Source of the DNA: Alphaproteobacteria bacterium
GTDB lineage: Bacteria; Pseudomonadota; Alphaproteobacteria; UBA2966
Length of the DNA: 64,000 nt
Direction of reading: 5' to 3'
Assembly (NCBI GenBank): GCA_965200265.1
Contig: OZ241357.1
Coordinates: forward strand, 8,179 to 72,178
Shown: one piece after another, positions 1-64,000 of the stretch
Position numbering within the stretch: position 1 is the first letter of the stretch
Layout: every line of letters begins with the position of its first letter
Notes under the pieces: generated by a model
Databases searched by the model: none
The model's input: only the letters and a program-made list of their open reading frames with translations
Told to the model about the DNA's origin: nothing
Translations under genes and position numbers: made by a program

Positions 1-2
1 AG

Positions 3-2066
3 CAGCGGGTCATGGACCCGGCCTGCGGCTCGGGGACGTTCCTGTTCCACGCGGCGCGGGCCGTGCTCGCCGCGGCCGACGCGGCCGGCCTGCCGGCGGC
101 GGAAGCGGCGCGGCGCGCGGCCGAGAACGTCGCCGGCATCGACATCCACCCGGTGGCCGTCATCTTCGCCCGCGTCACCTTCCTGCTGGCGCTGATGCCG
201 GCGTTGCGCGAGGAGCAGCCGGGCCACATCACCTTGCCGGTCTATCTCGGCGACGCACTGCAGTGGAATCTGGTCGGAAAGGGTGAGAACGGGGGGCAGC
301 CCGATCTGCTCGCCGGCAACGACACCCTGGAGATATCCGTTCCCGCGGTCACGCTGGGCGCGCCGAACCCCCGGCGCCTCGACGCGGCGACGCTCCGCTT
401 TCCGGCGGCCGTCACGTCCGACGCGGGGCTCTTCGACCGGGTGCTGAACACCATGATCGAGTTCGGCGCGCGATCGGAAACGGCCGCCAGCTTCGCCGCC
501 TGGGTGGAACGGGAGGACTCCGTATCCACCGCGGACGGGGACGTCCTCCGCGGAACCTACGAGGTCATGCGCCGGCTTCGGAACGAGGGTCGCGACCACA
601 TCTGGGGCTATATCACGCGCAACCTCGCCCGGCCCGTGTGGCTCGCGTCCGACGCCGGCAAGGCCGACGTCGTCATCGGCAATCCGCCGTGGGTGTCGTT
701 CCGCCACATGGATACGGCATTCCAGCGGCGCTTCCGCGACGAGTGTCGGGCGGCGCGCCTGTGGGTCGGCGGCAAGGTGGCGACGCAGCAGGATCTGTCG
801 GGTTACTTCTACATGCGCGGGGCCTTGCTCTACATGCGCCGGACGGGGCGGATTGCCCTGGTGATGCCCTACGCGGCCCTGTCGCGCCAGGCTTACGCGG
901 AGTTCCGCCGGTGCGAGGCCGCGCGGTCCGGCGACGTCGAATTCCGTCTTCGCTTCACCGCGGCATGGACGTTCGGATCGGAGGTCCAGCCGCTCCTTCC
1001 CGTGCCGAGCTGCGTGCTGTTCGCCGAAGTCCACGACGACGCCGGGCCGGCGCCGTTGCCCGCCCGGGTGGCGGCGTTCGCCGGAACGTTGCCGAGGCGC
1101 GACGCCGACGAATCGGAGGCGGACGCGAGCCTGACGGAAACGGCGGCGCCCTGGCCCACGGAAGCCGCCGACCGCAATGGATCGCCCTACCGCGGCGTGT
1201 TTCGCAATGGCGCGACGTTGTGCCCCAGACGCATCGTGCTCGTCGAACCGGCGCCGGCGCCGGGGATACTCCCGCCCAACCCCGTGTTCCCGATGGTCCG
1301 CGGGCGAACCGGCAACCAGGACAAGACGCCGTGGAAGGACGTGGAGCCGCCCCAGGGTCCGGTGGACGCGGTGTTCCTGCGGCCGGTGCTGCTCGGAGAG
1401 TCCGTCGCGCCGTTCCGCGTGCTGGCGCCACGACAGGCCGTCATTCCGTGGGACGCGGAACGAGACGAACTGATGGACGCGCGGAAAGCGATAAGCCGGG
1501 GCTATCTGAGGCTGACGCAGTGGCTTGAACAAGCCGAGGCGCTCTGGGAACGGCACAAGCGAAGCGGCCTGAGCCTTCTCGAACAGTGCGATTATTACGG
1601 GAAGCTGTCCCGCCAGTTCCCCGTCGCGCCCATCCGCGTCGTGTACACGAAGGCCGGGACCAACCTCGCGGCGGCGACGGTCCGGGACCAGACGGCGGTG
1701 ATCGATCACAAGCTCTATTGGGCCGCGGCCGAGAGTATCGAGGAAGCCAACTATCTCTGCGGCGTCCTCAACAGCGAAACCCTGCGCGCCGGCGTGAGGC
1801 AATATCAATCGCAGGGCCAGTGGGGGGCGCGGGATTTCGACAAGTACGTCTTCAACCTGCCGATTCCGCGCTTCGACGCCGGCGACGCGCTTCATCGCTG
1901 GCTGGCGGACGCGGCCGGGACGGCGGCGGAGATCGCGGCCCTGGTTCCCGAGAAGGAGGGCGAGCATTTCACGCGGATGCGCCGGCGGGTGCGCGCCGCG
2001 CTCGCTGATGACGGCATCACGGCCCGGCTGGAGTCGCTGGCGATCGGGCTGCTTCGCGGAGAATGA
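3..2066 (+). CDS. N6-adenine DNA methyltransferase (gamma-class, Eco57I/type IIG-like), 5' end cut by window edge
   Basis: ORF 12..2066, with the frame open back to nt 3. SAM motif I DPACGSGTFL lies at the first residues and catalytic motif IV GNPPW about 230 aa later. A C-terminal extension of about 450 aa could be a target-recognition region. Confidence 0.8.
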   Translation, partial: QRVMDPACGSGTFLFHAARAVLAAADAAGLPAAEAARRAAENVAGIDIHPVAVIFARVTFLLALMPALREEQPGHITLPVYLGDALQWNLVGKGENGGQPDLLAGNDTLEISVPAVTLGAPNPRRLDAATLRFPAAVTSDAGLFDRVLNTMIEFGARSETAASFAAWVEREDSVSTADGDVLRGTYEVMRRLRNEGRDHIWGYITRNLARPVWLASDAGKADVVIGNPPWVSFRHMDTAFQRRFRDECRAARLWVGGKVATQQDLSGYFYMRGALLYMRRTGRIALVMPYAALSRQAYAEFRRCEAARSGDVEFRLRFTAAWTFGSEVQPLLPVPSCVLFAEVHDDAGPAPLPARVAAFAGTLPRRDADESEADASLTETAAPWPTEAADRNGSPYRGVFRNGATLCPRRIVLVEPAPAPGILPPNPVFPMVRGRTGNQDKTPWKDVEPPQGPVDAVFLRPVLLGESVAPFRVLAPRQAVIPWDAERDELMDARKAISRGYLRLTQWLEQAEALWERHKRSGLSLLEQCDYYGKLSRQFPVAPIRVVYTKAGTNLAAATVRDQTAVIDHKLYWAAAESIEEANYLCGVLNSETLRAGVRQYQSQGQWGARDFDKYVFNLPIPRFDAGDALHRWLADAAGTAAEIAALVPEKEGEHFTRMRRRVRAALADDGITARLESLAIGLLRGE

Positions 2067-2127
2067 GGCCCCGCGGGCCGGGAGGGCACAGGGTCGTTCG
2101 GCCCGCCGCGTCCTGCCCTGTCCCGCC

Positions 2128-4533
2128 TTATCCTGCCTCCGCGCCCTCGATCAGGGCGAGGACCGTGTCCGGCCGCAGGGGCAGCCGGTTCACGTTGGCC
2201 CCCAGGGGCGCCAGCGCGTCGCCCACGGCGCAGGCGATCGCCGGCAGCGCGCCGATGACGCCGCCCTCGCCGGCGCCCTTGAACCCGCCGATGTTGTCGG
2301 TCGCCGGGGACTCGATGTGCGCCATCTCCAGGGTCGGGACGTCGAGCGCGGTCGGAACCATGTAGTCCATCAGGGTTCCCGACAGCATCTGCCCTTCCGC
2401 GTCGTAGAGGATCTCCTCGAACAGGGCCTGCCCGAGGCCTTGCGCCACCCCGCCCTGGATCTGGCCCTTGACGAGGAGCGGATTGACCACGCGGCCGCAG
2501 TCATGAACGACGATGTAGCGCTCCACTTCGACCACCCCCGTCGCCGCGTCGACGCCGACGCAGGCGACGTGGCAGGCGTTGGAGATGGAGGACGCCGCCG
2601 GATCGTAGGTGGCGGTCGCCTCCAGCCCGAACTCCTCGCCTTCCGGAAGCCGTATCGTCTCGGTAAGGCCGTGGGCCGCCCGCGCGATGTCGCGCAGACC
2701 GACGCGCATCTGGCGGATGCCCCGGACGTGGGCGTGGCCGCCCTCCAGCACGACGTCGTCGGGGCTGGCCTCCATGAGGTGCGCCGCGAACCTCCTGATC
2801 CTTTCCCGCAGCTCTCCGGACGCGCGCATGACCGCGCCGCCGCCGACCACGGCCCCGCGGCTGGCGAATGTTCCGGTGCCGAACGGCGAGTTGCCGGTGT
2901 CGCCGCCCCGGATCGTGACGTCGTCGACGGGGACTCCGAGCTCGTCCGCGACGATCTGGGCGAAGGCGGTCTCGTGCCCCTGGCCCTGGCTCGAGAAGCT
3001 GGTCGTGGCGAGCACCCGCCCGTCGGGTCCGAGCTCGACGCGGGCCATGTCGAATCCCGGCAGATCGGAGAGCGCGCGCGCCTTGTACCGCGCCGCCCCC
3101 TGCCCCCCGAGCTCGGTCACCACGGCGACCCCGATGCCGCGGTATCTGCCGTCGACCAGACGCTCCGGCGGCCGGGCTGCCAGATAGCCCTCGTAGTCCG
3201 CCATCTCCAGGGCCCGGTCCATGCATTCGACGTAGCTTCCCGTGACGTAGAGCTGATCGACCGCGTTGACGTAGGGAAACTCGTCCGGCCCGACGAGATT
3301 GCGGCGGCGGACCTCCGCCCGGTCCAGCCCCAGGAAGCGCGCGATGCGGTCCATCATGCCTTCCATGGCCATGGCGACGCCGGGCGCCGATACGCCGCGA
3401 TAGGCGCCCGTCGGGCAGGTGTTGGTCGCGACTCCCTTGCAGGTGAAGGCGAACCGGCGGAAGCGATAGGGTCCCGGCATGTTCAGGGGGCCCTGGAACG
3501 GCTCGAGGCCCACCCCCATGGGCCAGGTGGAGTAGGCGCCGGAGTTCACCAGCGCGTCGACCGAGACGGCCTCGACGACGCCGTCGCCGTCGAAGGCGAC
3601 CGCCACCTCGTAGACGTGGTCGCGCGCCTGAAGGGTGGTCAGGAAATCCTCGAGCCGGTCCTCGATCCATTTCACGGGACGCCGGTACTTGCGCGCCAGG
3701 GCGACCGCGAGAAGCTCCTCGGGGTAGAGGTACATCTTGGGGCCGAAACCGCCGCCCACGTCGGGGGCCACCACGCGGACGGCGCTCTCCGGCCAGCCGA
3801 GACAGCGGGCGATGCCGACGCGCAGCATGTGGGGGACCTGCGTCCCCGTCCACAGCGTGACCGCGTCGTCGGATTTCTCGTGGACGGCGAGACAGCCTCG
3901 CGGCTCCATCGCCACGCCGGCCACCCGGTTGACGCGGAACCGCTCGCGCAGGACGTGATCGGCCGCCTCGAAGGCGTCGTCGAAACCCGCGGTTCCGTGA
4001 CCGCCCTCGACGAGGACGTTGTCCGCCAGCTCCTCGTGAACGCGGGGGGCGTCGGGCTTCAGCGCGTCCTCGACGCCGGAAACGGCGGGAAGCCGCTCGT
4101 AGTCCACGTGGATGAGGCCGAGGGCGTCCTCGGCGACGTAGGCGTTCTCCGCCAGGACCGCCGCCACGCCGTCGCCGACGAACCGCGCCTTGTCGGCGGC
4201 CAGGACAGACCGGCGCGAGATCTTGAATCCGGGTCTTTCGTAATCCGCCGCGAACGGCGGGATCAGGTCGGCGACGTCGGCGCCGGCGGCGACCGCGACG
4301 ACGCCCTCCAGCGCCTCCGCCTCGGATGCGTCGACCGCGCCGATCCGGGCGTGGGCGTAAGGGCTGCGCAGCACGGCGAGATGCAACGTGCCGCGCGGTT
4401 CGGGTACGTCGTCGACGTAGACGCCGGCGCCGCGCAGCAGGCGCGAATCCTCCTTGCGCGGAACGGGTCTGCCGACCCACGTCCCCGTCTCGCCGCCGGC
4501 CCCGCCGTCACCGCCGCCGCCTTGGACGCTCAC
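2128..4533 (-). CDS. molybdopterin-binding large subunit of a xanthine dehydrogenase/CoxL-family hydroxylase (form II-like)
   Basis: Lies inside ORF 2128..4923. N-terminus WVGRPVPRKEDSRLLRGAGVYVDDV is typical of the family. Loop PTGAYRGVSAPG resembles the AYRGAGR (form II) signature rather than AYXCSFR (true CO dehydrogenase). GTG at 4533 overlaps the TGA of the small-subunit gene (GTGA). Confidence 0.85.
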   Translation of the reverse strand: MSVQGGGGDGGAGGETGTWVGRPVPRKEDSRLLRGAGVYVDDVPEPRGTLHLAVLRSPYAHARIGAVDASEAEALEGVVAVAAGADVADLIPPFAADYERPGFKISRRSVLAADKARFVGDGVAAVLAENAYVAEDALGLIHVDYERLPAVSGVEDALKPDAPRVHEELADNVLVEGGHGTAGFDDAFEAADHVLRERFRVNRVAGVAMEPRGCLAVHEKSDDAVTLWTGTQVPHMLRVGIARCLGWPESAVRVVAPDVGGGFGPKMYLYPEELLAVALARKYRRPVKWIEDRLEDFLTTLQARDHVYEVAVAFDGDGVVEAVSVDALVNSGAYSTWPMGVGLEPFQGPLNMPGPYRFRRFAFTCKGVATNTCPTGAYRGVSAPGVAMAMEGMMDRIARFLGLDRAEVRRRNLVGPDEFPYVNAVDQLYVTGSYVECMDRALEMADYEGYLAARPPERLVDGRYRGIGVAVVTELGGQGAARYKARALSDLPGFDMARVELGPDGRVLATTSFSSQGQGHETAFAQIVADELGVPVDDVTIRGGDTGNSPFGTGTFASRGAVVGGGAVMRASGELRERIRRFAAHLMEASPDDVVLEGGHAHVRGIRQMRVGLRDIARAAHGLTETIRLPEGEEFGLEATATYDPAASSISNACHVACVGVDAATGVVEVERYIVVHDCGRVVNPLLVKGQIQGGVAQGLGQALFEEILYDAEGQMLSGTLMDYMVPTALDVPTLEMAHIESPATDNIGGFKGAGEGGVIGALPAIACAVGDALAPLGANVNRLPLRPDTVLALIEGAEAG

Positions 4534-5021
4534 GGTGCGCGATCCTCGTCGCGCCGGCGCCGGGCGGCCGCCTGCACGGCGCGCACGATGTTCGCGTACC
4601 CCGTGCAACGGCACAGGTTGCCCGCGAGGCGTTCGCGGATCCGGGCCTCGTCCGGGTCCGGCGTTTCCCGCAGGAACTCCGTCAGCGACATGAGGAAGCC
4701 GGGCGTGCAGTAGCCGCACTGAAGCGCGTGGTTCTCGTGAAAGGCCCGCTGCAAGGCGTTCGGCGACTCGCCGTCCGCCAGGCCCTCGACGGTGGTGATT
4801 TCCGCCCCCTCGGCCTGCACGGCGAAGGCGAGGCAGCTGCGGACCGAGACGCCGTCCAGCAGGACGGTGCAGGCGCCGCAGACCCCGTGCGCGCACCCCA
4901 CGTGCGTCCCCGTCAGGCCGCATTCGTGGCGCAGGAAATCGGCCAGCAGCATCCGCGGCTCGACGCTCCGCGTGTACGCGCGGCCGTTGACCGTGACGCG
5001 GACGTCGCGACGCGCCGTCAT
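4530..5021 (-). CDS. (2Fe-2S)-binding small subunit (CoxS-like)
   Basis: Inner start MTARRDVRVTVNGR within ORF 4530..5738. Cys clusters CAHGVCGACTV, CGYCTPG and CRCTGY are present. The ATG overlaps the stop of the medium-subunit gene (ATGA at 5018-5021). Confidence 0.9.
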   Translation of the reverse strand: MTARRDVRVTVNGRAYTRSVEPRMLLADFLRHECGLTGTHVGCAHGVCGACTVLLDGVSVRSCLAFAVQAEGAEITTVEGLADGESPNALQRAFHENHALQCGYCTPGFLMSLTEFLRETPDPDEARIRERLAGNLCRCTGYANIVRAVQAAARRRRDEDRAP

Positions 5022-5905
5022 CGCCGCGCCTCCGCGGCCCTCTCCTTCCCGTCCGCGATCTCGCGCAAGGCCCGCGCCGTCATGGCGGCGACCGCGCGCC
5101 GGCGCCAGTGGGCCGTGGCGTGCAGGTCGGCCGGAGGCTCCACGTCGCCCGCCGCGGCCTCGGAAGCCTCGGCGATCGCCCGCTCCTCCAGCGCTTCGCC
5201 CGTCAGGACGGCTTCGGCGGAGGACAGGCGCGCCGGCCGCTCCCCGGCGCCGGTGGCGGCCAGCGCCGCGGTGGCGCAACGGCCGGCGGAATCGAGATCG
5301 ACCCGCGCGGCGACGCCGACGAGGGCCAGTCCGCCGAAATGGTTGCCGACCTCGGCGAAGGCGGCCCGGGACCCGGACGGGGCTTGGGGGAACCTGATCT
5401 CGCGGAGCATCTCGTCCGGCTCCAGCGCGGTCGTCAGCTCGGCGAGGAAGAACTCCGCCGCCGGCACGGCGCGGCGGCCGTTCGGCCCGTCGGCGATCAT
5501 CTCGGCATCGAGCGCCACCGTCACGCCCGGCAGCTCGGCGGCCGGGTCGGCGTGGCTCAGGCTGCCGCCGACGGTCCCGCGGTTGCGGATGGCGGCATGG
5601 CCCACGTGCGGCATCGCCTCGGCGACGAGCGGGCAGCGGACGCGGACGGTGTCCGAAAGCTCCAGCTCGCGCTGCCGGGTCATGGGGCCGCTGACCAGCA
5701 TCCCGTCCTCCTCGCGCAGATAGGCGAGCTCGCGGCAACGGTTCAGGTCGATCAGCACCGCCGGCTGCGCCATGCGCATGTTGATCAGCGGAACGAGGCT
5801 CTGCCCGCCGGCGAGCGGCCTCGCGTCCATGCCGTACTCGGCCAGCAGAGCCAGCGCCTCTTCCGCCGTCTCCGGCGCGAAATACTCGAACGGCGCCGGC
5901 TTCAT
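5018..5905 (-). CDS. FAD-binding medium subunit (CoxM-like)
   Basis: Inner start MKPAPFEYFAPETAEEAL in ORF 5018..6013. PLAGGQSL and NRGTVGGSL motifs match the FAD-binding PCMH fold. Order medium-small-large on one strand with overlapping stops and starts. Confidence 0.88.
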   Translation of the reverse strand: MKPAPFEYFAPETAEEALALLAEYGMDARPLAGGQSLVPLINMRMAQPAVLIDLNRCRELAYLREEDGMLVSGPMTRQRELELSDTVRVRCPLVAEAMPHVGHAAIRNRGTVGGSLSHADPAAELPGVTVALDAEMIADGPNGRRAVPAAEFFLAELTTALEPDEMLREIRFPQAPSGSRAAFAEVGNHFGGLALVGVAARVDLDSAGRCATAALAATGAGERPARLSSAEAVLTGEALEERAIAEASEAAAGDVEPPADLHATAHWRRRAVAAMTARALREIADGKERAAEARR

Positions 5906-5978
5906 GCGGCCGCCGTCCGGACCGGCGCGCGGGATTCCGTCCCGGACCCGTGCGCGCCGCGCCGGGTTTCCCCTTCGA

Positions 5979-6629
5979 TCATCCGGAATCCCCCGCCGGT
6001 GACCACGACGCATCGTAGCGCATACCGAAGCTGTACCGCGTCTCGGTGACGTCGGAAAGGGCGTGGAAGGGACGGTCGGCGCGCCCGGCGAAGTCCGGCG
6101 CCCGCATGAGGAGAAGCGATCCCGGCGGCGCCGGAACGTCGCGCCGGCCCCCTCCCTGCCGGTCGTCGCAGACCCAGAACCTGCCGGTCCCGCCGAGCAC
6201 GACGATCGCCACCAGGCCGCGATACCGCACGTGGTCGCGGTGCGGGGTTATGCCGCGCCGTCCGGGCGCGTAGCGCTGCACGATGAAGTCGTTGATGACG
6301 AACGGGTAATCGAGCGGCGGCGGTGCCATCCGGTCGAGGGCGGCCTGCAGATCCGACCGCAGCCGCTGCGCCAGCGCGAGAAGCGGGCTGTCCTCCGGGA
6401 TGTCGGTGGTCAGTTCGAGATCCTGGTAGACCTCCCGTCCGGGTTTGCCCAGAACCGGACGCGCCTCGCGGAACGCGAGCGCCGCACAACGGGCGGCCAG
6501 CGCCGTGCGCGTCGCCTCGTCCAGGTAAGGCACGGCGAGGGCGTCCGCGCGGCCCAGACGGGACAAGGCGTCGGCGAGCGCGTCGCCGGCGGCGGGAGGC
6601 GGGGCCGGGAGCGGGGCTTCCAGGGTCAT
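5979..6629 (-). CDS. putative 2OG-Fe(II) oxygenase-like protein
   Basis: ORF 5979..6629. HxD...H pattern (ITPHRDH ... RPFHAL) and RYSFG near the C-terminus. Motif-level evidence only. Confidence 0.45.
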   Translation of the reverse strand: MTLEAPLPAPPPAAGDALADALSRLGRADALAVPYLDEATRTALAARCAALAFREARPVLGKPGREVYQDLELTTDIPEDSPLLALAQRLRSDLQAALDRMAPPPLDYPFVINDFIVQRYAPGRRGITPHRDHVRYRGLVAIVVLGGTGRFWVCDDRQGGGRRDVPAPPGSLLLMRAPDFAGRADRPFHALSDVTETRYSFGMRYDASWSPAGDSG

Positions 6630-6711
6630 GACGCCATGTTACCGTATGGCCGGCGGCCGGGACCAAGAGGGATGCCGGCCGGCGGACAAGGGAGAAGGAA
6701 GGACGACGCTC

Positions 6712-7716
6712 ATGGTCATGGCGGTGAGGTTCCACGAGACGGGCGGACCCGAGGTCCTGAAATACGAGGACGTCGACCTTCCCGCGCCGGGTCCGAAGGA
6801 GGCCCAGGTGCGCAACGCCGCCATCGGCCTCAATTTCATCGACTGCTACTTCCGTTCCGGCCTCTACCCCGTCGACGCCTTCGCCGGCCTGGGCGGCGGC
6901 AGCGCCATGCCCTTCGTGCCGGGAGTCGAGGGCGCCGGCGTCGTCGTCGCGGTCGGCGACCGGGTGGACGCCGTGGCCGTCGGCGATCGGGTGGCCTACG
7001 GCCTGCCGCCGCCGGGCGCCTACGCCGAGGTTCGCAATTTCCGCGCCGACCGTCTGGTCAGGCTGCCCGACTCCATCGACGACCGGACCGCCGCCGCGAT
7101 GATGCTGAAAGGCCTGACGGTCCACATGCTGCTGCGGCGCACCTACGCGGTGAAGCCCGGCGATCCCGTCCTGTTCCACGCCGCGGCGGGTGGCGTCGGC
7201 CTCATCGCCTGTCAATGGGCCAAGTCTCTCGGCGCCACCGTGATCGGGACCGTCGGTTCGGACGAAAAGGCCGCACTCGCCCGCGCCCACGGCTGCGACC
7301 ATCCGATCGTCTACACCCGCGAGAACTTCGTCGACCGGGTCAGGGAGATCACCGACGGCAAGGGCGTGCCCGTGGTGTACGATTCCGTCGGCAGGGACAC
7401 ATTCGACGGTTCGCTCGAGTGCGTCCGGCCCTTCGGCACGCTGGCGGTGTTCGGCACCGCCTCCGGCCCCGTTCCGCCGTTCGACGTCGCGCGCCTGCAA
7501 TGGGCCGGATCGGCGTTCCTGACCCGCGCCGGCGTGTTCAACCACGTGACGACGCCCGCCGATCTCGCGGCGGCCTCGGGCGCCCTGATCGAGGTCGTCG
7601 AGTCCGGCGCGGTCAGGATCGAGGTGAACCAGACGTTCGCGCTCGCCGACGCCGCCGAGGCTCACCGCGCCCTCGAGGCCCGCGCGACGACGGGGTCGAC
7701 GATACTGCTGCCGTGA
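6712..7716 (+). CDS. NADPH:quinone oxidoreductase (zeta-crystallin/MDR family)
   Basis: Inner start MVMAVRFHETGGPEVLKYEDV preceded by GGAGAAGGAAGGA. Nucleotide-binding AAGGVG motif. Family-typical C-terminus GSTILLP. Confidence 0.88.
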   Translation: MVMAVRFHETGGPEVLKYEDVDLPAPGPKEAQVRNAAIGLNFIDCYFRSGLYPVDAFAGLGGGSAMPFVPGVEGAGVVVAVGDRVDAVAVGDRVAYGLPPPGAYAEVRNFRADRLVRLPDSIDDRTAAAMMLKGLTVHMLLRRTYAVKPGDPVLFHAAAGGVGLIACQWAKSLGATVIGTVGSDEKAALARAHGCDHPIVYTRENFVDRVREITDGKGVPVVYDSVGRDTFDGSLECVRPFGTLAVFGTASGPVPPFDVARLQWAGSAFLTRAGVFNHVTTPADLAAASGALIEVVESGAVRIEVNQTFALADAAEAHRALEARATTGSTILLP

Positions 7717-8110
7717 GGAGGAACATGGGCGCCGGGATGGCGCCGTCCGTCTTCCCGCACCATATATGTTCGATATTGACGTCAATACCGCAATATGTTG
7801 TTGACAGGGCGGATTCCGGTTGGTAGCGATACCCCCGCTCAAGTGCATGGACGCGGGTGCATTGTCTGACGCCGAAAGGTCCGGTGACGGCTTCCTCCGA
7901 TGGAGTCGCACCGGGCCTTTCTTCGTCCGGGCAAGGATATCCAAGGGGGAGGCGCCGCGCCGCCGGAGCACGCACGGAGAGCGCGACGGGCCTTTGCCGC
8001 CGCCGCGTCACGGTCTCGAAGCGGAAACGCCGGGAAAAAAAGGAAGAGGCGCCAAGTGCTCAGACGCGGGGTCTTTGCGCGTACTCCGAGGAGTACTCCT
8101 GACGCCTCTT

Positions 8111-8234
8111 CCGGACCACTCCGCCCGAAGGCCTCGTGGCCCCGGACCGCGCCACCCGAAGGTTTCGCCGTCCCGGATCGCCTCGCCCGAAGGCTCCGCG
8201 ACCCCGGATCACGCGACCCGAAAGCCGCATGACC
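8111..8234. repeat. 4 x 31-bp tandem repeat (CCGGAyC..C.CCCGAAGG......)
   Basis: Units start at 8111, 8142, 8173 and 8204. The 31-bp period is not a multiple of 3, so the repeat is non-coding. It lies in an ~880-bp gene-less gap. Confidence 0.7.
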
Positions 8235-8478
8235 CGATGCGTATTCTAGAGGCCTTCCGGGCCGCCGCAATCGAATATGGCGGCTCCTCGCAAATTTCTT
8301 GGTGATGGTTCGCACTACTTATCCAATTACTGCTCACAAGTTACCCACAGCATCCGATCAACCCGTTGATTTCAAATAATTCGTCCGGGAACCGGGCGTC
8401 TGCCCGGCGCGAAAATCTTTTCGAGGCGCACGCGAAAGGATTGCGCATTTCTGGTCGCCGGCGCGTCGCCCGTGTGCG

Positions 8479-8507
8479 TTGACCCCTCAAGGGGTCTGTG
8501 CGCTAAT
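8479..8507 (+). promoter_or_regulatory. candidate sigma70-type promoter of the TRAP operon
   Basis: TTGACC (8479-8484), 17-nt spacer, GCTAAT (8502-8507), about 95 nt upstream of the substrate-binding gene. Confidence 0.3.
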
Positions 8508-8599
8508 CGGTTCCGGAATCCCGGAGAGACCGCCGTCCCGGCGGGACGGTGGGTTCGCGTGACCACGCGAGGGGTCCATCGACAAGGAGGATGTCGAAC

Positions 8600-9604
8600 A
8601 TGCTCGAACGACTGACGAAGGCCGTGGCCGCGGCCGGCCTCGGGACGGCCGTGTGCGTCGGTGCCGCTTCGGCCGGCGGCATCAAGTGGGACATGCCGAA
8701 CGAATACCAGGCGACCTCGATCCACGGCGAGGGCGACAGATGGTTCTCGAAGTTCCTCAAGGACACGACGGGCGGCGAGATCGAGATCGTCCACCACTTC
8801 GGCGGCGCGCTCGGCTACAAGTCGGCCCAGCAGCTCGACGCCGTGGGCGACGGCGCGGTGCCGATCGCCGACAGCTACGTCGGCGCGTTCGGCGGCATCG
8901 ATCCCATTTTCCTGCTGCCGTCCCTGCCGTTTCTCGCCAGGACGACGCAGGAGGCGAAGACGCTCTTCGAGGCGGCCCGTCCGCACTTCGAGCGCGTCTT
9001 CGCCCGGCACAACCAGATTCTGCTCTACGCGTCGCCCTGGCCGCCGAGCGGCATCTGGGCCAGGAAGCCCGTCGACGGCATCGGCGAGTTGAACAACCTC
9101 AAGATCCGCACCTACGACCGCAACGGCACCCTCACCCTCAAGGCGGCGGGGGCGGCGGCCGTCAAGCTGAGCTGGGCGGACGTCATCCCGCAGCTCGGCG
9201 TCGGCGCCATCCAGGCCGTGCTGACCTCGGCGGAAGGAGGCGTGAACGCCAAGTTCTGGGAGCATCTCGACCACTTCACCGAGATCAACTACGCGATGCC
9301 GCTCAGCATGGTCCACATGAACAAGGACGTATTCGACGGCCTGCCCGACAACCTGAAGAAGGCGGTCAGGGCCTCCGCGGACGCCGCCAACGACCGCAAT
9401 TGGCGGGAGGTCGTCACGCGGCGGCGGCTGAACTACAGGACGCTCGAGAAGAACGGCGTCACCGTCGTCACCCGCGTGCCGCCGGCATACCTGACGGCGC
9501 TCGGCGAGGCGGGCCGGGAAGCGCTCGACGACTGGTACGGAAAGATGGGCGGCGACGGCGAGGCGATCATCGCCGAATACCGCCGGCGTCTCGAAAGCGG
9601 CTGA
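8600..9604 (+). CDS. TRAP transporter substrate-binding protein (DctP family)
   Basis: ORF 8549..9604. ATG 8600 sits 9 nt after AAGGAGG. Signal peptide LTKAVAAAGLGTAVCVGAASAGG. Followed by DctQ and DctM genes. Confidence 0.85.
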   Translation: MLERLTKAVAAAGLGTAVCVGAASAGGIKWDMPNEYQATSIHGEGDRWFSKFLKDTTGGEIEIVHHFGGALGYKSAQQLDAVGDGAVPIADSYVGAFGGIDPIFLLPSLPFLARTTQEAKTLFEAARPHFERVFARHNQILLYASPWPPSGIWARKPVDGIGELNNLKIRTYDRNGTLTLKAAGAAAVKLSWADVIPQLGVGAIQAVLTSAEGGVNAKFWEHLDHFTEINYAMPLSMVHMNKDVFDGLPDNLKKAVRASADAANDRNWREVVTRRRLNYRTLEKNGVTVVTRVPPAYLTALGEAGREALDDWYGKMGGDGEAIIAEYRRRLESG

Positions 9605-9671
9605 GACCCGCCCGGTCCACGCCGCCGGCCGCGAGCAGAACCGGCGCGGGCCACCGCCGCCGCGTTTCGTC

Positions 9672-10205
9672 GTGACCGCCATGAGACGGTTTCAGGCCGC
9701 CGTGTCCGCCGTCTCGAGGTTCGCGGGGCGCGTTTCCGCGGCGATCCTGGTCGCGATGGTGGCGCATATCGTTCTCGAGATCGTCCTGCGCGGCTTCTTC
9801 CACACGTCGACCTTCGTCGTCGACGAATACGTCGGCTACGGCGTCGCCGCCATGACCTTTCTCTCCCTGGCCTACGCCTTCGAGGAAGGGTCCCTCATTC
9901 GCGTCAACCTGCTGCTCGTCCGGCTGCGCGGGCGGCCCAGGCATGTCGTCGAGTGTTTTTGCGTCGTCGCGACGCTGGGCGTCACGGTCTTCGTCGCCAC
10001 CTTCTTCTGGCGCGGCGTCAAGCGGAACTGGGACCGGGGCGCGGTCAGCGAGTCGATGGCGGAAACCCCGTTGTGGATCCCCGAGGCGCTGGTGTTCGCC
10101 GGCCTCGCCCTGTTCGCCGTCCAGTTGCTCGCCTACTTCCTCCGGCTGCTCGGGGGCGAGCGGCCCATGGACGCGGACCGCTCCGCGGACTTCGGCGCGC
10201 GGTAG
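9672..10205 (+). CDS. TRAP transporter small permease (DctQ family)
   Basis: 177-aa, four-helix hydrophobic protein between the SBP and large permease genes. Confidence 0.85.
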   Translation: MTAMRRFQAAVSAVSRFAGRVSAAILVAMVAHIVLEIVLRGFFHTSTFVVDEYVGYGVAAMTFLSLAYAFEEGSLIRVNLLLVRLRGRPRHVVECFCVVATLGVTVFVATFFWRGVKRNWDRGAVSESMAETPLWIPEALVFAGLALFAVQLLAYFLRLLGGERPMDADRSADFGAR

Positions 10206-10209
10206 GTTC

Positions 10210-11526
10210 ATGGACGCCCTGTTCACCGGCGCCGCGACGCTGCTGCTCGTCTTCCTGTATCTGGGTCTCGGCGCCTGGGTGTTCTCGGGCCTGATGCTGG
10301 TGAGCGTCACCGGCCTCTACTTCCTCGTCGACTTTCCCCTCGAGCGTATCGGCGCCATCGTCCAGCCGATCGTCTGGCGCAGCGCCAGCACCTGGGAGCT
10401 CGCCGCCATCCCGATGTTCGCGTGGATGGGCGAGATCATCTTCCGCACCGATATTTCGGAACGCCTGTTCCGCGGCCTGTCGCCGCTGGTGGACGCGGTG
10501 CCGGGGCGCCTCCTCCACACCAACGTCGCCGGCTGCACCCTGTTCGCCGCGGTGAGCGGGTCGAGCACCGCGACGACCGCGACGGTGGGCAAGATGACCG
10601 CGACCGCCTTGACCGAGCGGCGGTACGACACCGATCTCGCCATCGGTTCGCTGGCCGGCGCCGGCAGCCTCGGCCTGCTCATCCCGCCGTCCATCGTCAT
10701 GATCATCTACGGCGTCCTCGCGGAGGTCTCCATCGCCAGGCTGTTCGCGGCCGGCGTGCTTCCGGGGCTGATGATCGCCGGGCTCTATTCCGGCTATATC
10801 GCCGTCCGCTGCCTGTTCCAACCGGAACGCGCGCCCGCCGGCGGCGAGACCTACACCTGGGGCGATCGCGCGCGCGGCGTATTCGACCTGCTCCCGGTTC
10901 TCGTCCTCATCGTGCTCGTGCTCGGCGGCATCTATTCGGGCCTGGCCACGCCGTCGGAGGCTGCGGCGGTCGGCGCCGCGGCCACGGTCGTCATGAGCCT
11001 CGGCATGGGTCAGTTGACCTGGCCGGTCTTCGTCGAGTCCCTGATGGGCGCGGTGAAGATCTCGTGCATGGTCTGCTCGATCCTGGTGGCGGCGGCGCTC
11101 CTTTCGACCGCCATGGGCTATCTCCACGTTCCGACCGAGCTGGCCGGCTGGATCGCGACGCTCGACCTGTCTCCCTACGGGCTGATCTTCATCCTCGGCC
11201 TGTTCTACATCGTGCTCGGGCTGTTCCTCGACGGCATCTCGATCACCGTGATGAGCCTGCCCATCACCCTGCCCCTGATCCTGCAGGCGGGATTCGACCC
11301 GATCTGGTTCGGCGTCTTCCTGGTGGTGATGGTCGAACTGGCCCAGATCACGCCGCCGATAGGCTTCAACCTGTTCGTGCTTCAGGGCCTCACCGGCCAC
11401 CCCGTCGGCCGGGTCGCCGTCGCCGCCTTCCCGTTCTTCGTCCTGATGTGCGTCGGCGTCGCGATCCTCACGGTCTGGCCGCGGATCGCGCTCTGGCTCC
11501 CCGAGGCGATGCTGGGCGGCGGGTAG
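10210..11526 (+). CDS. TRAP transporter large permease (DctM family)
   Basis: Inner start MDALFTGAATLLLVFLYLG in ORF 9943..11526, 4 nt after the DctQ stop. Polytopic 438-aa membrane protein. Confidence 0.9.
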   Translation: MDALFTGAATLLLVFLYLGLGAWVFSGLMLVSVTGLYFLVDFPLERIGAIVQPIVWRSASTWELAAIPMFAWMGEIIFRTDISERLFRGLSPLVDAVPGRLLHTNVAGCTLFAAVSGSSTATTATVGKMTATALTERRYDTDLAIGSLAGAGSLGLLIPPSIVMIIYGVLAEVSIARLFAAGVLPGLMIAGLYSGYIAVRCLFQPERAPAGGETYTWGDRARGVFDLLPVLVLIVLVLGGIYSGLATPSEAAAVGAAATVVMSLGMGQLTWPVFVESLMGAVKISCMVCSILVAAALLSTAMGYLHVPTELAGWIATLDLSPYGLIFILGLFYIVLGLFLDGISITVMSLPITLPLILQAGFDPIWFGVFLVVMVELAQITPPIGFNLFVLQGLTGHPVGRVAVAAFPFFVLMCVGVAILTVWPRIALWLPEAMLGGG

Positions 11527-11535
11527 CGCCCGTCC

Positions 11536-12471
11536 TCACGCCTCGGCGGCGAACGCCCTCCTGTAGACGGGACCCAGCAGGGCCGGCAGCACGAACATCG
11601 GCACCTGGGCGAGAACGAGGTAGAGCTCCAGGTCGGGCATGACGCCCGCCGGGACCACCGCGAGGATGATGGCCATGTTCCGGTTGCCGGCGCAGAACGC
11701 GACGGTGAGCGCGCGCCGCCGGCCGAGGGCGACGAAGGGCGCGGCCGCGTAGGCCTGCATCCCCGCGTTGGCGACGAACGACAGCGCCACCACGGCCAGG
11801 ACGTATATCGGCCGGTCGATCATGACCGCGCCGATCCCGTCCATGATGGCGATCGCGAAGACCATCAGGACGATCAACATGCACGAATCGAGCGGACCGG
11901 CGGCGGCGGTCACGCGCTCGCGTCCCAGCAGCTTTCGGGCGGCCGCGGCCGCGGCCGTCGCGCTGCCGACGAGGATGCCCAGCCGCCACATAAGCTCGCC
12001 GGCGGTCACGCCGAACTCCAGGTCGAGCAACCCGACGGCGACCGCCGGCAGGCTGAACGGAACGGCCAGCGTGGTCAGCGCCATCACCAGAAGGCACAGC
12101 GCCGCGTCCAGTCCGAGGATCATGCACAGCGCGGGCGCCGACAGGATGGGCGCCGACGCCGCGGAGAGCACGAGCGCCGCCTCGATGCCCGGGGGCAGTC
12201 CGAAGGGCGTGACGATCGCCGAAAGCACGACCGGCGCGCCGAGCACGATCCACGCGGCCGCGAGCACGACCGGCGCGGGCCGGCGCGCGTGCCGGCCGAC
12301 GGCGTCCCAGTCCACCCGCATCGCAGCGAGGAACAGCAGGGCCCAGACGATTTCGGCGAGACGGGGGCGAAGCGCCGCGGCGAGAGGCGGCGCGCCGATC
12401 CCCGCCGCGATCGACAGGACGAGAAGCTTCGTGGCGTGGCGCGCCAGCCACCGGGAGATGCGGTCCGGCAT
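11536..12471 (-). CDS. bile acid:sodium symporter (BASS/SBF-like) family membrane transporter
   Basis: ORF 11536..12471, 311 aa, about 9-10 hydrophobic helices. Family assignment made by overall look only. Confidence 0.55.
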   Translation of the reverse strand: MPDRISRWLARHATKLLVLSIAAGIGAPPLAAALRPRLAEIVWALLFLAAMRVDWDAVGRHARRPAPVVLAAAWIVLGAPVVLSAIVTPFGLPPGIEAALVLSAASAPILSAPALCMILGLDAALCLLVMALTTLAVPFSLPAVAVGLLDLEFGVTAGELMWRLGILVGSATAAAAAARKLLGRERVTAAAGPLDSCMLIVLMVFAIAIMDGIGAVMIDRPIYVLAVVALSFVANAGMQAYAAAPFVALGRRRALTVAFCAGNRNMAIILAVVPAGVMPDLELYLVLAQVPMFVLPALLGPVYRRAFAAEA

Positions 12472-12979
12472 GGACGGAGGCGGCGCCGGACGTCGAACGG
12501 CCCGCTCAGGCGGGCCGGACCACGACGAACCCCGCGTCCTTCACGATCGCGCCGGGGAACCGCGCCTCCCGAAGCGCGCACCGCCGTTCGGAGGCGCGCC
12601 TCGAGGGCCGCGCCGGCGCCGGGCGGATGGAGCACCGGGTCGCCTCCCGTGAAAGCGCGCGGCCGATGATGCAGATGGCAGGCATACGCGATGCGGCGGT
12701 TGTCCCGGACGGCCCCGTGGTCTCTGCCCGGTTCCCCATCCTGCATATATCAACGGGGAAATGAATCCCGATTTCAGGCTTCCGGGCCGAAGACCGCCGC
12801 AACCTCTCGTGTGTCGGGTGGGAAAGGGGCGCTCCTTGCGGCGCCTTGCGGGCGGTGGCGCGCCGCCGGGGCGGTGGGAGCGTTTCGTCACGCATCGGCC
12901 GCGTCACGGAGGCCGATCCGGATATCGGCAGCGGAGCGGTCTGCGGGCCTCCGGGCGAGGCGGCTAACATGCGCGCGCC

Positions 12980-14212
12980 ATGAGCTTGCGGAGTCCCGTC
13001 ACCACGTCCGCCGCGGCCGCCGTCGCCGTGCTCCTGCTGGTATTCGCCCTGTTCATGCTGGCGCGCGGCATGATCGAGACCTGGCCGGTTTTCCTCTCCC
13101 CGGTGCAGTCCGGCCTCGGATGGGACCGCGCCGGAGTCGCCTCGGTCTATTCGGTCCTGATGATGGCGTTCGGCCTCGGCGGCATCCTGACCGGGCTGGC
13201 TCACGACCGCTTCGGACCGCGCGCCGTGTACACGGTCGGACTGCTCATGCTCGGAAGCGGATTCTTCGCCGCGTCCCGACTGGAGTCCGTCTGGCAGTTC
13301 CATCTCGCCGTCGGCGTCTGCGGCGGTCTGGGAGCCGCGGCGATCGGCATGGTTCCCGCCCAGTCCCTCATCAGTCGCTGGTTCGACCGCAACCTGGCGG
13401 CCGCCATGGCCTTCGCCTCGACGGGACTCGGTTTCGGCACCCTGTGTCTGGCCCCCCTGTCCCGGGTGCTTATCGACGCGTTCGGGTGGCGCGGCGCGCT
13501 CGAGATGATGGGTGGCGCCGTCATGGCGTTCGCCGGCGCCGTGGTGCTCCTGCCCTGGCGCCGCATCGCCGCCGGTCCGATCCGCCCGGTGGGCGCCGGC
13601 GGCGGGCCGAGTCTGCGCGAAGCGGCGTCCGGGCGGGCCTTTTGGGCCCTCTGGGGGGCGTTCTTCGTCACCTCGGTGGGGATGTACGCCGTCAGTCTTC
13701 AGTCCGTCACCTACATGATGGAGCACGGCATGGACCCGCTCGACGCGGCGACCGCGTTCGGCGTCGCCGGCGGGCTCTCCATCGTGGGCATGATCGTCAC
13801 GGGCATCGCCGCAGACCGCTGGGACCGTCGCATGATCGCCGCCCTGAGCTACGGCCTCGGCATGATCGGGCTTGTGGCGTTGTGGTTGCTGCCCTGGCTG
13901 CCCATCGCCGCGGCGGTCCTCGTGTTCGTCACCTGCTTCGGTCTGTCGCTGGGCGTTCGCAGCCCGGTGATCGCCACGCTGGCGGCCCAGCTCTTTCGCG
14001 GTCGGGGCATGGCGTCGATCTACGGCTCGATCCAGACCGGACAAGGCGTCGGCGCGGCGGCGGGAACCTGGATCGCCGGCGCCTTGCACGACGCCACCGG
14101 CGGCTACGGCGCGATCTTCATCCTGTCGCTCGCGGCTCTGGTCGTGGCCGCCGCGCTGTTCTGGTTCGTGCCGGAAATGCACATCGCCGGCGCGCGGACC
14201 GGGAGGCGCTGA
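12980..14212 (+). CDS. MFS transporter
   Basis: ORF 12980..14212, 410 aa, 12 predicted helices. DRFGPR-type motif after TM2. Confidence 0.85.
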   Translation: MSLRSPVTTSAAAAVAVLLLVFALFMLARGMIETWPVFLSPVQSGLGWDRAGVASVYSVLMMAFGLGGILTGLAHDRFGPRAVYTVGLLMLGSGFFAASRLESVWQFHLAVGVCGGLGAAAIGMVPAQSLISRWFDRNLAAAMAFASTGLGFGTLCLAPLSRVLIDAFGWRGALEMMGGAVMAFAGAVVLLPWRRIAAGPIRPVGAGGGPSLREAASGRAFWALWGAFFVTSVGMYAVSLQSVTYMMEHGMDPLDAATAFGVAGGLSIVGMIVTGIAADRWDRRMIAALSYGLGMIGLVALWLLPWLPIAAAVLVFVTCFGLSLGVRSPVIATLAAQLFRGRGMASIYGSIQTGQGVGAAAGTWIAGALHDATGGYGAIFILSLAALVVAAALFWFVPEMHIAGARTGRR

Positions 14213-14275
14213 CGCGGGACCGGCTGCACCCCGAGGCAGGAGGGAACCGGACCGGGACGGGAAACGGCCGGGTTC

Positions 14276-14971
14276 TCAGTCCCGGTTCCGGTCGTCCGCC
14301 GGCCTGCCGACGATGACCTCGTTGGCGAGCGAATCGTCGATCTCGCCGATGCGCTTGAGGACGTACTCGGGCAGCCTGGCGTATTCGCGGGCGAAGTTCT
14401 CGTTGATCGAATCGATGTGCTGCGCGGCGAGGCTGGCCCCGGTGCAGTCCCCGTCGACGATGAAGGGGCCGAAATTCTCCACGTCGAGCACCCACATGGC
14501 CTCGGGCAGGCCCAGTTCTTCCTTCCAGAACACGTCGACGACCCGTTTCACCGCGCGGCCGTAGAGGGCGGCGATGCCGTAGCCGACCGTCGTCAGGAAC
14601 ACGGTTCCCGTCCTGGCGAAGACGTCCTCGTAGACCCATTTGTCCATGCCGCCCTTGCCGATGACGGCCCGGATCCCGAAGCGTTCGACGTAGTCGGGCA
14701 CGTACTTCCAGTAGCGGAAGCTCGCCGTGGCCTGGATCGACGACAGCCGGTACTCGCCGGGCGCGTCCTCCACCGCGGCGGGGGCGCCGTGCATCTGCAC
14801 GTTGCTCTCGTTCGCGAGATCGAGCGGCGGCCGGTTCCCGGCCCGGAGCACGTGCTCGTAGACCAGGGCCCTGCCGGTGTGGACCGTGCCGTCGAGATGG
14901 ACGACGTCGCCGACGCGGAGCCGCCGGACGTCGTCCTCCCGGAGCGGAATGGCAAGCCTGTGAGTCGCCAT
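14276..14971 (-). CDS. class I fumarate hydratase / L(+)-tartrate dehydratase beta subunit
   Basis: ORF 14276..14971. LRVGDVVHLDGTVHTGR and AVIGKGGM motifs match the Fe-S hydrolyase C-terminal domain. Lies 13 nt downstream of the alpha subunit. Confidence 0.85.
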   Translation of the reverse strand: MATHRLAIPLREDDVRRLRVGDVVHLDGTVHTGRALVYEHVLRAGNRPPLDLANESNVQMHGAPAAVEDAPGEYRLSSIQATASFRYWKYVPDYVERFGIRAVIGKGGMDKWVYEDVFARTGTVFLTTVGYGIAALYGRAVKRVVDVFWKEELGLPEAMWVLDVENFGPFIVDGDCTGASLAAQHIDSINENFAREYARLPEYVLKRIGEIDDSLANEVIVGRPADDRNRD

Positions 14972-14984
14972 GTCCCGGCCCTCC

Positions 14985-15971
14985 CTATTCGACGCCCGCG
15001 CGGCGCGAGTAATCCGAGAACCACGACGGCGCGGGGCGCGTCTCCGCGCGGCCGTCCATGTGGACGCGAACGACGCCGCGGCGGGTGGCCTGGCAGAGCT
15101 GATGGATGCCCATCGGCGTCAGCGCGCTGTGGGTGTACGCGATCTCGACGTGGACGTCGGTGGCGTATCCCGCCGTGCCCACGTAGCCCATGGCGCCGAT
15201 CCCCAGCGAATTGGCCATCTCGAGGAGCTCGTCCTCGAGCGCCGCCACGTCCGGGTCGGGGTGGCGGTCGCCGATGGGGCGGAGTTGCGCGGCCTGCTTG
15301 GCGATGGCGAAGGACTGGTCCTTCGTCCCGCCGAGGCCGACCCCGATCACCACCGGCGGGCAGGTCAGGCCCCGGCGGCCGAATTCCGCAATGGCGTCGA
15401 GCACGGCCTTGCGGATGCCGGGCAGCCCGTCGCCGTCCACCAACATGCGGAAGTCCGTCCCGAAGGCGCCGCCCTTGTGGACGGCGCAGATCTCGATGTA
15501 ATCGGCGTCCGGCTCGACCCTGTATTCGATGTTGGGCGCGAACACGCCGACGTTGTTGCCGGGATTGCGCCGGGTGATGGGATGGCAGCGGTTCGACCGC
15601 AGCGCCAGATCGCCGGTGATGCGCTCGGTCGCGCGGCGCACGGCGCGCTCGAACGAGACGAAGCCGCCGGCGACCGTCGCCTCGTTGCCGATGACCGCGT
15701 AGATCCGCGGCACGCCGACGTCGGCGCAGACGGGACGCTGATCGTCCTCGGCCGCGTGAAAGTTGTCGACGATCGCCTCGAGCACGCGCTTGGGCAGCTC
15801 TTCCCGTTCGCGGTCGCGCATCCCGACGAAGGCCCGCTTGACGTCGTCGGGCAGCGTCGTCGCCGCGAGGCGATGGGCCTCGTAGGCCGCCTCCTCCAGC
15901 AGTGCCTCCGGAATCCCGCCGCCGGCCGCGGGCGAAAGCGCCCCCGCCAGCCCGCCTGTCGCATCCGTCAT
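14985..15971 (-). CDS. class I fumarate hydratase / L(+)-tartrate dehydratase alpha subunit
   Basis: Inner start MTDATGGLAG in ORF 14985..16568. CADVGVP, HKGGAFG and VIGVGLGGT motifs match the Fe-S hydrolyase N-terminal domain. Confidence 0.85.
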   Translation of the reverse strand: MTDATGGLAGALSPAAGGGIPEALLEEAAYEAHRLAATTLPDDVKRAFVGMRDREREELPKRVLEAIVDNFHAAEDDQRPVCADVGVPRIYAVIGNEATVAGGFVSFERAVRRATERITGDLALRSNRCHPITRRNPGNNVGVFAPNIEYRVEPDADYIEICAVHKGGAFGTDFRMLVDGDGLPGIRKAVLDAIAEFGRRGLTCPPVVIGVGLGGTKDQSFAIAKQAAQLRPIGDRHPDPDVAALEDELLEMANSLGIGAMGYVGTAGYATDVHVEIAYTHSALTPMGIHQLCQATRRGVVRVHMDGRAETRPAPSWFSDYSRRAGVE

Positions 15972-16173
15972 GTCGGCCTCCCCGAACCTTCCTGAATTTG
16001 GTATGATCAGCATGGCCCGGCGGCGCCCGGACGGCAAGGGCCGGAGGGACGTCCGGCGGGCGCGCGAAAACTCCGGGAAACGGGGTAGACCGGGCGACGG
16101 GTTTGCGGCAACATCGGGCCGCGGTCGACGGGCGATCCGAAACGTCGCCGTGTCGTTGACAGGGGAGGACACC

Positions 16174-17190
16174 ATGAAAGTCGTTGCGAGAAAGAGTTGG
16201 CTCGCGGCCGGTGCCGCGGGCGTCATGCTCGCGGCCGTTTCGGCCGTGCCCGCCAAGGCGGAAGTTTCCACGGTAAATCTGGCCCAGCAGTTCGGGCTCC
16301 TGTACGTGCCGCTGCACGTCGTGCTCGAGCACAAGCTCGTCGAGAAGCACGCCGGGAAGATCGGCCTGCCCGTGCCCGAGATCAAGCTGTTCAAGATCAG
16401 CGGCGGCGCCAACATCAACAAGGCCCTGCTCGCCAAGACCATCGATTTCGGCGCCCACGGCATCGGTCCGGCGCTCAAGCTCTGGGGCAAGACCAACGGC
16501 GCCTTCAAGGTGGCGAGCGGCATGGCCGACATGCCCCTGAAGCTCAACACCAACGATCCGAACGTCAAGACGGTCGAGGACTACGTCAACGCCACCGACC
16601 ACAAGATCGCGACCCCGGCGGCCAAGGTGTCGATCCAGGCCGTGACCTTGCAGATGTACGCGGACATGAAGTGGGGCGAGCCGACCAAGCTCGATCACCT
16701 GGTCGTCTCCATGAAGCACCCCATCGCGCTCGCCGCCATCATGTCGGGCGGCCAGACGGTGAAGAGCCACTTCGCCACGCTGCCCTACTCCTTCCAGGAG
16801 CTGAAGAGCGGCAAGGTCCACAACGTCATCACGTCCTACGACATCCTGGGCGGTCAGCACACGGTGCTGGTGATGAGCGCCAGCCAGGACTTCAAGGACA
16901 AGAATCCGAAGACCTACCAGGCGGTGATCGGCGCCTACAACGAGGCCTTCGAGTGGGTGAACGCCAATCCCGAGGACGCGGCCGAGCTCTACATCAAGTA
17001 CACCAAGACCAAGCTCGACCCGGCCGAGGTGAAGGCGATGCTGACGGACAAGAACGAGATCGAGTTCGATCCGACGCCGAAGCACACCATGAAGTACGCG
17101 AACTTCCTGCACAAGATCGGCGACATTCCCAAGGCCGACAGCTGGAAGGACTTCTACTTCGAGAACAACCACCACATGTCCGGTAGCTGA
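16174..17190 (+). CDS. ABC transporter substrate-binding protein (NitT/TauT, sulfonate/taurine type)
   Basis: Inner start MKVVARKSWLAAGAAGVMLAAVSAVPAKA (signal peptide) after GGGGAGG. Followed by ATPase and permease genes. Confidence 0.85.
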   Translation: MKVVARKSWLAAGAAGVMLAAVSAVPAKAEVSTVNLAQQFGLLYVPLHVVLEHKLVEKHAGKIGLPVPEIKLFKISGGANINKALLAKTIDFGAHGIGPALKLWGKTNGAFKVASGMADMPLKLNTNDPNVKTVEDYVNATDHKIATPAAKVSIQAVTLQMYADMKWGEPTKLDHLVVSMKHPIALAAIMSGGQTVKSHFATLPYSFQELKSGKVHNVITSYDILGGQHTVLVMSASQDFKDKNPKTYQAVIGAYNEAFEWVNANPEDAAELYIKYTKTKLDPAEVKAMLTDKNEIEFDPTPKHTMKYANFLHKIGDIPKADSWKDFYFENNHHMSGS

Positions 17191-18027
17191 ATGGCGACCG
17201 GCAGCGAACCGGCGGTGGGGACGGCGGGCGCGACGCCCGCCGTCCTCGACGTCGACGGCGTCACGCTCCAGTACAAGACCAAGGAGCACCTGATCACCGC
17301 GACCTACCGGGTCAGTTTCCAGACGTACCCGGCGGATCGCTTCGTCATCCTCGGTCCGTCCGGGTGCGGCAAATCGACCCTGCTCAAGGGGATCGCGGGC
17401 TACCTGCATCCCGTCGAGGGCGAGATGCGCCTCAAGGGCAACGCGATCCGCGATCCCGGACCCGACCGCTGCATGGTCTTCCAGGAGTTCGATCAGCTCC
17501 TGCCGTGGAAGACGGTCATGGGCAACATCACCTTCGCGCTCCTCAACGGCGGCAAGTGCCGGTCCCAGGACGAGGCGCGGGAGATCGCCCACGAGTACAT
17601 CCGCAAGGTCAAGCTCGAGCGTTTCGAGGACACCTATCCCCACATGCTGTCCGGCGGCATGAAGCAGCGCGTCGCCATCGCCCGCGCCATGTCCATGGAG
17701 CCCGACGTCCTGCTGATGGACGAGCCGTTCGCCGCGCTCGACGCGCTGACCCGCCGCCAGATGCAGGAGGAGCTTCTGCAGTTGTGGGACGACACGCGGT
17801 TCACCGTGATCTTCGTCACCCACTCGATCGAGGAGGCCGTCATCGTCGGCAGCCGCATCCTGATCATGTCGCCGCATCCCGGGCAGGTGAAGGCCGAGCT
17901 CAACGCCCATCTGCACACCCACGACGACGTCGGCGGCGAGGACTTCATGGCCCTGCAGAACCGCATCCACGGCATGATCTTCGCGGACAGGGTGCTGGAG
18001 GAGGAGACCCAGCCCCAGCATGTCTGA
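17191..18027 (+). CDS. ABC transporter ATP-binding protein (NitT/TauT family)
   Basis: Walker A GPSGCGKST, signature LSGGMKQR, Walker B LLMDEPF. Confidence 0.93.
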   Translation: MATGSEPAVGTAGATPAVLDVDGVTLQYKTKEHLITATYRVSFQTYPADRFVILGPSGCGKSTLLKGIAGYLHPVEGEMRLKGNAIRDPGPDRCMVFQEFDQLLPWKTVMGNITFALLNGGKCRSQDEAREIAHEYIRKVKLERFEDTYPHMLSGGMKQRVAIARAMSMEPDVLLMDEPFAALDALTRRQMQEELLQLWDDTRFTVIFVTHSIEEAVIVGSRILIMSPHPGQVKAELNAHLHTHDDVGGEDFMALQNRIHGMIFADRVLEEETQPQHV

Positions 18028-18940
18028 CCGCGTGATCCAGCCATACGTCCGGGAGGAGCTGGACGACCGGGACGTCGGCGAAGCGGTGGTCGGCGACGTC
18101 GAACGGCGGCTGTCCGTCTGGGAGCGCGTCTCGAACGTCGACGCGGTGCGCAAGCTCAGCGTCCTCGTGACGCTGGTCGTGGCGTGGGAGATCTACACCC
18201 GCATCAGCGACATCAACGAGCTCATGTTCCCGACGTTCTCCTCCACCGGGACGGCTCTCTACAACGCGCTGGTCAACGAGGGCCTGCTGATCAACGTCTG
18301 GAACTCGCTCAGCCTGCTGCTGATGGGCTACGGCATCGGCCTCGGCATCGCCGCCGTGCTCGTCGTCTTCGGCGTGTGGACGCGCTTCGGCAGCGACCTG
18401 CTGACGACGCTCACGGCCATGCTCAACCCGTTGCCGGCCATCGCGCTGCTGCCGATGGCCATGCTGTGGTTCGGCCTCGGTCCGGCGGCCATCGTCTTCA
18501 CGCTGCTCCATTCCATCATCTGGCCGGTGGCACTCAACACCCATTCCGGGTTCATGGGCGTCAGCGAGACCCAGCGCATGGTGGGCCGCAACTACGGTCT
18601 CCGGGGCCTGCCCTACATCTACAAGATCCTCATCCCGGCGGCCTTCCCGTCGATCCTGACGGGGCTGCGCATCGGCTGGGCCTTCGCTTGGCGCACGCTG
18701 ATCGCGGCCGAGCTCGTGTTCGGCGGCCAGGTGGCGGACACGTCGGGCCAGCTCGGCGCCGAGGGATCCAGCGCCGGCGGGCTGGGCTGGGTCATCTTCC
18801 AGAGCCAGATGGAGAACCAGACGCCGTATGTATTCGCCGGCCTGTTCGCCGTGATCCTGGTGGGGATCGTCATCGAGAACGGCGTGTTCCGCAACATCGA
18901 GGATCGCACGATCCGCCGCTGGGGGATGCAGATCGCATGA
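18020..18940 (+). CDS. ABC transporter permease (first of two)
   Basis: ORF 18020..18940, overlapping the ATPase stop. EAA-like loop in the region MGVSETQRMVGRNYGLRG. Confidence 0.88.
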   Translation: MSDRVIQPYVREELDDRDVGEAVVGDVERRLSVWERVSNVDAVRKLSVLVTLVVAWEIYTRISDINELMFPTFSSTGTALYNALVNEGLLINVWNSLSLLLMGYGIGLGIAAVLVVFGVWTRFGSDLLTTLTAMLNPLPAIALLPMAMLWFGLGPAAIVFTLLHSIIWPVALNTHSGFMGVSETQRMVGRNYGLRGLPYIYKILIPAAFPSILTGLRIGWAFAWRTLIAAELVFGGQVADTSGQLGAEGSSAGGLGWVIFQSQMENQTPYVFAGLFAVILVGIVIENGVFRNIEDRTIRRWGMQIA

Positions 18941-19818
18941 CGGACGCGACGACCGAGATCCACGTCCGGCCGGAGTTCGTCGTCGAACGGCTCGAGGCGG
19001 CCCGGAACGTCGACGTCGAGCGGCGCCTGTCTCCGTTCGAGCGAATCTCGAACGTCAACGCGGTCCGCAAGCTCACCATACTCCTGGGCCTCGTCGTGCT
19101 GTGGGAGGGCTACACCTGGATCGGGGAGGTCGAGCCGCTGCTGTTCCCGAGCTTCTCCGAGAGCGCCTCGGTCCTGTGGGAGACCCTGTTGAGCGGCCTG
19201 ATGCTGGAGAAGGTCTGGATCACCGTCTACGTGCTGGTGCTCGGGTACGCGGCGGGCCTGTTCCTCGCCGCGGCGCTGCTGATCTTCGCGGTGATGACGC
19301 GGATCGGCAGCGACTTCCTCAGCACCATGACGGCCATGTTCCAGCCGCTCCCGGCGATTTCCCTGCTGCCGCTGGCGATGCTGTGGTTCGGCCTCGGGGT
19401 GCCGAGCCTGGTCTTCGTCACCATCCACTCGGTGCTGTGGGCCGTCGCGCTGAGCACCCACACCGGCTTCATGTCGGTCAGCGAGACGTTGCGCATGGTG
19501 GGCCGCAACTACGGCCTGCGCGGCATTCCATACGTCTTCATGATCCTCGTGCCGGCGGCCTTCGCCGCCATCCTGACGGGGATGAAGGTCGGGTGGGCCT
19601 TCGCCTGGCGGACGCTGATCGGCGCCGAGCTCGTGTTCGGCGCGGCGTCCGGCGAGGGCGGGCTGGGCTGGATGATCTTCGAGAGAGGCGACAACCTCGA
19701 AACGCCCTACGTCTTCGCGGCCCTCTTCACGGTCATCGTCATCGGCCTCATCGTCGAGAACCTGATCTTCCGCAACGTCGAGATCGGCACGGTGCAGAAG
19801 TGGGGTATGCAGCGCTGA
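18937..19818 (+). CDS. ABC transporter permease (second, paralogous)
   Basis: Inner start MTDATTEIHV in ORF 18184..19818, ATGA overlap with the previous stop. Same N-terminal ERRLSPFERISNVNAVRKL and MSVSETLRMVGRNYGLRG motifs as the first permease. Confidence 0.88.
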   Translation: MTDATTEIHVRPEFVVERLEAARNVDVERRLSPFERISNVNAVRKLTILLGLVVLWEGYTWIGEVEPLLFPSFSESASVLWETLLSGLMLEKVWITVYVLVLGYAAGLFLAAALLIFAVMTRIGSDFLSTMTAMFQPLPAISLLPLAMLWFGLGVPSLVFVTIHSVLWAVALSTHTGFMSVSETLRMVGRNYGLRGIPYVFMILVPAAFAAILTGMKVGWAFAWRTLIGAELVFGAASGEGGLGWMIFERGDNLETPYVFAALFTVIVIGLIVENLIFRNVEIGTVQKWGMQR

Positions 19819-19852
19819 GGCTCCGGGAGCCGGGGCCGGATCGGGAAGACGC

Positions 19853-20704
19853 ATGACGCTCGCCGTCGAGCTCCAGGACGCGCCGATCGGCGCCGAGGTG
19901 ACCGGGGTCGATCTCGGCCGTCCGGTCGCTGCCGGCGTCGCCGGCGAGATCGGAGCGCGGCTCCGCGAACACGCCGTGCTCGTGTTCCGGGATCAGCGGA
20001 TGTCGCCGGAGGCCCAGGTCGCGCTGACCCGTCAACTCGGCGAGCCCGAGGTGCACGTCCTCGACGACTTCACGCTGCCGGGTATGCCGGAGGTGTTCGT
20101 CGTCTCCAACGTGCGCCGGGACGGCAAGCCCGTCGGCGCCGTCAACGCCGGCCAGTACTGGCACTCGGACCTGTCCTACACCGCGCACCCGACCTTCGCG
20201 TCGATGCTCCACGCCAGGGAAGTTCCGGCGGGACGGGGCGAAACCGTGTTCGCCGGCATGGTGCGCGCCTACGAGACGCTGCCCGCGGACGTCGGGAAGC
20301 GAATCGACGGGCGCCGCGCGGTCCACGACTACACGCTGGCCTACGAGACCGTGTTCGCCGACAACCCCGACCGGACGCTGACGCCCGAACAGGAGGCGGC
20401 GGTGCCGCCGGTGGCGCATCCGGTGGTGCGCACCCAGGTGCGGACCGGGCGCAAGGCGCTCTACGTCAATCCCGGATTCACCCGCAGGATCGTCGGGATG
20501 GAGGCGGAAGAAAGCCGGGAGCTCTTGGACCTGCTGTTCGCCCGGGCGACCGATGCCGCCAACCTCTACACCCACCGTTGGCGCAAGGGGGATTTCGTGA
20601 TGTGGGACAACAGCGTCACCATGCACAGGGCGCTCGCCAACTACGCCGACGGCGACGTGCGCCATATGCTGCGCACCAGCGTGAAGGGAGAGGCGCCGGT
20701 CTGA
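19853..20704 (+). CDS. TauD/TfdA-family Fe(II)/2OG dioxygenase
   Basis: ORF 19853..20704. WHSDLSY (HxD) and WDNSVTMHRA motifs. Immediately follows the sulfonate-type ABC genes. Confidence 0.88.
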   Translation: MTLAVELQDAPIGAEVTGVDLGRPVAAGVAGEIGARLREHAVLVFRDQRMSPEAQVALTRQLGEPEVHVLDDFTLPGMPEVFVVSNVRRDGKPVGAVNAGQYWHSDLSYTAHPTFASMLHAREVPAGRGETVFAGMVRAYETLPADVGKRIDGRRAVHDYTLAYETVFADNPDRTLTPEQEAAVPPVAHPVVRTQVRTGRKALYVNPGFTRRIVGMEAEESRELLDLLFARATDAANLYTHRWRKGDFVMWDNSVTMHRALANYADGDVRHMLRTSVKGEAPV

Positions 20705-20754
20705 GCGGGTGGTCCGGGCGGAGCGGCCGCCCGCCCGCGCCGCCGCCCCGGACC

Positions 20755-21795
20755 CTATCGCTGACGGAAGGGCCGCCCCCGCCGGTAGAGCTGCAGCCGC
20801 TCGCGGAAGCCCGCGACCACCTCGCGGCGCCCGGAATCGCCCGACAGCGCGATCGCCCGTTCTTCCTCCTCGACGGCGCGGGCAAACCGCCCCGTCTCGG
20901 CATACGCGGCGGCCAGGGTGTCCCGATGCTGCGCGGTGTCGCCGAACCGCACGGCCTTCCTGGCCAGCCGCATCGCCTCGGCGCCGTCCCGCACGTCGCG
21001 GTCGGGCGCGGTCGCCCGCAGCCAGGCCAGGGCGTTGTAGGGCACGGCGTTCAGGGGTTCGAGGCCGATCGCCGCCTGGTAGTCGTCGGCGGCCGCGGCG
21101 TATTCCTCCATCAGGTAATGCACGATGCCGCGGTTCATCCACGCCCGCCAGTAGGTGGGCTCCATCTCGATGGCCCGCGTGCAGTCCTCCAGGGCCTTGG
21201 CGAACTCGCCGACGGACCGGTGCGCCACGCAGCGGTTGTTGCGGGCCAGCATGAGCCCCGGATCGAGACGGATGGCCTCGTCGTAATGGGCGAGCGCCCG
21301 GCGATGATCGGCCAGCTTCTGGTAGACCGTGCCGCGGTTGTTGAACGTGCTGCCGTCCTCCGGATCGAGGCGCAGCGATTCCGCGAAATCGGCGAGCGCC
21401 CGGTCGAAGACGCCCAGGGCCGCGTAGGCGTTGGCGCGGTTGTTGTAGGCGACGGCGTTGCCCGGATTCAGGCGGATCGACTCGGAAAAGTCCGAGACGG
21501 CGTTCTCGCCGTCGCCGAGCGCGTCATGCGCCAGCCCCCGGGCGTGAAAGGCGGCGGCGAGGCTCCTGTCGTCGTGATCGCCCCAGCGGATGAGATGCGT
21601 GCAGGCGCCGACCCGCACGTCGGGATGGGCCGTTTCGTCGCGGCAGAGCGCCGCTTCCCCGGCGAGGTCGGCGCCGGCCGCCGCCGGTGGCCACAGCAAC
21701 GCCACGGCGAACAGCGCCAGGCGGGCGCCGCGCCGGGACACGATGTGCGACCGTGGCCCGTCGACGTCATCGGCCGCCGCCGCGCGCCGCGTCAC
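20755..21795 (-). CDS. secreted tetratricopeptide-repeat protein
   Basis: C-terminal part of ORF 20755..22890. Hydrophobic leader LALFAVALLWPPAAAGA, then about 7 TPR units (AYNNRANAYAALG, TFNNRGTVYQKLA and others). Start taken as the GTG overlapping the upstream TGA (GTGA at 21792-21795); GTG 21741 is an alternative. Confidence 0.7.
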   Translation of the reverse strand: MTRRAAAADDVDGPRSHIVSRRGARLALFAVALLWPPAAAGADLAGEAALCRDETAHPDVRVGACTHLIRWGDHDDRSLAAAFHARGLAHDALGDGENAVSDFSESIRLNPGNAVAYNNRANAYAALGVFDRALADFAESLRLDPEDGSTFNNRGTVYQKLADHRRALAHYDEAIRLDPGLMLARNNRCVAHRSVGEFAKALEDCTRAIEMEPTYWRAWMNRGIVHYLMEEYAAAADDYQAAIGLEPLNAVPYNALAWLRATAPDRDVRDGAEAMRLARKAVRFGDTAQHRDTLAAAYAETGRFARAVEEEERAIALSGDSGRREVVAGFRERLQLYRRGRPFRQR

Positions 21796-23111
21796 TGCGC
21801 CGCCATCCCGGCCTCGGCCTTCCAGGCCGCCGGCACCCGGCGGCGGCGGGTTTCGCGTTCGGCGATCAGGGCGCGGGCGAGAGACCCGCGTCCGGAGCGG
21901 ATCGCGGCCACCACCAGGGTCTGATCGAAGACGTCCCGTTGGGCGTGGCTGCCGCCGGACAGGCGCAGGTCGTAGCGGACGGGCAGGAGGAGGTCGACGG
22001 CCATGCCGCAGTCGCCGTCGTGAAACGCCCGCAGCGCTTCCGACAGGGCAACGCCGGCATCGACGGCGCGCGCGGCGACGGGGTCGTTGCGGGCCGATTC
22101 CCCGCGCATCGCCGCGAGCAGATCCGCCGCCGCCTCCCGCCGGCCGGTGGCCAGCAGGGCCATCAGGTAGTTGGTGCTGAAGAAGACGTTCGCGGCATCG
22201 CGCGCGCGGGCCTCCGCGCGCTCCCCCAGCTCCTCCCAGCGGTGGCCGACGTCGACGCCCCGGAGCGCCAGCCGCCAGAGCAGGGCGGCGCCGTTGGCGA
22301 TGTCCGTCGCGAAGTCGGTCTTCTCGCCGCGGATGCCGGTGTCGTGGAGATCGAGGACCTCGTCGATCTCGTCCCGCTCCAGGTGATGGAGGGCGCGGTG
22401 CCACCACAGGTGAAAGCGAAAGTTGTTGTTCCCGAGCCAGTCCGCTTCCGTGCGCTTCAGCCATTCGATCCCGTCGGCATGTCTTCCTTCCATTTCGATC
22501 GTGTGCGCGACGGCATGGACGGCCCAGGAATCCTCGGGGTTCAGGTCCACGGCCTCGCGTCCCGCGCGCTCCGCCGCCTCGCAATCGCCGCTTTCCTCGA
22601 AGCCGAAGGACAGCATCCCGAGGACGAATCCGTAGCCCGGCACGTCCGGGTTCCACGCATGAAGGGCGCGCCCGATGACGTCGCGCATGTTGGCGGCGTC
22701 GCCGCGCCAGAAATGGAGAAACTGCGTCAGCTTCAGCGTCGTCAGGTCGGTCGGATGGTCGACGGCAATGCCGTCGAGCACGGCCAGCGTGTCGACGGCC
22801 CGGTCGTCGAGCAGCAGGCGGGCCGCGGAAACGTGGCGCCGTTCCCGGTCCGTCGCGCCCCCGGCCGCCCTCCCGGCCGCGTCCAGGCATTCGCGCGCGG
22901 CGGGCAGGAAGGCCGGGTCGAAGGCCATCTTCAGCAGGTAGACCTTGAGGCAGCGCGCCATGACGAAGTCCGGATCGGCGTCGAGCGCGGCGTCGAGGTG
23001 GTCCATGGTGTCGGGCTTCTGCGCCAGATAGCCGGCGACCGCCTTCTCGTATGCCGAGAGCGCCTCGTCGTTGGCGACGGTGACGGGCAGACCGCGGACG
23101 TCGACGGACAT
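21792..23111 (-). CDS. TTC38-like tetratricopeptide-repeat protein
   Basis: ORF 21792..23111, 439 aa. WAVHAVAHTIEMEG and FRFHLWWH motifs are typical of the TTC38 family. Confidence 0.75.
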   Translation of the reverse strand: MSVDVRGLPVTVANDEALSAYEKAVAGYLAQKPDTMDHLDAALDADPDFVMARCLKVYLLKMAFDPAFLPAARECLDAAGRAAGGATDRERRHVSAARLLLDDRAVDTLAVLDGIAVDHPTDLTTLKLTQFLHFWRGDAANMRDVIGRALHAWNPDVPGYGFVLGMLSFGFEESGDCEAAERAGREAVDLNPEDSWAVHAVAHTIEMEGRHADGIEWLKRTEADWLGNNNFRFHLWWHRALHHLERDEIDEVLDLHDTGIRGEKTDFATDIANGAALLWRLALRGVDVGHRWEELGERAEARARDAANVFFSTNYLMALLATGRREAAADLLAAMRGESARNDPVAARAVDAGVALSEALRAFHDGDCGMAVDLLLPVRYDLRLSGGSHAQRDVFDQTLVVAAIRSGRGSLARALIAERETRRRRVPAAWKAEAGMAAQ

Positions 23112-23246
23112 GGACGGGCGCTCCTCGATTCCTCCCGCGAGGCGGCGTCTCGGGACCTGCTCAGACTATCACCGAAGCGGGATCCGAGTCGGGGGCGGCG
23201 CGACCCGGTTGACCGGATATCCGGGCGCGCCTAGAAGGTCGGCAGC

Positions 23247-23323
23247 GACCCCGTAGCTCAGTCGGATAGAGCGGCGGATTCCTAATCCGCAGGCCGGGGG
23301 TTCGAATCCCTCCGGGGTCGCCA
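23247..23323 (+). tRNA. tRNA-Arg (anticodon CCT)
   Basis: Folded by hand. Acceptor GACCCCG/CGGGGTC, D arm GCTC-AGTCGGATA-GAGC, anticodon stem GCGGA/TCCGC with loop TTCCTAA, variable AGGCC, T arm GGGGG-TTCGAAT-CCCTC, discriminator G, encoded CCA. 77 nt. Confidence 0.93.
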
Positions 23324-23366
23324 CTCCCCGCGGGAACGGCCGGACATTTCCGCACCGGAACGACGC

Positions 23367-24398
23367 ATGGTCGCGATGCCTGAAGCGCCGCTCGCAATGG
23401 GCGGGGACACGGACGTGAAAGCGCTCGCCGAAGGCGTCCGCAGCGGCGACCGGCGCGCCCTGGGACGCGCCGTCACGCTGATCGAGTCGCGCCGGGCGGA
23501 TCACCAGGACCGGGCGCTGGCGTTGCTGGACGTGCTGCTTCCCGATGCGGGCAACGCGGTTCGGGTCGGCGTCTCCGGTGCGCCGGGCGTCGGCAAGTCG
23601 ACGTTCATCGAGGCGGTCGGGGTCGGGTTGACGGCCGCCGGCCACCGGGTCGCCGTCCTGGCGGTCGATCCGTCCTCGAGCCGTTCGGGCGGTTCGATCC
23701 TCGGCGACAAGACGCGCATGAACGACCTGTCCCGGGACCCTGCCGCGTTCGTTCGGCCGTCGCCGGCCGGGGGCGCCCTCGGGGGGGTGGCGCGGCGCAC
23801 GCGCGAGGCCATGCTCGTCTGCGAGGCCGCGGGTTTCGACGTCGTGATCGTGGAGACGGTCGGGGTCGGCCAGTCCGAGACGGCGGTGGCCGGCATGGTC
23901 GACACCTTCCTCCTGCTCATCGCGCCCGGCGGCGGCGACGAGCTGCAGGGCATCAAGCGGGGGATCGTGGAGCTCGCCGACGTCGTGTTCGTGAACAAGG
24001 CGGACGGCGACCTCGCCGGTCAGGCCAGGGCCGTGGCCGCCGAGTACGCCGCCGCCCTGCGTCTCCTGCGGCCGGCGACGAAGTTCTGGACGCCGCGGGT
24101 CCAGACGTGCTCGGCCCTGAAAGGGACCGGCATCGGAAACGTCTGGCGCACCATCGAAGCCCACCATCGCGCATTGCGGGCGGGCGGCGAGCTCGGCCGC
24201 CGCCGCGAAGCGCAGGCCCGTCACTGGATGTGGAGCGAGATCGGCGACAGTCTGATCGCGTCCCTGCGCGAAGACCCCGCCACGGCGGCGCTGATACCGG
24301 CGCTCGAGCGGGACGTGAGCGCCGGCCGCGCCACGCCCGGCGCGGCCGCGCAACGCCTGCTCGGCGCCTTTCGCGCCGCCGGAGACGGCGGCCGATAG
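23367..24398 (+). CDS. meaB: methylmalonyl-CoA mutase-associated GTPase MeaB/ArgK
   Basis: ORF 23367..24398. [13 protein letters not shown]-loop [18 protein letters not shown] and NKADG motifs. Confidence 0.9.
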
Positions 24399-24532
24399 CC
24401 CGGCAATTTCCGTCCTGCCTGTCCCTTCCCGTATGTCCCTGGGAGCGCCGGCGTCCCGCCGGCATCGTGCGAAGCGCGAACGGGCGCCATCGGAGGATCG
24501 GAAGTCCGGGAAGGATGCGGGCCTTCGGCCCG

Positions 24533-24567
24533 CTTGGGAGCGCCGGCGGGACGCCGGCGCTCCCAAG
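24533..24567. repeat. perfect 16-bp-stem palindrome built from two head-to-head GCGCTCCCAAG modules
   Basis: CTTGGGAGCGCCGGCG-gga-CGCCGGCGCTCCCAAG. The same GCGCTCCCA(A/G)GG module is part of the MITE-like family at 37.4, 40.4 and 47.1 kb. Confidence 0.75.
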
Positions 24568-24577
24568 CGGCCCGACG

Positions 24578-24899
24578 GTGTGCAAGGTGTGCAATTCGGC
24601 GCGCTCGTGGTGGCCGGTGGCCGGTGGTCAGTGGCCGGTAGGCGGTGCCCCCACCGTGTGTAAGGTGTGCCATTCGACGCGCCGAACTCGTGCCCCCCAT
24701 GCGGTGTGCAAGGTGTGCAAGTCGCCACGCCGGGCCGCAACCGGCGACTGGCCACCGGCCATAGTGTGCAAGGTGTGCCATTCCGGGTGCGGCCCGGACT
24801 TCCGCGGGATGCGCTCCACGGTGTGCAAGGTGTGCAATACCAGCGCGCCGAACCCCCAACTGGCAACCGGCCACCGGCCATAGTGTGCAAGGTGTGCAA
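24578..24899 (+). repeat. array of six direct 17-nt repeats GTGTGCAAGGTGTGC(A/C)A
   Basis: Copies start at 24578, 24656 (one mismatch), 24704, 24764, 24821 and 24883. Spacing is 78/48/60/57/62 nt and all copies share one orientation. Spacers alternately carry GGCCACCGGCC heptamer-type sequence. Confidence 0.85.
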
Positions 24900-24989
24900 T
24901 CCGGCCCGGCGACGCACCGGGACGATAGCCCTGCGTATCCGGTTCAGACTACTTAGTGGATATTTTTTGTTCACAATGGAACTTTTCTC

Positions 24990-25019
24990 TTGACATGCAT
25001 GGAAACGTTCCCATATCGT
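24990..25019 (+). promoter_or_regulatory. candidate promoter with embedded near-palindromic operator
   Basis: AT-rich patch with TTGACA (24990-24995), 18-nt spacer and TATCGT (25014-25019). The spacer contains TGGAAAC/GTTCCCA, an inverted repeat with 1 mismatch. Confidence 0.35.
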
Positions 25020-25058
25020 TCCACAACGGGAAACCCAGCCGGACACGGAGACACCACC

Positions 25059-25826
25059 ATGCACGCCAACACCGACCGCGACGGCGCCAGGCGTCCGCGA
25101 CGCCAGCGCGCCTTCCTCAAGTCCCTCGCTCACTCCGTCAACGTCGCCCGCGCCTGCCGCACCGCCGGCATCCCCAGACGCACCGCATACCACTGGCGCG
25201 ACGCCGACCCCCGCTTCGCCCGCCAATGGGACGACGCCCTCGACGACGGCATCGACCTGCTCGAGGCCGAACTCCACCGCCGCGCCTTCGAAGGCGTGGA
25301 GAAGCCGGTCTGGCACAAGGGCGAACAGGTGGGGACGGTGCGCCACTACTCCGACGCCCTCGCCATGTTCCTGCTCAAGGCCCACCGCCCGGCGCGCTAC
25401 CGCGACGGCTACCGCCCGCCGGAGGCGGACCGCCTCCCGCGCGCCGGCGCGGCGGCGGGGGCGGTCGGGGACGACCGGATCGAGGACGCCGCCGGTCTCG
25501 ATACCGGGACGGAGGAAGCGCCGGGCGCGGCGGACACGGCGGACGTGGAGATGACGGCGGAGGCCGTGCTGGTGGACGCCCTGGTCGCGGCGGCGACGGC
25601 GACGGTGACGGGCGTCCCGGCCGCGGCGGCGACGGCGGCGACGGTCACGGTGGCGGGCGTAACGGACGCGACGGCCGCGACGGCGACGGTGGCCGGTGCC
25701 TCCGGGTCTCCGCGGCGCCGGCGCCGGCGGCCTCGTGACGCCGGGGCGGCTTCCGTGTATAGGAAGGGGCCGGGAGCGCCGGGCGTTCGCCGGCGAGTCG
25801 AATCGACAGCGGCAGGGAGGCCGCCG
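25059..25826 (+). CDS. phage terminase small-subunit-like HTH protein; no stop codon of its own, in frame with the next CDS
   Basis: Part of ORF 24990..27500. ATG 25059 follows GGAG. Segment VARACRTAGIPRRTAYHWRDADPRFARQWDDAL ... YSDALAMFLLKAHRPARYRD resembles alphaproteobacterial phage small-terminase/HTH proteins. It is followed by an Ala/Thr/Val low-complexity tract. Confidence 0.5.
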
Positions 25827-27500
25827 ATGACCTACGACCTTCTGATCAGGAACGGCACCGTCGTCGACGGGACGGGCGCGCCCGGCAGGCGCGCCGACGT
25901 CGCGGTGGCGGGCGGCAGGATCGCCGCAATCGGCGAGATCGCGGACGGCGCGCGCGAGACCATCGACGCCGGCGATTGCGTCGTGGCGCCGGGGTTCATC
26001 GACCCGCACACCCATTACGACGCCCAGATCTGCTGGGACGGCGCCGTGACCCCGTCGTCCTGGCACGGCGTGACGAGCGTGGTGATGGGCAACTGCGGCG
26101 TCGGCATCGCGCCCTGCCGGCCCGAGGCGCGCGAAATCGCCATGCGCGACCTCGTCAACGTCGAGGGCATCCCGTTCGACGTGCTCGACAAGGGGATCGC
26201 TTGGGAGTGGGAGACGTTCCCGGAGTTCATGGACGCCGCCGACGCGCGCGCGCCTGCGGTGAACCTCGCGTTCCTGGCGCCCCTGACGCCCTTCCGGCAC
26301 TACGTGATGGGCGAGGAGTCGATGGAGCGCGCGGCGAGTGCGGAGGAAACCGGGCGCATCGCCCACCTCCTCGGCGAAGCCGTGGACGCCGGCGCGTTCG
26401 GGTTTTCCACCACCATCCTCAACCAGCACGTGGGATACGAAGGCCGCCCCCTCGCCTGCCGCAACGCCGACGACGCCGAGCTCGCGGCCTATTCCCGCGT
26501 GCTGCGCCGGCGCGGCAAGGGAACCATCGAGATCGCGGCGACGAAACGGATCGGCATCATCGACGACGATCAGTATGCGCTGCTCGACCTGCTGCTGACC
26601 GAGAGCGGTCGCCCGGTCACGTTCCTGGGGCTGGTCGATCGCGACGACGTTCCCGACGCCGCCCGCGACACCCTGGAGAAGACGGCGCCGTTGCTGGAGC
26701 GCGGCGTGCGGCCGCAGATCCTGCCGCTGCCCCTGACGCGCGAGTTCAACATGCGCAACCCGTTTTCCTTCGCCGCCTTTCCCTCGTGGAACCGGGTGTT
26801 CGTCGACAAGTCGAAGGAAGGCCAGCGCGCGGCCTACGCCGACCCGGAGTTCCGGAACGCGTTCCGCGGAGAGATGCGGGAGCGGCTCAACTTTTGCGAC
26901 TTCGACCGGATAACCCTGCACGAGGTCGGGAACCCGGACCTGAAGCGGCTCGAAGGGCGGACCGTCACCGAGATCGCGCGGGAGCGGGGGATCGACGAGG
27001 TCGACGCCTTCCTCGACGTCACCCTCGAGGACGACGTCGACAACGAGTTCGTCTTCACGTCGTTCAACACCCGGATCGACAGCATGACCCGCCTCCTCAA
27101 CCACCCGCACGTCGTGATCGGCCTCGGCGACGGCGGCGCCCACGTGGACATGCTGTGCGACTCGGGCTACCCGACGTTCCTGCTCGGCACATGGGTGCGG
27201 GAGCGCCAGGCCATGACGCTGGAGCGCGCGGTGCGGAAACTGACCGCGGAGCCGGCCGACCTGTTCGGAATCGCCGACCGCGGCCGCCTGTGCGAGGGAA
27301 GCCGGGCCGACGTCACGATCTTCGATCCGCAGAACGTCGGATCGCCCGACCGCAACGAGCGCTCCCACGACCTGCCGGGCGGCGCCAAGCGCATGGTGCG
27401 GCCGTCGCGCGGCATCGAGTGCGTCATCGTCAACGGCGAGCCCGTCTACCGGAACGGCGGGCTGACCGGGGCCGCCCCGGGGCGGGTGCTGCGGTCCTGA
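25827..27500 (+). CDS. N-acyl-D-amino-acid deacylase (D-aminoacylase) family amidohydrolase
   Basis: Inner start MTYDLLIRNGTVVDGTG 6 nt after GGGAGG. PGFIDPHTHYD metal-binding motif, GLGDGGAH, and a C-terminal beta-sandwich segment (VIVNGEPVYRNG). Confidence 0.88.
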   Translation: MTYDLLIRNGTVVDGTGAPGRRADVAVAGGRIAAIGEIADGARETIDAGDCVVAPGFIDPHTHYDAQICWDGAVTPSSWHGVTSVVMGNCGVGIAPCRPEAREIAMRDLVNVEGIPFDVLDKGIAWEWETFPEFMDAADARAPAVNLAFLAPLTPFRHYVMGEESMERAASAEETGRIAHLLGEAVDAGAFGFSTTILNQHVGYEGRPLACRNADDAELAAYSRVLRRRGKGTIEIAATKRIGIIDDDQYALLDLLLTESGRPVTFLGLVDRDDVPDAARDTLEKTAPLLERGVRPQILPLPLTREFNMRNPFSFAAFPSWNRVFVDKSKEGQRAAYADPEFRNAFRGEMRERLNFCDFDRITLHEVGNPDLKRLEGRTVTEIARERGIDEVDAFLDVTLEDDVDNEFVFTSFNTRIDSMTRLLNHPHVVIGLGDGGAHVDMLCDSGYPTFLLGTWVRERQAMTLERAVRKLTAEPADLFGIADRGRLCEGSRADVTIFDPQNVGSPDRNERSHDLPGGAKRMVRPSRGIECVIVNGEPVYRNGGLTGAAPGRVLRS

Positions 27501-27523
27501 GCGCTGCCCCGGAGAGGAACGTC

Positions 27524-28621
27524 ATGAGCCCGGAACCCGCGGCGCGGCCCGAACGGGTCGAACCGCCCGTCCGTTTCGGCATCCTGAGCTTCGCGATGTA
27601 TCACGCGAACTTCTGGGCGCGCGCGATCGCCGACTCCGGGCTGGCGGCGTTCGTCGGGATATGGGACGCCGACGCCGACCGCGGCGCCGCGGCGGCGCAG
27701 GAGTACGGGACGGCGCATTGGGCGGATCTCGACGCGCTCCTGGAAGCGTGCGACGCCGTCGCGATCACGTCGGAAACGCTCACCCACGTGGATCTCGCGG
27801 AGCGGGCGGCGGCGCGCGGGTGCCACATCCTGGTCGAGAAGCCCCTGGCGACGACGATGACGGGGTGCGACCGCATACGGACGGCGGTCGAACGGGCGGG
27901 GGTGTCGTTCATGCAGAGCTTCCCGAAGCGCTTCGACCCCGTGAACCACGAGCTCAAGCGTCTCGTCGACGACGGGGAACTCGGCCGCGTCACCCTGATG
28001 CGTGTCCGTCACGGCCATCTGTACGGGCTGACGGGCGGCGGCGCTCATTCGGGATGGCCCGAGGATCCCGTGTCCGCGGGCGGCGGGTCGCTGCTCGACG
28101 AGGGCGTCCACGGGGCCGACTTCATCCGCTGGATGCTGGGCGACCCCGACACCGTCATGGCGACCGTCGCCCACCCTCTCGGGCGCCGGGTCGAGGACGT
28201 GGGCGTCGCCGTCTTCACCTGGGACGACGGCCCCGTCTGCGAGCTCGCGTCGAGCAACGCGTTCGCCGCCGCCGACAACTCGATCGAGATATTCGGCACC
28301 GGGGGCGCGGCGGTCCTCTCGGGCGTCGATCTGGCGTCCCGCGACGTGACCGACGGGGCGTACCTGAAGGTCTGCCGTCTCGCCGAAGAGAACCTGCGGG
28401 ACCCCGCGACCCGGCGCTGGGTGGCGTCGGACGTCGTCCCGCGGTTCAAGACCACGCCCGAGTTCCATCAACAGAACCCGCTCCGGTTCCTCGACGCCCT
28501 GACGACGGGCGCCGCGCCGCCCACCACGATGGAGGACGGGCGGCGGGCGCTGCGGATGATCCTCTCCGCCTACGACTCGGCGAGGACCGGCCGGATGGTC
28601 CGGATTCCCTGGGATGCATAG
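27524..28621 (+). CDS. Gfo/Idh/MocA family oxidoreductase
   Basis: Inner start MSPEPAARPE after GGAGAGG in ORF 25976..28621. RFGILSF... N-terminal Rossmann fold and the family-typical EKPLA motif. Confidence 0.85.
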   Translation: MSPEPAARPERVEPPVRFGILSFAMYHANFWARAIADSGLAAFVGIWDADADRGAAAAQEYGTAHWADLDALLEACDAVAITSETLTHVDLAERAAARGCHILVEKPLATTMTGCDRIRTAVERAGVSFMQSFPKRFDPVNHELKRLVDDGELGRVTLMRVRHGHLYGLTGGGAHSGWPEDPVSAGGGSLLDEGVHGADFIRWMLGDPDTVMATVAHPLGRRVEDVGVAVFTWDDGPVCELASSNAFAAADNSIEIFGTGGAAVLSGVDLASRDVTDGAYLKVCRLAEENLRDPATRRWVASDVVPRFKTTPEFHQQNPLRFLDALTTGAAPPTTMEDGRRALRMILSAYDSARTGRMVRIPWDA

Positions 28622-29207
28622 CTCGCGAGGCGCCGTGAAACCCGCCCGTCTGGCCCCCCGTCTGGCCTTGATCGCCGGCCTCGTCCTCGGAACGTTCCTG
28701 CCGGGCCGGTCCGCCGGCGCCGCCGACGCCGGGAACACCCTCCACATGGACCTCGAATACGGCCGCGTGACGATCGAGATGAGGCCGGATCTGGCGCCCC
28801 GCCACGTCGCGCGGATCAGGCAGCTGGTCCGGCAGGGCTTCTACGACGGGGTGGCGTTCCACCGCGTCATCGAGGGCTTCATGGCCCAGGGCGGCGATCC
28901 GACTGGGACCGGCCGGAGCGGGTCGGGGACGACGCTGCCGGCGGAGTTCTCGGACCATCCCCACGTCCGCGGCGTGGTCTCGATGGCGCGCACCCAGGAC
29001 CCCGACAGCGCCGACAGCCAGTTCTTCATCATGCTCGCTCCGGCCCCGCATCTCGACGGCCAGTACACCGTCTGGGGCAAGGTGGTCTCGGGCATGGAGT
29101 TCGTCGACCGGCTCGAACGGGGCGACCGGCAGCGCGGCGGCGTGGTCGCCGATCCCGACAGGATCGTCCGCATGACGGTCGCCGGGGACGCCGAGCGGGC
29201 CAACTGA
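28614..29207 (+). CDS. periplasmic peptidyl-prolyl cis-trans isomerase (cyclophilin type)
   Basis: ORF 28614..29207. Signal peptide, FHRVIEGFMAQGGDP and SQFFI motifs. Confidence 0.9.
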   Translation: MHSSRGAVKPARLAPRLALIAGLVLGTFLPGRSAGAADAGNTLHMDLEYGRVTIEMRPDLAPRHVARIRQLVRQGFYDGVAFHRVIEGFMAQGGDPTGTGRSGSGTTLPAEFSDHPHVRGVVSMARTQDPDSADSQFFIMLAPAPHLDGQYTVWGKVVSGMEFVDRLERGDRQRGGVVADPDRIVRMTVAGDAERAN

Positions 29208-29341
29208 ACGCCCCGCCCGGACGGGGGGCCGCCGGCGTCCGCGGAGCGGCGTTGCCAATCCCGGAGCGATGGTGTCCAATTCAAGGCGCGGCGCGGGTTG
29301 CGGGGAGCCGCCGCTTTCGAGAGGAACAGGGAGGGAGGACG

Positions 29342-30394
29342 ATGAGCAACTGGACCAGGAAGGGCGTGTCCCGCCGGGACGCCCTGAAGACCACCGGGGC
29401 CGCGGCGGCGGCCGGCGCGGTCGTCACCGGCTTTCCGGCGCTCGTGCGCTCGGCGCAGCAGAAGAAGTTCCTGAAGCCGATCGTCGCCGGCCTCAACGGC
29501 CGGCCCGGGGACCCGTCCTACGTATCGGTCTCCGAGGTGCCGCGGATACTGGCCGAGAAATACGACATCGAGGTCAAGTTCGAGGTCCATCACTCCTCGA
29601 CCCTGGGCACCGACCTGTCCCAGCTCGAGGCGGTGCAGACCGGCTTCATCGACGTCACCAGCAACGTGACGGCGCAGTTCTCGAAGTTCGACGATTCGTT
29701 CGCGTTCGTCGACCTGCCGTACATCGTCACCAGCTGGGACCAGTATCTCCGGGTCGCCAGGAGCGACGCCTGGAAGCGGCAGGCGGCGAAGTTCGAGAAG
29801 AAGGTGCCGGTGAAGGTGCTGCCGCCGGTCGGTGCCGGGGGCTACCGGCTGCTGTGGAACAACGTGCGTCCGCTGCCGGACCCGGGCGCCGTGCAGGGCC
29901 TCAAGTTCCGCACCGTCACGTCGCCGATCGCGATCGAGCTGATGAAGGCGTGGGGCGGCAATCCGACGTCGATGCCGTGGACGGAGACGTACACGGCCCT
30001 TCAGCAGAAGGTCGTGCAGGGCTTCCACGTGCAGCCGATCTGGACCTACAAGTTCAACATGTACGAAGTGCTCAAGTACGCGACGGAGGTGAAGGCCATC
30101 TTCGGAATCCAGTTCCAGGTCATGAACGTCAACACCTGGAACGCGATCCCCGAGGACATCCAGGGACCCATGATGATGGCGTTTCAGGAGGCCGCCGATC
30201 TCGGCAACGCCGCCGACCGCGATTCCGAGGACGGCTTCAAGGACAGGCTCCGCGAGAAGGGGATGGAGATCTACACGCCCTCGGCCAGGGAATACGCGGA
30301 ATGGCGTTCGCGGGGCGAAGGCATATGGGAGAAGGTCGGCGTCGGTTCGAGCATCGACAAGGGCCTGGTCGACGCCGTCGTCGAGATGGGCTGA
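29342..30394 (+). CDS. TRAP-type substrate-binding protein (DctP family) with Tat signal; no adjacent DctQM
   Basis: Inner start MSNWTRKGVSRRDALKTTGAAAAAGA (twin-arginine motif) after GGGAGGGAGGA in ORF 29252..30394. Confidence 0.8.
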   Translation: MSNWTRKGVSRRDALKTTGAAAAAGAVVTGFPALVRSAQQKKFLKPIVAGLNGRPGDPSYVSVSEVPRILAEKYDIEVKFEVHHSSTLGTDLSQLEAVQTGFIDVTSNVTAQFSKFDDSFAFVDLPYIVTSWDQYLRVARSDAWKRQAAKFEKKVPVKVLPPVGAGGYRLLWNNVRPLPDPGAVQGLKFRTVTSPIAIELMKAWGGNPTSMPWTETYTALQQKVVQGFHVQPIWTYKFNMYEVLKYATEVKAIFGIQFQVMNVNTWNAIPEDIQGPMMMAFQEAADLGNAADRDSEDGFKDRLREKGMEIYTPSAREYAEWRSRGEGIWEKVGVGSSIDKGLVDAVVEMG

Positions 30395-30399
30395 TCCGC

Positions 30400-33300
30400 A
30401 TGGCCGTGTCGGAGCGCGCGCGGGTCCTGGCCGGCGGGCTGGCCCTCGCGTTCTTCCTCGCGGGCGGCGGCGGCGAGGCTGCCGCACAGAGCGCCGTGTG
30501 CAGCAGCACGCCCGCAACGGGCCAGAGAATCGACTGCCGCGAGGGCTCCGGCAGCGCCGCCGACATCCGCATCGACACGACCAACGTCGTCATCCCGGCG
30601 ACCGCCACGCACGCGATCTATGCGCGCCATTCGGGCTCGGGCGGCATCGACGTCGACGTGTCGGGCGGCTCCCTCACGACCACGGGCGAGCGGGACTACG
30701 CCGTCATCGGCTGGCACTCGGGCCCGAGCGGCGACGTCGACATCGGCCTGAAGGACGTCGTCGCGAGGACGAGCAACGCCGACTCCCACGCCGTGGTCGG
30801 CTACGGCCAGGGCGGGATGCGCGCCGTCCGGATCGACGTTCGGGGCGGCTCCTTCACCACGGAGGGCAGCGGCGCCGGCTCCCATGCCGTCGTCGCCTGG
30901 CAGACGGGCTCCGGCGACATCGACATCGACGTGCGGGACGCCGCCATCGAGACGCAAGGCCGCAACTCGATCGGCGTCTTCGGCTATCGCACGGGCACGG
31001 GTGCTTCGGGGAACGTCGACGTCGACGTCCGGGGCGGCTCCGTCGCCTCGAAAGGCCTCGGCCTCTACGGCATCCACGCCTGGGCCCGCAACTCCGACGG
31101 CGCCGGGGACGTCGGGATGAACGTGGCGGGCGCCGTCGTGACGATGGAGCGGCGGCTCGCCAGCGCCGTCTTCGCGGAGAACGCGGGGACGGGCGACCTC
31201 GCCGTCACGGTGTCGAACGGCGCGATTCTCAGGGCGGACGGCGAGAGGAGCATCGGCGTCCGTGCCGTTCACGGCGGGAACGGCGGCATCGCCGTCGACG
31301 TATCGGGCAAGACCGTCGTTGCGGTGGAAGGCGGGGACAGCGCCGGCGTCCACGCCTATCACTCGGCGTCCAGGGCCGTCGCCAACGAGGACACCACCGT
31401 CGACATGACGATCGGCGCCGGCGTGCGGATCGACGCGCCGTTCGCCTCCGGCGTCCAGGGGCGGCTGGGCGGCTCGAACACGGCGGGCGTCGCCATCTCG
31501 CACCAGGGCGCCATCCGGGCGCGGGATACGGGCATTCTCGCCTGGGCCTCGCTCTCCAGCGGCATCGAAATCCTGCGGCTGGCCGACCACGAGGGCAGGA
31601 GGGAACCGATGGTCCACGTCACGTCGAGCGGAGACGTGACGGTGGGCGCGGGCGTGATGGACGCCTGGGTCCGCGAGGTCGTGACGGGCGACGACGGGAC
31701 GCTCTCGGCAGGCGAGCAGGCGGTCCTCGGCGCCGTCGAGGCGGAGGATTCGGAGGCGCTGGATACGGCGCTCGCGGCGCTTCCCGCCGCCTATACGGAC
31801 CGCTGGAAGGCGCGCGTGCGAGGCTTTCTGAGCGCGCGCGGCCTGAGCATGACGGACAAGTCGCAGGCGGTGACGATGACGGCCGAGGAAAGGGCGGCGG
31901 ATCGGGCGACGTTCGAGATTCTGGGGATTCCCCGGGCGGGCATCCGCGCCATGGTGATGGACCACGAGAGGATCTCCGGCTACATCCGGGTGTCCGACCA
32001 GGACCCGGCGATCCTGGCCATCGACGCGGCGTCCCGCACGCCGGAGCAGCAGGCGGCGTTGCAGGCGCAGAGGGCGCTCTCGGCCGCCGAGCGGCGGGTG
32101 CTGGAGGCCTCCCTGCTGGGCGGCGACCTGGAAGCGGCGCTGGCGGCGCTTCCCGCGGATTATACGGAGGACGAGAAGACCGGGATCCGGCTGCGCGCGA
32201 CGTACTACAACGAGGGCGACGTCCGCGTGGACGTGACCGGCGGCATGATCGTCTCCGAGGGCGACGGCGTTCATGCGCGCTACATCCTGACGAATGACAG
32301 GAACGGCGCCATTGCCGTGACCGTCGCCGATGGGGCGACCGTCACGGGCGGGCGCAACGGCATCTACGTCGGCAGCGCCGGCGCCGCGGAGGAGGGGAAC
32401 TTCCGCGCCCAGAGCGTGACCGTGAACGGCGCGGTGACGGGCGGGACCGGCGCCGGCGTGCACATGGCCGGCGGCGGCAGGCTCACCGTCGGCAGGACCG
32501 GGCGCATCGGCGCGACGTCGGGCGTCGGCGTGCTCTCCGACGGTGCGGGCGACCTCCATGCGACGGTGGCCGGGCGGGTCGAGGGCGACGTCCGCATGGC
32601 GGGCACGGGCGCGCTGACGCTGGCGGTGCCGGAAGGCGGCGTCGTCACCGGCACGGTGCGCGACCCTGTCGGCCCACTGACGGTGGCGGGCAGCATCGGG
32701 CGGCTGCTCTACACCGACGGCGCCACGGTGACGGTGGCCGCGACGGGCGCGCTCACCGGCGTCAAGGTCGACGGCAGGACCGAGGCGCTGCGCGCCGAGG
32801 CCGGCGACCTGGACGTGACCGTGGCCGGACGGGTGGCGGGCGACCTGCGCGCACCGCGCGGCGGCACGCTGAAACTTTCGGTGCCGGCAGGCGGCGCCGT
32901 CACCGGGACGGTCCGCGACCCGGTCGGCCTGCCGACGGTGACGGGCAGTATCGGGCGGCTGCTCTACAGCGGCGGGGCCACGGTGACGGTGGCCGCGACG
33001 GGTGCGCTCACCGGCGTCGAGGCCGGCGGCAGGATCGAGGCGCTGCGCAGCGAAGCCGGCAACCTGGACGTGACCGTGGCCGGCATGGTGACGGGCGACG
33101 TCCTGGGCCGTGGCGACGGCGATCACACGGTGACGGTGGCGCGCGGCGGGACGGTGACGGGCGACATCCACCTTGCGGCGAGCACGGTGCGGGTGGCGGG
33201 CACCGTCGGCCGGGTGCGCTTCGACAACGGCGGCACGGTGACGGTCGGCAGGACCGGCCGGCTCACCGGGATCGAAGGGGTTGCCATCCGCAACGCGGGC

Positions 33301-34680
33301 GGCGTTCTGCGCGTGACGTCGGCCGGCAGGATCGAGGGGAATGTCGTCGATGTCGGCGAACGCCCCGCGGCCGTCACGGTGGAAGCCGGCGGCACGGTGA
33401 CGGGAAGCATCGACTTGTCCGCCGAGGGCAGCGCGGTGACGGTGGACGGAACGGCCGGTCGCGTGCTGCTGGATCGCGGCGGCACGGTGGCGATCGGCGA
33501 GGCCGGCCGCGTGACGGGCGTCGATGGCGAGACCATCCGCAGCGCCAGCGGCGAACTGGTGGTGTCGTTCCGGCAGGCTGCCGGCGAGACGGTCTCCCGG
33601 GCTGTCGGGCGGGTGCAAGGCCGCATCGAGGAGGTCGGCGGGACGCCGCAGGTGCTGTTCCAGCGGGCCGGCGAGCAGGAGGCCATGCCGTTGGGCGGCG
33701 CGCCCGGCAGCGCGGCGTCGGCGCCTGTGGGTGCCTATGACGTGGGCGTGGTGGCCGATGGCGACGGCGTGCGGGTGGAGCGCGCCTTTGCGCCGCGGGC
33801 GCGGGTGTACGAGGCGCTGCCGTCGGTGCTGCTGGGCCTGAACGGGACGCTGGGGTTCCATGACCGGATGGCGGCGCCGCGCTCGCCGAACGGGGTGTGG
33901 GCGCGTATCGAGGCGGCGGGCGGTTCGCGCGAGACGGAGCGGTCGACGTCGACATCGGGGGCCGGGCTGTCGTGGGCCGAGCGCCGCTACGGGGCGGAGA
34001 CGGGCGTCGACTTTCCGCTGGAGGCGGGCGTGGTCGGCCTGTCGGCGCACCACCGCCGCGCCTCGGCGGAGGTGTCGGGGAACGACGGCGGGATCGACGT
34101 TGCGGGGAACGGCCTGGGGGCGTCGATGGCGTGGCGGTTGTCCGACGGCGCGTACATGGCCGGCGAGGTATCGGCGACGTGGTACGACGTGGCCTTGGAG
34201 TCCGGGCGTCGCGGGTCGCTGAAGTCGGGCGTCGGCGCTTTCAGCCATGCGGTTGGCGTGGAGGTGGGCCGCCGGGTCGATCTGGGTTCGGGTCCGCTGG
34301 GGGCGTTGACGGCGACGCCGCGTGCGCGGCTGTCGTATTCGCGTGTGGGCATGGACGCCTTCACGGACGCGGTGGACGCGCGCGTGTCGCTGGACAAGGG
34401 CCGGGCCGCAACGGGGGTTGCGGGTGTCGCGCTGGAGGCGTCGGAGGGGAGGAGCCGCATGTTCGGTTCGGTGGACGTGGAGCACGGGTTCTCTCGGGAG
34501 ACGGTGGTGGAGGTGTCGAAGGTGGCGCTGTCGTCGCAGTCGGAGGCGACGCGTGCGCGGTTCGAGGTCGGCGGTTCGGTCGAATGGGGCGGCGGCCGGT
34601 ACGCGCTGCAAGGGGCGGCGCGCTGGGCGACGGGCGCGCGCGACTACGGCGGCGGGCTGACCCTGAACGCGCGCTTCTGA
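30400..34680 (+). CDS. autotransporter outer-membrane protein (1,426 aa)
   Basis: Inner start MAVSERARVLAGGLALAFFLAGGGGEAAA (signal peptide) in ORF 29269..34680. Gly/Val/Thr-rich beta-helical passenger with repeats. C-terminal beta-barrel with alternating hydrophobic strands ending ...GGGLTLNARF. Confidence 0.87.
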   Translation: MAVSERARVLAGGLALAFFLAGGGGEAAAQSAVCSSTPATGQRIDCREGSGSAADIRIDTTNVVIPATATHAIYARHSGSGGIDVDVSGGSLTTTGERDYAVIGWHSGPSGDVDIGLKDVVARTSNADSHAVVGYGQGGMRAVRIDVRGGSFTTEGSGAGSHAVVAWQTGSGDIDIDVRDAAIETQGRNSIGVFGYRTGTGASGNVDVDVRGGSVASKGLGLYGIHAWARNSDGAGDVGMNVAGAVVTMERRLASAVFAENAGTGDLAVTVSNGAILRADGERSIGVRAVHGGNGGIAVDVSGKTVVAVEGGDSAGVHAYHSASRAVANEDTTVDMTIGAGVRIDAPFASGVQGRLGGSNTAGVAISHQGAIRARDTGILAWASLSSGIEILRLADHEGRREPMVHVTSSGDVTVGAGVMDAWVREVVTGDDGTLSAGEQAVLGAVEAEDSEALDTALAALPAAYTDRWKARVRGFLSARGLSMTDKSQAVTMTAEERAADRATFEILGIPRAGIRAMVMDHERISGYIRVSDQDPAILAIDAASRTPEQQAALQAQRALSAAERRVLEASLLGGDLEAALAALPADYTEDEKTGIRLRATYYNEGDVRVDVTGGMIVSEGDGVHARYILTNDRNGAIAVTVADGATVTGGRNGIYVGSAGAAEEGNFRAQSVTVNGAVTGGTGAGVHMAGGGRLTVGRTGRIGATSGVGVLSDGAGDLHATVAGRVEGDVRMAGTGALTLAVPEGGVVTGTVRDPVGPLTVAGSIGRLLYTDGATVTVAATGALTGVKVDGRTEALRAEAGDLDVTVAGRVAGDLRAPRGGTLKLSVPAGGAVTGTVRDPVGLPTVTGSIGRLLYSGGATVTVAATGALTGVEAGGRIEALRSEAGNLDVTVAGMVTGDVLGRGDGDHTVTVARGGTVTGDIHLAASTVRVAGTVGRVRFDNGGTVTVGRTGRLTGIEGVAIRNAGGVLRVTSAGRIEGNVVDVGERPAAVTVEAGGTVTGSIDLSAEGSAVTVDGTAGRVLLDRGGTVAIGEAGRVTGVDGETIRSASGELVVSFRQAAGETVSRAVGRVQGRIEEVGGTPQVLFQRAGEQEAMPLGGAPGSAASAPVGAYDVGVVADGDGVRVERAFAPRARVYEALPSVLLGLNGTLGFHDRMAAPRSPNGVWARIEAAGGSRETERSTSTSGAGLSWAERRYGAETGVDFPLEAGVVGLSAHHRRASAEVSGNDGGIDVAGNGLGASMAWRLSDGAYMAGEVSATWYDVALESGRRGSLKSGVGAFSHAVGVEVGRRVDLGSGPLGALTATPRARLSYSRVGMDAFTDAVDARVSLDKGRAATGVAGVALEASEGRSRMFGSVDVEHGFSRETVVEVSKVALSSQSEATRARFEVGGSVEWGGGRYALQGAARWATGARDYGGGLTLNARF
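32566..33075 (+). repeat. 2 x 255-bp in-frame tandem duplication inside the autotransporter passenger
   Basis: Units begin GTGGCCGG at 32566 and 32821; the next GTGGCCGG is at 33076. The encoded 85-aa units (VAGRV.GD...TGTVRDPVG...GSIGRLLY..GATVTVAATGALTGV...LDVT) are highly similar. Confidence 0.8.
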
Positions 34681-34822
34681 ACCGGCGGCAGGCGGCGGCA
34701 ACCGCTGCCCGGAAACCCGCCGGGACACGGACCGGACGGGTCCGTCCCGGTTCATATACGTGCGAGACGTGGCCGGGTCGGATTTTGACCTTGCGGCGTC
34801 GTTTGCGGCGTGTTACAGAATA

Positions 34823-34873
34823 ACGAACATACCCCCCCCCCCCCCGTAGCGGGGGGGGGGGGGGTATGTTCGT
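34823..34873. repeat. perfect hairpin ACGAACATA-C14-GTAGC-G14-TATGTTCGT (23-bp stem)
   Basis: Read directly: C14 at 34832-34845 and G14 at 34851-34864, flanked by 9-bp complementary arms. Lies between the autotransporter stop and the lipoprotein start. Confidence 0.95.
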
Positions 34874-34898
34874 ATCTGGCGGAAGTCTGGAGGTTCTC

Positions 34899-37136
34899 AT
34901 GGCCGCATCGAAGCATTTCCCCGTCCTTGTCTGCGCCGCGCTGCTGGCGCTCGGCGCCTGCACCAACACCAAGCACGTGCGCACCGGCGACGAGGAGGCG
35001 CTCAAGACCGAGAGGGGTAAGACAGCGGCCGCGACGCAGAGGGCCGAGGCGGCCGAGAAGGCGCTGACCGATCTCCACGCTTCGCTGGCGGCGGCCAATA
35101 CGGCGCTCGGTGCGCTACAGAGGGACAACACCAGCCAGCAGCGCGATGCGGCCCGCACGGCGGTGGGCACTGCCCAAAGGACTCTGCGGCAGGTCCAGGA
35201 GGATCTGGCGGATCAGCCCGCGAGCGACGCCAGGACGGCGGCCGAGGCGGCGCTGACGGCGGTCGATACGGCGCTGGCGCGGACCGCCGAGGCGCTGGCG
35301 GCGGCCAACGGGTCGCTGGCGTCCGGGGGGGGGCCGGTGGCGCTGGCGAACATGCACACGACGCTGGACCGGGCGCAGACGGCCGTGGACGACGCGCAGG
35401 TCGAACTGAAGACGGCGCTGGCGGCGGAGGGCCTCACCACGGAGCTCCGCACCGTGCTGTCGCAGGCCCAGGGCACGCTGACCACGGCCCAGGTCTCGCT
35501 GATCCCCCTGCTGCGCCAAGAGCTGGCTAAGTTGAGGGACGAGCACGTCTCTCCGCCGCTCTTCCGGAGCACCGCCGGCCCGAAGGACCTCGGGGCGACG
35601 ATCACGATCACCCGGACGGCCCGGACCGTCCCGAACACCGCGACCGACCCCGATACGTGGATCAGGAATACGGACGCGCTCGCCATCGCGACGGACGCCG
35701 TCCCCTACGCCGCCGGCAGGACGCTGACCTCCCGCGCCGGCAACGAGGAGTTCCCCATGCGGGCGATCACCTTCCGGGGCGACATACGCCAGGGAAGCCA
35801 GCGGGGGAAAACCGGCGCCGACGCCAACAACGACGGGCGCTATCCGATCATCCAGGGACCCGGCAACACGCTGGGCAACGCCAACGACCACACCAAGAAC
35901 GCGGTGATCAGCTCGATCCAGTTCTCGGAAGCCGGGGGGCTGATCCTCAAGGCCGGGGGATCGGGCGTCGTCTTCAACGAGTTTCAGTGGGACATCCGCG
36001 GGACCGAAGGCGACGGCCCGGACGGCATCCCGGGCGATAGCGGCGCGACGACGAGCACCGCGGCGACGGCCTACCACGCCGCCATGTTCCGCCGGGCCGG
36101 GGAGACGGCGCCCACGGTCGGCGCCACGTTGACGCAGGCCCAGGCCGACAAGCTGACCGGGTGGGCGGCCGACAACTGCTCCGGCGTGACCTTCCCCTGC
36201 TGGGACGGCAACATGCGCGACCTGACGATCGACTTCGGGACGCCTTCCCCGGATCCGGACGGCGAATCCGGCTATCACTGGGCGTCGAAGATTCCGTCGT
36301 CCACGGACCAGCCCAAACCCGCCGACGGCGACGCCATGCACCGCTGGGCCAAGTCCAAGGTCGACAACTTCGTCGACCCCGAGCGCGGGAACGGCGAACA
36401 CCGGGGCGAATACCGGGTGTGGCTCTCGAACTATGCCGGCCTGGACACCGGCGCGACGGATGCGGCAACCGACGATTCCCACCGCTATCTGCAATACGCC
36501 GCCTACGGCCTGTTCACGTTCACCGACTACCTCACCTCGAACGTCAGGCCGGGCCGTATGCAGGGGTTCCATTTCGGCTACGACGCCTTCGCCGGCGCCG
36601 CCGGGATGAGGACGACCGATCTCGACAACCCGATCGAGGCCACGTTCACGGGCAGGGCCTCCGGGATGGTCATGGAGCCCCACAGCGACAGGTCCCAGGT
36701 CGAACGCCTGATCCGGGTGCGGGGGGACGTCACGCTCAACGCGACGATCGGCGGCGCCAACACCATCACCGGCGCGATCTCCAACTTCGAGACGCCGGCC
36801 GGCGGCGGGTGGGGACCCTACGTGCCGCTGAGAGACGAAGTCCGGTTGACGGGCGGAACGATCGCGGCCGACGGCAGCTACGAGGGCGATGCCGACGTGG
36901 AAGGCGACTCGGGCCATCTCTGGGACCCCGGCAGCTTCGGCGGAAACCTCTACGGCGACAGGGGCGGCCCCGGCCTCGAAACCGCGGGCTGGTGGTATCT
37001 GACGGCGCGGGGATACACCCCCGACGCCCGCAACCTGACCGGGAGTGCTGCCCAGAACGATCCCCGCCGGCCGGACTTCAGGTACTCGGGCGCTTTCGGC
37101 AGCTTCGGCGCCCAGTGCACCGAAGGCTGCGAGTGA
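34899..37136 (+). CDS. surface lipoprotein with long helical N-terminal region and TbpB/fHbp-like C-terminal beta-barrel domain
   Basis: Inner start MAASKHFPVLVCAALLALGAC (lipobox LGAC) 5 nt after GGAGG in ORF 34866..37136. Ala/Gln/Thr-rich helical segment. C-terminal pattern YLQYAAYGLFTF...FHFGYDAF...ATFTGRASGMV...GDVTLNATIGG.NTITGAISNF...FGGNLYG...ETAGWW...GAFGSFGAQ resembles transferrin-binding-protein-B-type barrels. Confidence 0.7.
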   Translation: MAASKHFPVLVCAALLALGACTNTKHVRTGDEEALKTERGKTAAATQRAEAAEKALTDLHASLAAANTALGALQRDNTSQQRDAARTAVGTAQRTLRQVQEDLADQPASDARTAAEAALTAVDTALARTAEALAAANGSLASGGGPVALANMHTTLDRAQTAVDDAQVELKTALAAEGLTTELRTVLSQAQGTLTTAQVSLIPLLRQELAKLRDEHVSPPLFRSTAGPKDLGATITITRTARTVPNTATDPDTWIRNTDALAIATDAVPYAAGRTLTSRAGNEEFPMRAITFRGDIRQGSQRGKTGADANNDGRYPIIQGPGNTLGNANDHTKNAVISSIQFSEAGGLILKAGGSGVVFNEFQWDIRGTEGDGPDGIPGDSGATTSTAATAYHAAMFRRAGETAPTVGATLTQAQADKLTGWAADNCSGVTFPCWDGNMRDLTIDFGTPSPDPDGESGYHWASKIPSSTDQPKPADGDAMHRWAKSKVDNFVDPERGNGEHRGEYRVWLSNYAGLDTGATDAATDDSHRYLQYAAYGLFTFTDYLTSNVRPGRMQGFHFGYDAFAGAAGMRTTDLDNPIEATFTGRASGMVMEPHSDRSQVERLIRVRGDVTLNATIGGANTITGAISNFETPAGGGWGPYVPLRDEVRLTGGTIAADGSYEGDADVEGDSGHLWDPGSFGGNLYGDRGGPGLETAGWWYLTARGYTPDARNLTGSAAQNDPRRPDFRYSGAFGSFGAQCTEGCE

Positions 37137-37311
37137 GGCCGCAGGCGGGACCCGGCGAACCCCGGCGCGGCGGGGCGGACGGGAAGCGCCGGCGAGGGCG
37201 CCGCAACCGCCCCACGCCGGGCGCCCGCCCGAGGGCCGCGCCCCCGCGCACCCCGGCAGGATCGCGCGGGTGCGACGCCTTTCCCCCCGGCTCGTATGTA
37301 CCGAATGGGGA

Positions 37312-37493
37312 GGTGGTGTCTCAGTTTGAAATTCCTGCTTGTTCGTGGTTTTCAGTGGCCGGTGGCCGGTGATCGGTACTGGCAACTGGCCACTGGCCAC
37401 TGGCCACTGGTCACTGGTCACTGGCCGATGGTGCTCCCAAGGATATGCCGGATAGCTCACCCAGCGGGCCATATTTCAAACTGAGACACTACC
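37312..37493 (+). mobile_element. MITE-like element copy A (182 bp)
   Basis: TIRs GGTGGTGTCTCAGTTTGAAAT (37312-37332) and its complement at 37473-37493 (20/21 match). Flanked by direct AATGGGGA at 37304-37311 and 37494-37501. Internal run of about 8 CACTGG(C/T) heptamers. Confidence 0.65.
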
Positions 37494-37573
37494 AATGGGG
37501 ACGGCAGGTAGACGCGGGCGGGAATAAGAGGGAGGATGCCGGTCCGCCATACCGGCGGAGACAGGATCGCGCG

Positions 37574-39220
37574 ATGACCGCTCAGGGAGGAGGCAGCCTG
37601 GCCGAGCAGCTGGCGTCGGTGCTGCCGCGCCTGCACGGCGCCCGCGCGCCGGCGCCCAGGCGGCCGGCGTGCCGGGTGACGCTGCACGTCCCCGCGGACG
37701 ATCTCGACGGCGCGTTCGGCGAGGTGCGGAACGAGGTGCTGCGCTGGATGCAGGATCGCGCCGGGCGGCGTCTGCCGGCGGAGGCATGGCGCGGCGAGGG
37801 GTTCGAACTCGCCGGGGCCAATCCCCTCCGCGCCGAAACGGCGCCGGCGCGGGATGCCGACCGCTGGACGGCGCGGCTGGACGAGGCCGACGGCGACGCG
37901 CCGGACCGCTTGTGGACGACCGAAGCCGGGATCGCCAGGGACGGGGAGGCGATAGGCGTGCAGGTGCGGCTCGGCTGCGCGGCGCGGAGAGAGAACCCGC
38001 CCGCCCGGTCCGTTCCCGGCCTCGTCCGGTGGATCGTGGACCGGTTCGGCGTCGTCGCCGACGGTCGGCCGATCGGCGCCGGGCCCTGGCTCGTCAATAC
38101 GCCGGAACGGGCGGAGAAGCTTCTCGCGCTGCTCTGCGACCCGGAGCGCGAGCAGGACGTGCTGGCCATCGCGACGCATGATCGTGGCGACGACCCCTCG
38201 ACCGTGCTGGTCTCGCCGCGGTCCGTCTTCGAACGCACGCTGGGCGCGGCCCACGTCGCCGTCGTCACGACGTCGGCCACCTTCGCCCTGACCGATCGGT
38301 TCGGCAAGGAACTGTCCGTATTCCGCCAGGCGGTGCGGACCTACAGGCCCGGCTTCGACCCCCGCCGGGCGGAGCCTTACGACCACCCGCTCGCCGTCGG
38401 GACGCGCATATCCGCCTGGGACGGCGGGCCGGAAGCCTTCGAAGACTTCCTCGTCGCCGACTGCCTGCGCGCCACCGTCGGCGCCGCGGACGGCGAGGGG
38501 CGTGCGCCCCTCCCCTTCGCCGCGAGGCGGACCGCCCCGGCATTGCCGCGCGCGTCCGTCCTTCCGGCCGCCCTCTCGGGGGACGAAGGGCCGGACGCGC
38601 TGCGGCGGGAAAACGAGGAGCTCAGGGCCGAGAACCTGAAGCTGGCGGAAGCTCTGAGCAAGGAGCGCAGCGCCGCCGCCGCCGCGCGGAAGGAGGTCAG
38701 GAGCCTCAAGGACCGGGTGGCCCATCTCGAACGCACGCGCGGCAATGCGCCGGCGCACCCCGGCGGGCCGTCCGTTCCGGACAGCTTCGGGGAGCTCGAG
38801 CACTGGTCGAAGGAGCATCTGGACGGCAGGGTCCGGCTGCATCCGCGGGCGATCGGGGCGGCGAAGAAGTCGGCGTTCGAGGACGTGGCGCTCGCCTATC
38901 GCGCCTTGCTGATCCTGCGCGACCGCTACGTCCCGATGCGCCTGGAGGGCGGCAACGACAGGCGAACCGCATACCAGGAGGCGCTGTCCGGGGAGGGGCT
39001 CAGGGAGGAGCGGACGTTCGCCGGGGCGCGGGCGGGGGAGCACGGCGACGCCTACTTCATCCGCCACGGCGGGCGCCGGCGGGAGCTCGAACGGCACCTG
39101 AAGGGCAGCAACGCCCGCGACGAACGCCGCGGGTTCCGCCTCTACTTCTTCTGGGACGAGAGCGACCGGGAGGTCGTCGTCGGCTGGCTGCCCACCCACC
39201 TGCCGACGCGGCTCAGCTGA
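37574..39220 (+). CDS. hypothetical protein (548 aa), central coiled coil, no recognisable catalytic motif
   Basis: Inner start MTAQGGGSLAEQL in ORF 37445..39220; the track start lies inside the MITE. Coiled-coil stretch ENEELRAENLKLAEALSKERSAAAAARKEVRSLKDRVAHLE. C-terminus RGFRLYFFWDESDREVVVGWLPTHL recalls the last strands of RelE/ParE-fold proteins (weak). Confidence 0.65.
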   Translation: MTAQGGGSLAEQLASVLPRLHGARAPAPRRPACRVTLHVPADDLDGAFGEVRNEVLRWMQDRAGRRLPAEAWRGEGFELAGANPLRAETAPARDADRWTARLDEADGDAPDRLWTTEAGIARDGEAIGVQVRLGCAARRENPPARSVPGLVRWIVDRFGVVADGRPIGAGPWLVNTPERAEKLLALLCDPEREQDVLAIATHDRGDDPSTVLVSPRSVFERTLGAAHVAVVTTSATFALTDRFGKELSVFRQAVRTYRPGFDPRRAEPYDHPLAVGTRISAWDGGPEAFEDFLVADCLRATVGAADGEGRAPLPFAARRTAPALPRASVLPAALSGDEGPDALRRENEELRAENLKLAEALSKERSAAAAARKEVRSLKDRVAHLERTRGNAPAHPGGPSVPDSFGELEHWSKEHLDGRVRLHPRAIGAAKKSAFEDVALAYRALLILRDRYVPMRLEGGNDRRTAYQEALSGEGLREERTFAGARAGEHGDAYFIRHGGRRRELERHLKGSNARDERRGFRLYFFWDESDREVVVGWLPTHLPTRLS

Positions 39221-39409
39221 TCGCCGGGGCCGCGGCGGGAACTGCTCGCACCCGGGATCGACCCGGCGGTCGTTCTCGCCCCGGCTGTGCAGAAACAACA
39301 CCTTCCGGCCTCATCAGGCACTCGACGGACATACTCCCGCCGAATACCTTCAATCACTGACGGCGAAAGAGACTCCCGCGTCTCATATGTCGTGAATCAG
39401 AACATGCAC

Positions 39410-39437
39410 TTGCAAATGACCGACCTTGCTGTACAGT
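39410..39437 (+). promoter_or_regulatory. candidate promoter of the phd-vapC pair
   Basis: TTGCAA (39410-39415), 16-nt spacer, TACAGT (39432-39437), about 60 nt upstream of the antitoxin ATG. Confidence 0.3.
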
Positions 39438-39495
39438 CGTCCGGGAAACGGCGGGGAGCCGATCTCGCCGATCGCCGCCGACAAGGATACCGGTC

Positions 39496-39777
39496 ATGCC
39501 GCCCGCGACATACGAGGTCACGGAAGCCCGCGCTCACTTCTCGGAGCTTCTGGCGCGGGCCCGAGCCGGCGAGGAGATCGTCATCACCAAGGGCCACGAG
39601 CCCCATGCCCGGCTCCTGCCGCCGGCCGGGCGCGGGGAGCGGGAGAGTGTGCCGCTGGAACATCTCCACCTGCCGGACGACCTCTTCGACGGCGACGATC
39701 CGGAACAGGCCGCGATCGATGCCGGCGACCGCAACGATGCCCTCGGCATCTGGCGCGGCCGCGCGGCCGCTTCGTGA
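39496..39777 (+). CDS. type II antitoxin, Phd/YefM family
   Basis: ORF 39496..39777. N-terminus TYEVTEARAHFSELLARARAGEEIVITKGHEPHARLLP is typical of the family. Its stop overlaps the toxin start (GTGA). Confidence 0.82.
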   Translation: MPPATYEVTEARAHFSELLARARAGEEIVITKGHEPHARLLPPAGRGERESVPLEHLHLPDDLFDGDDPEQAAIDAGDRNDALGIWRGRAAAS

Positions 39778-40151
39778 GACTGCTTCTCGACAGCCATGCC
39801 GTCTATTGGTGGATGACGGGTGACACCCGGCTGTCCGCGATCACCCGGGAACTGATCCTCGACGGCGCGAACACCGTTTTGGTCAGCGCGGTTTCGATCT
39901 ACGAGATCGAGCTCAAGGCCGGACGCAGGCGCGTGAACCTGCCGCCCCAGGAACTGCGGGCGGCGCTCAGGCGCAACGCCGTCGAGGAACTGGCCATCAC
40001 CCACGACCATGCGGAGTATGCCGCCCATCTCGCCTGGGCGCATCGCGATCCGTGGGACCGTCTGCTGGCTGCCCAGGCCCTTCTGGAGAACTGTGTCCTC
40101 GTATCCGTCGACAAGGTTTTCGACGGCATCCCCATCGACCGGCGTTGGTGA
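39774..40151 (+). CDS. vapC: type II toxin, VapC family PIN-domain ribonuclease
   Basis: GTG start within ORF 39426..40151. Acidic PIN residues lie in LLLDSHA, SIYEIELK and HRDPWDRLLAAQA. Confidence 0.85.
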   Translation: MRLLLDSHAVYWWMTGDTRLSAITRELILDGANTVLVSAVSIYEIELKAGRRRVNLPPQELRAALRRNAVEELAITHDHAEYAAHLAWAHRDPWDRLLAAQALLENCVLVSVDKVFDGIPIDRRW

Positions 40152-40356
40152 ACCCGGTTGCAATCGCCTGCCCGGCCTGTGCATGAGCCTGCGGTGACGA
40201 GACACCGTGAATCGGACCGGGAACATCCTCGCCGGGAACTCGAACGGCCCCGTGAATGGAGCAAGGAACCGTCGAGCACGAACGAACGCCGTCCGCGTTC
40301 ATGCACGTGCGAGACACGGCCGGCCCGCCCGGTGTCTCGTACGTACCGCACCGGGA

Positions 40357-40517
40357 GGTGGTGTCTCAGTTTGAAATTTCTGCTTGTTCGTGGTTTTCAG
40401 TGGCCGGTGATCGGTGCTGGCCACTGGTCACTGGCCACTGGTCACTGGCCGTCGGCGCTCCCAAGGATATGCCAGATAGCTCACCCGGCGCGCCATATTT
40501 CAAACTGAGGCACTACC
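40357..40517 (+). mobile_element. MITE-like element copy B (161 bp)
   Basis: Same TIRs (40357-40377 and 40497-40517, 19/21 match). Flanked by direct GCACCGGGA at 40348-40356 and 40518-40526. It is 21 bp (three heptamers) shorter than copy A. Same orientation as copy A. Confidence 0.65.
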
Positions 40518-40631
40518 GCACCGGGACGGGCATTTCACACCGCCCGGCGTCGGCGGTATAATCGCGTTCGCACGACCGCGCCGTCGGTGTCGCCGGAGGC
40601 CGGTCGGGGGCGCGAAGGGAGCCGGGAACGC

Positions 40632-42509
40632 ATGTCGACGGCGGCGAGTACCGCTGAAACGATAGAACCGCTCGAAGACCGGGAAGAGCTCGAATCCGTC
40701 GTGATCCGGTTCGCCGGCGACTCCGGCGATGGCGTTCAGGTCACCGGCGGCCAGCTCACGCAGGTCACGGCGCTGGCGGGAAACGACCTGGCGACGTTTC
40801 CCGACTTCCCGGCGGAGATCCGCGCGCCCGCCGGGACGACCTACGGGGTGTCGGCCTTCCAGATCAACTTCGGCGCGCGGCGCATCCGCACGGCCGGAGA
40901 CCGGCCCGACGTCCTCGTCGCGTTCAATCCGGCGGCGCTCAAGGTCAACATCGAGGACATGCCGGGGGGCAGCCTCGTCATCGTCGACACCGGAACGTTC
41001 TCCGACCGCAACCTGAGAAAGGCGGGGTACGCCGCCAACCCGCTGGAGGACCGGTCCCTCGACAACCACCGGGTGATCGAGATCGACATCTCGAAGCGCA
41101 CGCTGGACTCGGTCGACTCGTTCGGCCTGACGCAGAAGCAGGCGCTGCGCTGCAAGAACTTCTGGGCGCTCGGGCTGATCTACTGGCTCTACGGCCGCGA
41201 CCGCCGGCCCACGATGGACTGGCTGAACGCGAAGTTCGGCAGGATCCCCGCGGTGGCCGACGCCAACGTCGCCGCCATCAACGCCGGCCACGCCTACGGC
41301 GAGACGGCGGAGCTCGGCCCCGAGGTCAAGGGCTACGTCATCCCGCCGGCCGACATGCCGCACGGCCTCTATCGCACCGTGACCGGCGCCGACGCGACCG
41401 CCTACGGGCTGGTCGCCGGCGCCCGGTCGGCGGGGCTCCGGCTCATGTTCGGCTCCTACCCGATCACGCCCGCCTCCGCCCTGCTGCACGTGCTGGCGGG
41501 CATGAAGGAGTTCGGCGTCGTCACCTTCCAGGCGGAGGACGAGATCTCCGCCGTGTGCTCGGCGATCGGCGCCTCCTACGCGGGCGCCCTCGGCGTGACG
41601 TCGAGCTCGGGTCCCGGGATCGCCCTCAAGACCGAGGCGATCGGGCTCGCCGTCAGCGTCGAACTGCCGCTGGTGATCGTCAATTCCCAGCGGTCGGGCC
41701 CGTCGACGGGGATGCCGACGAAGACCGAGCAGTCGGACCTCTATCAGGCCGTCTACGGCCGCAACGCCGACGCGCCGGTTCCGGTGATCGCCGCCTCGTC
41801 CCCGGCGGACGCCTTCGACGCGGCGGTCGAGGCCGTGCGCATCGCCACCAAGTACATGACGCCGGTGTTCCTGCTTACCGATTCCTACATCGTGAACGCG
41901 GCCGAGCCGTGGCTGATCCCCGACGTCGACGCGCTTCCCCCGCGGGAGGTGGAGTTCCGCACCGACGCCGACGGGTTCCACCCGTTCCTCCGCGACGAGG
42001 ACACGCTGGCGCGCGCCTGGGCGCTGCCGGGGACGCCGGGGCTGGAGCACCGGATCGGCGGCCTGGAGAAGGACCACGACACCGGCAACATCTCCTACGA
42101 CCCGGAGAACCACCACCGCATGACCATGACGCGGAAGGCGAAGATCGACGGCATCGCCGACGACGTCCCGCCGCAGGCCGTCACCCTGGGCGCCGCCGGC
42201 GACGCCGTCGCCGTCGTCGGCTGGGGATCGACCCACGGGCCGATCAACCGGGCCGTCGACGACCTGCGGTCGGAGGGCCTGGGCGTGTCGCACGTCCACG
42301 TCCGCCACCTGTGGCCCCTGCCGCGCAACCTCGGCGAGCTGCTGCGGTCCTTCGATCACGTCCTGGTGCCGGAAATGAACACGGGCCAGCTGCGCACGGT
42401 GCTGCGGAGCGAGTATCTGACGCCGGCCGCCGGCCTCAACAACGTTTCCGGCTTGCCGTTCAGGATCGCCGAGATCAAGGACGCCGTGCGGAAACTGCTG
42501 GAAGGGTGA
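40632..42509 (+). CDS. korA: 2-oxoacid:ferredoxin oxidoreductase alpha subunit
   Basis: Inner start MSTAASTAETIEPL after GAAGGGAG in ORF 40587..42509. Contains the pattern VIRFAGDSGDGVQVTG, plus YPITPAS. Confidence 0.88.
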   Translation: MSTAASTAETIEPLEDREELESVVIRFAGDSGDGVQVTGGQLTQVTALAGNDLATFPDFPAEIRAPAGTTYGVSAFQINFGARRIRTAGDRPDVLVAFNPAALKVNIEDMPGGSLVIVDTGTFSDRNLRKAGYAANPLEDRSLDNHRVIEIDISKRTLDSVDSFGLTQKQALRCKNFWALGLIYWLYGRDRRPTMDWLNAKFGRIPAVADANVAAINAGHAYGETAELGPEVKGYVIPPADMPHGLYRTVTGADATAYGLVAGARSAGLRLMFGSYPITPASALLHVLAGMKEFGVVTFQAEDEISAVCSAIGASYAGALGVTSSSGPGIALKTEAIGLAVSVELPLVIVNSQRSGPSTGMPTKTEQSDLYQAVYGRNADAPVPVIAASSPADAFDAAVEAVRIATKYMTPVFLLTDSYIVNAAEPWLIPDVDALPPREVEFRTDADGFHPFLRDEDTLARAWALPGTPGLEHRIGGLEKDHDTGNISYDPENHHRMTMTRKAKIDGIADDVPPQAVTLGAAGDAVAVVGWGSTHGPINRAVDDLRSEGLGVSHVHVRHLWPLPRNLGELLRSFDHVLVPEMNTGQLRTVLRSEYLTPAAGLNNVSGLPFRIAEIKDAVRKLLEG

Positions 42510-42510
42510 G

Positions 42511-43533
42511 ATGAACGTCGAAACGAGAATCGCGCCGCCCGCGGCGAAGGACTTCGCGTCCGATCAGGAAGTGCGCTGGTGCCCCGGCTGCGGCGATTAC
42601 GCCATACTCAAGGCGATGCAGAAGACCTTGGCCGACGTCGGCGCCAGGCGGGAATCGACGGTGTTCGTGTCGGGGATCGGCTGCGCCGCGCGGTTCCCGT
42701 ACTACATGTCGACCTACGGTTTCCACACGATCCACGGCCGCGCGGCGGCCGTCTCGACCGGCATCAAGCTCGCCAATCCCGACCTCGACGTGTGGGTGGC
42801 GTCGGGCGACGGCGACGCCCTGTCCATCGGCGGGAACCATCTTCTCCACGTGTTGCGGCGCAACGTCGACTTGCAGTTCCTGCTGTTCAACAACGAGATC
42901 TACGGCCTGACCAAGGGGCAGTACTCGCCGACGTCGCGGGTCGGCACCCGCTCGCCGTCGACGCCCCTGGGATCGGTGGAGCGCCCGGTCTCGGCCTGCG
43001 AGCTGGCGCTCGGCGCCGGCGCCCGGTTCGTCGCCCGCTCCGTCGACACCCAGCAGAAGCACCTGCCGGGGGTCTTCCGCCGGGCGCGCGAGCATCGCGG
43101 GGCCTCGTTCGTCGAGATCCTCCAGAACTGCATCGTCTACAACGACGACGTGTTCGCCGGGTTCACGGCCCGGGACGTCGCCCCCGACCGGCAGATCCAC
43201 GTGGCCCACGGCGAGCCTCTGGTCTTCGGCGCCGACCGCGACAAGGGCCTGGCGGTCGACCCCGCCTCCATGTCCCTGAAGGTCGTCGCCGTCGGCGAGG
43301 ACGGCGCCGCCGGGTCCGGCGTCATGGCGCACGACGAGACCAACCCGACGCTCGCCGGAATGCTGGCGCGTATGCAGCCGCCGGACCATCCCGTGGCGAT
43401 GGGCGTGCTCTACTGCGATCCGGCGCCGACCTACGACCGCGACGTCCTGGCGCAGGTGCGCGAAGCCGGGGAGCGCGCCCCCGACGCCGACCTCAACGAA
43501 TACCTGCGCCGGGGCCACACCTGGACGGTCTGA
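42511..43533 (+). CDS. korB: 2-oxoacid:ferredoxin oxidoreductase beta subunit (TPP-binding)
   Basis: ORF 42511..43533. WCPGCGDY motif and TPP motif GDGD...NN.IYGLTKGQ. Confidence 0.9.
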   Translation: MNVETRIAPPAAKDFASDQEVRWCPGCGDYAILKAMQKTLADVGARRESTVFVSGIGCAARFPYYMSTYGFHTIHGRAAAVSTGIKLANPDLDVWVASGDGDALSIGGNHLLHVLRRNVDLQFLLFNNEIYGLTKGQYSPTSRVGTRSPSTPLGSVERPVSACELALGAGARFVARSVDTQQKHLPGVFRRAREHRGASFVEILQNCIVYNDDVFAGFTARDVAPDRQIHVAHGEPLVFGADRDKGLAVDPASMSLKVVAVGEDGAAGSGVMAHDETNPTLAGMLARMQPPDHPVAMGVLYCDPAPTYDRDVLAQVREAGERAPDADLNEYLRRGHTWTV

Positions 43534-43627
43534 GCCGGCGCGGGCCGCGCGCCCGGCGGCCGCCCGGCGCATCGGCGGCCGCCGTCCCCGACCGGACCCC
43601 CGGCCCGACGAGCGAGCACGCCAGGTC

Positions 43628-44929
43628 ATGACGGTATCGGTGGCCATCGTCGGGGCGGGGCCCAGCGGGTTCTACACGGCGGACGCCCTGCTGAAGACCG
43701 GGCGGCGCCACGAGATCGACGTCATCGACCGCATCCCCGCGCCCTACGGGCTGATCCGCTACGGCGTGGCGCCGGATCACCAGACGACCAAGAACGTGTC
43801 GCGCGCCTTCGAGAAGACGGCGACGCGGGAAGAGGTCCGGTATTTCGGCAACGTCGAGCTCGGTCGCGACGTCGGCCTCGGCGAACTGAAGTCCCTGTAC
43901 GACGCCGTCGTGCTGGCGGTGGGCGCGCGCCTTGATCGGCGGCTCGGCGTCCCCGGCGAGGATCTCGCGGGCGTCCACGGTTCCGTGGAGTTCGTCAACT
44001 GGTACAACGGGCACCCCGATTGCCGGGACCTGGACCCCGATCTCGACGTCGCCGCCGCCGTGGTCGTCGGCAACGGCAACGTCGCCATCGACGTGGCCCG
44101 CGTGCTCGTCAAGACGGCGGCGGAGATGGCCCGTTCGGACCTGCCGGAATACGCGGCGAGGGCGATACGGGGCTCGCCGCTGACGGACGTCCACCTGTGC
44201 GGCCGGCGCGGCCCCGTCGAGGCGAAGTTCACCAACGTCGAGTTGCGCGAGATGGGGGCGCTGGAGGCCTGCGCGCCGGTCGTCGATCCCGGCGTCCTGC
44301 CCGGCGAGGCGGCGGGGAACTGGTCCGACCGCGACCGCCGCCTGCGCGAACGGAACCTCGCGACCTTGCGCGGGTTCGCCGGGATGGACCCGGCGGCGAA
44401 GGCCCGGCGCGTCCACTTCCGGTTCTTCTCGGCGCCGGTGGAGATCCTGGGGGACGGACGGGTCGAGGCGGTGCGGTTCGAGCGGATGCGGCTGGAGGAG
44501 GGGCGCACGGTGGGGACGGGGGAGCGCTTCGACGTCCCCTGTGGCCTGGTCGTCGCCGCCATCGGCTCGCGGTCGGAGGCCGTGGACGGCGCGCCCTTCG
44601 ACGACGAGCGCGGGATCGTCGTCAACCGCGACGGCTGGGTCGAGGACAACGTCTATGCCGTGGGCTGGGTCATGCGCGGATCGACCGGCGTGATCTCGAC
44701 CAACCGCAACGACGCCGTCGCGGTGGCGGGCCACATCGCCGGCAAGGTCGGCGCCGGCGGCCGGCCCGGTCGCGCGGGGCTGGAGTCGCTGCTGGCCGAA
44801 CGGCGGGTGCGGCGGACCGATTTCGCCGACTGGAAGTCCATCGAGGCGGCCGAGATCGCCAACGCGCCCGCCGGCGCCCCGCGGCGCAAGTTCGTCTCCA
44901 TCGACGAGATGCTGGCGGCGCTCTCCTGA
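43628..44929 (+). CDS. FprA/adrenodoxin-reductase-type NADPH:ferredoxin reductase
   Basis: ORF 43628..44929. VAIVGAGPSGFY FAD motif and a second GNGNVAIDVAR dinucleotide motif. Adjacent to korAB. Confidence 0.82.
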   Translation: MTVSVAIVGAGPSGFYTADALLKTGRRHEIDVIDRIPAPYGLIRYGVAPDHQTTKNVSRAFEKTATREEVRYFGNVELGRDVGLGELKSLYDAVVLAVGARLDRRLGVPGEDLAGVHGSVEFVNWYNGHPDCRDLDPDLDVAAAVVVGNGNVAIDVARVLVKTAAEMARSDLPEYAARAIRGSPLTDVHLCGRRGPVEAKFTNVELREMGALEACAPVVDPGVLPGEAAGNWSDRDRRLRERNLATLRGFAGMDPAAKARRVHFRFFSAPVEILGDGRVEAVRFERMRLEEGRTVGTGERFDVPCGLVVAAIGSRSEAVDGAPFDDERGIVVNRDGWVEDNVYAVGWVMRGSTGVISTNRNDAVAVAGHIAGKVGAGGRPGRAGLESLLAERRVRRTDFADWKSIEAAEIANAPAGAPRRKFVSIDEMLAALS

Positions 44930-44953
44930 ACGGCGGCCCGCCGCGCCGCGCGG

Positions 44954-46072
44954 TCACAGGAACAGGGAGAGGACGCCGGTATATCCGTAGAGCCGCTGGT
45001 GGCTGATCTCGCCGTTGCAGAACACGCCGATCAGGGGCACGTCGCCGAGCGCGCCGGCGATGGCGCGCAGCTCCGCCGAGTCGGGGCCGAACAGGTTCGG
45101 TCCCCGCGCCAGGCAGGAGTGGTAGAGGCCGCCTCTCGGCGGCGAGTCCCCCGTCCGCCGCCCGAGGTCGTCGAGCATCCGCGTCAGGTCCTGGCGCGCC
45201 GCCTGCCCGTCCCGGCGGCAGATCATGATGGTGTCGCCCCTGTCGATCATGGCGCCGACGGCGAACGCGCCGGCGGCCGGATCGATGGCGACGAGGTTGC
45301 GGACGAGATAGTCGGGCCGGTCGGCGCCGGTGACCGGAAAGGCCACATGGATGTAGCCGCCGATGCGCCGGAGATCGCGGGCCAGAACCTCGCCGACGTC
45401 CTCCTTCAGAACCTCGAGGGCCGGGCGGTCGTCCAGCCCGACGATGACGTTCTCTTGGCAGTCGGTCACCTCGCGCACGGGACCGATGGGCGCGCAGCCC
45501 TGGGTCAGCCCCGTGGCGACGGCGACGTCCGGCTCGAACAGCACGCCCGACACGCCGCCCGCGGTCACCGCGCCGGCGAGTTGCGGATGGGCGCCGCGCG
45601 AGGACGTGAGGCCGCCGACGAGAAACGCCCCCGTGGCCTCGACGACCGCCGGGATCAGAGCGCCCAGATTGGCGTTGCGGGGATCGGCGTGCACGATCCC
45701 GAACCGCCCTTCCCGCGTTCCCAGCGCGCCGGCCAGCCGCGCCGCCGCCTCGCCGGGCGTGTCCGAACCCGTATCGAGCAGGTGAATCTCGTCCTCCGGG
45801 ATCGATCCGGCGAGAAGCGCGAGGGCGGGCCGGTCGAAGTACTCGGCGCCGGTGGCGCAGATCCCGATTCCCGTCGTGCCGATCCAGGTTTCGATCCCGG
45901 TGCGGATCCGCAGTTCGTCGCGGACGTCCTGGACGTCGTCGGCGAAGTGGTCGGTGACGTAGAGGAAGCCGACGTTCGCCCCGTCGCGCGAGACGTCCGC
46001 CATGACGAGCGCGGCGTGCAGGGCGCCGCGCCAGTCGGACGCCGCCGCGTGGCCCATGCGGAAGGGAGTCAT
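44954..46072 (-). CDS. FIST N/C-domain sensor-like protein
   Basis: Inner start MTPFRMGHAA in ORF 44954..46630, ATGA overlap with the TauD-like stop (46069-46072). Segments GFLYVTDHF... and ...GVFCNGEI are typical of FIST_N and FIST_C. Confidence 0.75.
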   Translation of the reverse strand: MTPFRMGHAAASDWRGALHAALVMADVSRDGANVGFLYVTDHFADDVQDVRDELRIRTGIETWIGTTGIGICATGAEYFDRPALALLAGSIPEDEIHLLDTGSDTPGEAAARLAGALGTREGRFGIVHADPRNANLGALIPAVVEATGAFLVGGLTSSRGAHPQLAGAVTAGGVSGVLFEPDVAVATGLTQGCAPIGPVREVTDCQENVIVGLDDRPALEVLKEDVGEVLARDLRRIGGYIHVAFPVTGADRPDYLVRNLVAIDPAAGAFAVGAMIDRGDTIMICRRDGQAARQDLTRMLDDLGRRTGDSPPRGGLYHSCLARGPNLFGPDSAELRAIAGALGDVPLIGVFCNGEISHQRLYGYTGVLSLFL

Positions 46073-46971
46073 GGGCGGCATGGTGGCCGGGCCTCGTCCG
46101 CGGCGCAAGCGTCCGCCGGCCGGCCGGTCCGGGCGTCGTCGTCGAACGCCACGAACATGCGATAGAGGGTGCGCCTGGCGTCGGCCGGGTAGTCGGGCGT
46201 GGCGCTGTGCATGGTCGTCCGGTTGTCGAAGAACACGATCTGGCGGTTCCGCCACCTGTGCCGGTACTGGAACTCGGGGCGCAGCGCGTGCGCGTACAGC
46301 GCCTCGAGCAGGGCGTCGCTCTCCGCTTGCGGACGGCCGGCGATGCGGACGGTCCAGCCCGGATTGACGTAGAGGGACCTGCGCCCGGTCTCGGGGATGG
46401 CCTTGACCACCGGGTGCGTCACCTCCGGGTGCGCCGCGCGCTGTTCTTCCGAAAGCCCGACGATCGAATCGCCGGGGTCGCGGCCGCCGTAGCGGTGGAT
46501 GGCGGTCAGGCCCTCGATCCCGTCCTTGAGGGCGGCGGGCAGCGCCTCGTAGGCCCCGGCCATGTCGGCGAACCGGGTGTCGCCGCCTGCTTCCGGCACC
46601 TGCACCGCATACAGGAACGACACGTCGCACGGCTTCTCCTCGTAGGTCAGGTCGGCGTGCCAGAAGGAGCCGGCGGGGCGCCTGGTCGCGCGTCCGAAGC
46701 CGGACTCGGGGTCGTTGGAGACGACCGCGATCTCGCGCGCCTCCGGGTGGTGGTACTGGCTCAGGACGTGGGGCCGGAACGCGCCGAAGCGGCGTCCGAA
46801 GGCGACCAGCACCCTGACGTCCGCGGGGACCTCCGGGATCACGGCGACCTGATGCTCGATAAGGGCGGCCCTGATCTCCGCGAACGTCGCCGCGTCCAGC
46901 GGCGCGGCCAGATCGACGCCGCCGATCTCCACGCCGAACGAGTCACCCAGGGGCGTCACGCTGATCGTCAT
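46069..46971 (-). CDS. TauD/TfdA-family Fe(II)/2OG dioxygenase (second copy in window)
   Basis: ORF 46069..46971. FWHADLTY (HxD) and FDNRTTMHSA motifs. Confidence 0.88.
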   Translation of the reverse strand: MTISVTPLGDSFGVEIGGVDLAAPLDAATFAEIRAALIEHQVAVIPEVPADVRVLVAFGRRFGAFRPHVLSQYHHPEAREIAVVSNDPESGFGRATRRPAGSFWHADLTYEEKPCDVSFLYAVQVPEAGGDTRFADMAGAYEALPAALKDGIEGLTAIHRYGGRDPGDSIVGLSEEQRAAHPEVTHPVVKAIPETGRRSLYVNPGWTVRIAGRPQAESDALLEALYAHALRPEFQYRHRWRNRQIVFFDNRTTMHSATPDYPADARRTLYRMFVAFDDDARTGRPADACAADEARPPCRP

Positions 46972-47032
46972 CGGCAGGGCCTTGAGGTGATGAGCGTCGG
47001 GACGGCTGCCGGATCATAACCGTTCCCGCCCG

Positions 47033-47125
47033 TGTTTTCAGTGGCCGGTGCTGGCAACTGGCCACCGGCCACCGGCCACCGGCAGCCGGCCACTGGTCAC
47101 CGGCGCTCCCAGGGACATGCCGGAA
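47033..47125 (+). repeat. TIR-less relic of the MITE-like family
   Basis: GTTTTCAGTGGCCGGTG..CTGGCAACTGGCCACCGGCCACCGGCC...GGCGCTCCCAGGGACATGCCGGA is colinear with the interior of copies A and B. The TCAGTTTGAAAT ends are missing. Confidence 0.6.
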
Positions 47126-47244
47126 ATGCAGCGGCGGGCGCGCCGCCTTGCCCGGATGGGCGGGAGTTCCATAATGGCGCCGCACCCCGCGCGACGCCGA
47201 CCGCGAACCCCGCGACCGCACGAATCCGAAGGAAGGAGCCCGAG

Positions 47245-47643
47245 ATGGACGAGAAACGATACGAACGTGGCCTCGCAATGCGCAAGGCGGTGATGGGCGA
47301 GGAATACGTCTCGCGGGTCATGGACGGCGCCGGCGAGTTCGAGAAGGAATTTCAGGAGTACGTCACCGAGATGGCGTGGGGCGGCGCCTGGGGACGGGAG
47401 GGCGGCCTGTCCCGGCGGGAGCGCAGCATCCTCAACCTCGGGATGCTCGCGGCCATGGGCAAGAGCCAGGAGTTCGCCGGCCATTTCCGCGGCGCCATGC
47501 GCAACGGATTGACCCTGGACGACCTCAACGAGGTGCTGTTGCAGATATCGCTCTATTGCGGGTTCCCCACCGGCGTCGAGAGCTACCGCATCGCCAGGCG
47601 GGTCCTCGACGAACGGCAGCCGTCGCCGGGGGCGTCCTCGTGA
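47245..47643 (+). CDS. carboxymuconolactone decarboxylase family protein
   Basis: Inner start MDEKRYERGLAMRK after GGAAGGAG in ORF 47032..47643. WGREGLSRRERSIL and YCGFP motifs. Confidence 0.85.
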   Translation: MDEKRYERGLAMRKAVMGEEYVSRVMDGAGEFEKEFQEYVTEMAWGGAWGREGGLSRRERSILNLGMLAAMGKSQEFAGHFRGAMRNGLTLDDLNEVLLQISLYCGFPTGVESYRIARRVLDERQPSPGASS

Positions 47644-48506
47644 CCGGGGAAACCGTGGGGTTCATCGGCATCGGCAACATGGGGCGGCCGATCTCGACCA
47701 ATCTCTTCAACGCCGGATACCCCCTCGTCGGGTACGACATCGCCGGCACCAGGGAGCGCGTGCCGGAAGGCGCCGTCGCCGGCCGCGACGCCGGGGACGT
47801 GGCGGTGCGGTCCGACGTCGTCATGATGAGCCTGCCGGACGGGCACGTGGTGCGGGAGATCACGGAAGAGATCATCGCCACCAACGACCGCCGGACGTCG
47901 ACGATCATCGACCTTTCCACCAGCGGCGTGGCCGCCGCCCGGACGGCAAGCGCCCGCTGCCGCGATTCGGAGATCGGCTTCTACGACGCGCCCGTCTCGG
48001 GCGGCGTCCCCGGCGCCGTCGCCGGCGCCCTCTCCATCATGTTCGCCGGTCCCGAGGACGCCTTCGAGAGGCTGCGGCCGCTTCTGGAGACCATCGGCAA
48101 GCCCTTCCTGGTGGGCGTCGAGCCGGGGCAGGGCCAGGCGATGAAGGTCATCAACAACTTCCTGTCGGCGACCGCGATGATCGCGACGAGCGAGGCCATC
48201 GCCCTCGGCGAGGCCGTCGGCCTCGATCTCGAGCTCATGATCGACGTGCTCAACGCCTCGTCGGGGCGCAACGACGCCACCGCGACCAAGTTCCCCGCCA
48301 ACATCATCCCGGGGACGTTCGACCGCGGGTTCACCGCCCGGCTGTTGCAGAAGGACATCGACCTGTACCGCGAGGCCCAGGCCGGCGCCGGGACGGCGGA
48401 CCGGGTCAGCAGGGAGATCGTCGAGGGGTTCCGGGCGTTCCACGACGTCGACCCGGAGGCCGACATGACGCGCCTCTATCCCTTCGTCAGGGACGGGAAG
48501 CCGTGA
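47640..48506 (+). CDS. NAD(P)-dependent oxidoreductase, 3-hydroxyisobutyrate dehydrogenase family
   Basis: GTG start (GTGA overlap with the previous stop) in ORF 47376..48506. GFIGIGNMG Rossmann motif, DAPVSGG, and catalytic-Lys region AMKVINN. Confidence 0.85.
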   Translation: MTGETVGFIGIGNMGRPISTNLFNAGYPLVGYDIAGTRERVPEGAVAGRDAGDVAVRSDVVMMSLPDGHVVREITEEIIATNDRRTSTIIDLSTSGVAAARTASARCRDSEIGFYDAPVSGGVPGAVAGALSIMFAGPEDAFERLRPLLETIGKPFLVGVEPGQGQAMKVINNFLSATAMIATSEAIALGEAVGLDLELMIDVLNASSGRNDATATKFPANIIPGTFDRGFTARLLQKDIDLYREAQAGAGTADRVSREIVEGFRAFHDVDPEADMTRLYPFVRDGKP

Positions 48507-48519
48507 GCGCCGGCGGGCT

Positions 48520-49833
48520 TCAGTAGGCGCTCAGGACATCGCGGAGCACGCCGGAGATCTCGTCGATGTGGCTCCTTTCGGCGATCAGCGCCGGCGCCAC
48601 GAGGGCGCAGTCGCCCGTCGTCTTGAGGTGGAGGCCCGACTCGAACAGCCTGATCTGCGCGTCCGGCCCGCGGGTTCCCGGCTGTTCGGCCGGCGCCAGG
48701 TCGATGCCCGCCATCATCCCCTGCGCCCGGACGTTGTCGACGACCGGGACGTCCTTGAGGTCCATCATGGCGTCGGCGAAGTAGGGCGACGTCTCCTCGC
48801 CGCGCTCGAACAGCCTGTCCCGTTCGTAGATGTCCTGCGTCGCGAGGCCCGCGGCGCAGGCCGCCGGATGCGCCGAATAGGTGTAGCCGTGAAACAGCTC
48901 GATCTCGTTCTCCGGCGCGCCGTCGACGATGGCGTCGTAGATCTCCTCCTGGACGGCGACCGCCGACATCGGCTGCGCGCCGTTGGTCAGCGCCTTGGCC
49001 AGGGTCATCATGTCCGGGGTCACGTCGAAGGTCTGCGCGGCGAAGGCCTTGCCCGTGCGCCCGAACCCGCAGATCACCTCGTCGAAGATCAGCAGGATGC
49101 CGTGCTCGTCGCAGATCCGGCGCAGGCGTTCGAGATACCCCTTCGGCGGCGCCAGCCAGCCGGTCGATCCGGCCGCCGGCTCGACGACGCAGGCGGCGAT
49201 GGTGTCGCCGCCGTAGAGCCGGACGAACCGCAGGAGGTCGTCGGCCAGCTCGGCCCCCGTCTCCGGCTGTCCGGTGACGAATTTGTGCTCGGGAAGGTCG
49301 GTATGGCGCATGTGCGTCACGCCCGGAAGGCCGGTGCCGTAGGTGTCGCGGTTCCGGACCAGCCCCGACAGCGCCGTGCCGCCGAAGTTGACGCCGTGAT
49401 AGGCGCGCTCGCGCGAGACGAAGCGCACCCGCTGGCCCTCGCCTCTGGCCCGGAAGTAGGCGAGCGCGATCTTCATCGACGTGTCCACGGCCTCGGAGCC
49501 GGAATTGGCGAAGAACACGCGGTTGAGGTCGCCCGGCGTCATCGCCGCGATCCGCGAGGCGAGCGCGAAGGACGAGGGATGGCCGAGCTGGAAGCTGGTG
49601 GCGTAGTCCATCTCCATCAGCTGCTTGTGGACGGCGGTGGCGATCTCCTCGCGGCCGTGGCCGGCGGCGCAGCAGAACAGCCCCGAACACGCGTCGATGA
49701 CCCGGTCGCCCCTGTGGTTCCAGTAGTACATCCCCTCCGCCTTCGATATCAGGCGCGGCTCTTCCTTGAACCGCCGGTTGGCGGTGAACGGAAGCCAGTG
49801 ATGTTCGAGCGTGTTGACGAGAGTCTGGGCCAT
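48520..49833 (-). CDS. class III (omega) aminotransferase, beta-alanine/omega-amino acid:pyruvate type
   Basis: ORF 48520..49893, with inner start MAQTLVNTLEHHWLPF after GGGGGA. PLP region LLIFDEVICGFGRTG and TLAKALTNG (Lys). Confidence 0.9.
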   Translation of the reverse strand: MAQTLVNTLEHHWLPFTANRRFKEEPRLISKAEGMYYWNHRGDRVIDACSGLFCCAAGHGREEIATAVHKQLMEMDYATSFQLGHPSSFALASRIAAMTPGDLNRVFFANSGSEAVDTSMKIALAYFRARGEGQRVRFVSRERAYHGVNFGGTALSGLVRNRDTYGTGLPGVTHMRHTDLPEHKFVTGQPETGAELADDLLRFVRLYGGDTIAACVVEPAAGSTGWLAPPKGYLERLRRICDEHGILLIFDEVICGFGRTGKAFAAQTFDVTPDMMTLAKALTNGAQPMSAVAVQEEIYDAIVDGAPENEIELFHGYTYSAHPAACAAGLATQDIYERDRLFERGEETSPYFADAMMDLKDVPVVDNVRAQGMMAGIDLAPAEQPGTRGPDAQIRLFESGLHLKTTGDCALVAPALIAERSHIDEISGVLRDVLSAY

Positions 49834-49929
49834 CGTGTCCCCCATTGCCGTGGCGCCGCGGTCGGAGAGGCGCGTCGCCCCGGACGCTATCACGCGCGCC
49901 CGGCGCGCGCCAAGACGCGCGCGGGGCGC

Positions 49930-50012
49930 GAGTGGCTGGTTGCCGGTTGCCGGTGGTCAGTGCCCCCCGCGCGCACTGACCACTGGCCACCGACCACCGG
50001 CCACCGGCCGCG
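49930..50012. repeat. heptamer-tract relic plus 9-bp-stem hairpin overlapping the glcF 3' end
   Basis: GCTGGTT GCCGGTT GCCGGTG heptamers, then hairpin GGTCAGTGC-n9-GCACTGACC (49954-49980), then CACTGGC CACCGAC CACCGGC CACCGGC. The last about 20 glcF codons (PVAGGRWPVVSARGGH) are read from this sequence. Confidence 0.6.
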
Positions 50013-51276
50013 GGCCGCCCGTCGCCCAGTCCAGAAGCTCCACCGTGTGGACGACCGGAAGGTCCGTGTAGGCCCCGATCTGCATGATGCAGCCGAGGTT
50101 GCCGGCCGCGACGACGTCGGGCGGCCCGGCGCGCTCCAGGTTCGCGGCCTTGCGCGCCCCGAGCCGCGACGCGATGGCCGGCTGGAGCATGTTGTAGGTT
50201 CCGGCGGAGCCGCAGCACAGGTGCCCCTCGGCCGGCGACCGGACGTCGAACCCCGCTTCCGCCAGCAGGCGCCGCGGCGGCTCGGTGAGGTGCTGTCCGT
50301 GGCGCAGGGAGCAGGCGTCGTGATAGGCCACGACCGTCGGTCGCGCCGGCCCCGGCTTCAGGTCCAGGCGCGCGAGCAACTCGGTCACGTCGACGGCGCG
50401 CGCGGCCACGGCCGCCGCCGCCTCGCGGAGTTCCGGCCGGTTGCGGAACAGGTGGGCGTAGTCCTTGATCGCGGCGCCGCACCCGGAGGCGTCGGCGACG
50501 ATGGCGTCGAGGCCGCCGCCCTCGATCTCGCGCCACCACGCCCGCACGCTCCGCTCCGCCGCGCGCAGCGCCGCCCGTTTGTCGCCGAGATGAAGGTTGA
50601 GCGCGCCGCAGCAGCCGGCGCCCTTGGCGACGACCACCTCGCATCCGTGCCGCCGCAGGACGCGCATCGTCGCTTCGTGGATCTCCGTCCCCGTCACCGA
50701 CTGGACGCAGCCCGTCAGCAGCGCCGCCCGCATGAGCCGCTCGCCTTGCGCGGGGTGGCGGCCGGGGGCGACGGCCGGCGCCGGGCCGCGGGCGATGCCG
50801 GGCGACAGCCGCGCCAGCGCCGCCAGGCGCGGCGGCAGCAACGCCGAGAACCGGCGCGCCAGGGCGCCCGCCGACATGGCAATTCGGAGCGCCGGCGGCC
50901 TGACCAGCACCCAGCCCAGGATGCGCCGCAGCCAGCGGTCCGGCCACGGGCGGCGGAACGTCGTTTCGATGCGGACGCGCGTCTGGTCGACGAGGCGCCG
51001 GTAGTCGACCCCCGCCGGGCACGTCGACTCGCACGACAGGCAGGAGAGGCAGCGGTCGATGTGCTTGACGGTCTCCGCCGCCGGGGGGCCGCCGGCCTCC
51101 AGCATCTCCTTCATGAGATAGACGCGCCCGCGCGGCGAATCGAGCTCGTCCCCGAGCAGGACGTAGGTCGGGCAGGTCGCCAGGCAGAACCCGCAGTGAA
51201 CGCACTTCCGCAGCACGCCGTTCGCGTCCGCGATCAGGGGATCGGCGAGCTGCTCCTCGGAGAAACGGGTCTGCAT
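49957..51276 (-). CDS. glcF: glycolate oxidase iron-sulfur subunit
   Basis: Inner start MQTRFSEEQLADPL in ORF 49957..51363. Two ferredoxin motifs, CVHCGFCLATCP and CLSCLSCESTCP, and CCG-type C-terminal domains (CCGSAG, CCGALN). Confidence 0.87.
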   Translation of the reverse strand: MQTRFSEEQLADPLIADANGVLRKCVHCGFCLATCPTYVLLGDELDSPRGRVYLMKEMLEAGGPPAAETVKHIDRCLSCLSCESTCPAGVDYRRLVDQTRVRIETTFRRPWPDRWLRRILGWVLVRPPALRIAMSAGALARRFSALLPPRLAALARLSPGIARGPAPAVAPGRHPAQGERLMRAALLTGCVQSVTGTEIHEATMRVLRRHGCEVVVAKGAGCCGALNLHLGDKRAALRAAERSVRAWWREIEGGGLDAIVADASGCGAAIKDYAHLFRNRPELREAAAAVAARAVDVTELLARLDLKPGPARPTVVAYHDACSLRHGQHLTEPPRRLLAEAGFDVRSPAEGHLCCGSAGTYNMLQPAIASRLGARKAANLERAGPPDVVAAGNLGCIMQIGAYTDLPVVHTVELLDWATGGPRPVAGGRWPVVSARGGH

Positions 51277-51391
51277 GGTGCCGCCGACGCTCCTTGATCG
51301 GGTCCTTGGGTATCCGCCCCGGAATATATCACCCCGTCCCTCCTGCCGTAGGGGTGGGGACAATTGACGGTGCGCGCCGACATGCGGCAGC

Positions 51392-53092
51392 TTGGGCGCA
51401 CATGCATCCGGCGGCCCATACGTGGAGAACGGCCCTCATGGCTCGACGAAGCCCCTCCGTTTCCGGCCCGGTCGCCGCGCACCGCGCGAGGCCGCGTTCG
51501 TGAACGCGCTGCACGCCGTCCTCAAACGGGTACGGGCGCGACTCGTGCTCATAATCCTCGTCGCGCTGCTGATCGGTCTGCTCGTGGTCTTCGTATGGGT
51601 CGGAGTTTTCGACCCGGCATGGGTCCATCGCTTCTTCTTCGGCGAGGTGAAGGACGCGGAGAAGTCTCGAATCCTGGAACTCATCGGCGTCGGCATGGGC
51701 GGCGTGCTGCTCGCCATCGGGGCGACGATCGCCAATCGCCGCGCCGTGGCGATGGAGGTGACCAACCGGGGCGCGGAGGACGGGCGGCGGCAGGAGCGGC
51801 TGAAGAACGCCATCGAGCATCTGGGCTACAAGTCGGACTCGGTGCGCCTGGGCGGGGCCTACGAACTCTTCCATCTGGCGCGGGATACCAAAGACCTGCG
51901 CCAGACGGTTATGGACATCCTCTGCGCCCACATCCGCCGGACAACGGGGGAGGACGGGTATCGGGAGACGTACAAGGAGAAGCCTTCGACGGAGGTGCAG
52001 AGCCTGCTGACTCTGTTGTTCAGACAGGAGCATGAAGTCTTCACGGGCCGCCGCATCGACTTGCAGGGAAGCTGGCTGAACGGGGCCATGCTCGAACGGG
52101 CGCGACTGCAACGGGCGGAACTTTCTGGAGCATATCTGCAAGGGGCGATCCTTCACGGGGCGGAACTGCAAGAGGCGATCCTTCACGGGGCGGAACTACA
52201 AGGGGCGAGCCTTCACGAAGCGCAACTGCAAGAGGCGTACCTTCACGAAGCGCAATTGCAAGGAGCGGACCTTCACATGGCGCAACTGCAAGGGGCGACC
52301 CTTCACGAAACGCAACTGCAAGGGGCGCAACTGCAACGAGCGAACCTTCACGGGGCGGAACTGCAAGAAGCGAACCTTCACGGGGCGGAACTGAAAGGAG
52401 CGAACCTTCACGGGGCGCAACTGCAAAGAGCGAACCTTCTCGAAGCGCAACTGCAAGGAGTGAACCTTCACGTGGCGCAACTGCAAGGAGCGTACCTTTA
52501 CGAAGCGCAACTGCAAGGGGCGGACCTTCACGGGGCGGAACTGCAAGGAGCGGATCTTCATGCGGTGCAACTACAAGGAATGAACCTTCACGGGGCGGAA
52601 CTGCAAGGAGCGAACCTTCACGCGGCGGAACTGCAAGGAGCGAACCTTCACGCGGTGGAACTACAAGGGGCGAACCTTCTCGAAGCGCGACTGCAAGGGG
52701 CGAACCTTCACGCGGTTCAACTGCAAGGAGCAAACCTTCACAAAGCGCAACTGCAAGAAGCGAACCTTCACGCGGCGCATCTGCAAGGGGTTACTTGCCA
52801 GGATAGCAGTCGTATATCGTTCAAGGGGCGTATCCGCGAAGGGATCGGCCGAGAGAACGACCTGTCAAAGGTGACGTTCGCGGGCGGGTTGAGTCAGGAA
52901 GACGTGGATTCTCTCGTTCAGGATTTGCCCGGCGAAAAAGCGAAAAAGTTGCGGGAGAAACTGGAACCGCATGTCGACAAGGAGGCGAGCAACGAATTGC
53001 CGGAAGGCAGAGGCGCCATTGTCGAGGCCTATACGGTGGAAGAAGCCGAGCGGTGGATCGCCGAATATGCGGAAGCGACGGGTGAAGCCTAA
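51392..53092 (+). CDS. membrane-anchored pentapeptide-repeat protein, paralog 1
   Basis: ORF 51392..53092; GTG 51500 (VNALHAVLKR) is a plausible alternative start. Two TM helices (LVLIILVALLIGLLVVFVWVGVF and ILELIGVGMGGVLLAIGATIA), then a helical module LKNAIEHLGYKSDSVRLGGAYELFHLA. About 48 consecutive A(N/D)L..-type pentapeptides follow, then a conserved tail AYTVEEAERWIAEYAEATGEA. Confidence 0.8.
   Translation: MGAHASGGPYVENGPHGSTKPLRFRPGRRAPREAAFVNALHAVLKRVRARLVLIILVALLIGLLVVFVWVGVFDPAWVHRFFFGEVKDAEKSRILELIGVGMGGVLLAIGATIANRRAVAMEVTNRGAEDGRRQERLKNAIEHLGYKSDSVRLGGAYELFHLARDTKDLRQTVMDILCAHIRRTTGEDGYRETYKEKPSTEVQSLLTLLFRQEHEVFTGRRIDLQGSWLNGAMLERARLQRAELSGAYLQGAILHGAELQEAILHGAELQGASLHEAQLQEAYLHEAQLQGADLHMAQLQGATLHETQLQGAQLQRANLHGAELQEANLHGAELKGANLHGAQLQRANLLEAQLQGVNLHVAQLQGAYLYEAQLQGADLHGAELQGADLHAVQLQGMNLHGAELQGANLHAAELQGANLHAVELQGANLLEARLQGANLHAVQLQGANLHKAQLQEANLHAAHLQGVTCQDSSRISFKGRIREGIGRENDLSKVTFAGGLSQEDVDSLVQDLPGEKAKKLREKLEPHVDKEASNELPEGRGAIVEAYTVEEAERWIAEYAEATGEA
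52076..52790 (+). repeat. about 24 tandem 30-bp units encoding the pentapeptide solenoid
   Basis: Near-identical units such as CTTCACGGGGCGGAACTGCAAGGAGCGAAC recur throughout, producing the mirror-image antisense ORFs 52041..52733 and 52196..52570. Confidence 0.85.
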
Positions 53093-53131
53093 GAGGACGC
53101 CGACGGCAAGGACGCGCCGACATGCGGCAGC

Positions 53132-54346
53132 TTGGGCGCGTGTGCATCCGGCGGCCCATACGTGGAGAACGGCCCTCATGGCTCTACGAAGCCCCTTCGT
53201 TTCCGGCCCGGTCGCCGCACGCCGCGCGAGGCCGCGTTCGTGAACGCGCTGCGAGCCATCCTCGAATGGGTACGGGAGTCGCCCGTGCTCGCGATTCTCG
53301 TCGCGCTGCTGATCGGTCTGCTCGTGGTCTTCGTGGTCGTCGGAGTTTTCGACCCGGCATGGGTCCATCGTTTCTTCGGCGTGGAGACGGGAACGGGAAA
53401 ATTCCGAATCCTGGAATTCATCGGCGTCGGCATGGGCGGCGTGCTGCTCGCCATCGGGGCGACGATCGCCCATCGCCGCGCCCGGGCGATGGAAGATGCC
53501 GCGAACGCGCAGGCGAAGGCGGTGGCGCAGCAGACAGTAGCCAACGAAGGCGCGGAGGACGGGCGGCGGCAGGAGCGGCTGAAGAACGCCATTGAGCATC
53601 TGGGCCACGAGTCGGACTCGGTGCGCTTGGGTGGGGCCTACGAACTCTTCCATCTGGCACAGGACACCGAGGATCTACGCCAGACGGTTATGGACATCCT
53701 CTGCGCCCACATCCGCCGGACCACGGGCGAGGCCGGGTATCGGGAGACGCACAAGGAGAAGCCTTCGACGGAGGTACAGAGCCTGTTGACCTTGCTGTTC
53801 GTACGGAAGCACGCGGTTTTCAGGGGTTGCCGCATCGACTTGCAGGAAAGTTGGTTGAACGGAGCAGAGCTCGCTGGAGCGTATTTATGTGGAGCATTTT
53901 TGGACGCGGCATATCTTCGACGTGCTACACTTGTTCATGCGTACTTACAGGGAGTTACATTTATAGGTACAGAAATGCAAAACTCCTATATTACGAATGC
54001 ACATATGCAAGGTTCTACTCTCATGGGGACTGAATTACAGGGAGCACAAGCTGTAAATACTTACTTTCAGGGTGCGATTTTACATGTAGTTGATTTGAAT
54101 GAATCCAATATAAATAATGCTGATTTTCGAGGTATAACACTGCCAAGATCAGGAGGTTTTTCGAACCTGATATTGGATTCCATAAATAAAGAAAGTGACT
54201 TGACTGGAATTATTTTTGGGCAAGAAAATAATCCACAAACTATACGAGTCATGCTTGAAAAAGCAGGTGCCATCATTGGAGCCTACACGGAGGAAGAAGC
54301 CGAGCGGTGGATCGCCGAATACAACGAAGCGACGGGCAGGGGATAG
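53132..54346 (+). CDS. membrane-anchored pentapeptide-repeat protein, paralog 2 (shorter, AT-richer repeat core)
   Basis: ORF 53132..54346 (alternative GTG 53240). The leader, TM and helical module are near-identical to paralog 1, as is the tail AYTEEEAERWIAEYNEATGRG. The central repeats (53.82-54.26 kb) are divergent and visibly lower in GC. The TAG stop lies 3 nt before the mod ATG. Confidence 0.8.
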   Translation: MGACASGGPYVENGPHGSTKPLRFRPGRRTPREAAFVNALRAILEWVRESPVLAILVALLIGLLVVFVVVGVFDPAWVHRFFGVETGTGKFRILEFIGVGMGGVLLAIGATIAHRRARAMEDAANAQAKAVAQQTVANEGAEDGRRQERLKNAIEHLGHESDSVRLGGAYELFHLAQDTEDLRQTVMDILCAHIRRTTGEAGYRETHKEKPSTEVQSLLTLLFVRKHAVFRGCRIDLQESWLNGAELAGAYLCGAFLDAAYLRRATLVHAYLQGVTFIGTEMQNSYITNAHMQGSTLMGTELQGAQAVNTYFQGAILHVVDLNESNINNADFRGITLPRSGGFSNLILDSINKESDLTGIIFGQENNPQTIRVMLEKAGAIIGAYTEEEAERWIAEYNEATGRG

Positions 54347-55987
54347 CCGATGCCGACGTTGCATTGGCTGACGCGGGACGAGGACGTCGGCGCGGCGTCG
54401 CGGGCGCCGTACCGGCTTCTGGAGGAGGCGCCGGAGCTTTCCGCCGGAGAGGCGGAAGCGGGCAACATGCTGATCCAGGGCGACAATCTGGAGGCGCTGA
54501 AGGCGCTGCTGCCGTTCTACGCCGGGCGGGTGAAGTGCGTCTACATCGACCCGCCGTACAACACACGCTCGGCTTTCGCGCACTACGACGACAACCTGGA
54601 GCACGCCAAGTGGCTCGCCATGATGTGGCCGCGGCTGGAGCTCCTGCGCGACCTGCTGGCGGACGACGGCTCGATCTGGGTCTCCATCGACGACAACGAG
54701 GCGCACTACCTCAAGGTCGTCATGGACGAAGTGTTCGGCCGCAACAATTTCATCGCAAATTTCGTCTGGCAGAAGAAATATACGCGCGCGAACGACGCAA
54801 CGTTCGTGAGCGATAATCACGATCATATAGTCTGCTTTGTGAAAGATCGTGATCAGTCATCTTTTCGAGGAATACAGCGTGACGAGAGACAGAATAAAGC
54901 ATACAAGAATCCTGATAACGATTCTCGTGGATCGTGGAAATCAACACCATTACATGCGAAAAGCGGAACAGAAAAGAATAGATACCCCTATACGTTTTCC
55001 AACAGAGTGACATGGACCCCGCCTGTCGGAACCTACCACCGATTCAGCAGGGAAACACTTGCTGAGCTTGACCGTACAGGGCAATTGTGGTTTGGAACGA
55101 AGGGGGATGCGACTCCTTCGCGCAAGTCGTACCTGTCGCAAGTGAAGCAGACAGTGGTTCCGGTTACGGTATGGCTGCACGACGAGTTCGGTAGCAATCA
55201 CGACGCCAAGAACGAGAACCGGGCCGTGTTGCCGAGCGCCTATTTCGATACCCCAAAGCCCGAGAAGCTATTGGGACGTATTCTTGAGATCGCCACCGAC
55301 CCGGGCGATCTCGTGCTCGACTCGTTCCTCGGCTCCGGCACCACGGCGGCGGTCGCGCACAAGATGGGCCGGCGCTGGATCGGCGTCGAGCTGGGCGAAC
55401 ACGCCGTCACCCACTGCGCGCCGCGCCTGAAGAAGGTGATCGAGGGCGAACAGGGCGGCATCTCGCGGTCGGCGGGCTGGACGGGCGGCGGCGGCTTCCG
55501 CTTCCACCGCCTGGGGCCGCCGGCCTTCGACGCCGACGGGCGCATCCGGCCGGACGTCTCCTTCCCCGTGCTCGCCGCCCACGTCTGGTTCGCCGAGACC
55601 GGCCGCCCGTGGACCGCGCCGGCGGCGCCGTCGCCCTTCCTCGGCGCGCGCGACGGGCGGGGCTACGCGCTGCTCTACAACGGCGTGCTCCGCGACCGCT
55701 CGGCCGCCGGCGGCAACGTGCTGACGCGGCGCACGCTGTCGGCCATCCGCGCCGCGGCGGGCGGTTTCGACGGGCCGCTCACCGTCTACGCCGCGCGGTC
55801 GGCGTTCCGCGACGCGACGCTGAAGGCGGAAGGGCTGGCCTTCCGGCAGACGCCCTACGACGTGACGGCGCGGGCCTGACCGATGGAGCTCAAGCCCTAT
55901 CAGGCCGAGGCGCTCGACACGCTGCGCCGCTTCCTGGAGGACGCGCGGATCGCCGGGCCGGCGGCGTCCTACGAGAAGCTCGCCGCC
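54328..55987 (+). repeat. segmental direct duplication, copy 1 (mod allele 1 plus first ~35 codons of res)
   Basis: 54350-54745 and 55290-55987 are near-identical by eye to 60196-60590 and 61140-61836. The centres differ. Confidence 0.85.
54350..55879 (+). CDS. mod: type III restriction-modification methyltransferase (Mod), allele 1
   Basis: ORF 54350..55879. Beta-class order: catalytic DPPY (VYIDPPYNT) first, a variable middle, then SAM motif VLDSFLGSGTT. Confidence 0.9.
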   Translation: MPTLHWLTRDEDVGAASRAPYRLLEEAPELSAGEAEAGNMLIQGDNLEALKALLPFYAGRVKCVYIDPPYNTRSAFAHYDDNLEHAKWLAMMWPRLELLRDLLADDGSIWVSIDDNEAHYLKVVMDEVFGRNNFIANFVWQKKYTRANDATFVSDNHDHIVCFVKDRDQSSFRGIQRDERQNKAYKNPDNDSRGSWKSTPLHAKSGTEKNRYPYTFSNRVTWTPPVGTYHRFSRETLAELDRTGQLWFGTKGDATPSRKSYLSQVKQTVVPVTVWLHDEFGSNHDAKNENRAVLPSAYFDTPKPEKLLGRILEIATDPGDLVLDSFLGSGTTAAVAHKMGRRWIGVELGEHAVTHCAPRLKKVIEGEQGGISRSAGWTGGGGFRFHRLGPPAFDADGRIRPDVSFPVLAAHVWFAETGRPWTAPAAPSPFLGARDGRGYALLYNGVLRDRSAAGGNVLTRRTLSAIRAAAGGFDGPLTVYAARSAFRDATLKAEGLAFRQTPYDVTARA

Positions 55988-56023
55988 CACGCTGTCGCCA
56001 AGGCGGCTCCCCGTGTAACATGA
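55883..56023 (+). pseudogene. 5' stub of type III res (46 codons)
   Basis: MELKPYQAEALDTLRRFLEDARIAGPAASY matches the start of the full res at 61732. Identity ends at about 55987 and the frame stops at TGA 56021-56023. Confidence 0.8.
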
Positions 56024-56138
56024 CGGGCAGGCTGAAGGTCTGCATGGTGTCTCAAACCAACAGCTTCGGAGACCCCTTACCCTCCTTCAAGGGCCCCGTC
56101 TTGCATGTGTCTGAACCAGGTCAGCGACCAGGGCCGGC

Positions 56139-57191
56139 ATGACCCGAACCACTGACATCAAGGCCATTGACTTCTGTTGTGGTGCCGGCGGATTGACTCG
56201 CGGCTTGCTTGACGCGGGCGTTTCGGTGGTGGCGGGGCTGGACAACGACGAGCGTCTACGCAAGACCTACGAGCGCAACAACAAGCCCAGCCGCTTCGTC
56301 GCTGGCGACATCGCCGAAGTGGAGATTGACGCGCTTCGGACCGATCTAGGCATCGACGAGGAAGACATCACCTTGTACGCCGCCTGCACACCTTGCCAGC
56401 CGTTCTCCAGCCTCAACACCGCCAAGGGCGAAGACGGCAGGAAATCTCTGCTGCTGGAGTTCGGCAAGATCGTGGCCCAGCGTCCGCCGGACTTCATCAT
56501 CGTGGAGAACGTGCCGGGCTTGCACAACGCCTTTGGCCTGGACATCTACCAGGAGTTCATGGCGGCTATCAAAGCCCAGGGCTTTTGCGCCGCCTCGGAC
56601 CTCTTGGACGCCAAGGACTACGGCGTTCCGCAAACGCGCAAGCGCTTCATTCTCGCCGCCGCCAGGGGCCGCGAGCCCCGGCTGCCTGTCGCCACGACCA
56701 GGAACAGCCCGGTCACCGTGCGCGAGTGCATCGAGAAGTACCCACCCTTGGCGGCCGGCGAACAAGACACCAGGTTCGTCAACCACGCCGCCCGCAAGCT
56801 GCCACCACACCATCAGAGAATCGTAGCCGCCGTGCCCACGGATGGCGGTAGCCGCAGCGACGTGGCTGACACGTCGATTCTGCTGCCCTGCCACCAACGC
56901 CACCCCAAGGCGCACAAGGACGTTTTCGGCCGCATGGCGTGGGATGCGCCCAGCCCGACGTTGACCTGCCGCTGCACGGATGTCTACTGTGGCCGCTTCG
57001 TCCACCCACAGCAGGACCGCGGCATCTCGCTGCGCGAAGCCGCCGCGCTACAGACGTTCGACGACAGCTACGAGTTCTTCGGCGGCTCGTTCCTGGAGCA
57101 GGCGCGGCAAATCGGCAACGCCGTTCCCGTGCGACTGGCAAGAGCCTTGGGAACGGCTGCCATCGAGTGCCTGCAACCGACCAGGGCCTAG
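56139..57191 (+). CDS. DNA (cytosine-5)-methyltransferase
   Basis: ORF 56139..57191. Motif I DFCCGAGG, IV TPCQPFS, VI ENVPGL, VIII QTRKRF, X GNAVPV. Confidence 0.93.
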   Translation: MTRTTDIKAIDFCCGAGGLTRGLLDAGVSVVAGLDNDERLRKTYERNNKPSRFVAGDIAEVEIDALRTDLGIDEEDITLYAACTPCQPFSSLNTAKGEDGRKSLLLEFGKIVAQRPPDFIIVENVPGLHNAFGLDIYQEFMAAIKAQGFCAASDLLDAKDYGVPQTRKRFILAAARGREPRLPVATTRNSPVTVRECIEKYPPLAAGEQDTRFVNHAARKLPPHHQRIVAAVPTDGGSRSDVADTSILLPCHQRHPKAHKDVFGRMAWDAPSPTLTCRCTDVYCGRFVHPQQDRGISLREAAALQTFDDSYEFFGGSFLEQARQIGNAVPVRLARALGTAAIECLQPTRA

Positions 57192-57205
57192 CCAAGGAAG
57201 TTGCC

Positions 57206-59113
57206 GTGTCCAGTCCCTACCGGATCGATTTCGACATTTCCACCATCAAGCACCTCGGCTTGCAAATGTACGCCACGCTGCCGCCGGTGGTCGGGGAACT
57301 GGTCGCCAACGCTTGGGACGCAAACGCCACCCAAGTCGAAATCACCATCCCGGAAACGCCGATAGACGAGCACACGTCGGAAATCGTCATCAAGGACAAC
57401 GGTGTCGGCATGTCCGACAGCGACATTCGCGAAAAGTACCTCATCGTCGGTCGCGACCGGCGCGAGAGCGAAGGCCGTGACCGGACCCCTGCGCCATTGA
57501 ACCGCCCAATCATGGGACGCAAGGGCATCGGCAAGTTCTCGGCGTTCGGCATCGCCCGAGAGCTGGAGATAGAGAGCGTCAGCAACGGCACCGTAAGCCG
57601 CTTCGTGATGGATTACGACACGATGCTCGCAAACGCATCACGCCGCCATGCCGAATTTCCACCGCTTCAGCCCACCGGATGCACAACGGAGGGCACGACG
57701 ATCAGGCTGAGGCGAATTACCAAGTATCGGACTCGGAGCATCTCGTTGCCTCGGTTGCGCCGAGGGCTCGCCAGACGCTTCGCCGTCATCGGCTCGCAGC
57801 GCCAATTCCAGGTCGTCATCAACGACTCGCGGATCTCCGTCGAGGAGCGGGAAATGCAGCGGCTGCTCGCGAAGGATGCCGACGGCAACGCCTATCTTTG
57901 GAAGTTTGAGGACGAGGAGATCATGCCCGAGACCGGTTGGAACGTATCCGGTTGGATCGGCGCATTGGACCGAACGACGTCAGATGCGGATGGCGTGGAC
58001 CGAGGCATCTCCATCATGGCGCGCGGTAAGCTCGTGCAGGAGCCGTTCGTGTTCAACGCCGTCGTCGGCCAACAATTTGCACTGTCGTACCTCGTCGGGG
58101 AACTGCACGCGGAGTTCGTCGATGCTGGCGAGGACACCATTGGAACGAGCCGCAACGTGTTGGTCTGGGATACTGAAGCGAACGCCAAACTCATGGAGTG
58201 GGGAAAACGGCAGGTAACGAAGATCGCTCGCGAGTGGGCGGAGAAACGCCAAACCGACAACATTCGTAAACTGGAGAACAACGACCTGTACCGCAGCTTC
58301 AAGGAGCGTGCGAGCGAAGTCGGCAGCAAACACGCGTTTCCATTGGCCGACAAACTTGTGCGACAAGCGATCAGTAAAAACCCCACGGCTGGCGTTGACG
58401 AACTAGAGCCCATCATCAAGACCTCTCTGGATTTTCTGGAGTTCGACACATTCTGGGAGATCGCCCAAGGAATGGTTCAATCCGATCTGGATGACGTTGC
58501 AGCGTTGCTTGGCTTGTTCAAGGAATGGGAGGTCGTGGAAGCGAAGGAGATGATGCGTGTTACCGAGGGCAGAATTACCACGATAGGGAAGCTGCAAGAC
58601 CTCATCGAGAAGAACGCCCTCGAAGTACCCACACTGCATAACTTTCTCAAGGAGTTCCCGTGGGTCATCGATCCACGCTGGACGCTGGTGGCTGATGAAG
58701 TTTGGTTCAGCGATATGTTGAAGGAGAAGTTCCCCGACGGCGATATTGCCGAGAAAGATAGGCGAATCGACTTTCTGTGCGTTCGCGAAAGTACGAACTT
58801 TGTGGTTGTTGAAATCAAGCGCCCAGGTAGCAAAGCTTCCAATAAGGAGTTGGATCAGATATTGCGCTATGTTTCTTTTGTTCGAGACTATGTGGAGCAA
58901 ACCACAGATCCTGAACTGGCGACTCGAAACGTGGTCGGCTACTTGCTTTGCGGCGATCTGGTTGATACTTGGGAGGTGCGAGGAAAAAAGAAAGTACTTG
59001 AGCAATCACAAATCTACGTGAGGCGATACGGGGACCTATTGGGTATGGTCAAGAAGATTCACCAAGAGTTCATCGAACGCTATGAACAGCTGCAAGAACG
59101 AATCAAGACGTGA
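57206..59113 (+). CDS. GHKL (MORC/MutL-like) ATPase fused to a C-terminal PD-(D/E)xK nuclease (DUF4263/Shedu-like)
   Basis: GTG 57206 follows AAGGAAG in ORF 56939..59113. N box ELVANAWDA, G1 DNGVGM, G2 GRKGIGKFS. C-terminus RIDFLCV...VVVEIKRPG carries a D...ExK signature. Starts 14 nt after the C5-methyltransferase. Confidence 0.78.
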   Translation: MSSPYRIDFDISTIKHLGLQMYATLPPVVGELVANAWDANATQVEITIPETPIDEHTSEIVIKDNGVGMSDSDIREKYLIVGRDRRESEGRDRTPAPLNRPIMGRKGIGKFSAFGIARELEIESVSNGTVSRFVMDYDTMLANASRRHAEFPPLQPTGCTTEGTTIRLRRITKYRTRSISLPRLRRGLARRFAVIGSQRQFQVVINDSRISVEEREMQRLLAKDADGNAYLWKFEDEEIMPETGWNVSGWIGALDRTTSDADGVDRGISIMARGKLVQEPFVFNAVVGQQFALSYLVGELHAEFVDAGEDTIGTSRNVLVWDTEANAKLMEWGKRQVTKIAREWAEKRQTDNIRKLENNDLYRSFKERASEVGSKHAFPLADKLVRQAISKNPTAGVDELEPIIKTSLDFLEFDTFWEIAQGMVQSDLDDVAALLGLFKEWEVVEAKEMMRVTEGRITTIGKLQDLIEKNALEVPTLHNFLKEFPWVIDPRWTLVADEVWFSDMLKEKFPDGDIAEKDRRIDFLCVRESTNFVVVEIKRPGSKASNKELDQILRYVSFVRDYVEQTTDPELATRNVVGYLLCGDLVDTWEVRGKKKVLEQSQIYVRRYGDLLGMVKKIHQEFIERYEQLQERIKT

Positions 59114-59152
59114 GCCGATGCGATGGCCAAGTCGGACATCGGCCGCGCGACC

Positions 59153-59290
59153 CGGTCACGGCCGGCGGAACGTCGATTCGATGTGGACGCGCGTCTGGTC
59201 GACTTCCGCCAAGCATGTCGACTCGCACGACAGGCAGGGGAGGCACCGGTCGATGTGCTTGACGGTCTCCGCCGCCGGGGGGCTGCCGGC
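59153..59290 (-). pseudogene. glcF fragment
   Basis: Colinear with glcF nt 50937-51096 (CGGCGGAACGTCG.TTCGATG.GGACGCGCGTCTGGTCGAC ... GTCGACTCGCACGACAGGCAGG.GAGGCA.CGGTCGATGTGCTTGACGGTCTCCGCCGCCGGGGGG). It has an internal deletion and reads ...AAETVKHIDRCLPCLSCESTC... then stops. Confidence 0.75.
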
Positions 59291-59425
59291 ATGACGCGGG
59301 GTCGTACCCCTCGGGGCGCGACCCGGACTTTCGCGAGATACGACGACCGGCGGTACACAAGGCGTTGCATCGGCTACGGTGCCGGTCTATTGAAGAAGTG
59401 TAAGGGTTGCTTGTGAGGATCGCCG

Positions 59426-60160
59426 ATGTCTACTGCTGATGAACGACAATACAAACCACCTCGTATAGATAAGCGGGCCTTCAATTGCCCGCATTGTGGT
59501 GCTTTTGCGCACCAATATAAATATCAGACGATGGTCCAAATGATAACAAGTGATGAAAATTTCACTGCAACAATATCTCGCGATATGTCACAAAACAGGA
59601 AGAATCCATTCATAACACAAAATAATTCATATTCTCAATATCAACGAGATATGGGAGGTATTTACTTTTTTCGTTGCGGCAGCTGTCATGAGTTATCCAT
59701 ATGGATATTCAGTGAGATGATCTGGCCCTCGAAGAGTGGCGTACCACTTCCAAATCCAGATTTGCCGGATGATGTCCGTAGGGATTATGAAGAGGCAGGT
59801 GCCATTCTCGGATCGTCACCTAGGGGTGCCGCAGCATTGTTACGCTTGAGTATCCAGAAGTTGTGCAAACACCTTGGCGAATCTGGGGATAACTTGAACA
59901 AAGACATCTCTGAATTGGTCAAAAAAGGTCTCCCTCCTCTAATAAAAGAGTCGTTGGATTCGGTCCGGGTAATCGGAAACCATGCTGTTCATCCAAGTCA
60001 TATCGATCTTCAAGATGATCCAGAAACAGCACGAATCTTGTTTGATCTTGTCAATATAATTGCGGATTCAATGATAAGCACCCCGAATAAGGTGAAGAAG
60101 GTATATGAAAGTCTTCCTGAAGGCGACAAGCAAGCGATAAAAAAGAGGGACGCGAGTTAG
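59426..60160 (+). CDS. DUF4145 domain protein with N-terminal 4-Cys zinc ribbon
   Basis: ORF 59426..60160, the lowest-GC gene in the window. CPHCG...CGSC, and a helical segment AAALLRLSIQKLCKHLG...LDSVRVIGNHAVH typical of DUF4145. Confidence 0.7.
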   Translation: MSTADERQYKPPRIDKRAFNCPHCGAFAHQYKYQTMVQMITSDENFTATISRDMSQNRKNPFITQNNSYSQYQRDMGGIYFFRCGSCHELSIWIFSEMIWPSKSGVPLPNPDLPDDVRRDYEEAGAILGSSPRGAAALLRLSIQKLCKHLGESGDNLNKDISELVKKGLPPLIKESLDSVRVIGNHAVHPSHIDLQDDPETARILFDLVNIIADSMISTPNKVKKVYESLPEGDKQAIKKRDAS

Positions 60161-60177
60161 CCGATGGCGAAGCATCG

Positions 60178-61836
60178 AGGAAGCGACAAGCACCTATGCC
60201 GACGCTGCATTGGCTGACGCGGGACGAGGACGTCGGCGCGGCGTCGCGGGCACCGTACCGGCTTCTGGAGGAAGCGCCGGAGCTTTCCGCCGGAGAGGCG
60301 GAAGCGGGCAACATGCTGATCCAGGGCGACAACCTGGAGGCGCTGAAGGCGCTGCTGCCGTTCTACGCCGGGCGGGTGAAGTGCGTCTACATCGACCCGC
60401 CGTACAACACGCGCTCGGCCTTCGCGCATTACGACGACAACCTGGAGCACGCCAAATGGCTCGCCATGATGTGGCCGCGGCTGGAGCTCCTGCGCGACCT
60501 GCTGGCGGACGACGGCTCGATCTGGGTCTCCATCGACGACAACGAGGCACACTACCTCAAGGTCGTCATGGACGAGGTGTTCGGAAGAACATGTTTCATC
60601 GGGAATATGATTTGGCAGAAGATATTTTCTCCGAAGAACAGTGCTCGGCACTTTTCGGCGGATCATGACCATATGTTTGTTTACGCTCGTGATTCGGAGA
60701 CTTGGTTGCCGAATCCGCTACCCAGAACGGAGAGGCAAGACAAGCTCTACAAGAATCCCGATAACGATCCACGCGGGCCTTGGACGTCGGGTGACCTTTC
60801 GGCTCGAAACTATTACGGCGCAGGGACCTATCCGGTGACTACTCCGAAAGGTAGAATCATTTCAGGCCCTCCCAAGGGTATGTATTGGCGTGTTTCCAAG
60901 GAGAAAATGGCTGATCTTGATCGAGAGGGGCGCATTTGGTGGGGATCAGGTGGCAACAATGTCCCCCGACTGAAACGCTATCTCTCGGAAGTAAGGACTG
61001 GAATCGTCCCGCAAACCATTTGGTTCAATCAGGATGTCGGCAATACGCAAGAAGCCAAGAAAGAGATCGTGAGCCTGTTCGGCGACGACGTGTTCGGCAC
61101 CCCCAAGCCCGAACGCCTGATCCAGCGCGTCCTGCACATCGCCACCGACCCGGGCGATCTCGTGCTCGACTCGTTCCTCGGCTCCGGCACCACGGCGGCG
61201 GTCGCGCACAAGATGGGCCGGCGCTGGATCGGTATCGAGCTGGGCGAGCATGCCGTCACCCACTGTGCGCCGCGCCTGAAGAAGGTGATCGAGGGCGAAC
61301 GGGGCGGCATCTCCACGGCAGCGGGCTGGACGGGCGGCGGCGGCTTCCGCTTTCACCGCCTGGGGCCGCCCGCCTTCGACGCCGACGGGCGCATCCGGCC
61401 CGACGTCTCCTTCCCCGTGCTCGCCGCCCACGTCTGGTTCGCCGAGACCGGCCGCCCGTGGACCGCGCCGGAGGCGCCGTCGCCCTTCCTCGGCGCGCGC
61501 GACGGGCGGGGCTACGCGCTGCTCTACAACGGCGTGCTCCGGGACCGCTCGGCCGCCGGCGGCAACGTGCTGACGCGCCGCACGCTGTCGGCCATCCGCG
61601 CCGCGGCGGGCGGTTTCGACGGGCCGCTCACCGTCTACGCCGCACGGTCGGCGTTCCGCGACGCGACGCTGAAGGCGGAAGGGCTGGCCTTTCGGCAGAC
61701 GCCCTACGACGTGACGGCGCGGGCCTGACCGATGGAGCTCAAGCCCTATCAGGCCGAGGCGCTCGACACGCTGCGCCGCTTCCTGGAGGACGCGCGGATC
61801 GCCGGGCCGGCGGCGTCCTACAGGAAGCTCGCCGCC
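60178..61836 (+). repeat. segmental direct duplication, copy 2 (mod allele 2 plus start of intact res)
   Basis: See copy 1. The offset between copies is about 5.85 kb. Confidence 0.85.
60196..61728 (+). CDS. mod: type III restriction-modification methyltransferase (Mod), allele 2
   Basis: ORF 60196..61728. The first 133 aa and the last ~205 aa are essentially identical to allele 1. The central ~170 aa (TCFIGNMIWQKIF...FGTPKPERLIQRVLH) diverge strongly. Confidence 0.9.
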   Translation: MPTLHWLTRDEDVGAASRAPYRLLEEAPELSAGEAEAGNMLIQGDNLEALKALLPFYAGRVKCVYIDPPYNTRSAFAHYDDNLEHAKWLAMMWPRLELLRDLLADDGSIWVSIDDNEAHYLKVVMDEVFGRTCFIGNMIWQKIFSPKNSARHFSADHDHMFVYARDSETWLPNPLPRTERQDKLYKNPDNDPRGPWTSGDLSARNYYGAGTYPVTTPKGRIISGPPKGMYWRVSKEKMADLDREGRIWWGSGGNNVPRLKRYLSEVRTGIVPQTIWFNQDVGNTQEAKKEIVSLFGDDVFGTPKPERLIQRVLHIATDPGDLVLDSFLGSGTTAAVAHKMGRRWIGIELGEHAVTHCAPRLKKVIEGERGGISTAAGWTGGGGFRFHRLGPPAFDADGRIRPDVSFPVLAAHVWFAETGRPWTAPEAPSPFLGARDGRGYALLYNGVLRDRSAAGGNVLTRRTLSAIRAAAGGFDGPLTVYAARSAFRDATLKAEGLAFRQTPYDVTARA

Positions 61837-64000
61837 GAACCCGAACTCGCGGCGCGGCTCGGGCGCTACGCCGGGACCTACGCGCCGCTCAAGGGCCTGC
61901 CGGAGACGCCGCACGTCTGCCTGCGCCTGCCGACCGGCGGCGGCAAGACGCTCCTCGCCGCCCATGCCGTCGCCGTCGCCCGCCGCGCCTGGGTCGATCG
62001 CGACCATCCCCTCGTCCTGTGGCTGGCGCCGACCGCGACCATCCGCCGCCAGACGGCGGAGGCGCTGAAGAACCCGCGCCACCCGTGCCGCCGCGCCCTC
62101 GACGCGGCGTTCGCGGGCCGGGTGCGCGTCTTCGACATCGCCGACTTCGCCCAGCTTCGCCCTCACGACCTGCGCGGCAGGTGCTGCGTCGTCGTCGGCA
62201 CCATCCAGACGCTGCGGGTCAAGGACACCGACGGCCGCAAGGTCTACGCCCACCACGAGGACATGGAGGCGCACTTCGCCGCCCTGCCCGCGGCCGCGAT
62301 CGATGCCGCCGCCGCGCCGGGGCTGGAGCGCCTGGAGAACGGCCGGGTCAAGTTCTCCTTCGCCAACCTGCTGCATCTCCAGCGCCCGCTGATGATCGTC
62401 GACGAGGCGCACAACGCCGTCACCGGGCTCACGCGCGAGATGCAGGAGCGGGTGAACCCGTGCGCCGTGATCGAGTTCACGGCCACGCCGCGCAAGGGCT
62501 CCAACGTCCTGTTCAACGCCACGGCGTCGGAACTGAAGCGCGAGGCGATGATCAAGCTGCCGGTCGTACTCGCCGAGCACGACGCCTGGGAGGGCGCGGT
62601 GACCGCCGCCGTCGCCGCCCGCGCGGCCCTGGCCGCGGCGGCGAAGGGGGAGCGCGAGTACGTCCGCCCGGTGGCCCTGTTCCAGGCGCAGCCGAAGAAC
62701 CGCGAGGTGACGGTCGCGGCGCTGAAGCAGCACCTGATCGAGGTCGAGCGCGTGCCCGAGGAGAAGATCGCCGTCGCCACCGGCGCCCAGCGCGAGCTCG
62801 ACGGGATCGACCTGTTCGACCCGGACTGCCCGATCGAGCACGTCGTCACCGTCGAGGCGCTCAAGGAAGGCTGGGACTGCTCCTTCGCCTACGTCTTCTG
62901 TTCGGTGTCGCGGATCGGGAGCGCCACCGACGTCGAGCAGCTTCTCGGCCGGGTGCTGCGGATGCCCTACGCCGAACGGCGCGCCGACGCCGCCCTGAAC
63001 AAGGCCCATGCCTTCGTCTGCGAACCGACGTTCGGCGCCGCGGCGAAGGCGCTGACGGACAGGCTGGTGGGCATGGGCTTCGAGGAGGACGAGGCGGAAG
63101 ACGCCATCGAGCGGCGGCAGCCGGCGCTGGACGGGAACGGCGGCCTGTTCCGTCCCGGCGGCGATGGGGATCGCGCGGAGACGCAAGGCCCGGCGTCGCC
63201 GGCGGACCGGGGAGAGGCCTTCGCGGTTCCGCGCCTGATGTCGGAAGTCCAGGAGGAGCTGGAGCTCGCCGACACCGACGTGTTCATGGAGAGTCACGAC
63301 TGGTCGCTCGCCGGCCATCCGTTCCGGCCGGACGCAAGCGCGTTCGAGATCCTCGAGACGGCGCGCGGGTTCGAGATCGACGTCGACGGCGACCGCGTGG
63401 TCTACAGGCAGACCGGCGCCGAAGCGCAGTTCATGCTCGACGTCGACGTGGAGGGCTGGACGCCGCAGAGCCTGGTGCTGTGGCTCGACCGCGAGGTCCG
63501 CGCCATCGACATCGACCAGGGCGACCTGATCGCCTGGCTGTCGGGCTTCGTGAACCACCTGACGGCGGCGTGCGGCCTCCCGCCCGCCGCGCTCATGCGC
63601 GCCAGGTTCCTGCTCGCGCGCAAGGCGAAAGGGCGGATTGCCGCCATCCGCCGCGAGGAGCGCGCGAAGGTCTACCAGCAGCGCCTGTTCGCGCCGGAAG
63701 CCCGGCCGCGGGTCTCCTTCGACCACGCCTTCGCGTTCCGCGACGGCATGTACGCCGACGAACGGCGCTACCGCGGGCGCTGGCGGCCGAACCGGCACTT
63801 CCTCGGCGCCGACGCCGTGCCCGCCTTCGACGGCGCCGACGACGGCGAGGAGGTCCAATGCGCCCAGGCCCTCGATTCCCTGCCCGGCGTGACGTTCTGG
63901 ATCAGGAACGTCGCGCGGCACCCGGAGTCGTTCCGGCTGCCGCTCGCGGAAGGCTGGTTCTATCCCGATTTCGTGGCCCGGCTCGACGACGGCCGGTTCC
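61732..64000 (+). CDS. res: type III restriction endonuclease Res subunit (helicase-nuclease), 3' end beyond window
   Basis: Not in the ORF track because no stop falls within the window; translated by hand from ATG 61732 with no stop to nt 64000. Motif I LPTGGGKT, II IVDEAHN, III FTATP, then ALKEGWDC and QLLGRVLR. Approaching the nuclease core, ...GWFYPDFVA. Confidence 0.88.
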   Translation, partial: MELKPYQAEALDTLRRFLEDARIAGPAASYRKLAAEPELAARLGRYAGTYAPLKGLPETPHVCLRLPTGGGKTLLAAHAVAVARRAWVDRDHPLVLWLAPTATIRRQTAEALKNPRHPCRRALDAAFAGRVRVFDIADFAQLRPHDLRGRCCVVVGTIQTLRVKDTDGRKVYAHHEDMEAHFAALPAAAIDAAAAPGLERLENGRVKFSFANLLHLQRPLMIVDEAHNAVTGLTREMQERVNPCAVIEFTATPRKGSNVLFNATASELKREAMIKLPVVLAEHDAWEGAVTAAVAARAALAAAAKGEREYVRPVALFQAQPKNREVTVAALKQHLIEVERVPEEKIAVATGAQRELDGIDLFDPDCPIEHVVTVEALKEGWDCSFAYVFCSVSRIGSATDVEQLLGRVLRMPYAERRADAALNKAHAFVCEPTFGAAAKALTDRLVGMGFEEDEAEDAIERRQPALDGNGGLFRPGGDGDRAETQGPASPADRGEAFAVPRLMSEVQEELELADTDVFMESHDWSLAGHPFRPDASAFEILETARGFEIDVDGDRVVYRQTGAEAQFMLDVDVEGWTPQSLVLWLDREVRAIDIDQGDLIAWLSGFVNHLTAACGLPPAALMRARFLLARKAKGRIAAIRREERAKVYQQRLFAPEARPRVSFDHAFAFRDGMYADERRYRGRWRPNRHFLGADAVPAFDGADDGEEVQCAQALDSLPGVTFWIRNVARHPESFRLPLAEGWFYPDFVARLDDGRF

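Follow-up and report, generated by a model that had tools for sequence, protein, structure and literature searches.

This study examined two paralogous genes for membrane-anchored pentapeptide-repeat proteins (PRP1 and PRP2), which lie head to tail upstream of type III restriction-modification (R-M) genes in the window, namely the whole 64,000-nucleotide stretch of alphaproteobacterial DNA that was analyzed. The features of the locus, all on the + strand, are as follows.

51373..51499, +, leader copy 1: non-coding 127 nt 5' of PRP1, 94% identical to 53113-53239
51500..53092, +, PRP1: membrane-anchored pentapeptide-repeat protein, 530 aa from GTG, start assigned from homologs
52100..52788, +, tandem DNA repeat encoding the PRP1 solenoid core (TRF period 15/30 nt, 79-82% matches; repeat family D1)
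53113..53239, +, leader copy 2: 5' of PRP2
53240..54346, +, PRP2: PRP1 paralog, 368 aa from GTG, ~5 solenoid coils
54350..55879, +, mod1: type III N6-adenine DNA methyltransferase (Pfam N6_N4_Mtase 6e-50; PADLOC MTase_III 7.7e-183)
55883..56023, +, res remnant: 46-codon ORF, res-homologous over its first ~35 codons only
56139..57191, +, C5 cytosine methyltransferase (Pfam DNA_methylase 1e-49) of an inserted type II R-M pair (56139..59113)
57206..59113, +, BbrUII/HgiDII-family GHKL restriction enzyme (NCBIfam restrict_BbrUII 1e-102; HATPase_c_3; PADLOC REase_II)
59147..59290, +, glcF paralog fragment: 88-89% identical to 50935-51096 within the intact glcF-like gene
59426..60160, +, PD-T7-4/DUF4145 gene (PADLOC PD-T7-4 1.1e-78; Pfam DUF4145)
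60196..61728, +, mod2: second type III methyltransferase allele (PADLOC MTase_III 5.5e-193)
61732..64000, +, res: type III restriction subunit, open frame from ATG 61732 that runs past the window end

The PRP genes and their products

The PRP genes lie in + strand open reading frames at 51392-53092 (566 aa) and 53132-54346 (404 aa). Since the homologs start at MNALRAILEW..., the likely PRP starts are GTG 51500 and GTG 53240; the protein P0005, which is 98% identical to PRP2, was called at 368 aa. The PRP1 frame is open already from TTG 51392. The 108 nt 5' of each likely GTG form part of the duplicated leader (51373-51499 and 53113-53239), the first copy of which sits between the start of the divergent glcF-like gene (51363) and the PRP1 GTG. 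This leader is duplicated within the window only and is not conserved at other PRP loci. An Rfam search of the window returned tRNA elsewhere only, with no regulatory RNA in the leader, and a promoter scan of leader copy 1, which was uninformative, gave no consensus sigma-70 site. At the other end, the PRP2 stop codon (TAG, 54344-54346) is followed by CCG and then by the mod1 ATG at 54350, with AGGGGA 8 nt upstream of this ATG, so the 3-nt gap described in the initial annotation was found as stated; the equally uninformative terminator scan detected no terminator-like site between PRP2 and mod1.

PRP1 comprises two transmembrane (TM) segments and a helical cap, together with a solenoid of ~12 coils and an acidic tail ending in ...EEAERWIAEY. 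PRP1 and PRP2 are 66% identical across the first ~350 aa and have the tail in common (motif YTxEEAERWIAEY in both), and the hydrophobic segments lie at residues ~15-36 and ~55-78 (Kyte-Doolittle profile and AlphaFold2 helices). Two paralogs sharing two hydrophobic helices, a solenoid, and a common tail had been proposed from the beginning, and these data bear this out. The repeat region of both proteins matched Pfam PF00805 (5.1e-63 over 7 stretches for PRP1 and 8.2e-17 for PRP2), with at least 8 contiguous A(D/N)LXX-type pentapeptides and a visible repeat register. In the AlphaFold2 model of PRP2 (pLDDT 83, solenoid blocks >90), this region forms a right-handed beta-solenoid, which the model and Foldseek identify as a beta-helix of the right-handed quadrilateral type, and the top 50 Foldseek matches of the model in the PDB were almost all pentapeptide-repeat structures. 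The pentapeptide solenoid is therefore confirmed by PF00805, the AlphaFold2 model, and Foldseek together. The conserved C-terminal helix corresponds to PRP2 residues 351-365 of the model.

The N-terminal module (N-module) is strongly conserved and consists of a membrane hairpin of two helices, one long helix, and a helical cap. In isolation it gave no significant match in the fold search, and both N-module and tail had only chance matches in Pfam (to E 5) and in a PDB profile search. The helical module may be HEAT-like, as described previously: the best Foldseek matches of the isolated module (pLDDT 74) were HEAT/ARM structures, weak and all at E >= 0.6, and Pfam gave no HEAT match. By positive-inside reasoning, most of PRP is predicted to be cytoplasmic. 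The protein is thus divided into three parts, namely the conserved N-module, a pentapeptide beta-solenoid that varies rapidly in length and in its outward residues, and an acidic C-terminal tail that is conserved.

Concerning the R-M genes, mod1 has conserved ends and a variable central target-recognition region. It shares 95-97% identity with mod2 in its 5' and 3' parts, the central region of mod2 differs from that of mod1, and the segment 60622-61092 is different again in the 97%-identical relative L160. The alignment of the res remnant with the sequence from 61732 onward stops after ~105 nt, and the same 46-aa gene was found in L160. The only intact res in the window is the copy at 61732, which follows mod2, 6 kb downstream, and whose L160 orthologue carries Pfam ResIII. 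Both mod1 and mod2 thus encode a type III Mod, and an adjoining Res gene is present for mod2, not for mod1. The initial annotation placed the PRP genes upstream of a type III R-M system; PRP2 does abut mod1, but mod1 is followed by the 46-codon remnant only. In the window, insertion of the type II R-M pair has cost the PRP pair and mod1 their own res, and any mod1 restriction would depend on the Res encoded downstream of mod2. Further downstream, the glcF paralog fragment marks a recombination scar, and the PD-T7-4/DUF4145 gene fills the slot 5' of mod2 as PRP2 does for mod1.

PRP, mod, and res form a conserved three-gene cassette that moves horizontally

The PRP N-module was found at 79 genomic loci, in which ORFs were called by a simple longest-ORF rule. 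A type III mod lay directly downstream of PRP in 50 of the 79 loci and res was found in 42, so the scoring of N-module homologs for nearby mod and res genes, as the initial annotation had suggested, gave a positive result. The hosts belong to Alphaproteobacteria, Nitrospirales, Binatia, Latescibacterota, Gemmatimonadota, and others, and, based on record titles, lineages, and a literature cross-check, their genomes are apparently sponge-symbiont MAGs. Between the PRP stop and the mod ATG, 20 loci had an interval of -1 nt, 12 of +3 nt, and 2 of 0 nt (34 in total), and the junction is retained although Mod diverges to 48-56% identity. These spacings indicate that PRP, the first cistron, is translationally coupled to mod. 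As the PRP-mod-res order recurs in at least 8 phyla, PRP looks like a real, undescribed accessory gene of this mobile restriction cassette.

The protein family comprises at least 357 clusters at 50% identity, annotated as 'pentapeptide repeat' only. In the published literature that was searched, pentapeptide-repeat proteins were nowhere connected with type III R-M, and for PRP1 and PRP2 PADLOC-DB v2 gave 0 families at E <= 0.01; the earlier statement that no defense system of such composition has been described agrees with both searches. A phage origin of PRP was considered and dropped, since IMG/VR viral contigs contained no PRP relative. No conserved gene was found 5' of PRP, the upstream genes being a mix of HTH, AAA_21/15, M78, and PIN.

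The distances among PRP N-modules track those among Res proteins (r = 0.70, Mantel p = 0.001), and the correlation of the Mod N-terminal part (Mod-N) with Res is lower (0.39). PRP-linked Res proteins are nearly monophyletic, 29 sequences falling in a clade with 4 PRP-less ones. The association originated within one sub-clade of type III systems, and the cassette may be of single origin, in which case the many syntenic loci are not independent events.

The association lacks the reciprocity expected of an obligate subunit. PRP is followed by mod in 50/79 loci, whereas PRP was found in 0/80 same-clade mod-res loci from other metagenomes, with 1.3 kb or more of upstream DNA available in 48 of them. 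Further, 29 of the 79 PRP loci are without mod, and the PRPs there are intact. The neighbors of these solo PRPs are defense-island genes (AAA_21/AAA_15, HTH+M78, PIN, SIR2, and Type ISP). By N-module, solo and mod-linked PRPs are interleaved, the nearest neighbor being a linked PRP for 15 of 28 solos. Tandem PRP arrays reach 4-5 copies. The proposal that PRP is a third component of the type III system thus does not hold as a general or obligate rule.

Among the 48 related mod loci of other environments, different genes occupy the position 5' of mod (Abi_2-like, Fic, HEPN, antitoxin, or a 111-aa protein), some of them only 3-4 nt away from it; a KAP NTPase gene lies 5' of mod in L010 and L025. 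We infer that PRP shares this slot with the stand-alone defense genes (PD-T7-4, Abi-like, KAP NTPase, and toxin-antitoxin) of related cassettes.

Constant ends, variable solenoid, and solenoid charge

Cassette pairs whose Res proteins share 93% identity had 86% identity in the N-module and 47% in the solenoid. At similar dS, omega was 0.03-0.2 in the N-module (0.42 in the least diverged pair) versus 0.33-0.84 in the solenoid, and pooled omega by solenoid position was 0.67 for outward-facing and 0.20 for inward-facing residues; omega exceeded 1 in one pair only (84 codons). Strong purifying selection acts on the N-module. Evolution is almost neutral at the solenoid surface, a finding as compatible with an unconstrained spacer as with a diversifying sensor. 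L160 differs from the window in the PRP1 core, and this allele does look exchanged. Recombination as the sole cause of solenoid divergence was nevertheless dropped, because solenoid dS equals flank dS in unsaturated pairs, in which replacement by foreign alleles is therefore not needed. The variable PRP core had been likened to the variable center of mod; solenoid similarity showed no co-variation with the Mod specificity domain (Spearman 0.03), and this parallel was abandoned.

The initial annotation had also reasoned from DNA mimicry. The solenoid net charge of 71 family members, computed as sequence charge and not as surface potential, has a median of 0 and a range of -11 to +15, with 44% of the members negative. 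The solenoids of the window are acidic (PRP1 -15, PRP2 -5), but, as judged by sequence charge only, a consistently electronegative, B-DNA-like surface is not a family trait, and the DNA-mimic charge pattern was dropped for the family as a whole. A brake on Mod-Res that works by charge-based DNA mimicry is therefore an unlikely role for PRP.

Known systems and possible roles of PRP

PRP resembles MfpA, Qnr, and AlbG in its right-handed quadrilateral beta-helix (Foldseek E 1e-5 to 1e-7), and the conserved C-terminal helix of PRP might mediate dimerization as in MfpA and Qnr, a group whose soluble tail-to-tail dimers form through such a helix. It differs from these proteins in its two TM helices and conserved N-terminal helical module, in a solenoid of non-conserved charge and variable length, and in its genomic partner, which is an R-M system and not a topoisomerase. 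The NCBIfam scores lie outside both the Qnr family (104 bits, cut-off 240) and the MfpA family (78 bits, cut-off 360). For the Alr5209 family (NF052603), PRP1 reached 193.8 bits (cut-off 125), summed over 5 repeat stretches, and PRP2 55.8 bits; this profile of 113 positions is a misfit to proteins of 530 and 368 aa with a TM module. With Ocr and ArdA, PRP shares the idea of an elongated protein that imitates DNA and occupies the DNA-binding site of an R-M enzyme. Ocr and ArdA are phage- or plasmid-encoded, soluble, and uniformly very acidic, whereas PRP is encoded with the R-M system, membrane-anchored, uncharged on average, and was not found in IMG/VR viral contigs.

The mod-res order is that of type III systems of the EcoP1I/EcoP15I type, res (SF2 helicase-like, ResIII) coming after mod (N6_N4_Mtase, variable central recognition region). 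Classical type III operons consist of two genes, whereas the PRP locus has an extra first cistron, probably translationally coupled, and mod1 of the window has a res remnant only. The classical case of a stand-alone defense gene in an R-M operon is the PrrC anticodon nuclease within the EcoprrI type Ic locus, and this gene and the PD-T7-4 gene 5' of mod2 are, like PRP, slot-replaceable accessory genes in or beside an R-M operon, with which they would be co-transcribed. Unlike PrrC, PRP is without a nuclease or other recognizable effector domain, and it shows no sign so far of guarding the R-M enzyme. Prokaryotic conflict systems that combine a constant module with fast-varying, superstructure-forming repeats, pentapeptide repeats included, have been reported (Kaur, Burroughs, Iyer and Aravind 2020, PMC7159879). 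These systems share the hypervariable center and conserved ends with PRP but carry NTPase, vWA, TRADD-N, or caspase modules, none of which is present in PRP, and no link of them to R-M is described in that work.

We tentatively favor, with somewhat less than even confidence, the reading that PRP is an accessory defense protein with its own job, co-expressed with the restriction enzyme and combining a constant membrane anchor with a variable surface. The constant anchor and tail would then be signaling or docking parts. The variable solenoid would present a surface that recognizes changing invader proteins, or would at a minimum act as a variable spacer, and tandem paralogs such as PRP1 and PRP2 would broaden the recognition repertoire. 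Pfam, PDB, and PADLOC searches connected neither the N-module nor the tail with a family of known activity. Constant ends with a hypervariable solenoid are a signature usual in immune recognition proteins. If PRP stays with type III R-M across at least 8 phyla, it would represent an unstudied layer, with localization, regulation, or a second line of defense as candidate functions, on an enzyme class regarded as two-gene. The cassette also illustrates that the mod flanks (the 5' side and the mod-res gap) are docking sites for other defense genes, and it marks extensive exchange of defense cassettes within apparent sponge microbiomes. It is possible, though doubtful, that PRP is a new immune component that forms a three-gene cassette with type III R-M among sponge symbionts of many phyla, whether as a membrane-tethering or regulatory third subunit altering the way a type III enzyme encounters incoming DNA, or as a hypervariable solenoid receptor, with a constant 2-TM anchor and a variable pentapeptide surface, that would sense invader proteins and act at the membrane.

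A physical partner of Mod-Res would account equally well for the tight coupling and the co-divergence with Res. On this unlikely but serious alternative, PRP is a true third subunit or regulator, binding Mod2Res directly via its tail or cap, or as a DNA-like rod. It would either anchor the enzyme at the inner membrane, the entry site of foreign DNA, or, as in the 'brake' of the initial annotation, hold restriction back until a new host is methylated. Restriction delay is established for EcoP1I/EcoP15I, and a cassette that is mobile between phyla is a setting in which such a delay would be useful. The position of PRP as first cistron, coupled at -1, 0, or +3 nt in 34 loci, and a PRP-Res correlation exceeding that of Mod-N with Res suit a subunit, but the same mod-res clade works without PRP elsewhere (0/80), intact solo PRPs are common and arose repeatedly, and the PRPs of the window persist despite the loss of res from mod1. 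Similarly, the unconstrained solenoid surface fits a rigid spacer and the acidic solenoids of the window also speak for this alternative, yet solenoid charge is not conserved in the family, the solenoid does not co-vary with the Mod specificity domain, and diversified tandem paralogs are hard to reconcile with a regulator of one enzyme.

Another reading, which we consider improbable, is that PRP is a passenger with no link to defense, serving membrane organization or host interaction and standing beside mod by shared descent of one mobile element. The synteny could be a matter of history, given that the Res proteins linked to PRP make up essentially one clade, and eukaryote-like repeat proteins are common in sponge symbionts; HglK of Anabaena, a membrane protein with pentapeptide repeats and a non-defense role, is a precedent. 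However, the junction is kept while Mod falls to 48-56% identity, the N-module is under strong purifying selection, solo PRPs also lie among defense genes, and the repeats, by the predicted topology, are cytoplasmic and do not face the host.

It is very improbable that PRP is a Qnr/MfpA/AlbG-like protection factor for gyrase or another DNA enzyme against a topoisomerase poison of the sponge holobiont, hitch-hiking on an addictive R-M cassette: the fold is that of MfpA, QnrB1, and AlbG, and PRP is confined to co-resident symbionts of many phyla, as a shared resistance gene would be, but the NCBIfam scores are far under the Qnr and MfpA cut-offs, the known factors are soluble proteins of ~180-220 aa whereas PRPs are anchored in the membrane, acidity of the surface is not conserved, and with so conserved a partner as gyrase the solenoid would not be expected to be hypervariable. 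The Nitrospirales cassette is located between gyrA and gyrB, which would suit such a factor; this is a single chromosomal site in a single order, so gyrB adjacency was dropped as a functional clue and the site is treated as an integration spot.

PRP1 and PRP2 in a mosaic defence locus

The initial annotation described two tandem paralogues with two transmembrane segments, a pentapeptide solenoid, a common tail and a 3-nt gap to mod, and this arrangement was confirmed by the ORFs, the PF00805 matches (PRP1, 5e-63; PRP2, 8e-17; both clear pentapeptide-repeat proteins) and the junction TAG-CCG-ATG between the PRP2 end and the mod1 start. The features of the locus are as follows.

Features of the window around PRP1 and PRP2
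49957-51363, - strand: glcF-like Fe-S gene, divergent, adjoining the PRP1 ORF
51392-53092, + strand: ORF of PRP1, paralogue of PRP2
53132-54346, + strand: ORF of PRP2, paralogue of PRP1
54350-55879, + strand: mod1, type III methyltransferase, next gene after PRP2
56139-57191, + strand: C5 methyltransferase of a type II R-M pair
57206-59113, + strand: BbrUII/HgiDII-family GHKL endonuclease of the same pair
59147-59290, + strand: glcF paralogue fragment, 144 nt
59426-60160, + strand: PD-T7-4/DUF4145 gene (PADLOC 1.1e-78)
60196-61728, + strand: mod2, second type III methyltransferase allele
61732 to past the window end, + strand: res, sole intact copy

Because homologues of both PRP ORFs begin MNALRAILEW..., the true starts are most likely the GTG codons at 51500 (PRP1, 530 aa) and 53240 (PRP2, 368 aa). 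The 127-nt leaders 5' of the two genes (51373-51499 and 53113-53239) match at 94%, the leader having been duplicated along with its gene. The proteins share 66% identity over their N-terminal ~350 residues and the tail AYTxEEAERWIAEY, and the PRP1 core is encoded by a 15/30-nt tandem DNA repeat. An AGGGGA Shine-Dalgarno-like motif lies within the final PRP2 codons, ahead of mod1, and a scan of the junction between the two genes found no terminator-like site.

The PRPs had also been proposed to be operonic with a type III R-M system, which holds for their adjacency to mod1 and fails for an intact res behind it: mod1 is followed by a 46-codon ORF (55883-56023), the first ~35 codons of which correspond to the res start and after which homology breaks off, so that mod1 has lost its res. 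Since this remnant is accompanied by inserted genes, a second mod and a drop in G+C from ~70% to 52-62% over 52-61 kb, the locus is a recombinational mosaic of defence genes. Its 97%-identical relative (L160) has an identical layout and differs exactly in the PRP1 core and the mod2 central region.

The res remnant, type II pair and glcF fragment at 55883-59290 form a recombination scar, which suggests that the glcF neighbourhood is a recurrent integration site. The ends of mod1 and mod2 are 95-97% identical, their central recognition regions differ, and they have one intact res between them; in the 97%-identical relative, the central region of mod2 is different again (window 60622-61092). It seems likely that Mod specificity is swapped by recombination between the conserved ends. 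The PD-T7-4/DUF4145 gene lies 36 nt 5' of mod2, the slot held by PRP2 before mod1. The heptamer GGCCACC occurs in REP-like intergenic runs at 23638, 24614, 24867, 37359, 47065-47096 and 49997, and CCGGCCACYGG has 8 matches in the window against 0.28 expected.

PRP-mod-res is a conserved mobile cassette

Homologues were searched with the N-terminal module (N-module) alone, as a guard against repeat noise, yielding 537 relatives in the protein collection (50-77% identity) and, with an N-module profile, 357 clusters at 50% identity (E <= 1e-30). The suggested check for a type III pair near such homologues was positive: taking one genome per species and calling genes by a longest-ORF rule, we obtained 79 loci, with a close mod homologue 3' of PRP in 50 and res in 42; if the cassette arose only once, these counts are not independent events. 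The mod-bearing loci are mostly intact, some being fragmentary or disrupted.

Between the PRP stop and the mod ATG, the spacing is -1 nt in 20 loci, +3 nt (the window value) in 12 and 0 nt in two, and the junction is retained even where Mod has only 48-56% identity to the window Mod. PRP-mod-res is a conserved mobile cassette, the first two cistrons of which are translationally coupled. The distances of the N-module track those of Res (r = 0.70, Mantel p = 0.001), and do so more closely than the distances of either Mod end; PRP has therefore accompanied mod-res throughout the divergence of these Res proteins.

Host MAGs fall in Alphaproteobacteria, Nitrospirales, Binatia, Latescibacterota, Gemmatimonadota, Entotheonella, Thermodesulfobacteriota, Terriglobia and Gammaproteobacteria, and this range of taxa together with the bin names suggests high-microbial-abundance sponge microbiomes as the probable habitat. 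SB0661 bins, for example, appear among the sponge-associated Entoporibacteria of PMC7883664, and the host taxa agree with those named in PMC12648040. In Nitrospirales MAGs (L055, L015, L021, L040), gyrA and gyrB flank the cassette or a PRP without mod (solo PRP), probably at one integration site. The position is notable in that gyrase is a target of known pentapeptide-repeat proteins.

Association without mutual dependence

The view of PRP as a necessary third component of type III R-M was contradicted from both sides. A reciprocal Mod-profile scan of metagenome contigs gave 80 same-clade loci (50-71% identity, 66 with res), none of which carries a PRP or PD-T7-4 gene. Conversely, mod is absent at 29 of the 79 PRP loci, where the PRPs retain their full length and an intact tail, their neighbours being AAA_21/AAA_15 ATPases, HTH-M78 pairs, PIN toxins, a SIR2 protein and a Type ISP enzyme; solo and mod-linked PRPs are interleaved by N-module similarity. 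Res proteins linked to PRP group almost exclusively with one another (29 sequences in a clade with just four PRP-less ones; 78% identity inside the PRP-linked set, 57% to PRP-less Res), so the association probably arose once or a few times.

Among these PRP-less loci, 48 extend at least 1.3 kb upstream, and in them mod is preceded by differing genes (Abi_2-like, Fic, HEPN/DUF86, an antitoxin, a recurrent 111-aa protein), several of which lie only 3-4 nt from mod. In two PRP loci, a KAP-family P-loop NTPase of ~720 aa directly precedes mod with a gap of 3-6 nt (L010:12768-14942, L025:13702-15867), PRP lying further upstream. Small genes are inserted in the mod-res gap in L018, L024, L032 and L038 (~12.9-13.4 kb), in L010, L012, L025, L037 and L058, and in L030, L073, L079 and L039: a HicAB-like pair, a GIY-YIG nuclease, a PIN toxin pair, or an HD-domain protein with a ~170-aa partner. 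In this clade, the flanks of mod thus act as landing sites for other defence genes, the 5' site being taken most often by PRP in the PRP-linked sub-clade.

Tandem PRPs (two to four or five copies) occur at 12 loci, and the window is likewise tandem. Four to five tandem PRP genes adjoin a convergent Type ISP R-M enzyme of 1607 aa (L078:6252-11143 and 12795-17618). Some PRPs begin MPTLHWLKAR or MPILNWLKAR (L078:9887, L031:9926), comparable with the Mod N-terminus MPTLHWLTRD (window 54350), and fragments made up of the first ~35 mod codons lie between PRP genes or follow them in L002, L012, L001, L028, L035 and L074; together these suggest that PRP cassettes are exchanged via recombination at the mod start.

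Structure, evolution and possible role of PRP

Each PRP has two hydrophobic segments (residues ~15-36 and ~55-78) with basic residues before the first and after the second; the positive-inside rule would therefore place the two termini, and with them the repeats, in the cytoplasm. The AlphaFold2 model of PRP2 (pLDDT 83) predicts a membrane hairpin whose second helix runs ~40 residues past the membrane, a compact helical cap (pLDDT above 90), a right-handed solenoid of ~five coils and three C-terminal helices, the last being the conserved tail. Foldseek matches are almost only pentapeptide-repeat structures (Np275/276, Rfr, HetL, MfpA, AlbG, QnrB1). Taken in isolation, the helical module named HEAT-like shows a likeness to HEAT/ARM repeats only at E >= 0.6, and it has no sequence match in Pfam or PDB.

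The expected solenoid was predicted in the PRP2 model, and an acidic charge pattern is no family trait. The window solenoids are acidic (PRP1, net -15 over 246 aa; PRP2, net -5 over 101 aa), yet across 71 family members the net charge, computed from sequence and not as surface potential, has a median of 0 (range -11 to +15) and is negative in only 44%; acidity is universal only in the C-terminal ~80 residues (median -9). The PRP core had been likened to the variable Mod centre, and co-variation is absent: solenoid similarity is unrelated to the Mod recognition domain (Spearman 0.03; 0.36 for pairs with the same domain, 0.35 with different ones). PRPs score far below the cut-offs of Qnr and MfpA models, and no PRP relative was found in viral contigs. 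The case for DNA mimicry therefore amounts to a likeness of fold, and the mechanism is not supported.

In cassette pairs whose Res N-halves average 93% identity, PRP identity is 86% for the N-module, 47% for the solenoid and 59% for the C-terminal region. Where dS is unsaturated, it is alike across these three parts, and omega (Nei-Gojobori counts on repeat alignments) is 0.03-0.2 for the N-module (0.42 in the least diverged pair, L002/L003) and 0.33-0.84 for the solenoid. By register, pooled omega is 0.20 for inward-facing and 0.67 for outward-facing solenoid codons; the outward value of 1.37 in the least diverged pair comes from 84 codons only and is not robust. The cap-to-tail span ranges from 209 to 450 residues. 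By these comparisons, the fold is preserved and the ends are strongly constrained, with solenoid surface and length free or diversifying.

Concerning function, we tentatively favour PRP as an accessory defence protein co-expressed with the restriction enzyme and acting on its own, because solo copies are intact, tandem paralogues are diversified, the centre is hypervariable, the surroundings are defence islands, and in sister cassettes the slot is filled by stand-alone defence genes, among them the experimentally defined PD-T7-4 of the window. The constant anchor and tail would serve as signalling or docking parts, and the variable solenoid would face changing invader proteins. The main rival is a physical partnership with Mod-Res, as membrane tether or establishment brake, which would account for the translational coupling with mod and the co-divergence with Res, and which a solenoid acting as a mere spacer also fits; sister systems without PRP, solo copies, PRP arrays and the unconserved acidic surface weaken it, and it is less likely than the favoured reading. 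Less likely than this partnership are a passenger unlinked to defence, which is improbable, and, slightly more so, a protection factor of the Qnr/AlbG type carried along by the cassette.

The R-M part of the window is an ordinary type III member, and the PRPs belong to the pentapeptide-repeat superfamily, outside all its characterised families. The initial annotation named no described defence system of this composition, and our literature search found no paper linking pentapeptide-repeat proteins with type III R-M; PADLOC has no model for the family. The closest likeness is to accessory defence genes embedded in R-M operons, of which PrrC in the EcoprrI locus is the classical example. Another likeness is to the 'constant module plus fast-varying repeats' pattern of prokaryotic conflict systems, among whose variable parts are pentapeptide repeats (PMC7159879).

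What the first reader, a model, noticed from the sequence alone, without database searches (positions are those of the whole stretch)
54328..61836. Two type III mod alleles with identical ends and different target-recognition cores; only the distal one keeps res
The 5' ~400 nt and 3' ~700 nt of mod, plus the first ~100 nt of res, occur twice as near-identical direct repeats about 5.85 kb apart. The central TRD-encoding parts are strongly divergent and visibly AT-richer. Copy 1 is followed by a 46-codon res stub, and copy 2 by intact res. Homologous recombination or gene conversion across the conserved arms could swap the TRD paired with Res, or delete the intervening 5.8-kb cassette. This would be a specificity-switching layout analogous to hsdS shufflons and to the TRD 'domain movement' reported for Helicobacter mod genes, but built on direct repeats with no recombinase in sight. 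It also means the cell probably carries two type III methylation specificities but one nuclease.
Basis: partly seen in the sequence, partly recalled or inferred. Interest (0 to 1): 0.75.

Follow-up and report, generated by a model that had tools for sequence, protein, structure and literature searches.

The report
Two methylase alleles, one restriction nuclease
A high-GC bacterial defence locus carries two intact type III DNA-methylase genes that differ only in their DNA-recognition middle and share one restriction-nuclease gene; related genomes show the shared ends are repeatedly made alike by recombination, but nothing points to a fast programmed switch.

Summary
mod1 (54350-55879) and mod2 (60196-61728) share a 392-nt 5' arm (97.2%) and a 702-nt 3' arm (96.7%, including the first 105 nt of res). 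Their ~550-nt, low-GC3 recognition cores are about 50% identical. mod1 is followed by a 46-codon res stub; mod2 by res, which is open to the window end.

Between the copies lie a HgiDII/BbrUII-like type II m5C R-M pair, a decayed glcF fragment and a PD-T7-4 gene.

Both mods look functional: the ORFs are intact and arm dN/dS is 0.02-0.15. Each core allele recurs in related alphaproteobacterial MAGs.

In three related genomes a res-less TRD1 mod and a res-linked mod lie 44 kb to ~1 Mb apart. Their arms are nevertheless 95-98% identical within a genome and 80-93% between genomes. Arm trees follow the genome; core trees follow the allele (100% bootstrap).

Recombination at the core borders is therefore real and recurrent, on an evolutionary timescale. 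The window's arms have dS of about 0.1 with evenly spread differences. There are no inverted repeats, simple-sequence repeats or recombinase.

Most likely two Mod specificities use one Res in trans. This is a new variant of known type III diversity, not a shufflon.

The parts
49957..51363 (-). glcF (glycolate oxidase Fe-S subunit type), the housekeeping gene flanking the island
   Evidence: Pfam CCG + 4Fe-4S domains. It is the source homologue of the fragment at 59142-59290.
51392..53092 (+). PRP_A: 2-TM N-terminal part plus long pentapeptide-repeat domain. Its repeats are encoded by a 15/30-nt DNA array at 52100-52788.
   Evidence: Pfam Pentapeptide 5e-63; TRF array; N-terminal part 88-89% identical in nt to PRP_B.
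53132..54346 (+). PRP_B: paralogous TM + pentapeptide-repeat gene. Its stop is 3 nt before the mod1 ATG. Its C-terminal half is low-GC and variable.
   Evidence: Pfam; composition. A PRP gene sits directly upstream of mod in 31 of 79 related loci.
54347..54738 (+). 5' arm, copy 1
   Evidence: 97.2% identical to 60193-60584. All codon differences in codons 1-131 are synonymous.
54350..55879 (+). mod1: type III Mod, 509 aa, TRD1 allele, intact
   Evidence: PF01555 and full-length PADLOC MTase_III. The TRD1 core is 82-90% identical in nt to L001-L004.
54739..55286 (+). Variable core 1 (motif VII/VIII region + TRD + start of the C-terminal MTase half). GC3 0.55.
   Evidence: Mapped onto EcoP15I Mod, using the domain limits in PMC4490356.
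55287..55988 (+). 3' arm, copy 1 (motifs I-III, CTD, mod stop, first 105 nt of res)
   Evidence: 96.7% identical to 61136-61837.
55883..56023 (+). res stub, 46 codons
   Evidence: Homology to res ends at 55988.
56139..57191 (+). C5 cytosine DNA methyltransferase of the inserted type II R-M
   Evidence: PF00145 1e-49; TIGR00675; PADLOC MTase_II.
57206..59113 (+). GHKL-ATPase restriction enzyme of the BbrUII/HgiDII family. Start is probably the GTG at 57206, after AAGGAAG.
   Evidence: NCBIfam NF050001 7.8e-103, full-length alignment but below the curated cutoff. Also HATPase_c_3, a weak SduA_C/PD-(D/E)xK-type hit and PADLOC REase_II.
59142..59290 (-). glcF pseudogene fragment
   Evidence: 90.6% identical over 149 aligned nt to 50925-51096, with an 18-nt deletion and an in-frame stop.
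59426..60160 (+). PD-T7-4 / DUF4145 defence gene, low GC
   Evidence: PADLOC PD-T7-4 1e-78, full length; PF13643.
60193..60584 (+). 5' arm, copy 2
60196..61728 (+). mod2: type III Mod, 510 aa, TRD2 allele, intact
   Evidence: The TRD2 core is 80% identical in nt (86% aa) to L008.
60585..61135 (+). Variable core 2, GC3 0.59
61136..61837 (+). 3' arm, copy 2
61732..64000 (+). res: type III Res, open for 756 codons and cut by the window end
   Evidence: PF04851 and PADLOC REase_III 1e-164. PTGGGKT and DEAH motifs. Relatives are 882-892 aa with FYPD...EYK.

Best explanation
This is a composite defence island beside glcF, built around a type III R-M module of the form 'TM-pentapeptide-repeat protein - Mod - Res'.

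Content. It holds two functional Mod paralogues with different recognition domains (TRD1, TRD2) and one Res.

Origin (inferred). A partial tandem duplication ran from inside glcF to res nt 105. It left a res stub and a glcF fragment at its junction. An HgiDII-like type II m5C R-M pair now sits at that junction, and PD-T7-4 sits in front of mod2 (a faint trace suggests it displaced the pentapeptide gene).

How it works (inferred). Both Mods methylate their own asymmetric site. The N-terminal dimerisation domain is 100% identical, and the C-terminal MTase half plus CTD (which docks Res in EcoP15I) is 97.5% identical. Either Mod dimer, and probably mixed dimers, can therefore recruit the single Res. 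That gives two restriction specificities from one nuclease with no DNA rearrangement.

How the arms stay alike (shown by comparison). Homologous recombination or gene conversion between mod paralogues, with breakpoints at the TRD borders, homogenises the arms within a genome while distinct TRDs are kept. This is slow and evolutionary, not a programmed switch.

What the repeats allow. They could also collapse the array by deletion. A 3'-arm crossover would give mod1-res and a 5'-arm crossover mod2-res. Either deletion removes an addictive type II R-M pair, which should select against it (inference).
For: Shown:
- Repeat anatomy and intact ORFs.
- Purifying selection since the arms last matched: 5' arm 12 synonymous and 0 non-synonymous codons; 3' arm 12 and 5; dN/dS 0.02 and 0.15.
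- Derived changes fall on both copies: 11 in mod1, 18 in mod2. The res-less copy is not decaying faster.
- TRD1 orthologues are intact in L001-L005, L081 and L082. Four of them (L001, L003, L004, L081) have no res next to them. TRD2 has an orthologue in L008 with res, in a genome that also has a res-less TRD1 mod.
- Within-genome arm identity is 95-98% in the window and three other genomes, against 80-93% between genomes. Cores group by allele. NJ trees give 100% bootstrap for each. Arm dS is 0.05-0.18 within genomes and 0.21-0.55 between.
- Breakpoints differ among genomes (393-439 and 895-940 nt from the ATG), as expected for homologous rather than site-specific exchange.
- The glcF fragment and res stub flank the cassette.
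- Cassette identities.

From established knowledge:
- In EcoP15I the NTD and MTase domains form the Mod dimer, the ModA CTD and MTase domain contact Res, and the TRD is an insert (PMC4490356). Our arms map onto those parts.
- Loci with three mod genes and one res exist in Mycoplasma bovis and M. pulmonis (bioRxiv 10.64898/2026.05.01.722158).
Against: - No expression, methylome or protein-interaction data exist. Use of Res by Mod1 in trans is an inference.
- Mod1 could be a stand-alone methylase.
- The window's arm divergence (dS ~0.1) is about equal to the neutral decay of the glcF fragment (9.4%). In this genome alone, one duplication followed by replacement of one TRD would explain the arms without later conversion.
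- All comparison genomes are MAGs of other species. No second genome of this species was found.
- The order of events in the duplication-and-insertion scenario cannot be determined, and no mobile-element ends were found at the cassette borders.
- The last ~130 codons of res lie outside the window.
Confidence: 0.55

Rival explanations
1. Programmed or high-frequency specificity switching. Recombination between the direct-repeat arms regularly swaps which TRD is joined to res, or excises the 5.8-kb cassette, generating population heterogeneity as hsdS shufflons do.
For: - Long, 97%-identical direct repeats with perfect blocks up to 92 and 129 nt are adequate RecA substrates.
- Recombination at these borders has happened repeatedly in evolution.
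- Both predicted deletion products exist as natural arrangements in relatives L002 and L008.
Against: - Arm dS is 0.09-0.14, with differences evenly spread and no recent conversion tract (P 0.2-0.5 against random placement).
- Direct repeats give one-way deletion, not reversible switching.
- No inverted repeats, recombinase or SSR are present.
- Deletion would remove a type II R-M pair; its loss is expected to be harmful.
- The same allele pairs are homogenised when 44 kb to ~1 Mb apart, so the tandem layout is incidental.
Confidence: 0.1
2. Mod1 is a stand-alone (orphan) methyltransferase that never works with Res. It either acts as an epigenetic regulator or protects the genome against TRD1-specific type III systems circulating in the community. 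Arm similarity is then a passive by-product of gene conversion between similar sequences.
For: - PRP-mod(TRD1) occurs as a tight two-gene unit without res among housekeeping genes in L001, L003, L004 and L081.
- Complete TRD1 systems with res exist in other genomes, including a Nitrospirales MAG: L002, L005, L082. Protective methylation would therefore be useful.
- Mod dimers are active methylases on their own (PMC4490356).
Against: The CTD, whose described protein-protein role in EcoP15I is docking Res, is kept under purifying selection in the res-less copy. It stays 95-98% identical at the nucleotide level to the res-linked paralogue in four genomes. This does not exclude the orphan model, because conversion alone could maintain it.
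Confidence: 0.28
3. Mod1 and its res stub are a decaying, non-functional remnant of a duplication.
For: The neighbouring res is truncated to 46 codons, and the co-duplicated glcF fragment is clearly decayed.
Against: - mod1 is a full ORF with all motifs.
- There are 0 non-synonymous changes in 131 N-terminal codons, against 12 synonymous.
- mod1 has fewer derived changes than mod2.
- Intact TRD1 orthologues occur in at least seven other genomes.
Confidence: 0.04
4. Assembly artefact: two strain variants of one locus were joined in tandem by the assembler.
For: Relatives are metagenome-assembled genomes, and the window probably is too (one search shows a 3.55-Mb contig). Near-identical repeats are a classic site of misassembly.
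Against: - The junction is not a strain-variant boundary. It has a 105-nt res stub, 150 nt of unique sequence, a complete type II R-M pair, and a 149-nt decayed glcF fragment with its own deletion and stop codon.
- The arms differ at 34 positions, so reads can be placed unambiguously.
Confidence: 0.03

Closest known systems
TRD 'domain movement' between type III mod genes of Helicobacter pylori (Furuta & Kobayashi 2012, PMC3467074)
   Same: - The TRD behaves as a cassette between conserved methyltransferase motifs.
- TRD and non-TRD regions give incongruent trees.
- Exchange occurs between mod genes at different loci of one genome by homologous recombination.
   Different: - In H. pylori the flanks are short (8-117 bp) and the non-TRD regions are poorly conserved between orthologous groups. 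Here the arms are 392 and 702 nt at 95-98% identity.
- The clearest signal here is homogenisation of the arms, while the two TRDs persist.
[quoted passage not shown] The window is a tandem case.
Hypervariable central region of phase-variable modA/mod in Haemophilus influenzae and Neisseria (Bayliss et al. 2006, PMC1557822)
   Same: Conserved 5' and 3' mod ends, a hypervariable central TRD, a conserved res, and recombination and horizontal transfer of mod sequences.
   Different: Those are alleles at one locus in different strains, switched ON/OFF by repeat tracts. Here two alleles coexist in one genome, there is no repeat tract, and one copy lacks res.
Type III loci with several mod genes and one res in Mycoplasma bovis PG45 (Mbo45ORF167P) and M. 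pulmonis (bioRxiv 10.64898/2026.05.01.722158)
   Same: Several full-length Mod paralogues (~70% aa identity there, 78% here) are encoded with a single res. Only the mod next to res overlaps or abuts it.
   Different: - The Mycoplasma mods each carry AG repeat tracts (phase variation) and lie together in a single cluster with res.
- Here there are no repeats, the two mods are separated by 4.2 kb of unrelated defence genes, and a res stub and pentapeptide-repeat genes are present.
Type I R-M systems with duplicated hsdS genes that switch specificity by recombination (Atack et al. 2020, PMC7394358; SpnD39III, PMC4190663)
   Same: Duplicated specificity modules share conserved sequence, and one set of catalytic subunits serves several specificities.
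   Different: Those use inverted repeats, usually with a site-specific recombinase, and switch reversibly at high frequency. None of these features is present here.
EcoP15I (Mod2Res1) as the mechanistic model (PMC4490356, PMC4005696)
   Same: Beta-class Mod with motif IV before motif I and an inserted TRD; SF2 helicase-nuclease Res; mod directly upstream of res.
   Different: Mod here is shorter (509 vs 644 aa). A conserved TM + pentapeptide-repeat gene precedes mod. Two Mods accompany one Res.

Membership tests
Type III restriction-modification system | Mod is a beta-class amino-methyltransferase: motif IV (DPPY) lies N-terminal to motif I (FxGxG), with the TRD between them | tested here: met
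   Both Mods have DPPY at aa 67-70. FLGSGTT is at aa 326-332 in Mod1 and 327-333 in Mod2. They match PF01555, the full-length PADLOC MTase_III model, and PDB Mods 6K0W, 4ZCF (EcoP15I) and 7DSU.
Type III restriction-modification system | Res has SF2 helicase motifs | tested here: met
   PF04851 1.4e-15; PADLOC REase_III 1.3e-164; PTGGGKT and DEAH present.
Type III restriction-modification system | Res has a C-terminal PD-(D/E)xK nuclease motif | tested here: inconclusive
   The window ends at '...FYPDFVARLDDGRF', so the E-x-K part lies beyond the window. Relatives L002 and L072 read FYPDF...VVEYKG.
Type III restriction-modification system | mod lies immediately upstream of res on the same strand | tested here: met
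   mod2 TGA-ccg-ATG res. mod1 has the same junction, but res is cut to 46 codons.
Type III restriction-modification system | Mod2Res1 complex with ATP-dependent cleavage at inversely oriented asymmetric sites | not testable with these tools
   Needs biochemistry.
Phasevarion-type phase-variable mod | Simple-sequence repeat tract in the mod ORF or promoter | tested here: not met
   TRF at minimum score 30 finds only a 9-nt x 2.3 match in each 5' arm.
Invertible / shufflon-type specificity switch | Inverted repeats flanking the exchangeable specificity segments | tested here: not met
   No inverted pairs in 50-64 kb; the arms are direct.
Invertible / shufflon-type specificity switch | Associated site-specific recombinase gene | tested here: not met
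   The main reading frames in 51.4-64 kb are assigned to other families. The other large ORFs scanned in the window are not recombinases.
TRD exchange between mod genes (domain movement / allelic TRD replacement) | Incongruent phylogenies of the TRD and non-TRD parts | tested here: met
   The arm tree groups paralogues by genome (100% bootstrap, four genomes). The core tree groups by allele (100%).
TRD exchange between mod genes (domain movement / allelic TRD replacement) | Breakpoints lie in conserved methyltransferase sequence at both TRD borders | tested here: met
   Breaks after codon 131 (…EVFGR) and at codon ~313 (IATDPGD, just before motif I). Positions vary by about 45 nt among genomes.
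Multi-mod, single-res type III locus (Mycoplasma type) | Two or more full-length mod paralogues with one res in one locus | tested here: met
Multi-mod, single-res type III locus (Mycoplasma type) | Each mod individually phase-variable through a repeat tract | tested here: not met

The most novel reading that the evidence does not exclude
'Pentapeptide-repeat membrane protein - Mod - Res' may be an undescribed three-component subtype of type III R-M, common in MAGs from at least eight phylum-level groups, many named for taxa I know as sponge symbionts. In it, several Mod paralogues anywhere in the chromosome would form a library of specificities for one Res. Their Res-docking and dimerisation arms would be kept interchangeable by intragenomic gene conversion. 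The membrane-anchored pentapeptide-repeat protein, a DNA-mimic fold, would regulate or localise the enzyme. The window would then be the first tandem instance of such a library.
Probability: 0.3. Interest if true: 0.7.

Novelty: new variant of a known kind. Interest (0 to 1): 0.5.

Why it matters
Type III systems are usually described as one Mod with one Res. Their diversification is known mainly from pathogens, through phase variation and TRD exchange between strains. Three points here go beyond that.

- A res-less Mod and a res-linked Mod with different recognition domains coexist stably across several species.
- Their non-recognition parts evolve in concert, whatever the distance or orientation between the genes.
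- A conserved pentapeptide-repeat gene accompanies mod in about 40% of related loci.

If one Res really serves several Mods, a genome can widen its restriction repertoire at the cost of one small gene. Counts of 'orphan' methylases in metagenomes would then misjudge restriction capacity. The locus also gives a testable case of how an addictive type II R-M pair lying between repeats may stabilise a duplication.

Tried and rejected
- **Same-species comparison.** Exact-sequence look-ups of Mod1, Mod2 and P0016 found nothing on record. No second genome of this species was found, so strain comparison was impossible.
- **Metagenome scan.** It returned only distant (68% identity or less over full-length matches) or short contigs, with no further full tandem mod pair.
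- **Internal deletion in the res stub.** The stub tail 'KLAAHAVA' resembles res codons 75-81 (19 of 21 nt). This is no better than shuffled controls once the shared CTCGCCGCC is removed, so I dropped the idea.
- **Mobile-element ends.** A search for direct or inverted repeats at the cassette borders (55960-56145 vs 59095-59160) found nothing above chance. The 150-nt spacer after the stub has no homologue in the window or in the 80 genome loci (L001-L080).
- **Promoter and terminator scan.** Counts were at or below shuffle expectation, so it was uninformative for this high-GC genome.
- **Arms kept alike by purifying selection alone.** This was my first idea. It cannot explain why synonymous sites are more alike within genomes than between them.
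- **Recent partial conversion tracts.** Differences are spread as expected at random.
- **Literature link.** A search linking pentapeptide-repeat proteins to type III R-M found nothing relevant.
- **PRP remnant upstream of mod2.** Only an 8-nt match (GAAGCGAC, 60180-60187) to the PRP 3' end. I treat it as weak.
Full report

Yes. The window has two direct repeats at offsets of 5846 and 5849 nt.

- The 5' arm is 54347-54738 vs 60193-60584: 392 nt with 11 differences (97.2%). It starts 3 nt before each ATG.
- The 3' arm is 55287-55988 vs 61136-61837: 702 nt with 23 differences (96.7%). It covers the end of mod, the TGA-ccg-ATG junction and the first 105 nt of res.
- Neither arm has another copy in the 64-kb window.
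- Between the arms, the cores (54739-55286 and 60585-61135) are only ~49-55% identical. BLAST finds one 37-nt match.
- The cores are compositionally foreign. Their GC3 is 0.55 and 0.59, against 0.91-0.97 in the arms. The window GC is 0.69.

Both genes are intact. mod1 (54350-55879) encodes 509 aa and mod2 (60196-61728) encodes 510 aa. Both have DPPY and FLGSGTT motifs, match PF01555, and match the PADLOC type III methylase model over its full length.

At the protein level, residues 1-131 are 100% identical. The last 197 residues differ at 5 positions. The core is ~38-40% identical.

mod1 is followed by a 46-codon res stub (55883-56023). mod2 is followed by res starting at 61732. That res has PF04851, PADLOC REase_III at 1e-164, and PTGGGKT and DEAH motifs. 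It is open for 756 codons to the window end. Relatives have 882-892 aa, and the window stops inside the nuclease motif (FYPD…). The last ~130 codons therefore cannot be checked.

**2. What lies around and between the copies**

Upstream is the housekeeping gene glcF (49957-51363, minus strand). It is followed by two tandem paralogous genes, PRP_A (51392-53092) and PRP_B (53132-54346). Each encodes two predicted TM helices (my reading of the sequence) plus a pentapeptide-repeat domain. The PRP_B stop lies 3 nt before the mod1 ATG.

The 4.2 kb between the res stub and mod2 holds, in order:

- 150 nt with no homologue in the window or in the 80 genome loci;
- a C5 cytosine methyltransferase, 56139-57191;
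- a GHKL-ATPase restriction enzyme of the BbrUII/HgiDII family, ~57206-59113 (NCBIfam NF050001, 7.8e-103, full-length alignment but below the curated cutoff; PADLOC REase_II);
- a 149-nt glcF pseudogene fragment, 59142-59290, 90.6% identical to the true glcF, with an 18-nt deletion and a stop codon;
- a low-GC PD-T7-4/DUF4145 gene, 59426-60160 (PADLOC 1e-78).

No recombinase, inverted repeat or simple-sequence repeat is present. The locus is an accreted defence island, not a dedicated switching cassette.

**3. Evidence from related genomes**

A scan of one genome per species with the two-Mod alignment gave 80 loci. The closest are complete alphaproteobacterial MAG chromosomes, 88-92% identical in nucleotides in the arms. 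More distant relatives are named Nitrospirales, Entotheonella, Latescibacterota, Binatia and others. I know these taxa as typical of marine sponge microbiomes; the record titles name no host, so that is inference. Published sponge-microbiome surveys report defence and restriction-modification features in those communities (abstract starts and term counts only, PMC5649159 and PMC5099237). No genome of the window's own species was found.

Mapping the window's proteins onto these loci showed four things.

- **(a) A conserved upstream gene.** A TM + pentapeptide-repeat gene lies directly upstream of mod in 31 of 79 loci across many phyla, and within 4 kb in six more.
- **(b) Both core alleles recur.** The TRD1 core recurs at 82-90% nucleotide identity in L001-L004, and also in L005, L081 and L082. 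In L001, L003, L004 and L081 it is a tight PRP-mod pair with no res. In L002, L005 and L082 res follows. The TRD2 core recurs in L008 (80% nt, 86% aa) with res. That genome (OZ241738.1) also has a res-less TRD1 mod (L004), the same pair as the window.
- **(c) An insertion hotspot.** In about 20 loci the mod-res junction holds 0.5-2 kb inserts. Pfam identifies an RHH-PIN pair in L082. By my reading of the ORF translations, others encode a PIN-like protein (L007), HicAB-like pairs, GIY-YIG proteins, a DUF262 protein and others.
- **(d) Upstream mod stubs.** Seven loci carry a mod 5' stub 1.4-5.4 kb upstream of an intact mod. The stubs in L014, L023, L027 and L072 are 82-97% identical to the resident gene. 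In L043 the stub is separated from mod by a GHKL enzyme plus C5 methylase pair, the same kind of cassette as in the window.

Partial duplications and cassette insertions at this module are therefore recurrent.

**4. The key test: concerted evolution of the arms**

Twelve mod genes were aligned and split into arms and core.

| Genome | Loci | Separation | 5' arm / core / 3' arm identity (%) |
|---|---|---|---|
| Window | mod1 / mod2 | 5.8 kb, direct | 96.7 / 49 / 96.6 |
| OZ251446.1 | L001 / L007 | ~0.95 Mb, same orientation | 96.4 / 46 / 97.3 |
| OZ241738.1 | L004 / L008 | ~44 kb, inverted | 98.2 / 50 / 96.1 |
| OZ251509.1 | L003 / L009 | ~0.53 Mb, inverted | 95.2 / 47 / 95.3 |

- Between genomes the arms are only 80-93% identical, even for genes with the same TRD.
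- NJ trees with 200 bootstraps group the arms by genome (100% in all four). They group the cores by allele: 100% for TRD2, and TRD1 forms one clade.
- Nei-Gojobori synonymous divergence of the arms is 0.05-0.18 within genomes and 0.21-0.55 between.
- Between-genome divergence of the TRD1 core, the 3' arm and res track one another. The window is ~90% identical to L002, ~88% to L001/L007, and ~81-85% to L004/L008 and L003/L009. TRD1, TRD2 and res therefore look vertically inherited in this clade, while the arms have been homogenised independently in each lineage.
- Breakpoints vary (393-439 and 895-940 nt from the ATG), which fits homologous rather than site-specific exchange.

The formal alternative is that each lineage duplicated its mod and then imported a TRD. 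That also requires recombination at the same borders.

**5. How recent and how frequent?**

Not recent.

- The window's arms have dS of 0.139 (5') and 0.089 (3').
- Differences are placed as expected at random. The longest perfect blocks are 92 and 129 nt (P = 0.54 and 0.21).
- The neutral decay of the co-located glcF fragment (9.4%) is of the same order.

In this genome the arms may date from a single event: a tandem duplication running from inside glcF to res nt 105. That would explain why a res stub and a glcF fragment flank the cassette. Whether the type II cassette caused the duplication or landed later at its neutral junction cannot be told. No element ends were found.

**6. Are both Mods functional?**

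All sequence evidence says yes.

- Arm changes are 12 synonymous and 0 non-synonymous codons in the 5' arm, and 12 and 5 in the 3' arm. dN/dS is 0.02 and 0.15.
- Polarising with outgroups assigns 11 derived changes to mod1 and 18 to mod2. The res-less copy is not decaying faster.
- Intact TRD1 orthologues persist in at least seven other genomes.

**7. Mechanism**

In EcoP15I the NTD and MTase domains make the Mod dimer. The CTD and MTase domain of one Mod dock Res, and the TRD (aa 263-384) is an insert between motifs IV-VIII and X, I-III (PMC4490356).

Alignment to EcoP15I and 6K0W places our core (aa 132-312) over motif VII/VIII, the TRD and the start of the C-terminal half. It places the arms over the NTD, the N-terminal MTase half, motifs I-III and the CTD.

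The surfaces that dimerise and bind Res are therefore the identical parts. I infer the following:

- Either Mod dimer, and probably mixed dimers, can load the single Res. That gives two restriction specificities with no rearrangement.
- Recombination between the arms is a slow evolutionary process that keeps the paralogues compatible.
- A crossover between the direct repeats would collapse the array to mod1-res (3' arm) or mod2-res (5' arm). Both forms exist in relatives L002 and L008.
- Such a deletion would remove a type II R-M pair, whose loss is expected to be harmful. This is inference from the known addictive behaviour of such pairs.

The main rival is that Mod1 is a pure orphan methylase.

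**8. Comparison with what is known**

- **Conserved mod ends with a hypervariable TRD.** This is known from Haemophilus and Neisseria (PMC1557822).
- **TRD movement between mod loci of one genome.** This is known from H. pylori (PMC3467074). There the flanks are short and weakly similar, and the authors note that unequal recombination of tandem paralogues was not seen for type III systems.
- **Loci with three mods and one res.** These exist in Mycoplasma bovis and M. pulmonis, where each mod has an AG repeat tract (bioRxiv 10.64898/2026.05.01.722158).
- **A third component upstream of mod.** Type III systems with one (a helicase-like ATPase) have been reported (PMC8259958), but I found no report of a pentapeptide-repeat partner.

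The shufflon analogy fails its membership tests: no inverted repeats and no recombinase.

**9. Verdict**

This is a new variant of a known kind. It has a tandem, repeat-free, two-Mod/one-Res type III locus, long homogenised arms and a conserved pentapeptide-repeat partner. Interest is moderate (0.5). The most interesting open points are trans use of Res by several Mods, and the role of the pentapeptide-repeat protein.

Noticed in passing
window 51392-54346; loci L001-L005, L007-L009, L013, L018 and others: A gene for a protein with two predicted TM helices (my reading) and a pentapeptide-repeat domain lies directly upstream of this mod family, 3 nt before the mod ATG in the window. It does so in 31 of 79 related loci from many phyla. 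Its N-terminal part is conserved and high-GC; its repeat part is variable and low-GC. No paper linking pentapeptide-repeat proteins to type III R-M was found.
   Followed up: partly
window 52100-52788: The PRP_A repeat domain is encoded by a DNA-level tandem array (15-nt and 30-nt periods, ~38 units, 79-82% matches for the 30-nt period). It could expand or contract by slippage.
   Followed up: no
L005, L007, L018, L020, L024, L030, L034, L041, L046, L052, L054, L068, L073-L075, L080, L082 (between mod and res): The mod-res junction of relatives is an insertion hotspot holding 0.5-2 kb inserts, with res intact downstream. Pfam identifies an RHH-PIN pair in L082. By my reading of the ORF translations, others encode HicAB-like pairs, GIY-YIG proteins, a DUF262 protein, an HD-like protein plus a second gene, and DUF3800-like proteins.
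   Followed up: partly
L014 4434-4614; L023 6574-6821; L027 2144-2477; L043 6127-6273; L067 8514-8687; L072 8203-8601; L075 8143-8212: mod 5' stubs (29-109 codons) lie 1.4-5.4 kb upstream of an intact mod. Four of them (L014, L023, L027, L072) are 82-97% identical to the resident gene. In L043 a GHKL enzyme plus C5 methylase pair lies between the stub and mod, mirroring the window's cassette.
   Followed up: partly
window 59142-59290: A decayed fragment of glcF (90.6% identical, 18-nt deletion, in-frame stop) sits 8.2 kb from the true glcF in the same orientation. It marks an old segmental duplication.
   Followed up: yes
L006 and L026 (Pseudomonadales MAG OY282430.1): Two complete mod-res loci in one genome have different cores. 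Their 3' arm plus whole res is 93.5% identical over 3.3 kb and their 5' arm 88.9%. Homogenisation also occurs outside the alphaproteobacterial clade and can include res.
   Followed up: partly
window 3-2066: A large ORF cut by the window start matches the Eco57I-type N6-adenine methylase domain (PF07669, PF02384). It may be another R-M or BREX-like component 50 kb away.
   Followed up: no
window 29176-34680: A 1834-aa ORF has a C-terminal autotransporter beta-domain (PF03797).
   Followed up: no
L001 7454-8009 and 19823-20393; L007 16252-16622: A ~95-nt sequence repeated about every 154 nt occurs near the mod loci of OZ251446.1 and is shared between its two loci. Its nature is unknown.
   Followed up: no

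What the first reader, a model, noticed from the sequence alone, without database searches (positions are those of the whole stretch)
56139..59113. C5-methyltransferase paired with a GHKL-ATPase/PD-(D/E)xK nuclease fusion nested inside the type III locus
The methyltransferase has all the canonical m5C motifs. It is followed after 14 nt by a 635-aa protein with Bergerat-fold ATPase boxes (ELVANAWDA, DNGVGM, GRKGIGKFS) and a C-terminal D...ExK nuclease resembling DUF4263 (the Shedu nuclease). Prokaryotic MORC-like GHKL ATPases have been linked computationally to R-M operons, but this ATPase-nuclease fusion coupled to an m5C methylase is, as far as I know, not experimentally characterised. It sits between the two mod copies, so this is a system within a system.
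Basis: partly seen in the sequence, partly recalled or inferred. Interest (0 to 1): 0.65.

Follow-up and report, generated by a model that had tools for sequence, protein, structure and literature searches.

The report
HgiDII-like restriction-modification gene cassette
This is a mobile two-gene restriction-modification cassette, a cytosine methylase plus an ATPase-nuclease restriction enzyme distantly related to the known enzymes HgiDII and BbrUII; the kind is already known, although the role of its ATPase has never been worked out.

Summary
Window 56139-57191 encodes a complete m5C methyltransferase. Fourteen nt later, 57206-59113 encodes a 635-aa protein with an intact GHKL ATPase, an Hsp90/MORC-like middle domain, a helical linker and a C-terminal PD-(D/E)xK nuclease (D522, E536-x-K538, Q551xxxY555).

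The claim that this fusion is uncharacterised does not hold. The protein matches NCBIfam NF050001, "BbrUII/HgiDII family restriction enzyme", over its full length (E 8e-103). Its 345 bits fall below the 550-bit equivalog cut-off, so it is a sister clade, 27-30% identical to true members. R.HgiDII was described as a GHKL fusion in 2008. The architecture is Aravind's paraMORC3 and Shedu type 1D. A solitary Vibrio relative (VcSduA) loses phage defence when its ATPase or nuclease residue is mutated.

In 64 of 80 related loci an m5C methylase lies within 400 bp. Both genes are under purifying selection. The 3.1-kb pair recurs at 93% nucleotide identity in an unrelated mobile-element context.

The nesting is real: an independent contig at 97% identity and unitigs from the best-matching run show the same layout. 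It sits between a res-less mod copy and an intact mod-res pair that differ only in their central, presumably target-recognition, region.

Verdict: new member of a known kind. Recognition sequence and ATPase role remain unknown.

The parts
56053..59161 (+). The 3.1-kb mobile two-gene cassette, with limits set by homology.
   Evidence: This span aligns without gaps at 93% nucleotide identity to locus L083, where the flanks are unrelated and look like an integrative or conjugative element. L001/L027 (an Azotimanducaceae MAG) aligns only over 56127-59085, at 79%. No terminal repeats were found.
56139..57191 (+). The dcm gene: a 350-aa C5-cytosine DNA methyltransferase, the modification subunit.
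   Evidence: Pfam PF00145 E 1.2e-49; TIGR00675 above its cut-off; PADLOC MTase_II E 2.5e-76. All m5C motifs are present. dN/dS is 0.12-0.43 against three relatives.
57194..57200 (+). Shine-Dalgarno-like AAGGAAG, 5 nt before the GTG start of the restriction gene.
   Evidence: Read directly from the sequence. The 14-nt gap after the dcm stop suggests one transcript with coupled translation; this is inferred.
57206..59113 (+). The restriction subunit: 635 aa, comprising GHKL ATPase, middle domain, helical linker and PD-(D/E)xK nuclease.
   Evidence: NCBIfam NF050001 (BbrUII/HgiDII family restriction enzyme) E 7.7e-103, covering aa 5-634 against profile 1-653 of 659, at 345 bits against a 550-bit cut-off. 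PADLOC REase_II E 1.3e-44. dN/dS is 0.16-0.32.
57263..57790 (+). GHKL (Bergerat-fold) ATPase domain, about aa 20-195. Motif I (E31-D38) is at 57296-57319, motif II (D64-G68) at 57395-57409 and motif III (G104-G109) at 57515-57532.
   Evidence: HATPase_c_3 E 2.7e-21. Motif residues are invariant in 72 relatives. The first structural model matches Hsp90/TRAP1 N-terminal domains at E 1e-7.
57791..58165 (+). GHKL-associated middle (transducer-like) domain, about aa 196-320, carrying the invariant R273-G-K275 loop (ARGKLVQE).
   Evidence: The AF2 model of aa 196-635 has mean pLDDT 78.6. Foldseek finds Hsp90/TRAP1/HtpG middle domains and MORC3/MORC2 at probability 0.96-1.0, but with E no better than 1.4e-3. 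R273 and K275 are invariant in 136 sequences.
58175..58615 (+). Long helical linker, about aa 324-470.
   Evidence: The model shows helices at fragment positions 129-288 with pLDDT about 70-88. No family match was found.
58628..59110 (+). C-terminal PD-(D/E)xK nuclease domain, about aa 475-635. D522 is at 58769-58771, E536-x-K538 at 58811-58819 and Q551xxxY555 at 58856-58870.
   Evidence: The family profile hits NucS (2vld) at E 9.3e-5, aligned on the D...ExK...QxxxY element. Forty of 70 relatives give weak SduA_C hits, and others give HSDR_N, NucS_C or PDDEXK_4. The model shows alternating helices and strands consistent with a PD-(D/E)xK core, at pLDDT 76-94 in 10-residue blocks. The top non-Hsp90/MORC Foldseek matches are mostly PD-(D/E)xK nucleases (Nt.BspD6I, XisH, MspJI, EcoT38I) at E 0.025-0.5.
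54350..55879 (+). Context: mod1, an intact 509-aa type III Mod that has no res gene of its own.
   Evidence: PADLOC MTase_III E 8e-183. It is identical to mod2 at aa 1-131 and nearly identical from about aa 302, and diverged between.
55883..56023 (+). Context: a res remnant (46 codons). Homology to the full res gene stops at 55987.
   Evidence: blastn aligns 55881-55987 to 61730-61836 at 98%. The translation departs from res after residue 35.
59152..59290 (.). Context: a decayed internal fragment of the glcF-like gene, a copy of 50940-51096, directly after the cassette.
   Evidence: 81% identity with one gap. The same fragment is present in L082.
59426..60160 (+). Context: a DUF4145 protein that matches the single-gene defence candidate PD-T7-4.
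   Evidence: PADLOC PD-T7-4 E 1.1e-78; Pfam DUF4145 E 3.5e-16.
60196..61728 (+). Context: mod2, a 510-aa type III Mod, followed by the full res gene.
   Evidence: PADLOC MTase_III E 5.5e-193.
61732..64000 (+). Context: the type III res gene, which runs off the end of the window.
   Evidence: Pfam ResIII E 1.4e-15. The orthologue in L082 is 825 aa.

Best explanation
The two genes are a self-contained, horizontally mobile Type II-like restriction-modification cassette.

The methylase puts C5-methyl groups on cytosines in a short recognition sequence that is still unknown. This marks the host DNA as self.

The 635-aa protein is the restriction subunit. It belongs to a sister clade of the HgiDII/BbrUII restriction enzymes. 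I propose that it acts as a homodimer closed by ATP-dependent dimerisation of its N-terminal GHKL domains, as in MutL, MORC and Hsp90. In this model the middle domain and the long helical linker form a clamp around DNA, and the ATPase cycle licenses the two C-terminal PD-(D/E)xK nuclease domains to cut unmethylated sites.

What is shown here: the domain composition, the intact catalytic motifs, full-length homology to a named restriction-enzyme family, tight and conserved linkage to an m5C methylase, purifying selection on both genes, and movement of the pair as a unit.

What is inferred: dimerisation, clamp formation, the need for ATP, the recognition sequence, and cleavage of unmethylated DNA by this particular protein.
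For: Family. NF050001 matches at E 7.7e-103 over the full length and PADLOC REase_II at E 1.3e-44. Bona fide family members (L046, L054, L064, L077; 720-800 bits) have the same length and architecture and are 27-30% identical to this protein. One relative of L064 is named "BbrUII/HgiDII family restriction enzyme" by UniRef (P0236).

Literature. M.HgiDII is an m5C methylase for GTCGAC and M.BbrUII is an m5C methylase. R.HgiDII has an N-terminal GHKL domain.

Linkage. An m5C methylase lies within 400 bp in 27 of 32 close-clade loci and 37 of 48 distant loci. Methylase and nuclease identities fall together across loci, for example 85/77, 75/70 and 68/65%.

Decay pattern. Four close-clade loci keep an intact dcm beside a truncated or disrupted nuclease gene: L025, L028, L040 and L041.

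Catalytic integrity. GHKL motifs I-III and D522/E536/K538/Q551/Y555 are invariant. dN/dS is 0.16-0.32 for the nuclease gene and 0.12-0.43 for dcm.

Mobility. The pair recurs at 93% nucleotide identity in an unrelated context and as a bare two-gene insert among metabolic genes. Relatives 55-77% identical occur in many phyla.

Role of the ATPase. VcSduA, which has the same domain layout, needs both its GHKL glutamate and its nuclease lysine for phage defence.
Against: The score is below NCBIfam's equivalog cut-off (345 against 550 bits), so function is transferred from relatives that are only 27-30% identical.

Nothing was tested biochemically. I could not read the primary HgiDII and BbrUII papers, so I do not know how directly the R genes themselves were tied to cleavage.

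As far as I recall, HgiDII is listed as an ordinary Type IIP enzyme assayed without ATP. If that is right, ATP gating may not be obligatory.

Two close-clade members with intact ORFs have no methylase within 400 bp (L010: none in the 13.9-kb locus; L008: a distant 35%-identical one about 4.5 kb away on the opposite strand). The nuclease is therefore not always guarded by a linked methylase.

Foldseek support for the middle and nuclease domains is weak by E-value; no match reaches 1e-3.
Confidence: 0.8

Rival explanations
1. The 635-aa protein is a Shedu-type (type 1D, paraMORC3) innate-immunity nuclease. It would sense infection through its GHKL and middle domains rather than by reading methylation, and the neighbouring methylase would be a separate or merely co-travelling gene.
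For: The architecture equals that of VcSduA, which defends as a single gene, and that of type 1D Shedu proteins with a GHKL domain and an Hsp90/MORC-like middle domain. Forty of 70 relatives give weak SduA_C hits. A few intact relatives have no methylase nearby (L010, L008). Iyer et al. also noted solitary paraMORC3 genes.
Against: A methylase is adjacent in 64 of 80 loci, usually 40-70 bp upstream on the same strand, and it co-diverges with the nuclease. Here the gap is 14 nt. The pair moves as a unit. SduA_C is below the gathering score and no PADLOC Shedu model hits. The nearest named family consists of restriction enzymes with cognate m5C methylases.
Confidence: 0.1
2. The protein is a repair nuclease rather than a restriction nuclease: a fused MutL-plus-Vsr/NucS analogue that nicks T:G mismatches created when the partner methylase's m5C deaminates.
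For: The best solved-structure sequence match of the nuclease domain is the mismatch endonuclease NucS/EndoMS. GHKL proteins of the MutL type work with Vsr and MutH in methyl-linked repair, and dcm genes commonly travel with vsr (discussed in PMC2292703). No vsr gene is present in this cassette.
Against: The NucS match covers only the generic D...ExK...QxxxY catalytic core. No N-terminal mismatch-binding domain of NucS was matched. The named relatives are annotated as restriction enzymes. Decay of the nuclease gene beside an intact dcm and promiscuous spread between phyla fit a toxic selfish module better than a repair gene.
Confidence: 0.05
3. The restriction gene is a non-functional relic and the methylase now acts as an orphan, for example as an epigenetic regulator.
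For: Truncated nuclease genes beside an intact dcm occur in related loci (L025, L028, L040, L041). Within the close pair window/L082, the methylase is more conserved than the nuclease (99% against 95% amino-acid identity).
Against: In this window the ORF is full length, every catalytic residue of both domains is intact, and dN/dS is 0.16-0.32.
Confidence: 0.05

Closest known systems
R.HgiDII / R.BbrUII with M.HgiDII / M.BbrUII (Type II R-M; NCBIfam NF050001)
   Same: The length is about 635-660 aa. The order of domains is the same: N-terminal GHKL ATPase, middle domain, helical linker, C-terminal domain with invariant D...ExK...QxxxY. An m5C methylase gene lies directly upstream on the same strand. 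Homology runs over the full length (E 7.7e-103).
   Different: Identity is only 27-30%, and the score of 345 bits is below the 550-bit equivalog cut-off. The methylase's variable region (aa 181-285) is 28-35% identical to those of bona fide family loci, against 52-87% within this clade, so the recognition sequence may not be GTCGAC. GTCGAC shows no avoidance in the window (75 observed, 79 expected), which is uninformative either way.
VcSduA of Vibrio cholerae (GHKL-Shedu, Shedu type 1D)
   Same: An N-terminal GHKL ATPase, a clamp-like middle domain and a C-terminal PD-(D/E)xK nuclease. The catalytic Glu and Lys sit at similar positions (E27/K557 there, E31/K538 here). Both were shown to be needed for phage defence in VcSduA (PMC12137116).
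   Different: VcSduA acts as a single gene without a methylase. Its nuclease domain is reported as DUF4263, whereas here DUF4263/SduA_C is below threshold.
paraMORC3 family (Iyer, Abhiman and Aravind 2008)
   Same: It is defined as GHKL plus an S5 domain plus a C-terminal RecB-like restriction-endonuclease-fold domain with E-D-ExK motifs, laterally mobile, with a stated link to R-M systems. This protein fits that description.
   Different: The paper says the nuclease-bearing subset is mostly solitary in proteobacteria and Bacteroidetes. Here and in most relatives the gene is tightly paired with dcm. I could not test membership against their alignment.
NucS/EndoMS C-terminal nuclease domain
   Same: It is the best solved-structure sequence match to the C-terminal domain profile (2vld, E 9.3e-5), aligned on D...ExK...QxxxY. 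EndoMS is also the reported closest structural relative of the Shedu nuclease.
   Different: NucS has an N-terminal mismatch-binding domain and no GHKL ATPase, and it works in mismatch repair.
MutL / MORC / Hsp90 GHKL ATPases
   Same: A Bergerat-fold ATPase followed by a middle domain that matches Hsp90 and MORC middle domains. They serve as the model for ATP-driven N-terminal dimerisation.
   Different: There is no MutL C-terminal endonuclease domain and no chaperone or chromatin modules. Sequence similarity is limited to the ATP-binding motifs.

Membership tests
BbrUII/HgiDII family restriction enzyme (NCBIfam NF050001, equivalog) | Full-length match to the family profile | tested here: met
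   E 7.7e-103, aa 5-634 against profile positions 1-653 of 659.
BbrUII/HgiDII family restriction enzyme (NCBIfam NF050001, equivalog) | Score at or above the curated cut-off (550 bits) | tested here: not met
   345.2 bits. True members found here score 720-800 bits. The protein is therefore filed as a sister clade, not as an equivalog.
BbrUII/HgiDII family restriction enzyme (NCBIfam NF050001, equivalog) | Cognate m5C methyltransferase gene adjacent | tested here: met
   dcm ends 14 nt upstream. The same arrangement holds in 64 of 80 relatives.
BbrUII/HgiDII family restriction enzyme (NCBIfam NF050001, equivalog) | Cleaves at GTCGAC (SalI isoschizomer) | not testable with these tools
   The methylase's variable region is only 28-35% identical to those of true family loci. 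Counts of GTCGAC are uninformative.
Type II restriction-modification system | Separate methylase and nuclease genes that are adjacent and inherited together | tested here: met
Type II restriction-modification system | The nuclease cuts unmethylated recognition sites and methylation protects | not testable with these tools
   This needs cloning and biochemistry.
paraMORC3 (GHKL + S5 + RecB-like nuclease) | GHKL domain with intact ATP-binding motifs | tested here: met
paraMORC3 (GHKL + S5 + RecB-like nuclease) | S5/transducer-type middle domain after the ATPase | tested here: inconclusive
   Foldseek matches Hsp90, HtpG and MORC middle domains at probability 0.96-1.0 but with E no better than 1.4e-3. 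The R273/K275 loop is invariant.
paraMORC3 (GHKL + S5 + RecB-like nuclease) | C-terminal restriction-endonuclease fold with E-D-ExK motifs | tested here: met
   D522, E536, K538, Q551 and Y555 are invariant. E498 is conserved in 48 of 72. NucS profile hit at E 9.3e-5.
Shedu (SduA, DUF4263) | DUF4263/SduA_C domain at Pfam's gathering score | tested here: not met
   19.6 bits for the whole protein and 21.7 bits for the isolated domain, against 27. Forty of 70 relatives hit only weakly, best E 2e-6.
Shedu (SduA, DUF4263) | Match to PADLOC Shedu models | tested here: not met
   There is no SduA hit at E up to 0.01. The top PADLOC hits are REase_II models.
Shedu (SduA, DUF4263) | Single-gene system that does not depend on a methylase | tested here: not met
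   The gene is paired with dcm here and in 80% of relatives.
Shedu (SduA, DUF4263) | PD-(D/E)xK motifs I-IV (E, D, ExK, Q) | tested here: met
   compared with the motif list in PMC10441436.

The most novel reading that the evidence does not exclude
The HgiDII superfamily, this clade included, may be a mechanistically distinct class of restriction enzyme: an ATP-gated, MutL/MORC-like dimeric DNA clamp whose GHKL cycle licenses a NucS/Shedu-type nuclease. On this reading the methylase-guarded (R-M) forms and the solitary (Shedu 1D, VcSduA-like) forms are interconvertible states of one machine. The methylase would then simply supply self-immunity to what is otherwise an innate-immunity nuclease.
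Probability: 0.4. Interest if true: 0.55.

Novelty: new member of a known kind. Interest (0 to 1): 0.3.

Why it matters
For annotation, the gene should be called a restriction subunit of the HgiDII/BbrUII superfamily, not "ATP-binding protein", the name given to every annotated hit in the plasmid search apart from one "sensor histidine kinase" and one "putative membrane protein".

Three smaller points could interest specialists.

(1) The C-terminal domain of R.HgiDII was left without a fold in 2008. The alignments here give it an invariant D...ExK...QxxxY PD-(D/E)xK core shared with this clade. That ties a classical Type II enzyme to the paraMORC3 and Shedu-1D nucleases.

(2) All GHKL catalytic residues are invariant across the 72 relatives checked; the superfamily has about 577 clusters at 50% identity. 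This argues that ATP turnover matters in a family usually treated as ordinary Type II. That is directly testable.

(3) This clade is widespread in sponge and marine symbiont genomes of many phyla. It is a clean example of an R-M cassette moving within one microbiome.

None of this changes the category. It is a restriction-modification system.

Tried and rejected
- A full-length AF2 model from a shallow 20-sequence alignment was poor (pLDDT 54.9). Its Foldseek list was filled by Hsp90 N-terminal domains and said nothing about the C-terminus.
I instead folded aa 196-635 with 135 database proteins from two searches.
- That model's Foldseek matches point the expected way, but none reaches E 1e-3. 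I count them as supporting evidence, not as decisive.
- The exact protein is not on record in the contig index.
- The plasmid collection holds only relatives below 32% identity. Nearly all are named "ATP-binding protein".
- The primary BbrUII paper (PMC3815753) and the final Shedu paper (PMC11805627) are not held. I used the Shedu preprint instead.
- Promoter and terminator scans found nothing above the shuffled expectation.
- A search for terminal repeats or target duplications at the cassette ends found only chance-level short matches.
- Palindrome counts in the window gave GTCGAC 75 observed against 79 expected. This does not reveal the recognition site.
- A methylation-dependent (Type IV) reading was rejected, because such a nuclease would attack the DNA marked by its own operon partner.


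Full report
**1. What is in the sequence**

The stretch holds two co-oriented ORFs. The first, 56139-57191, encodes 350 aa and ends in TAG at 57189-57191. A Shine-Dalgarno-like AAGGAAG follows at 57194-57200. GTG at 57206 then opens a 635-aa ORF that ends at 59113.

The first protein is a complete C5-cytosine methyltransferase. It matches Pfam DNA_methylase at E 1.2e-49 over almost the whole profile. It scores above the cut-off of TIGR00675 and matches PADLOC MTase_II at E 2.5e-76.

The second protein has an N-terminal HATPase_c_3 domain (E 2.7e-21, aa 27-144). It also gives weak, sub-threshold hits near aa 476-565 to SduA_C, HSDR_N_2 and NucS, all of which are PD-(D/E)xK families.

**2. Which family it belongs to**

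The decisive result is NCBIfam NF050001, "BbrUII/HgiDII family restriction enzyme". It matches at E 7.7e-103 and aligns residues 5-634 to profile positions 1-653 of 659. PADLOC files the protein under two REase_II models, at E 1.3e-44 and 4.6e-37.

The score of 345 bits is below the model's equivalog cut-off of 550. To see what that means I scanned ten relatives recovered from genomes. Four of them (L046, L054, L064, L077) score 720-800 bits and are true family members. They are 27-30% identical to the window protein over its whole length. A database relative of L064 carries the UniRef name "BbrUII/HgiDII family restriction enzyme" (P0236).

The window protein is therefore a sister clade of the named family, with the same architecture. 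A HMMER scan of 1.84 billion cluster representatives gives 577 clusters at E up to 1e-30, nearly all 600-700 aa long. The window's own clade collapses to essentially one representative.

**3. Domains and catalytic residues**

In 72 relatives that are 27-77% identical, GHKL motif I (E31, N35, D38), motif II (D64, G66, G68) and motif III (G104, K106, G107, G109) are invariant.

In a 136-sequence alignment spanning this clade and the true HgiDII clade, several more residues are invariant. They are R273 and K275 in a conserved ARGKLVQE loop, and D522, E536, K538, Q551 and Y555.

A profile of the C-terminal 170 residues from 70 relatives hits the nuclease domain of NucS (PDB 2vld) at E 9.3e-5. The alignment falls exactly on D...ExK...QxxxY. 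EndoMS follows at E 0.023, and a Shedu effector at E 1.4. Scanned one by one, 40 of the 70 domains give weak SduA_C hits. Others hit HSDR_N, NucS_C, PDDEXK_4 or YhcG_C, all PD-(D/E)xK families.

An AlphaFold2 model of aa 196-635, built on 136 sequences, reaches mean pLDDT 78.6. It shows three parts:
- a beta-rich middle domain;
- a long helical region;
- a C-terminal domain of alternating helices and strands, consistent with a PD-(D/E)xK core, at pLDDT 76-94 in 10-residue blocks.

Foldseek against the PDB gives Hsp90, TRAP1 and HtpG middle domains and MORC3/MORC2 for the first part. For the last part it gives PD-(D/E)xK enzymes: Nt.BspD6I, XisH, MspJI and EcoT38I. No match is better than E 1.4e-3, so I treat this as consistent rather than decisive.

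That test is not met, so the nuclease assignment stands.

**4. What the literature already says**

- Orlowski and Bujnicki (2008) described R.HgiDII as an N-terminal GHKL domain plus a C-terminal domain they could not assign. They listed four other putative restriction-enzyme subfamilies with N-terminal GHKL domains, one of which has a PD-(D/E)xK C-terminus.
- Iyer, Abhiman and Aravind (2008) defined paraMORC3 as GHKL + S5 + a RecB-like E-D-ExK nuclease. They proposed roles in R-M systems.
- M.HgiDII is an m5C methylase for GTCGAC, and M.BbrUII is an m5C methylase of Bifidobacterium breve.
- Gu et al. classified GHKL-plus-middle-domain fusions to DUF4263 as Shedu type 1D. They reported EndoMS as the nearest structural relative of the Shedu nuclease.
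- Adams et al. (2025) showed that VcSduA, a solitary GHKL-DUF4263 protein, protects against T1-like phages. Both E27A and K557A abolish that protection.

The statement that this fusion is uncharacterised is therefore out of date. What remains open, as far as I could find, is what the ATPase does in the methylase-linked enzymes.

**5. Evidence that the pair is a functional unit**

- Among 80 genome loci with a relative, an m5C methylase lies within 400 bp in 27 of 32 close-clade loci and 37 of 48 distant loci. It is usually directly upstream on the same strand.
- Methylase and nuclease identities to the window pair fall in step across loci.
- Four close-clade loci keep an intact dcm next to a truncated or interrupted nuclease gene (L025, L028, L040, L041). 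This is the usual way R-M systems decay.
- dN/dS against three relatives is 0.16-0.32 for the nuclease gene and 0.12-0.43 for dcm.
- The pair occurs as a bare two-gene insert among metabolic genes in an Azotimanducaceae MAG.
- It also occurs at 93% nucleotide identity over exactly 56053-59161 inside an unrelated region with SSB, Toprim and large helicase genes, typical of an integrative or conjugative element. That span sets the limits of the mobile cassette.
- I found no recombinase gene and no terminal repeats.

Two close-clade members with intact ORFs have no methylase within 400 bp (L010: none in the locus; L008: a distant one about 4.5 kb away on the opposite strand). This keeps a Shedu-like solitary mode open for part of the family.

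**6. Recognition sequence**

I could not determine it. The methylase's variable region (aa 181-285) is 52-87% identical within this clade. It is only 28-35% identical to the methylases of true HgiDII-family loci. GTCGAC should not be assumed. Counts of GTCGAC in the window show no avoidance.

**7. The surroundings**

The region from about 51.4 kb to the end of the window has lower G+C than the backbone, 0.51-0.64 against about 0.70. It lies after core genes for an aminotransferase and a GlcF-like iron-sulfur protein. The layout is:
- two pentapeptide-repeat proteins;
- mod1;
- a 46-codon res remnant;
- the dcm-nuclease cassette;
- a 140-nt decayed copy of an internal glcF segment;
- a PD-T7-4 (DUF4145) gene;
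- mod2;
- the full res gene.

mod1 and mod2 are identical at aa 1-131 and nearly identical from about aa 302. They have diverged in between, presumably in the target-recognition region.

The order "glcF piece, cargo, mod, res start" occurs twice. It therefore looks as if two alleles of one hotspot were joined head to tail, with the cassette at the joint. A single crossover of a circular fragment would produce this. That is my inference and is untested.

The layout is not an assembly artefact. Contig L082, from another assembly, is collinear at 97% from the pentapeptide gene to res. Exact unitigs at about 60x in run X1 cover 55943-56288 and 59254-60235, which span the res'-to-dcm and PD-T7-4-to-mod2 junctions. 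The runs that hold the sequence are sponge and marine metagenomes. The close clade is spread over Poribacteria, Latescibacterota, Dehalococcoidia, Acidobacteriota and other phyla.

**8. Verdict**

The best explanation is a mobile Type II-like R-M cassette whose nuclease is a sister clade of HgiDII/BbrUII (confidence 0.8). An ATP-driven GHKL clamp that gates a PD-(D/E)xK nuclease is the likely but unproven mechanism.

The rivals are less likely: a solitary-style Shedu sensor nuclease (0.1), a MutL/Vsr-like repair nuclease (0.05) and a dead gene (0.05).

This is a new member of a known kind. Interest is modest (0.3). It rests mainly on the untested role of the ATPase and on the link between a classical restriction enzyme family and Shedu-type nucleases.

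Noticed in passing
window 54350-55879 and 60196-61728; L082 8153-9697: The two type III mod copies share identical ends and differ only in the central region, about aa 132-300. In the 97%-identical contig L082 the second mod carries yet another central region: 514 aa, with window 60622-61086 not aligning. Central-region cassettes are therefore being swapped between close strains. Because mod1 shares its N- and C-terminal parts with mod2, the single Res might work with either Mod; that is speculation.
   Followed up: partly
window 59152-59290 versus 50940-51096: A decayed internal piece of the glcF-like gene (81% identity) sits right after the restriction gene. Together with the res remnant at 55883-56023, it suggests that two alleles of a "glcF, cargo, mod, res" hotspot were joined, with the R-M cassette at the joint. 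A post-segregational-killing cassette between direct mod repeats would also select against deletion by recombination between them.
   Followed up: partly
window 59426-60160: A 244-aa DUF4145 protein matches the PADLOC single-gene defence candidate PD-T7-4 at E 1.1e-78. It lies between the cassette and mod2 and is conserved in L082.
   Followed up: no
window 51392-53092 and 53132-54346: Two tandem pentapeptide-repeat proteins have 88-89% identical N-terminal parts, each with a hydrophobic stretch, and a shared 72-nt C-terminal end. The first carries a long 15-nt-period repeat array at about 52009-52800. L082 has a different repeat content. Their function next to the type III system is unknown.
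   Followed up: no
L010 5977-7914; L008 about 6010-7914: Two close-clade relatives (62-64% identical) have intact ORFs but no m5C methylase within 400 bp. L010 has none in the locus and sits among metabolic genes. L008 lies beside AAA_15/AAA_21-DUF3696 defence-type ATPases; its nearest methylase is about 4.5 kb away on the opposite strand. These may be solitary, Shedu-like uses of the same protein.
   Followed up: partly
L025, L028, L040, L041: In these close-clade loci the nuclease gene is truncated or interrupted while the upstream dcm is intact. This is the expected decay route of an R-M pair towards an orphan methylase.
   Followed up: partly
runs X1, X3, X6 laid on window 55600-60400: Several diverged versions of the cassette (90-95% alike) coexist with the exact one in single sponge samples, at different depths. 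The cassette therefore sits in several symbiont genomes of one host.
   Followed up: no
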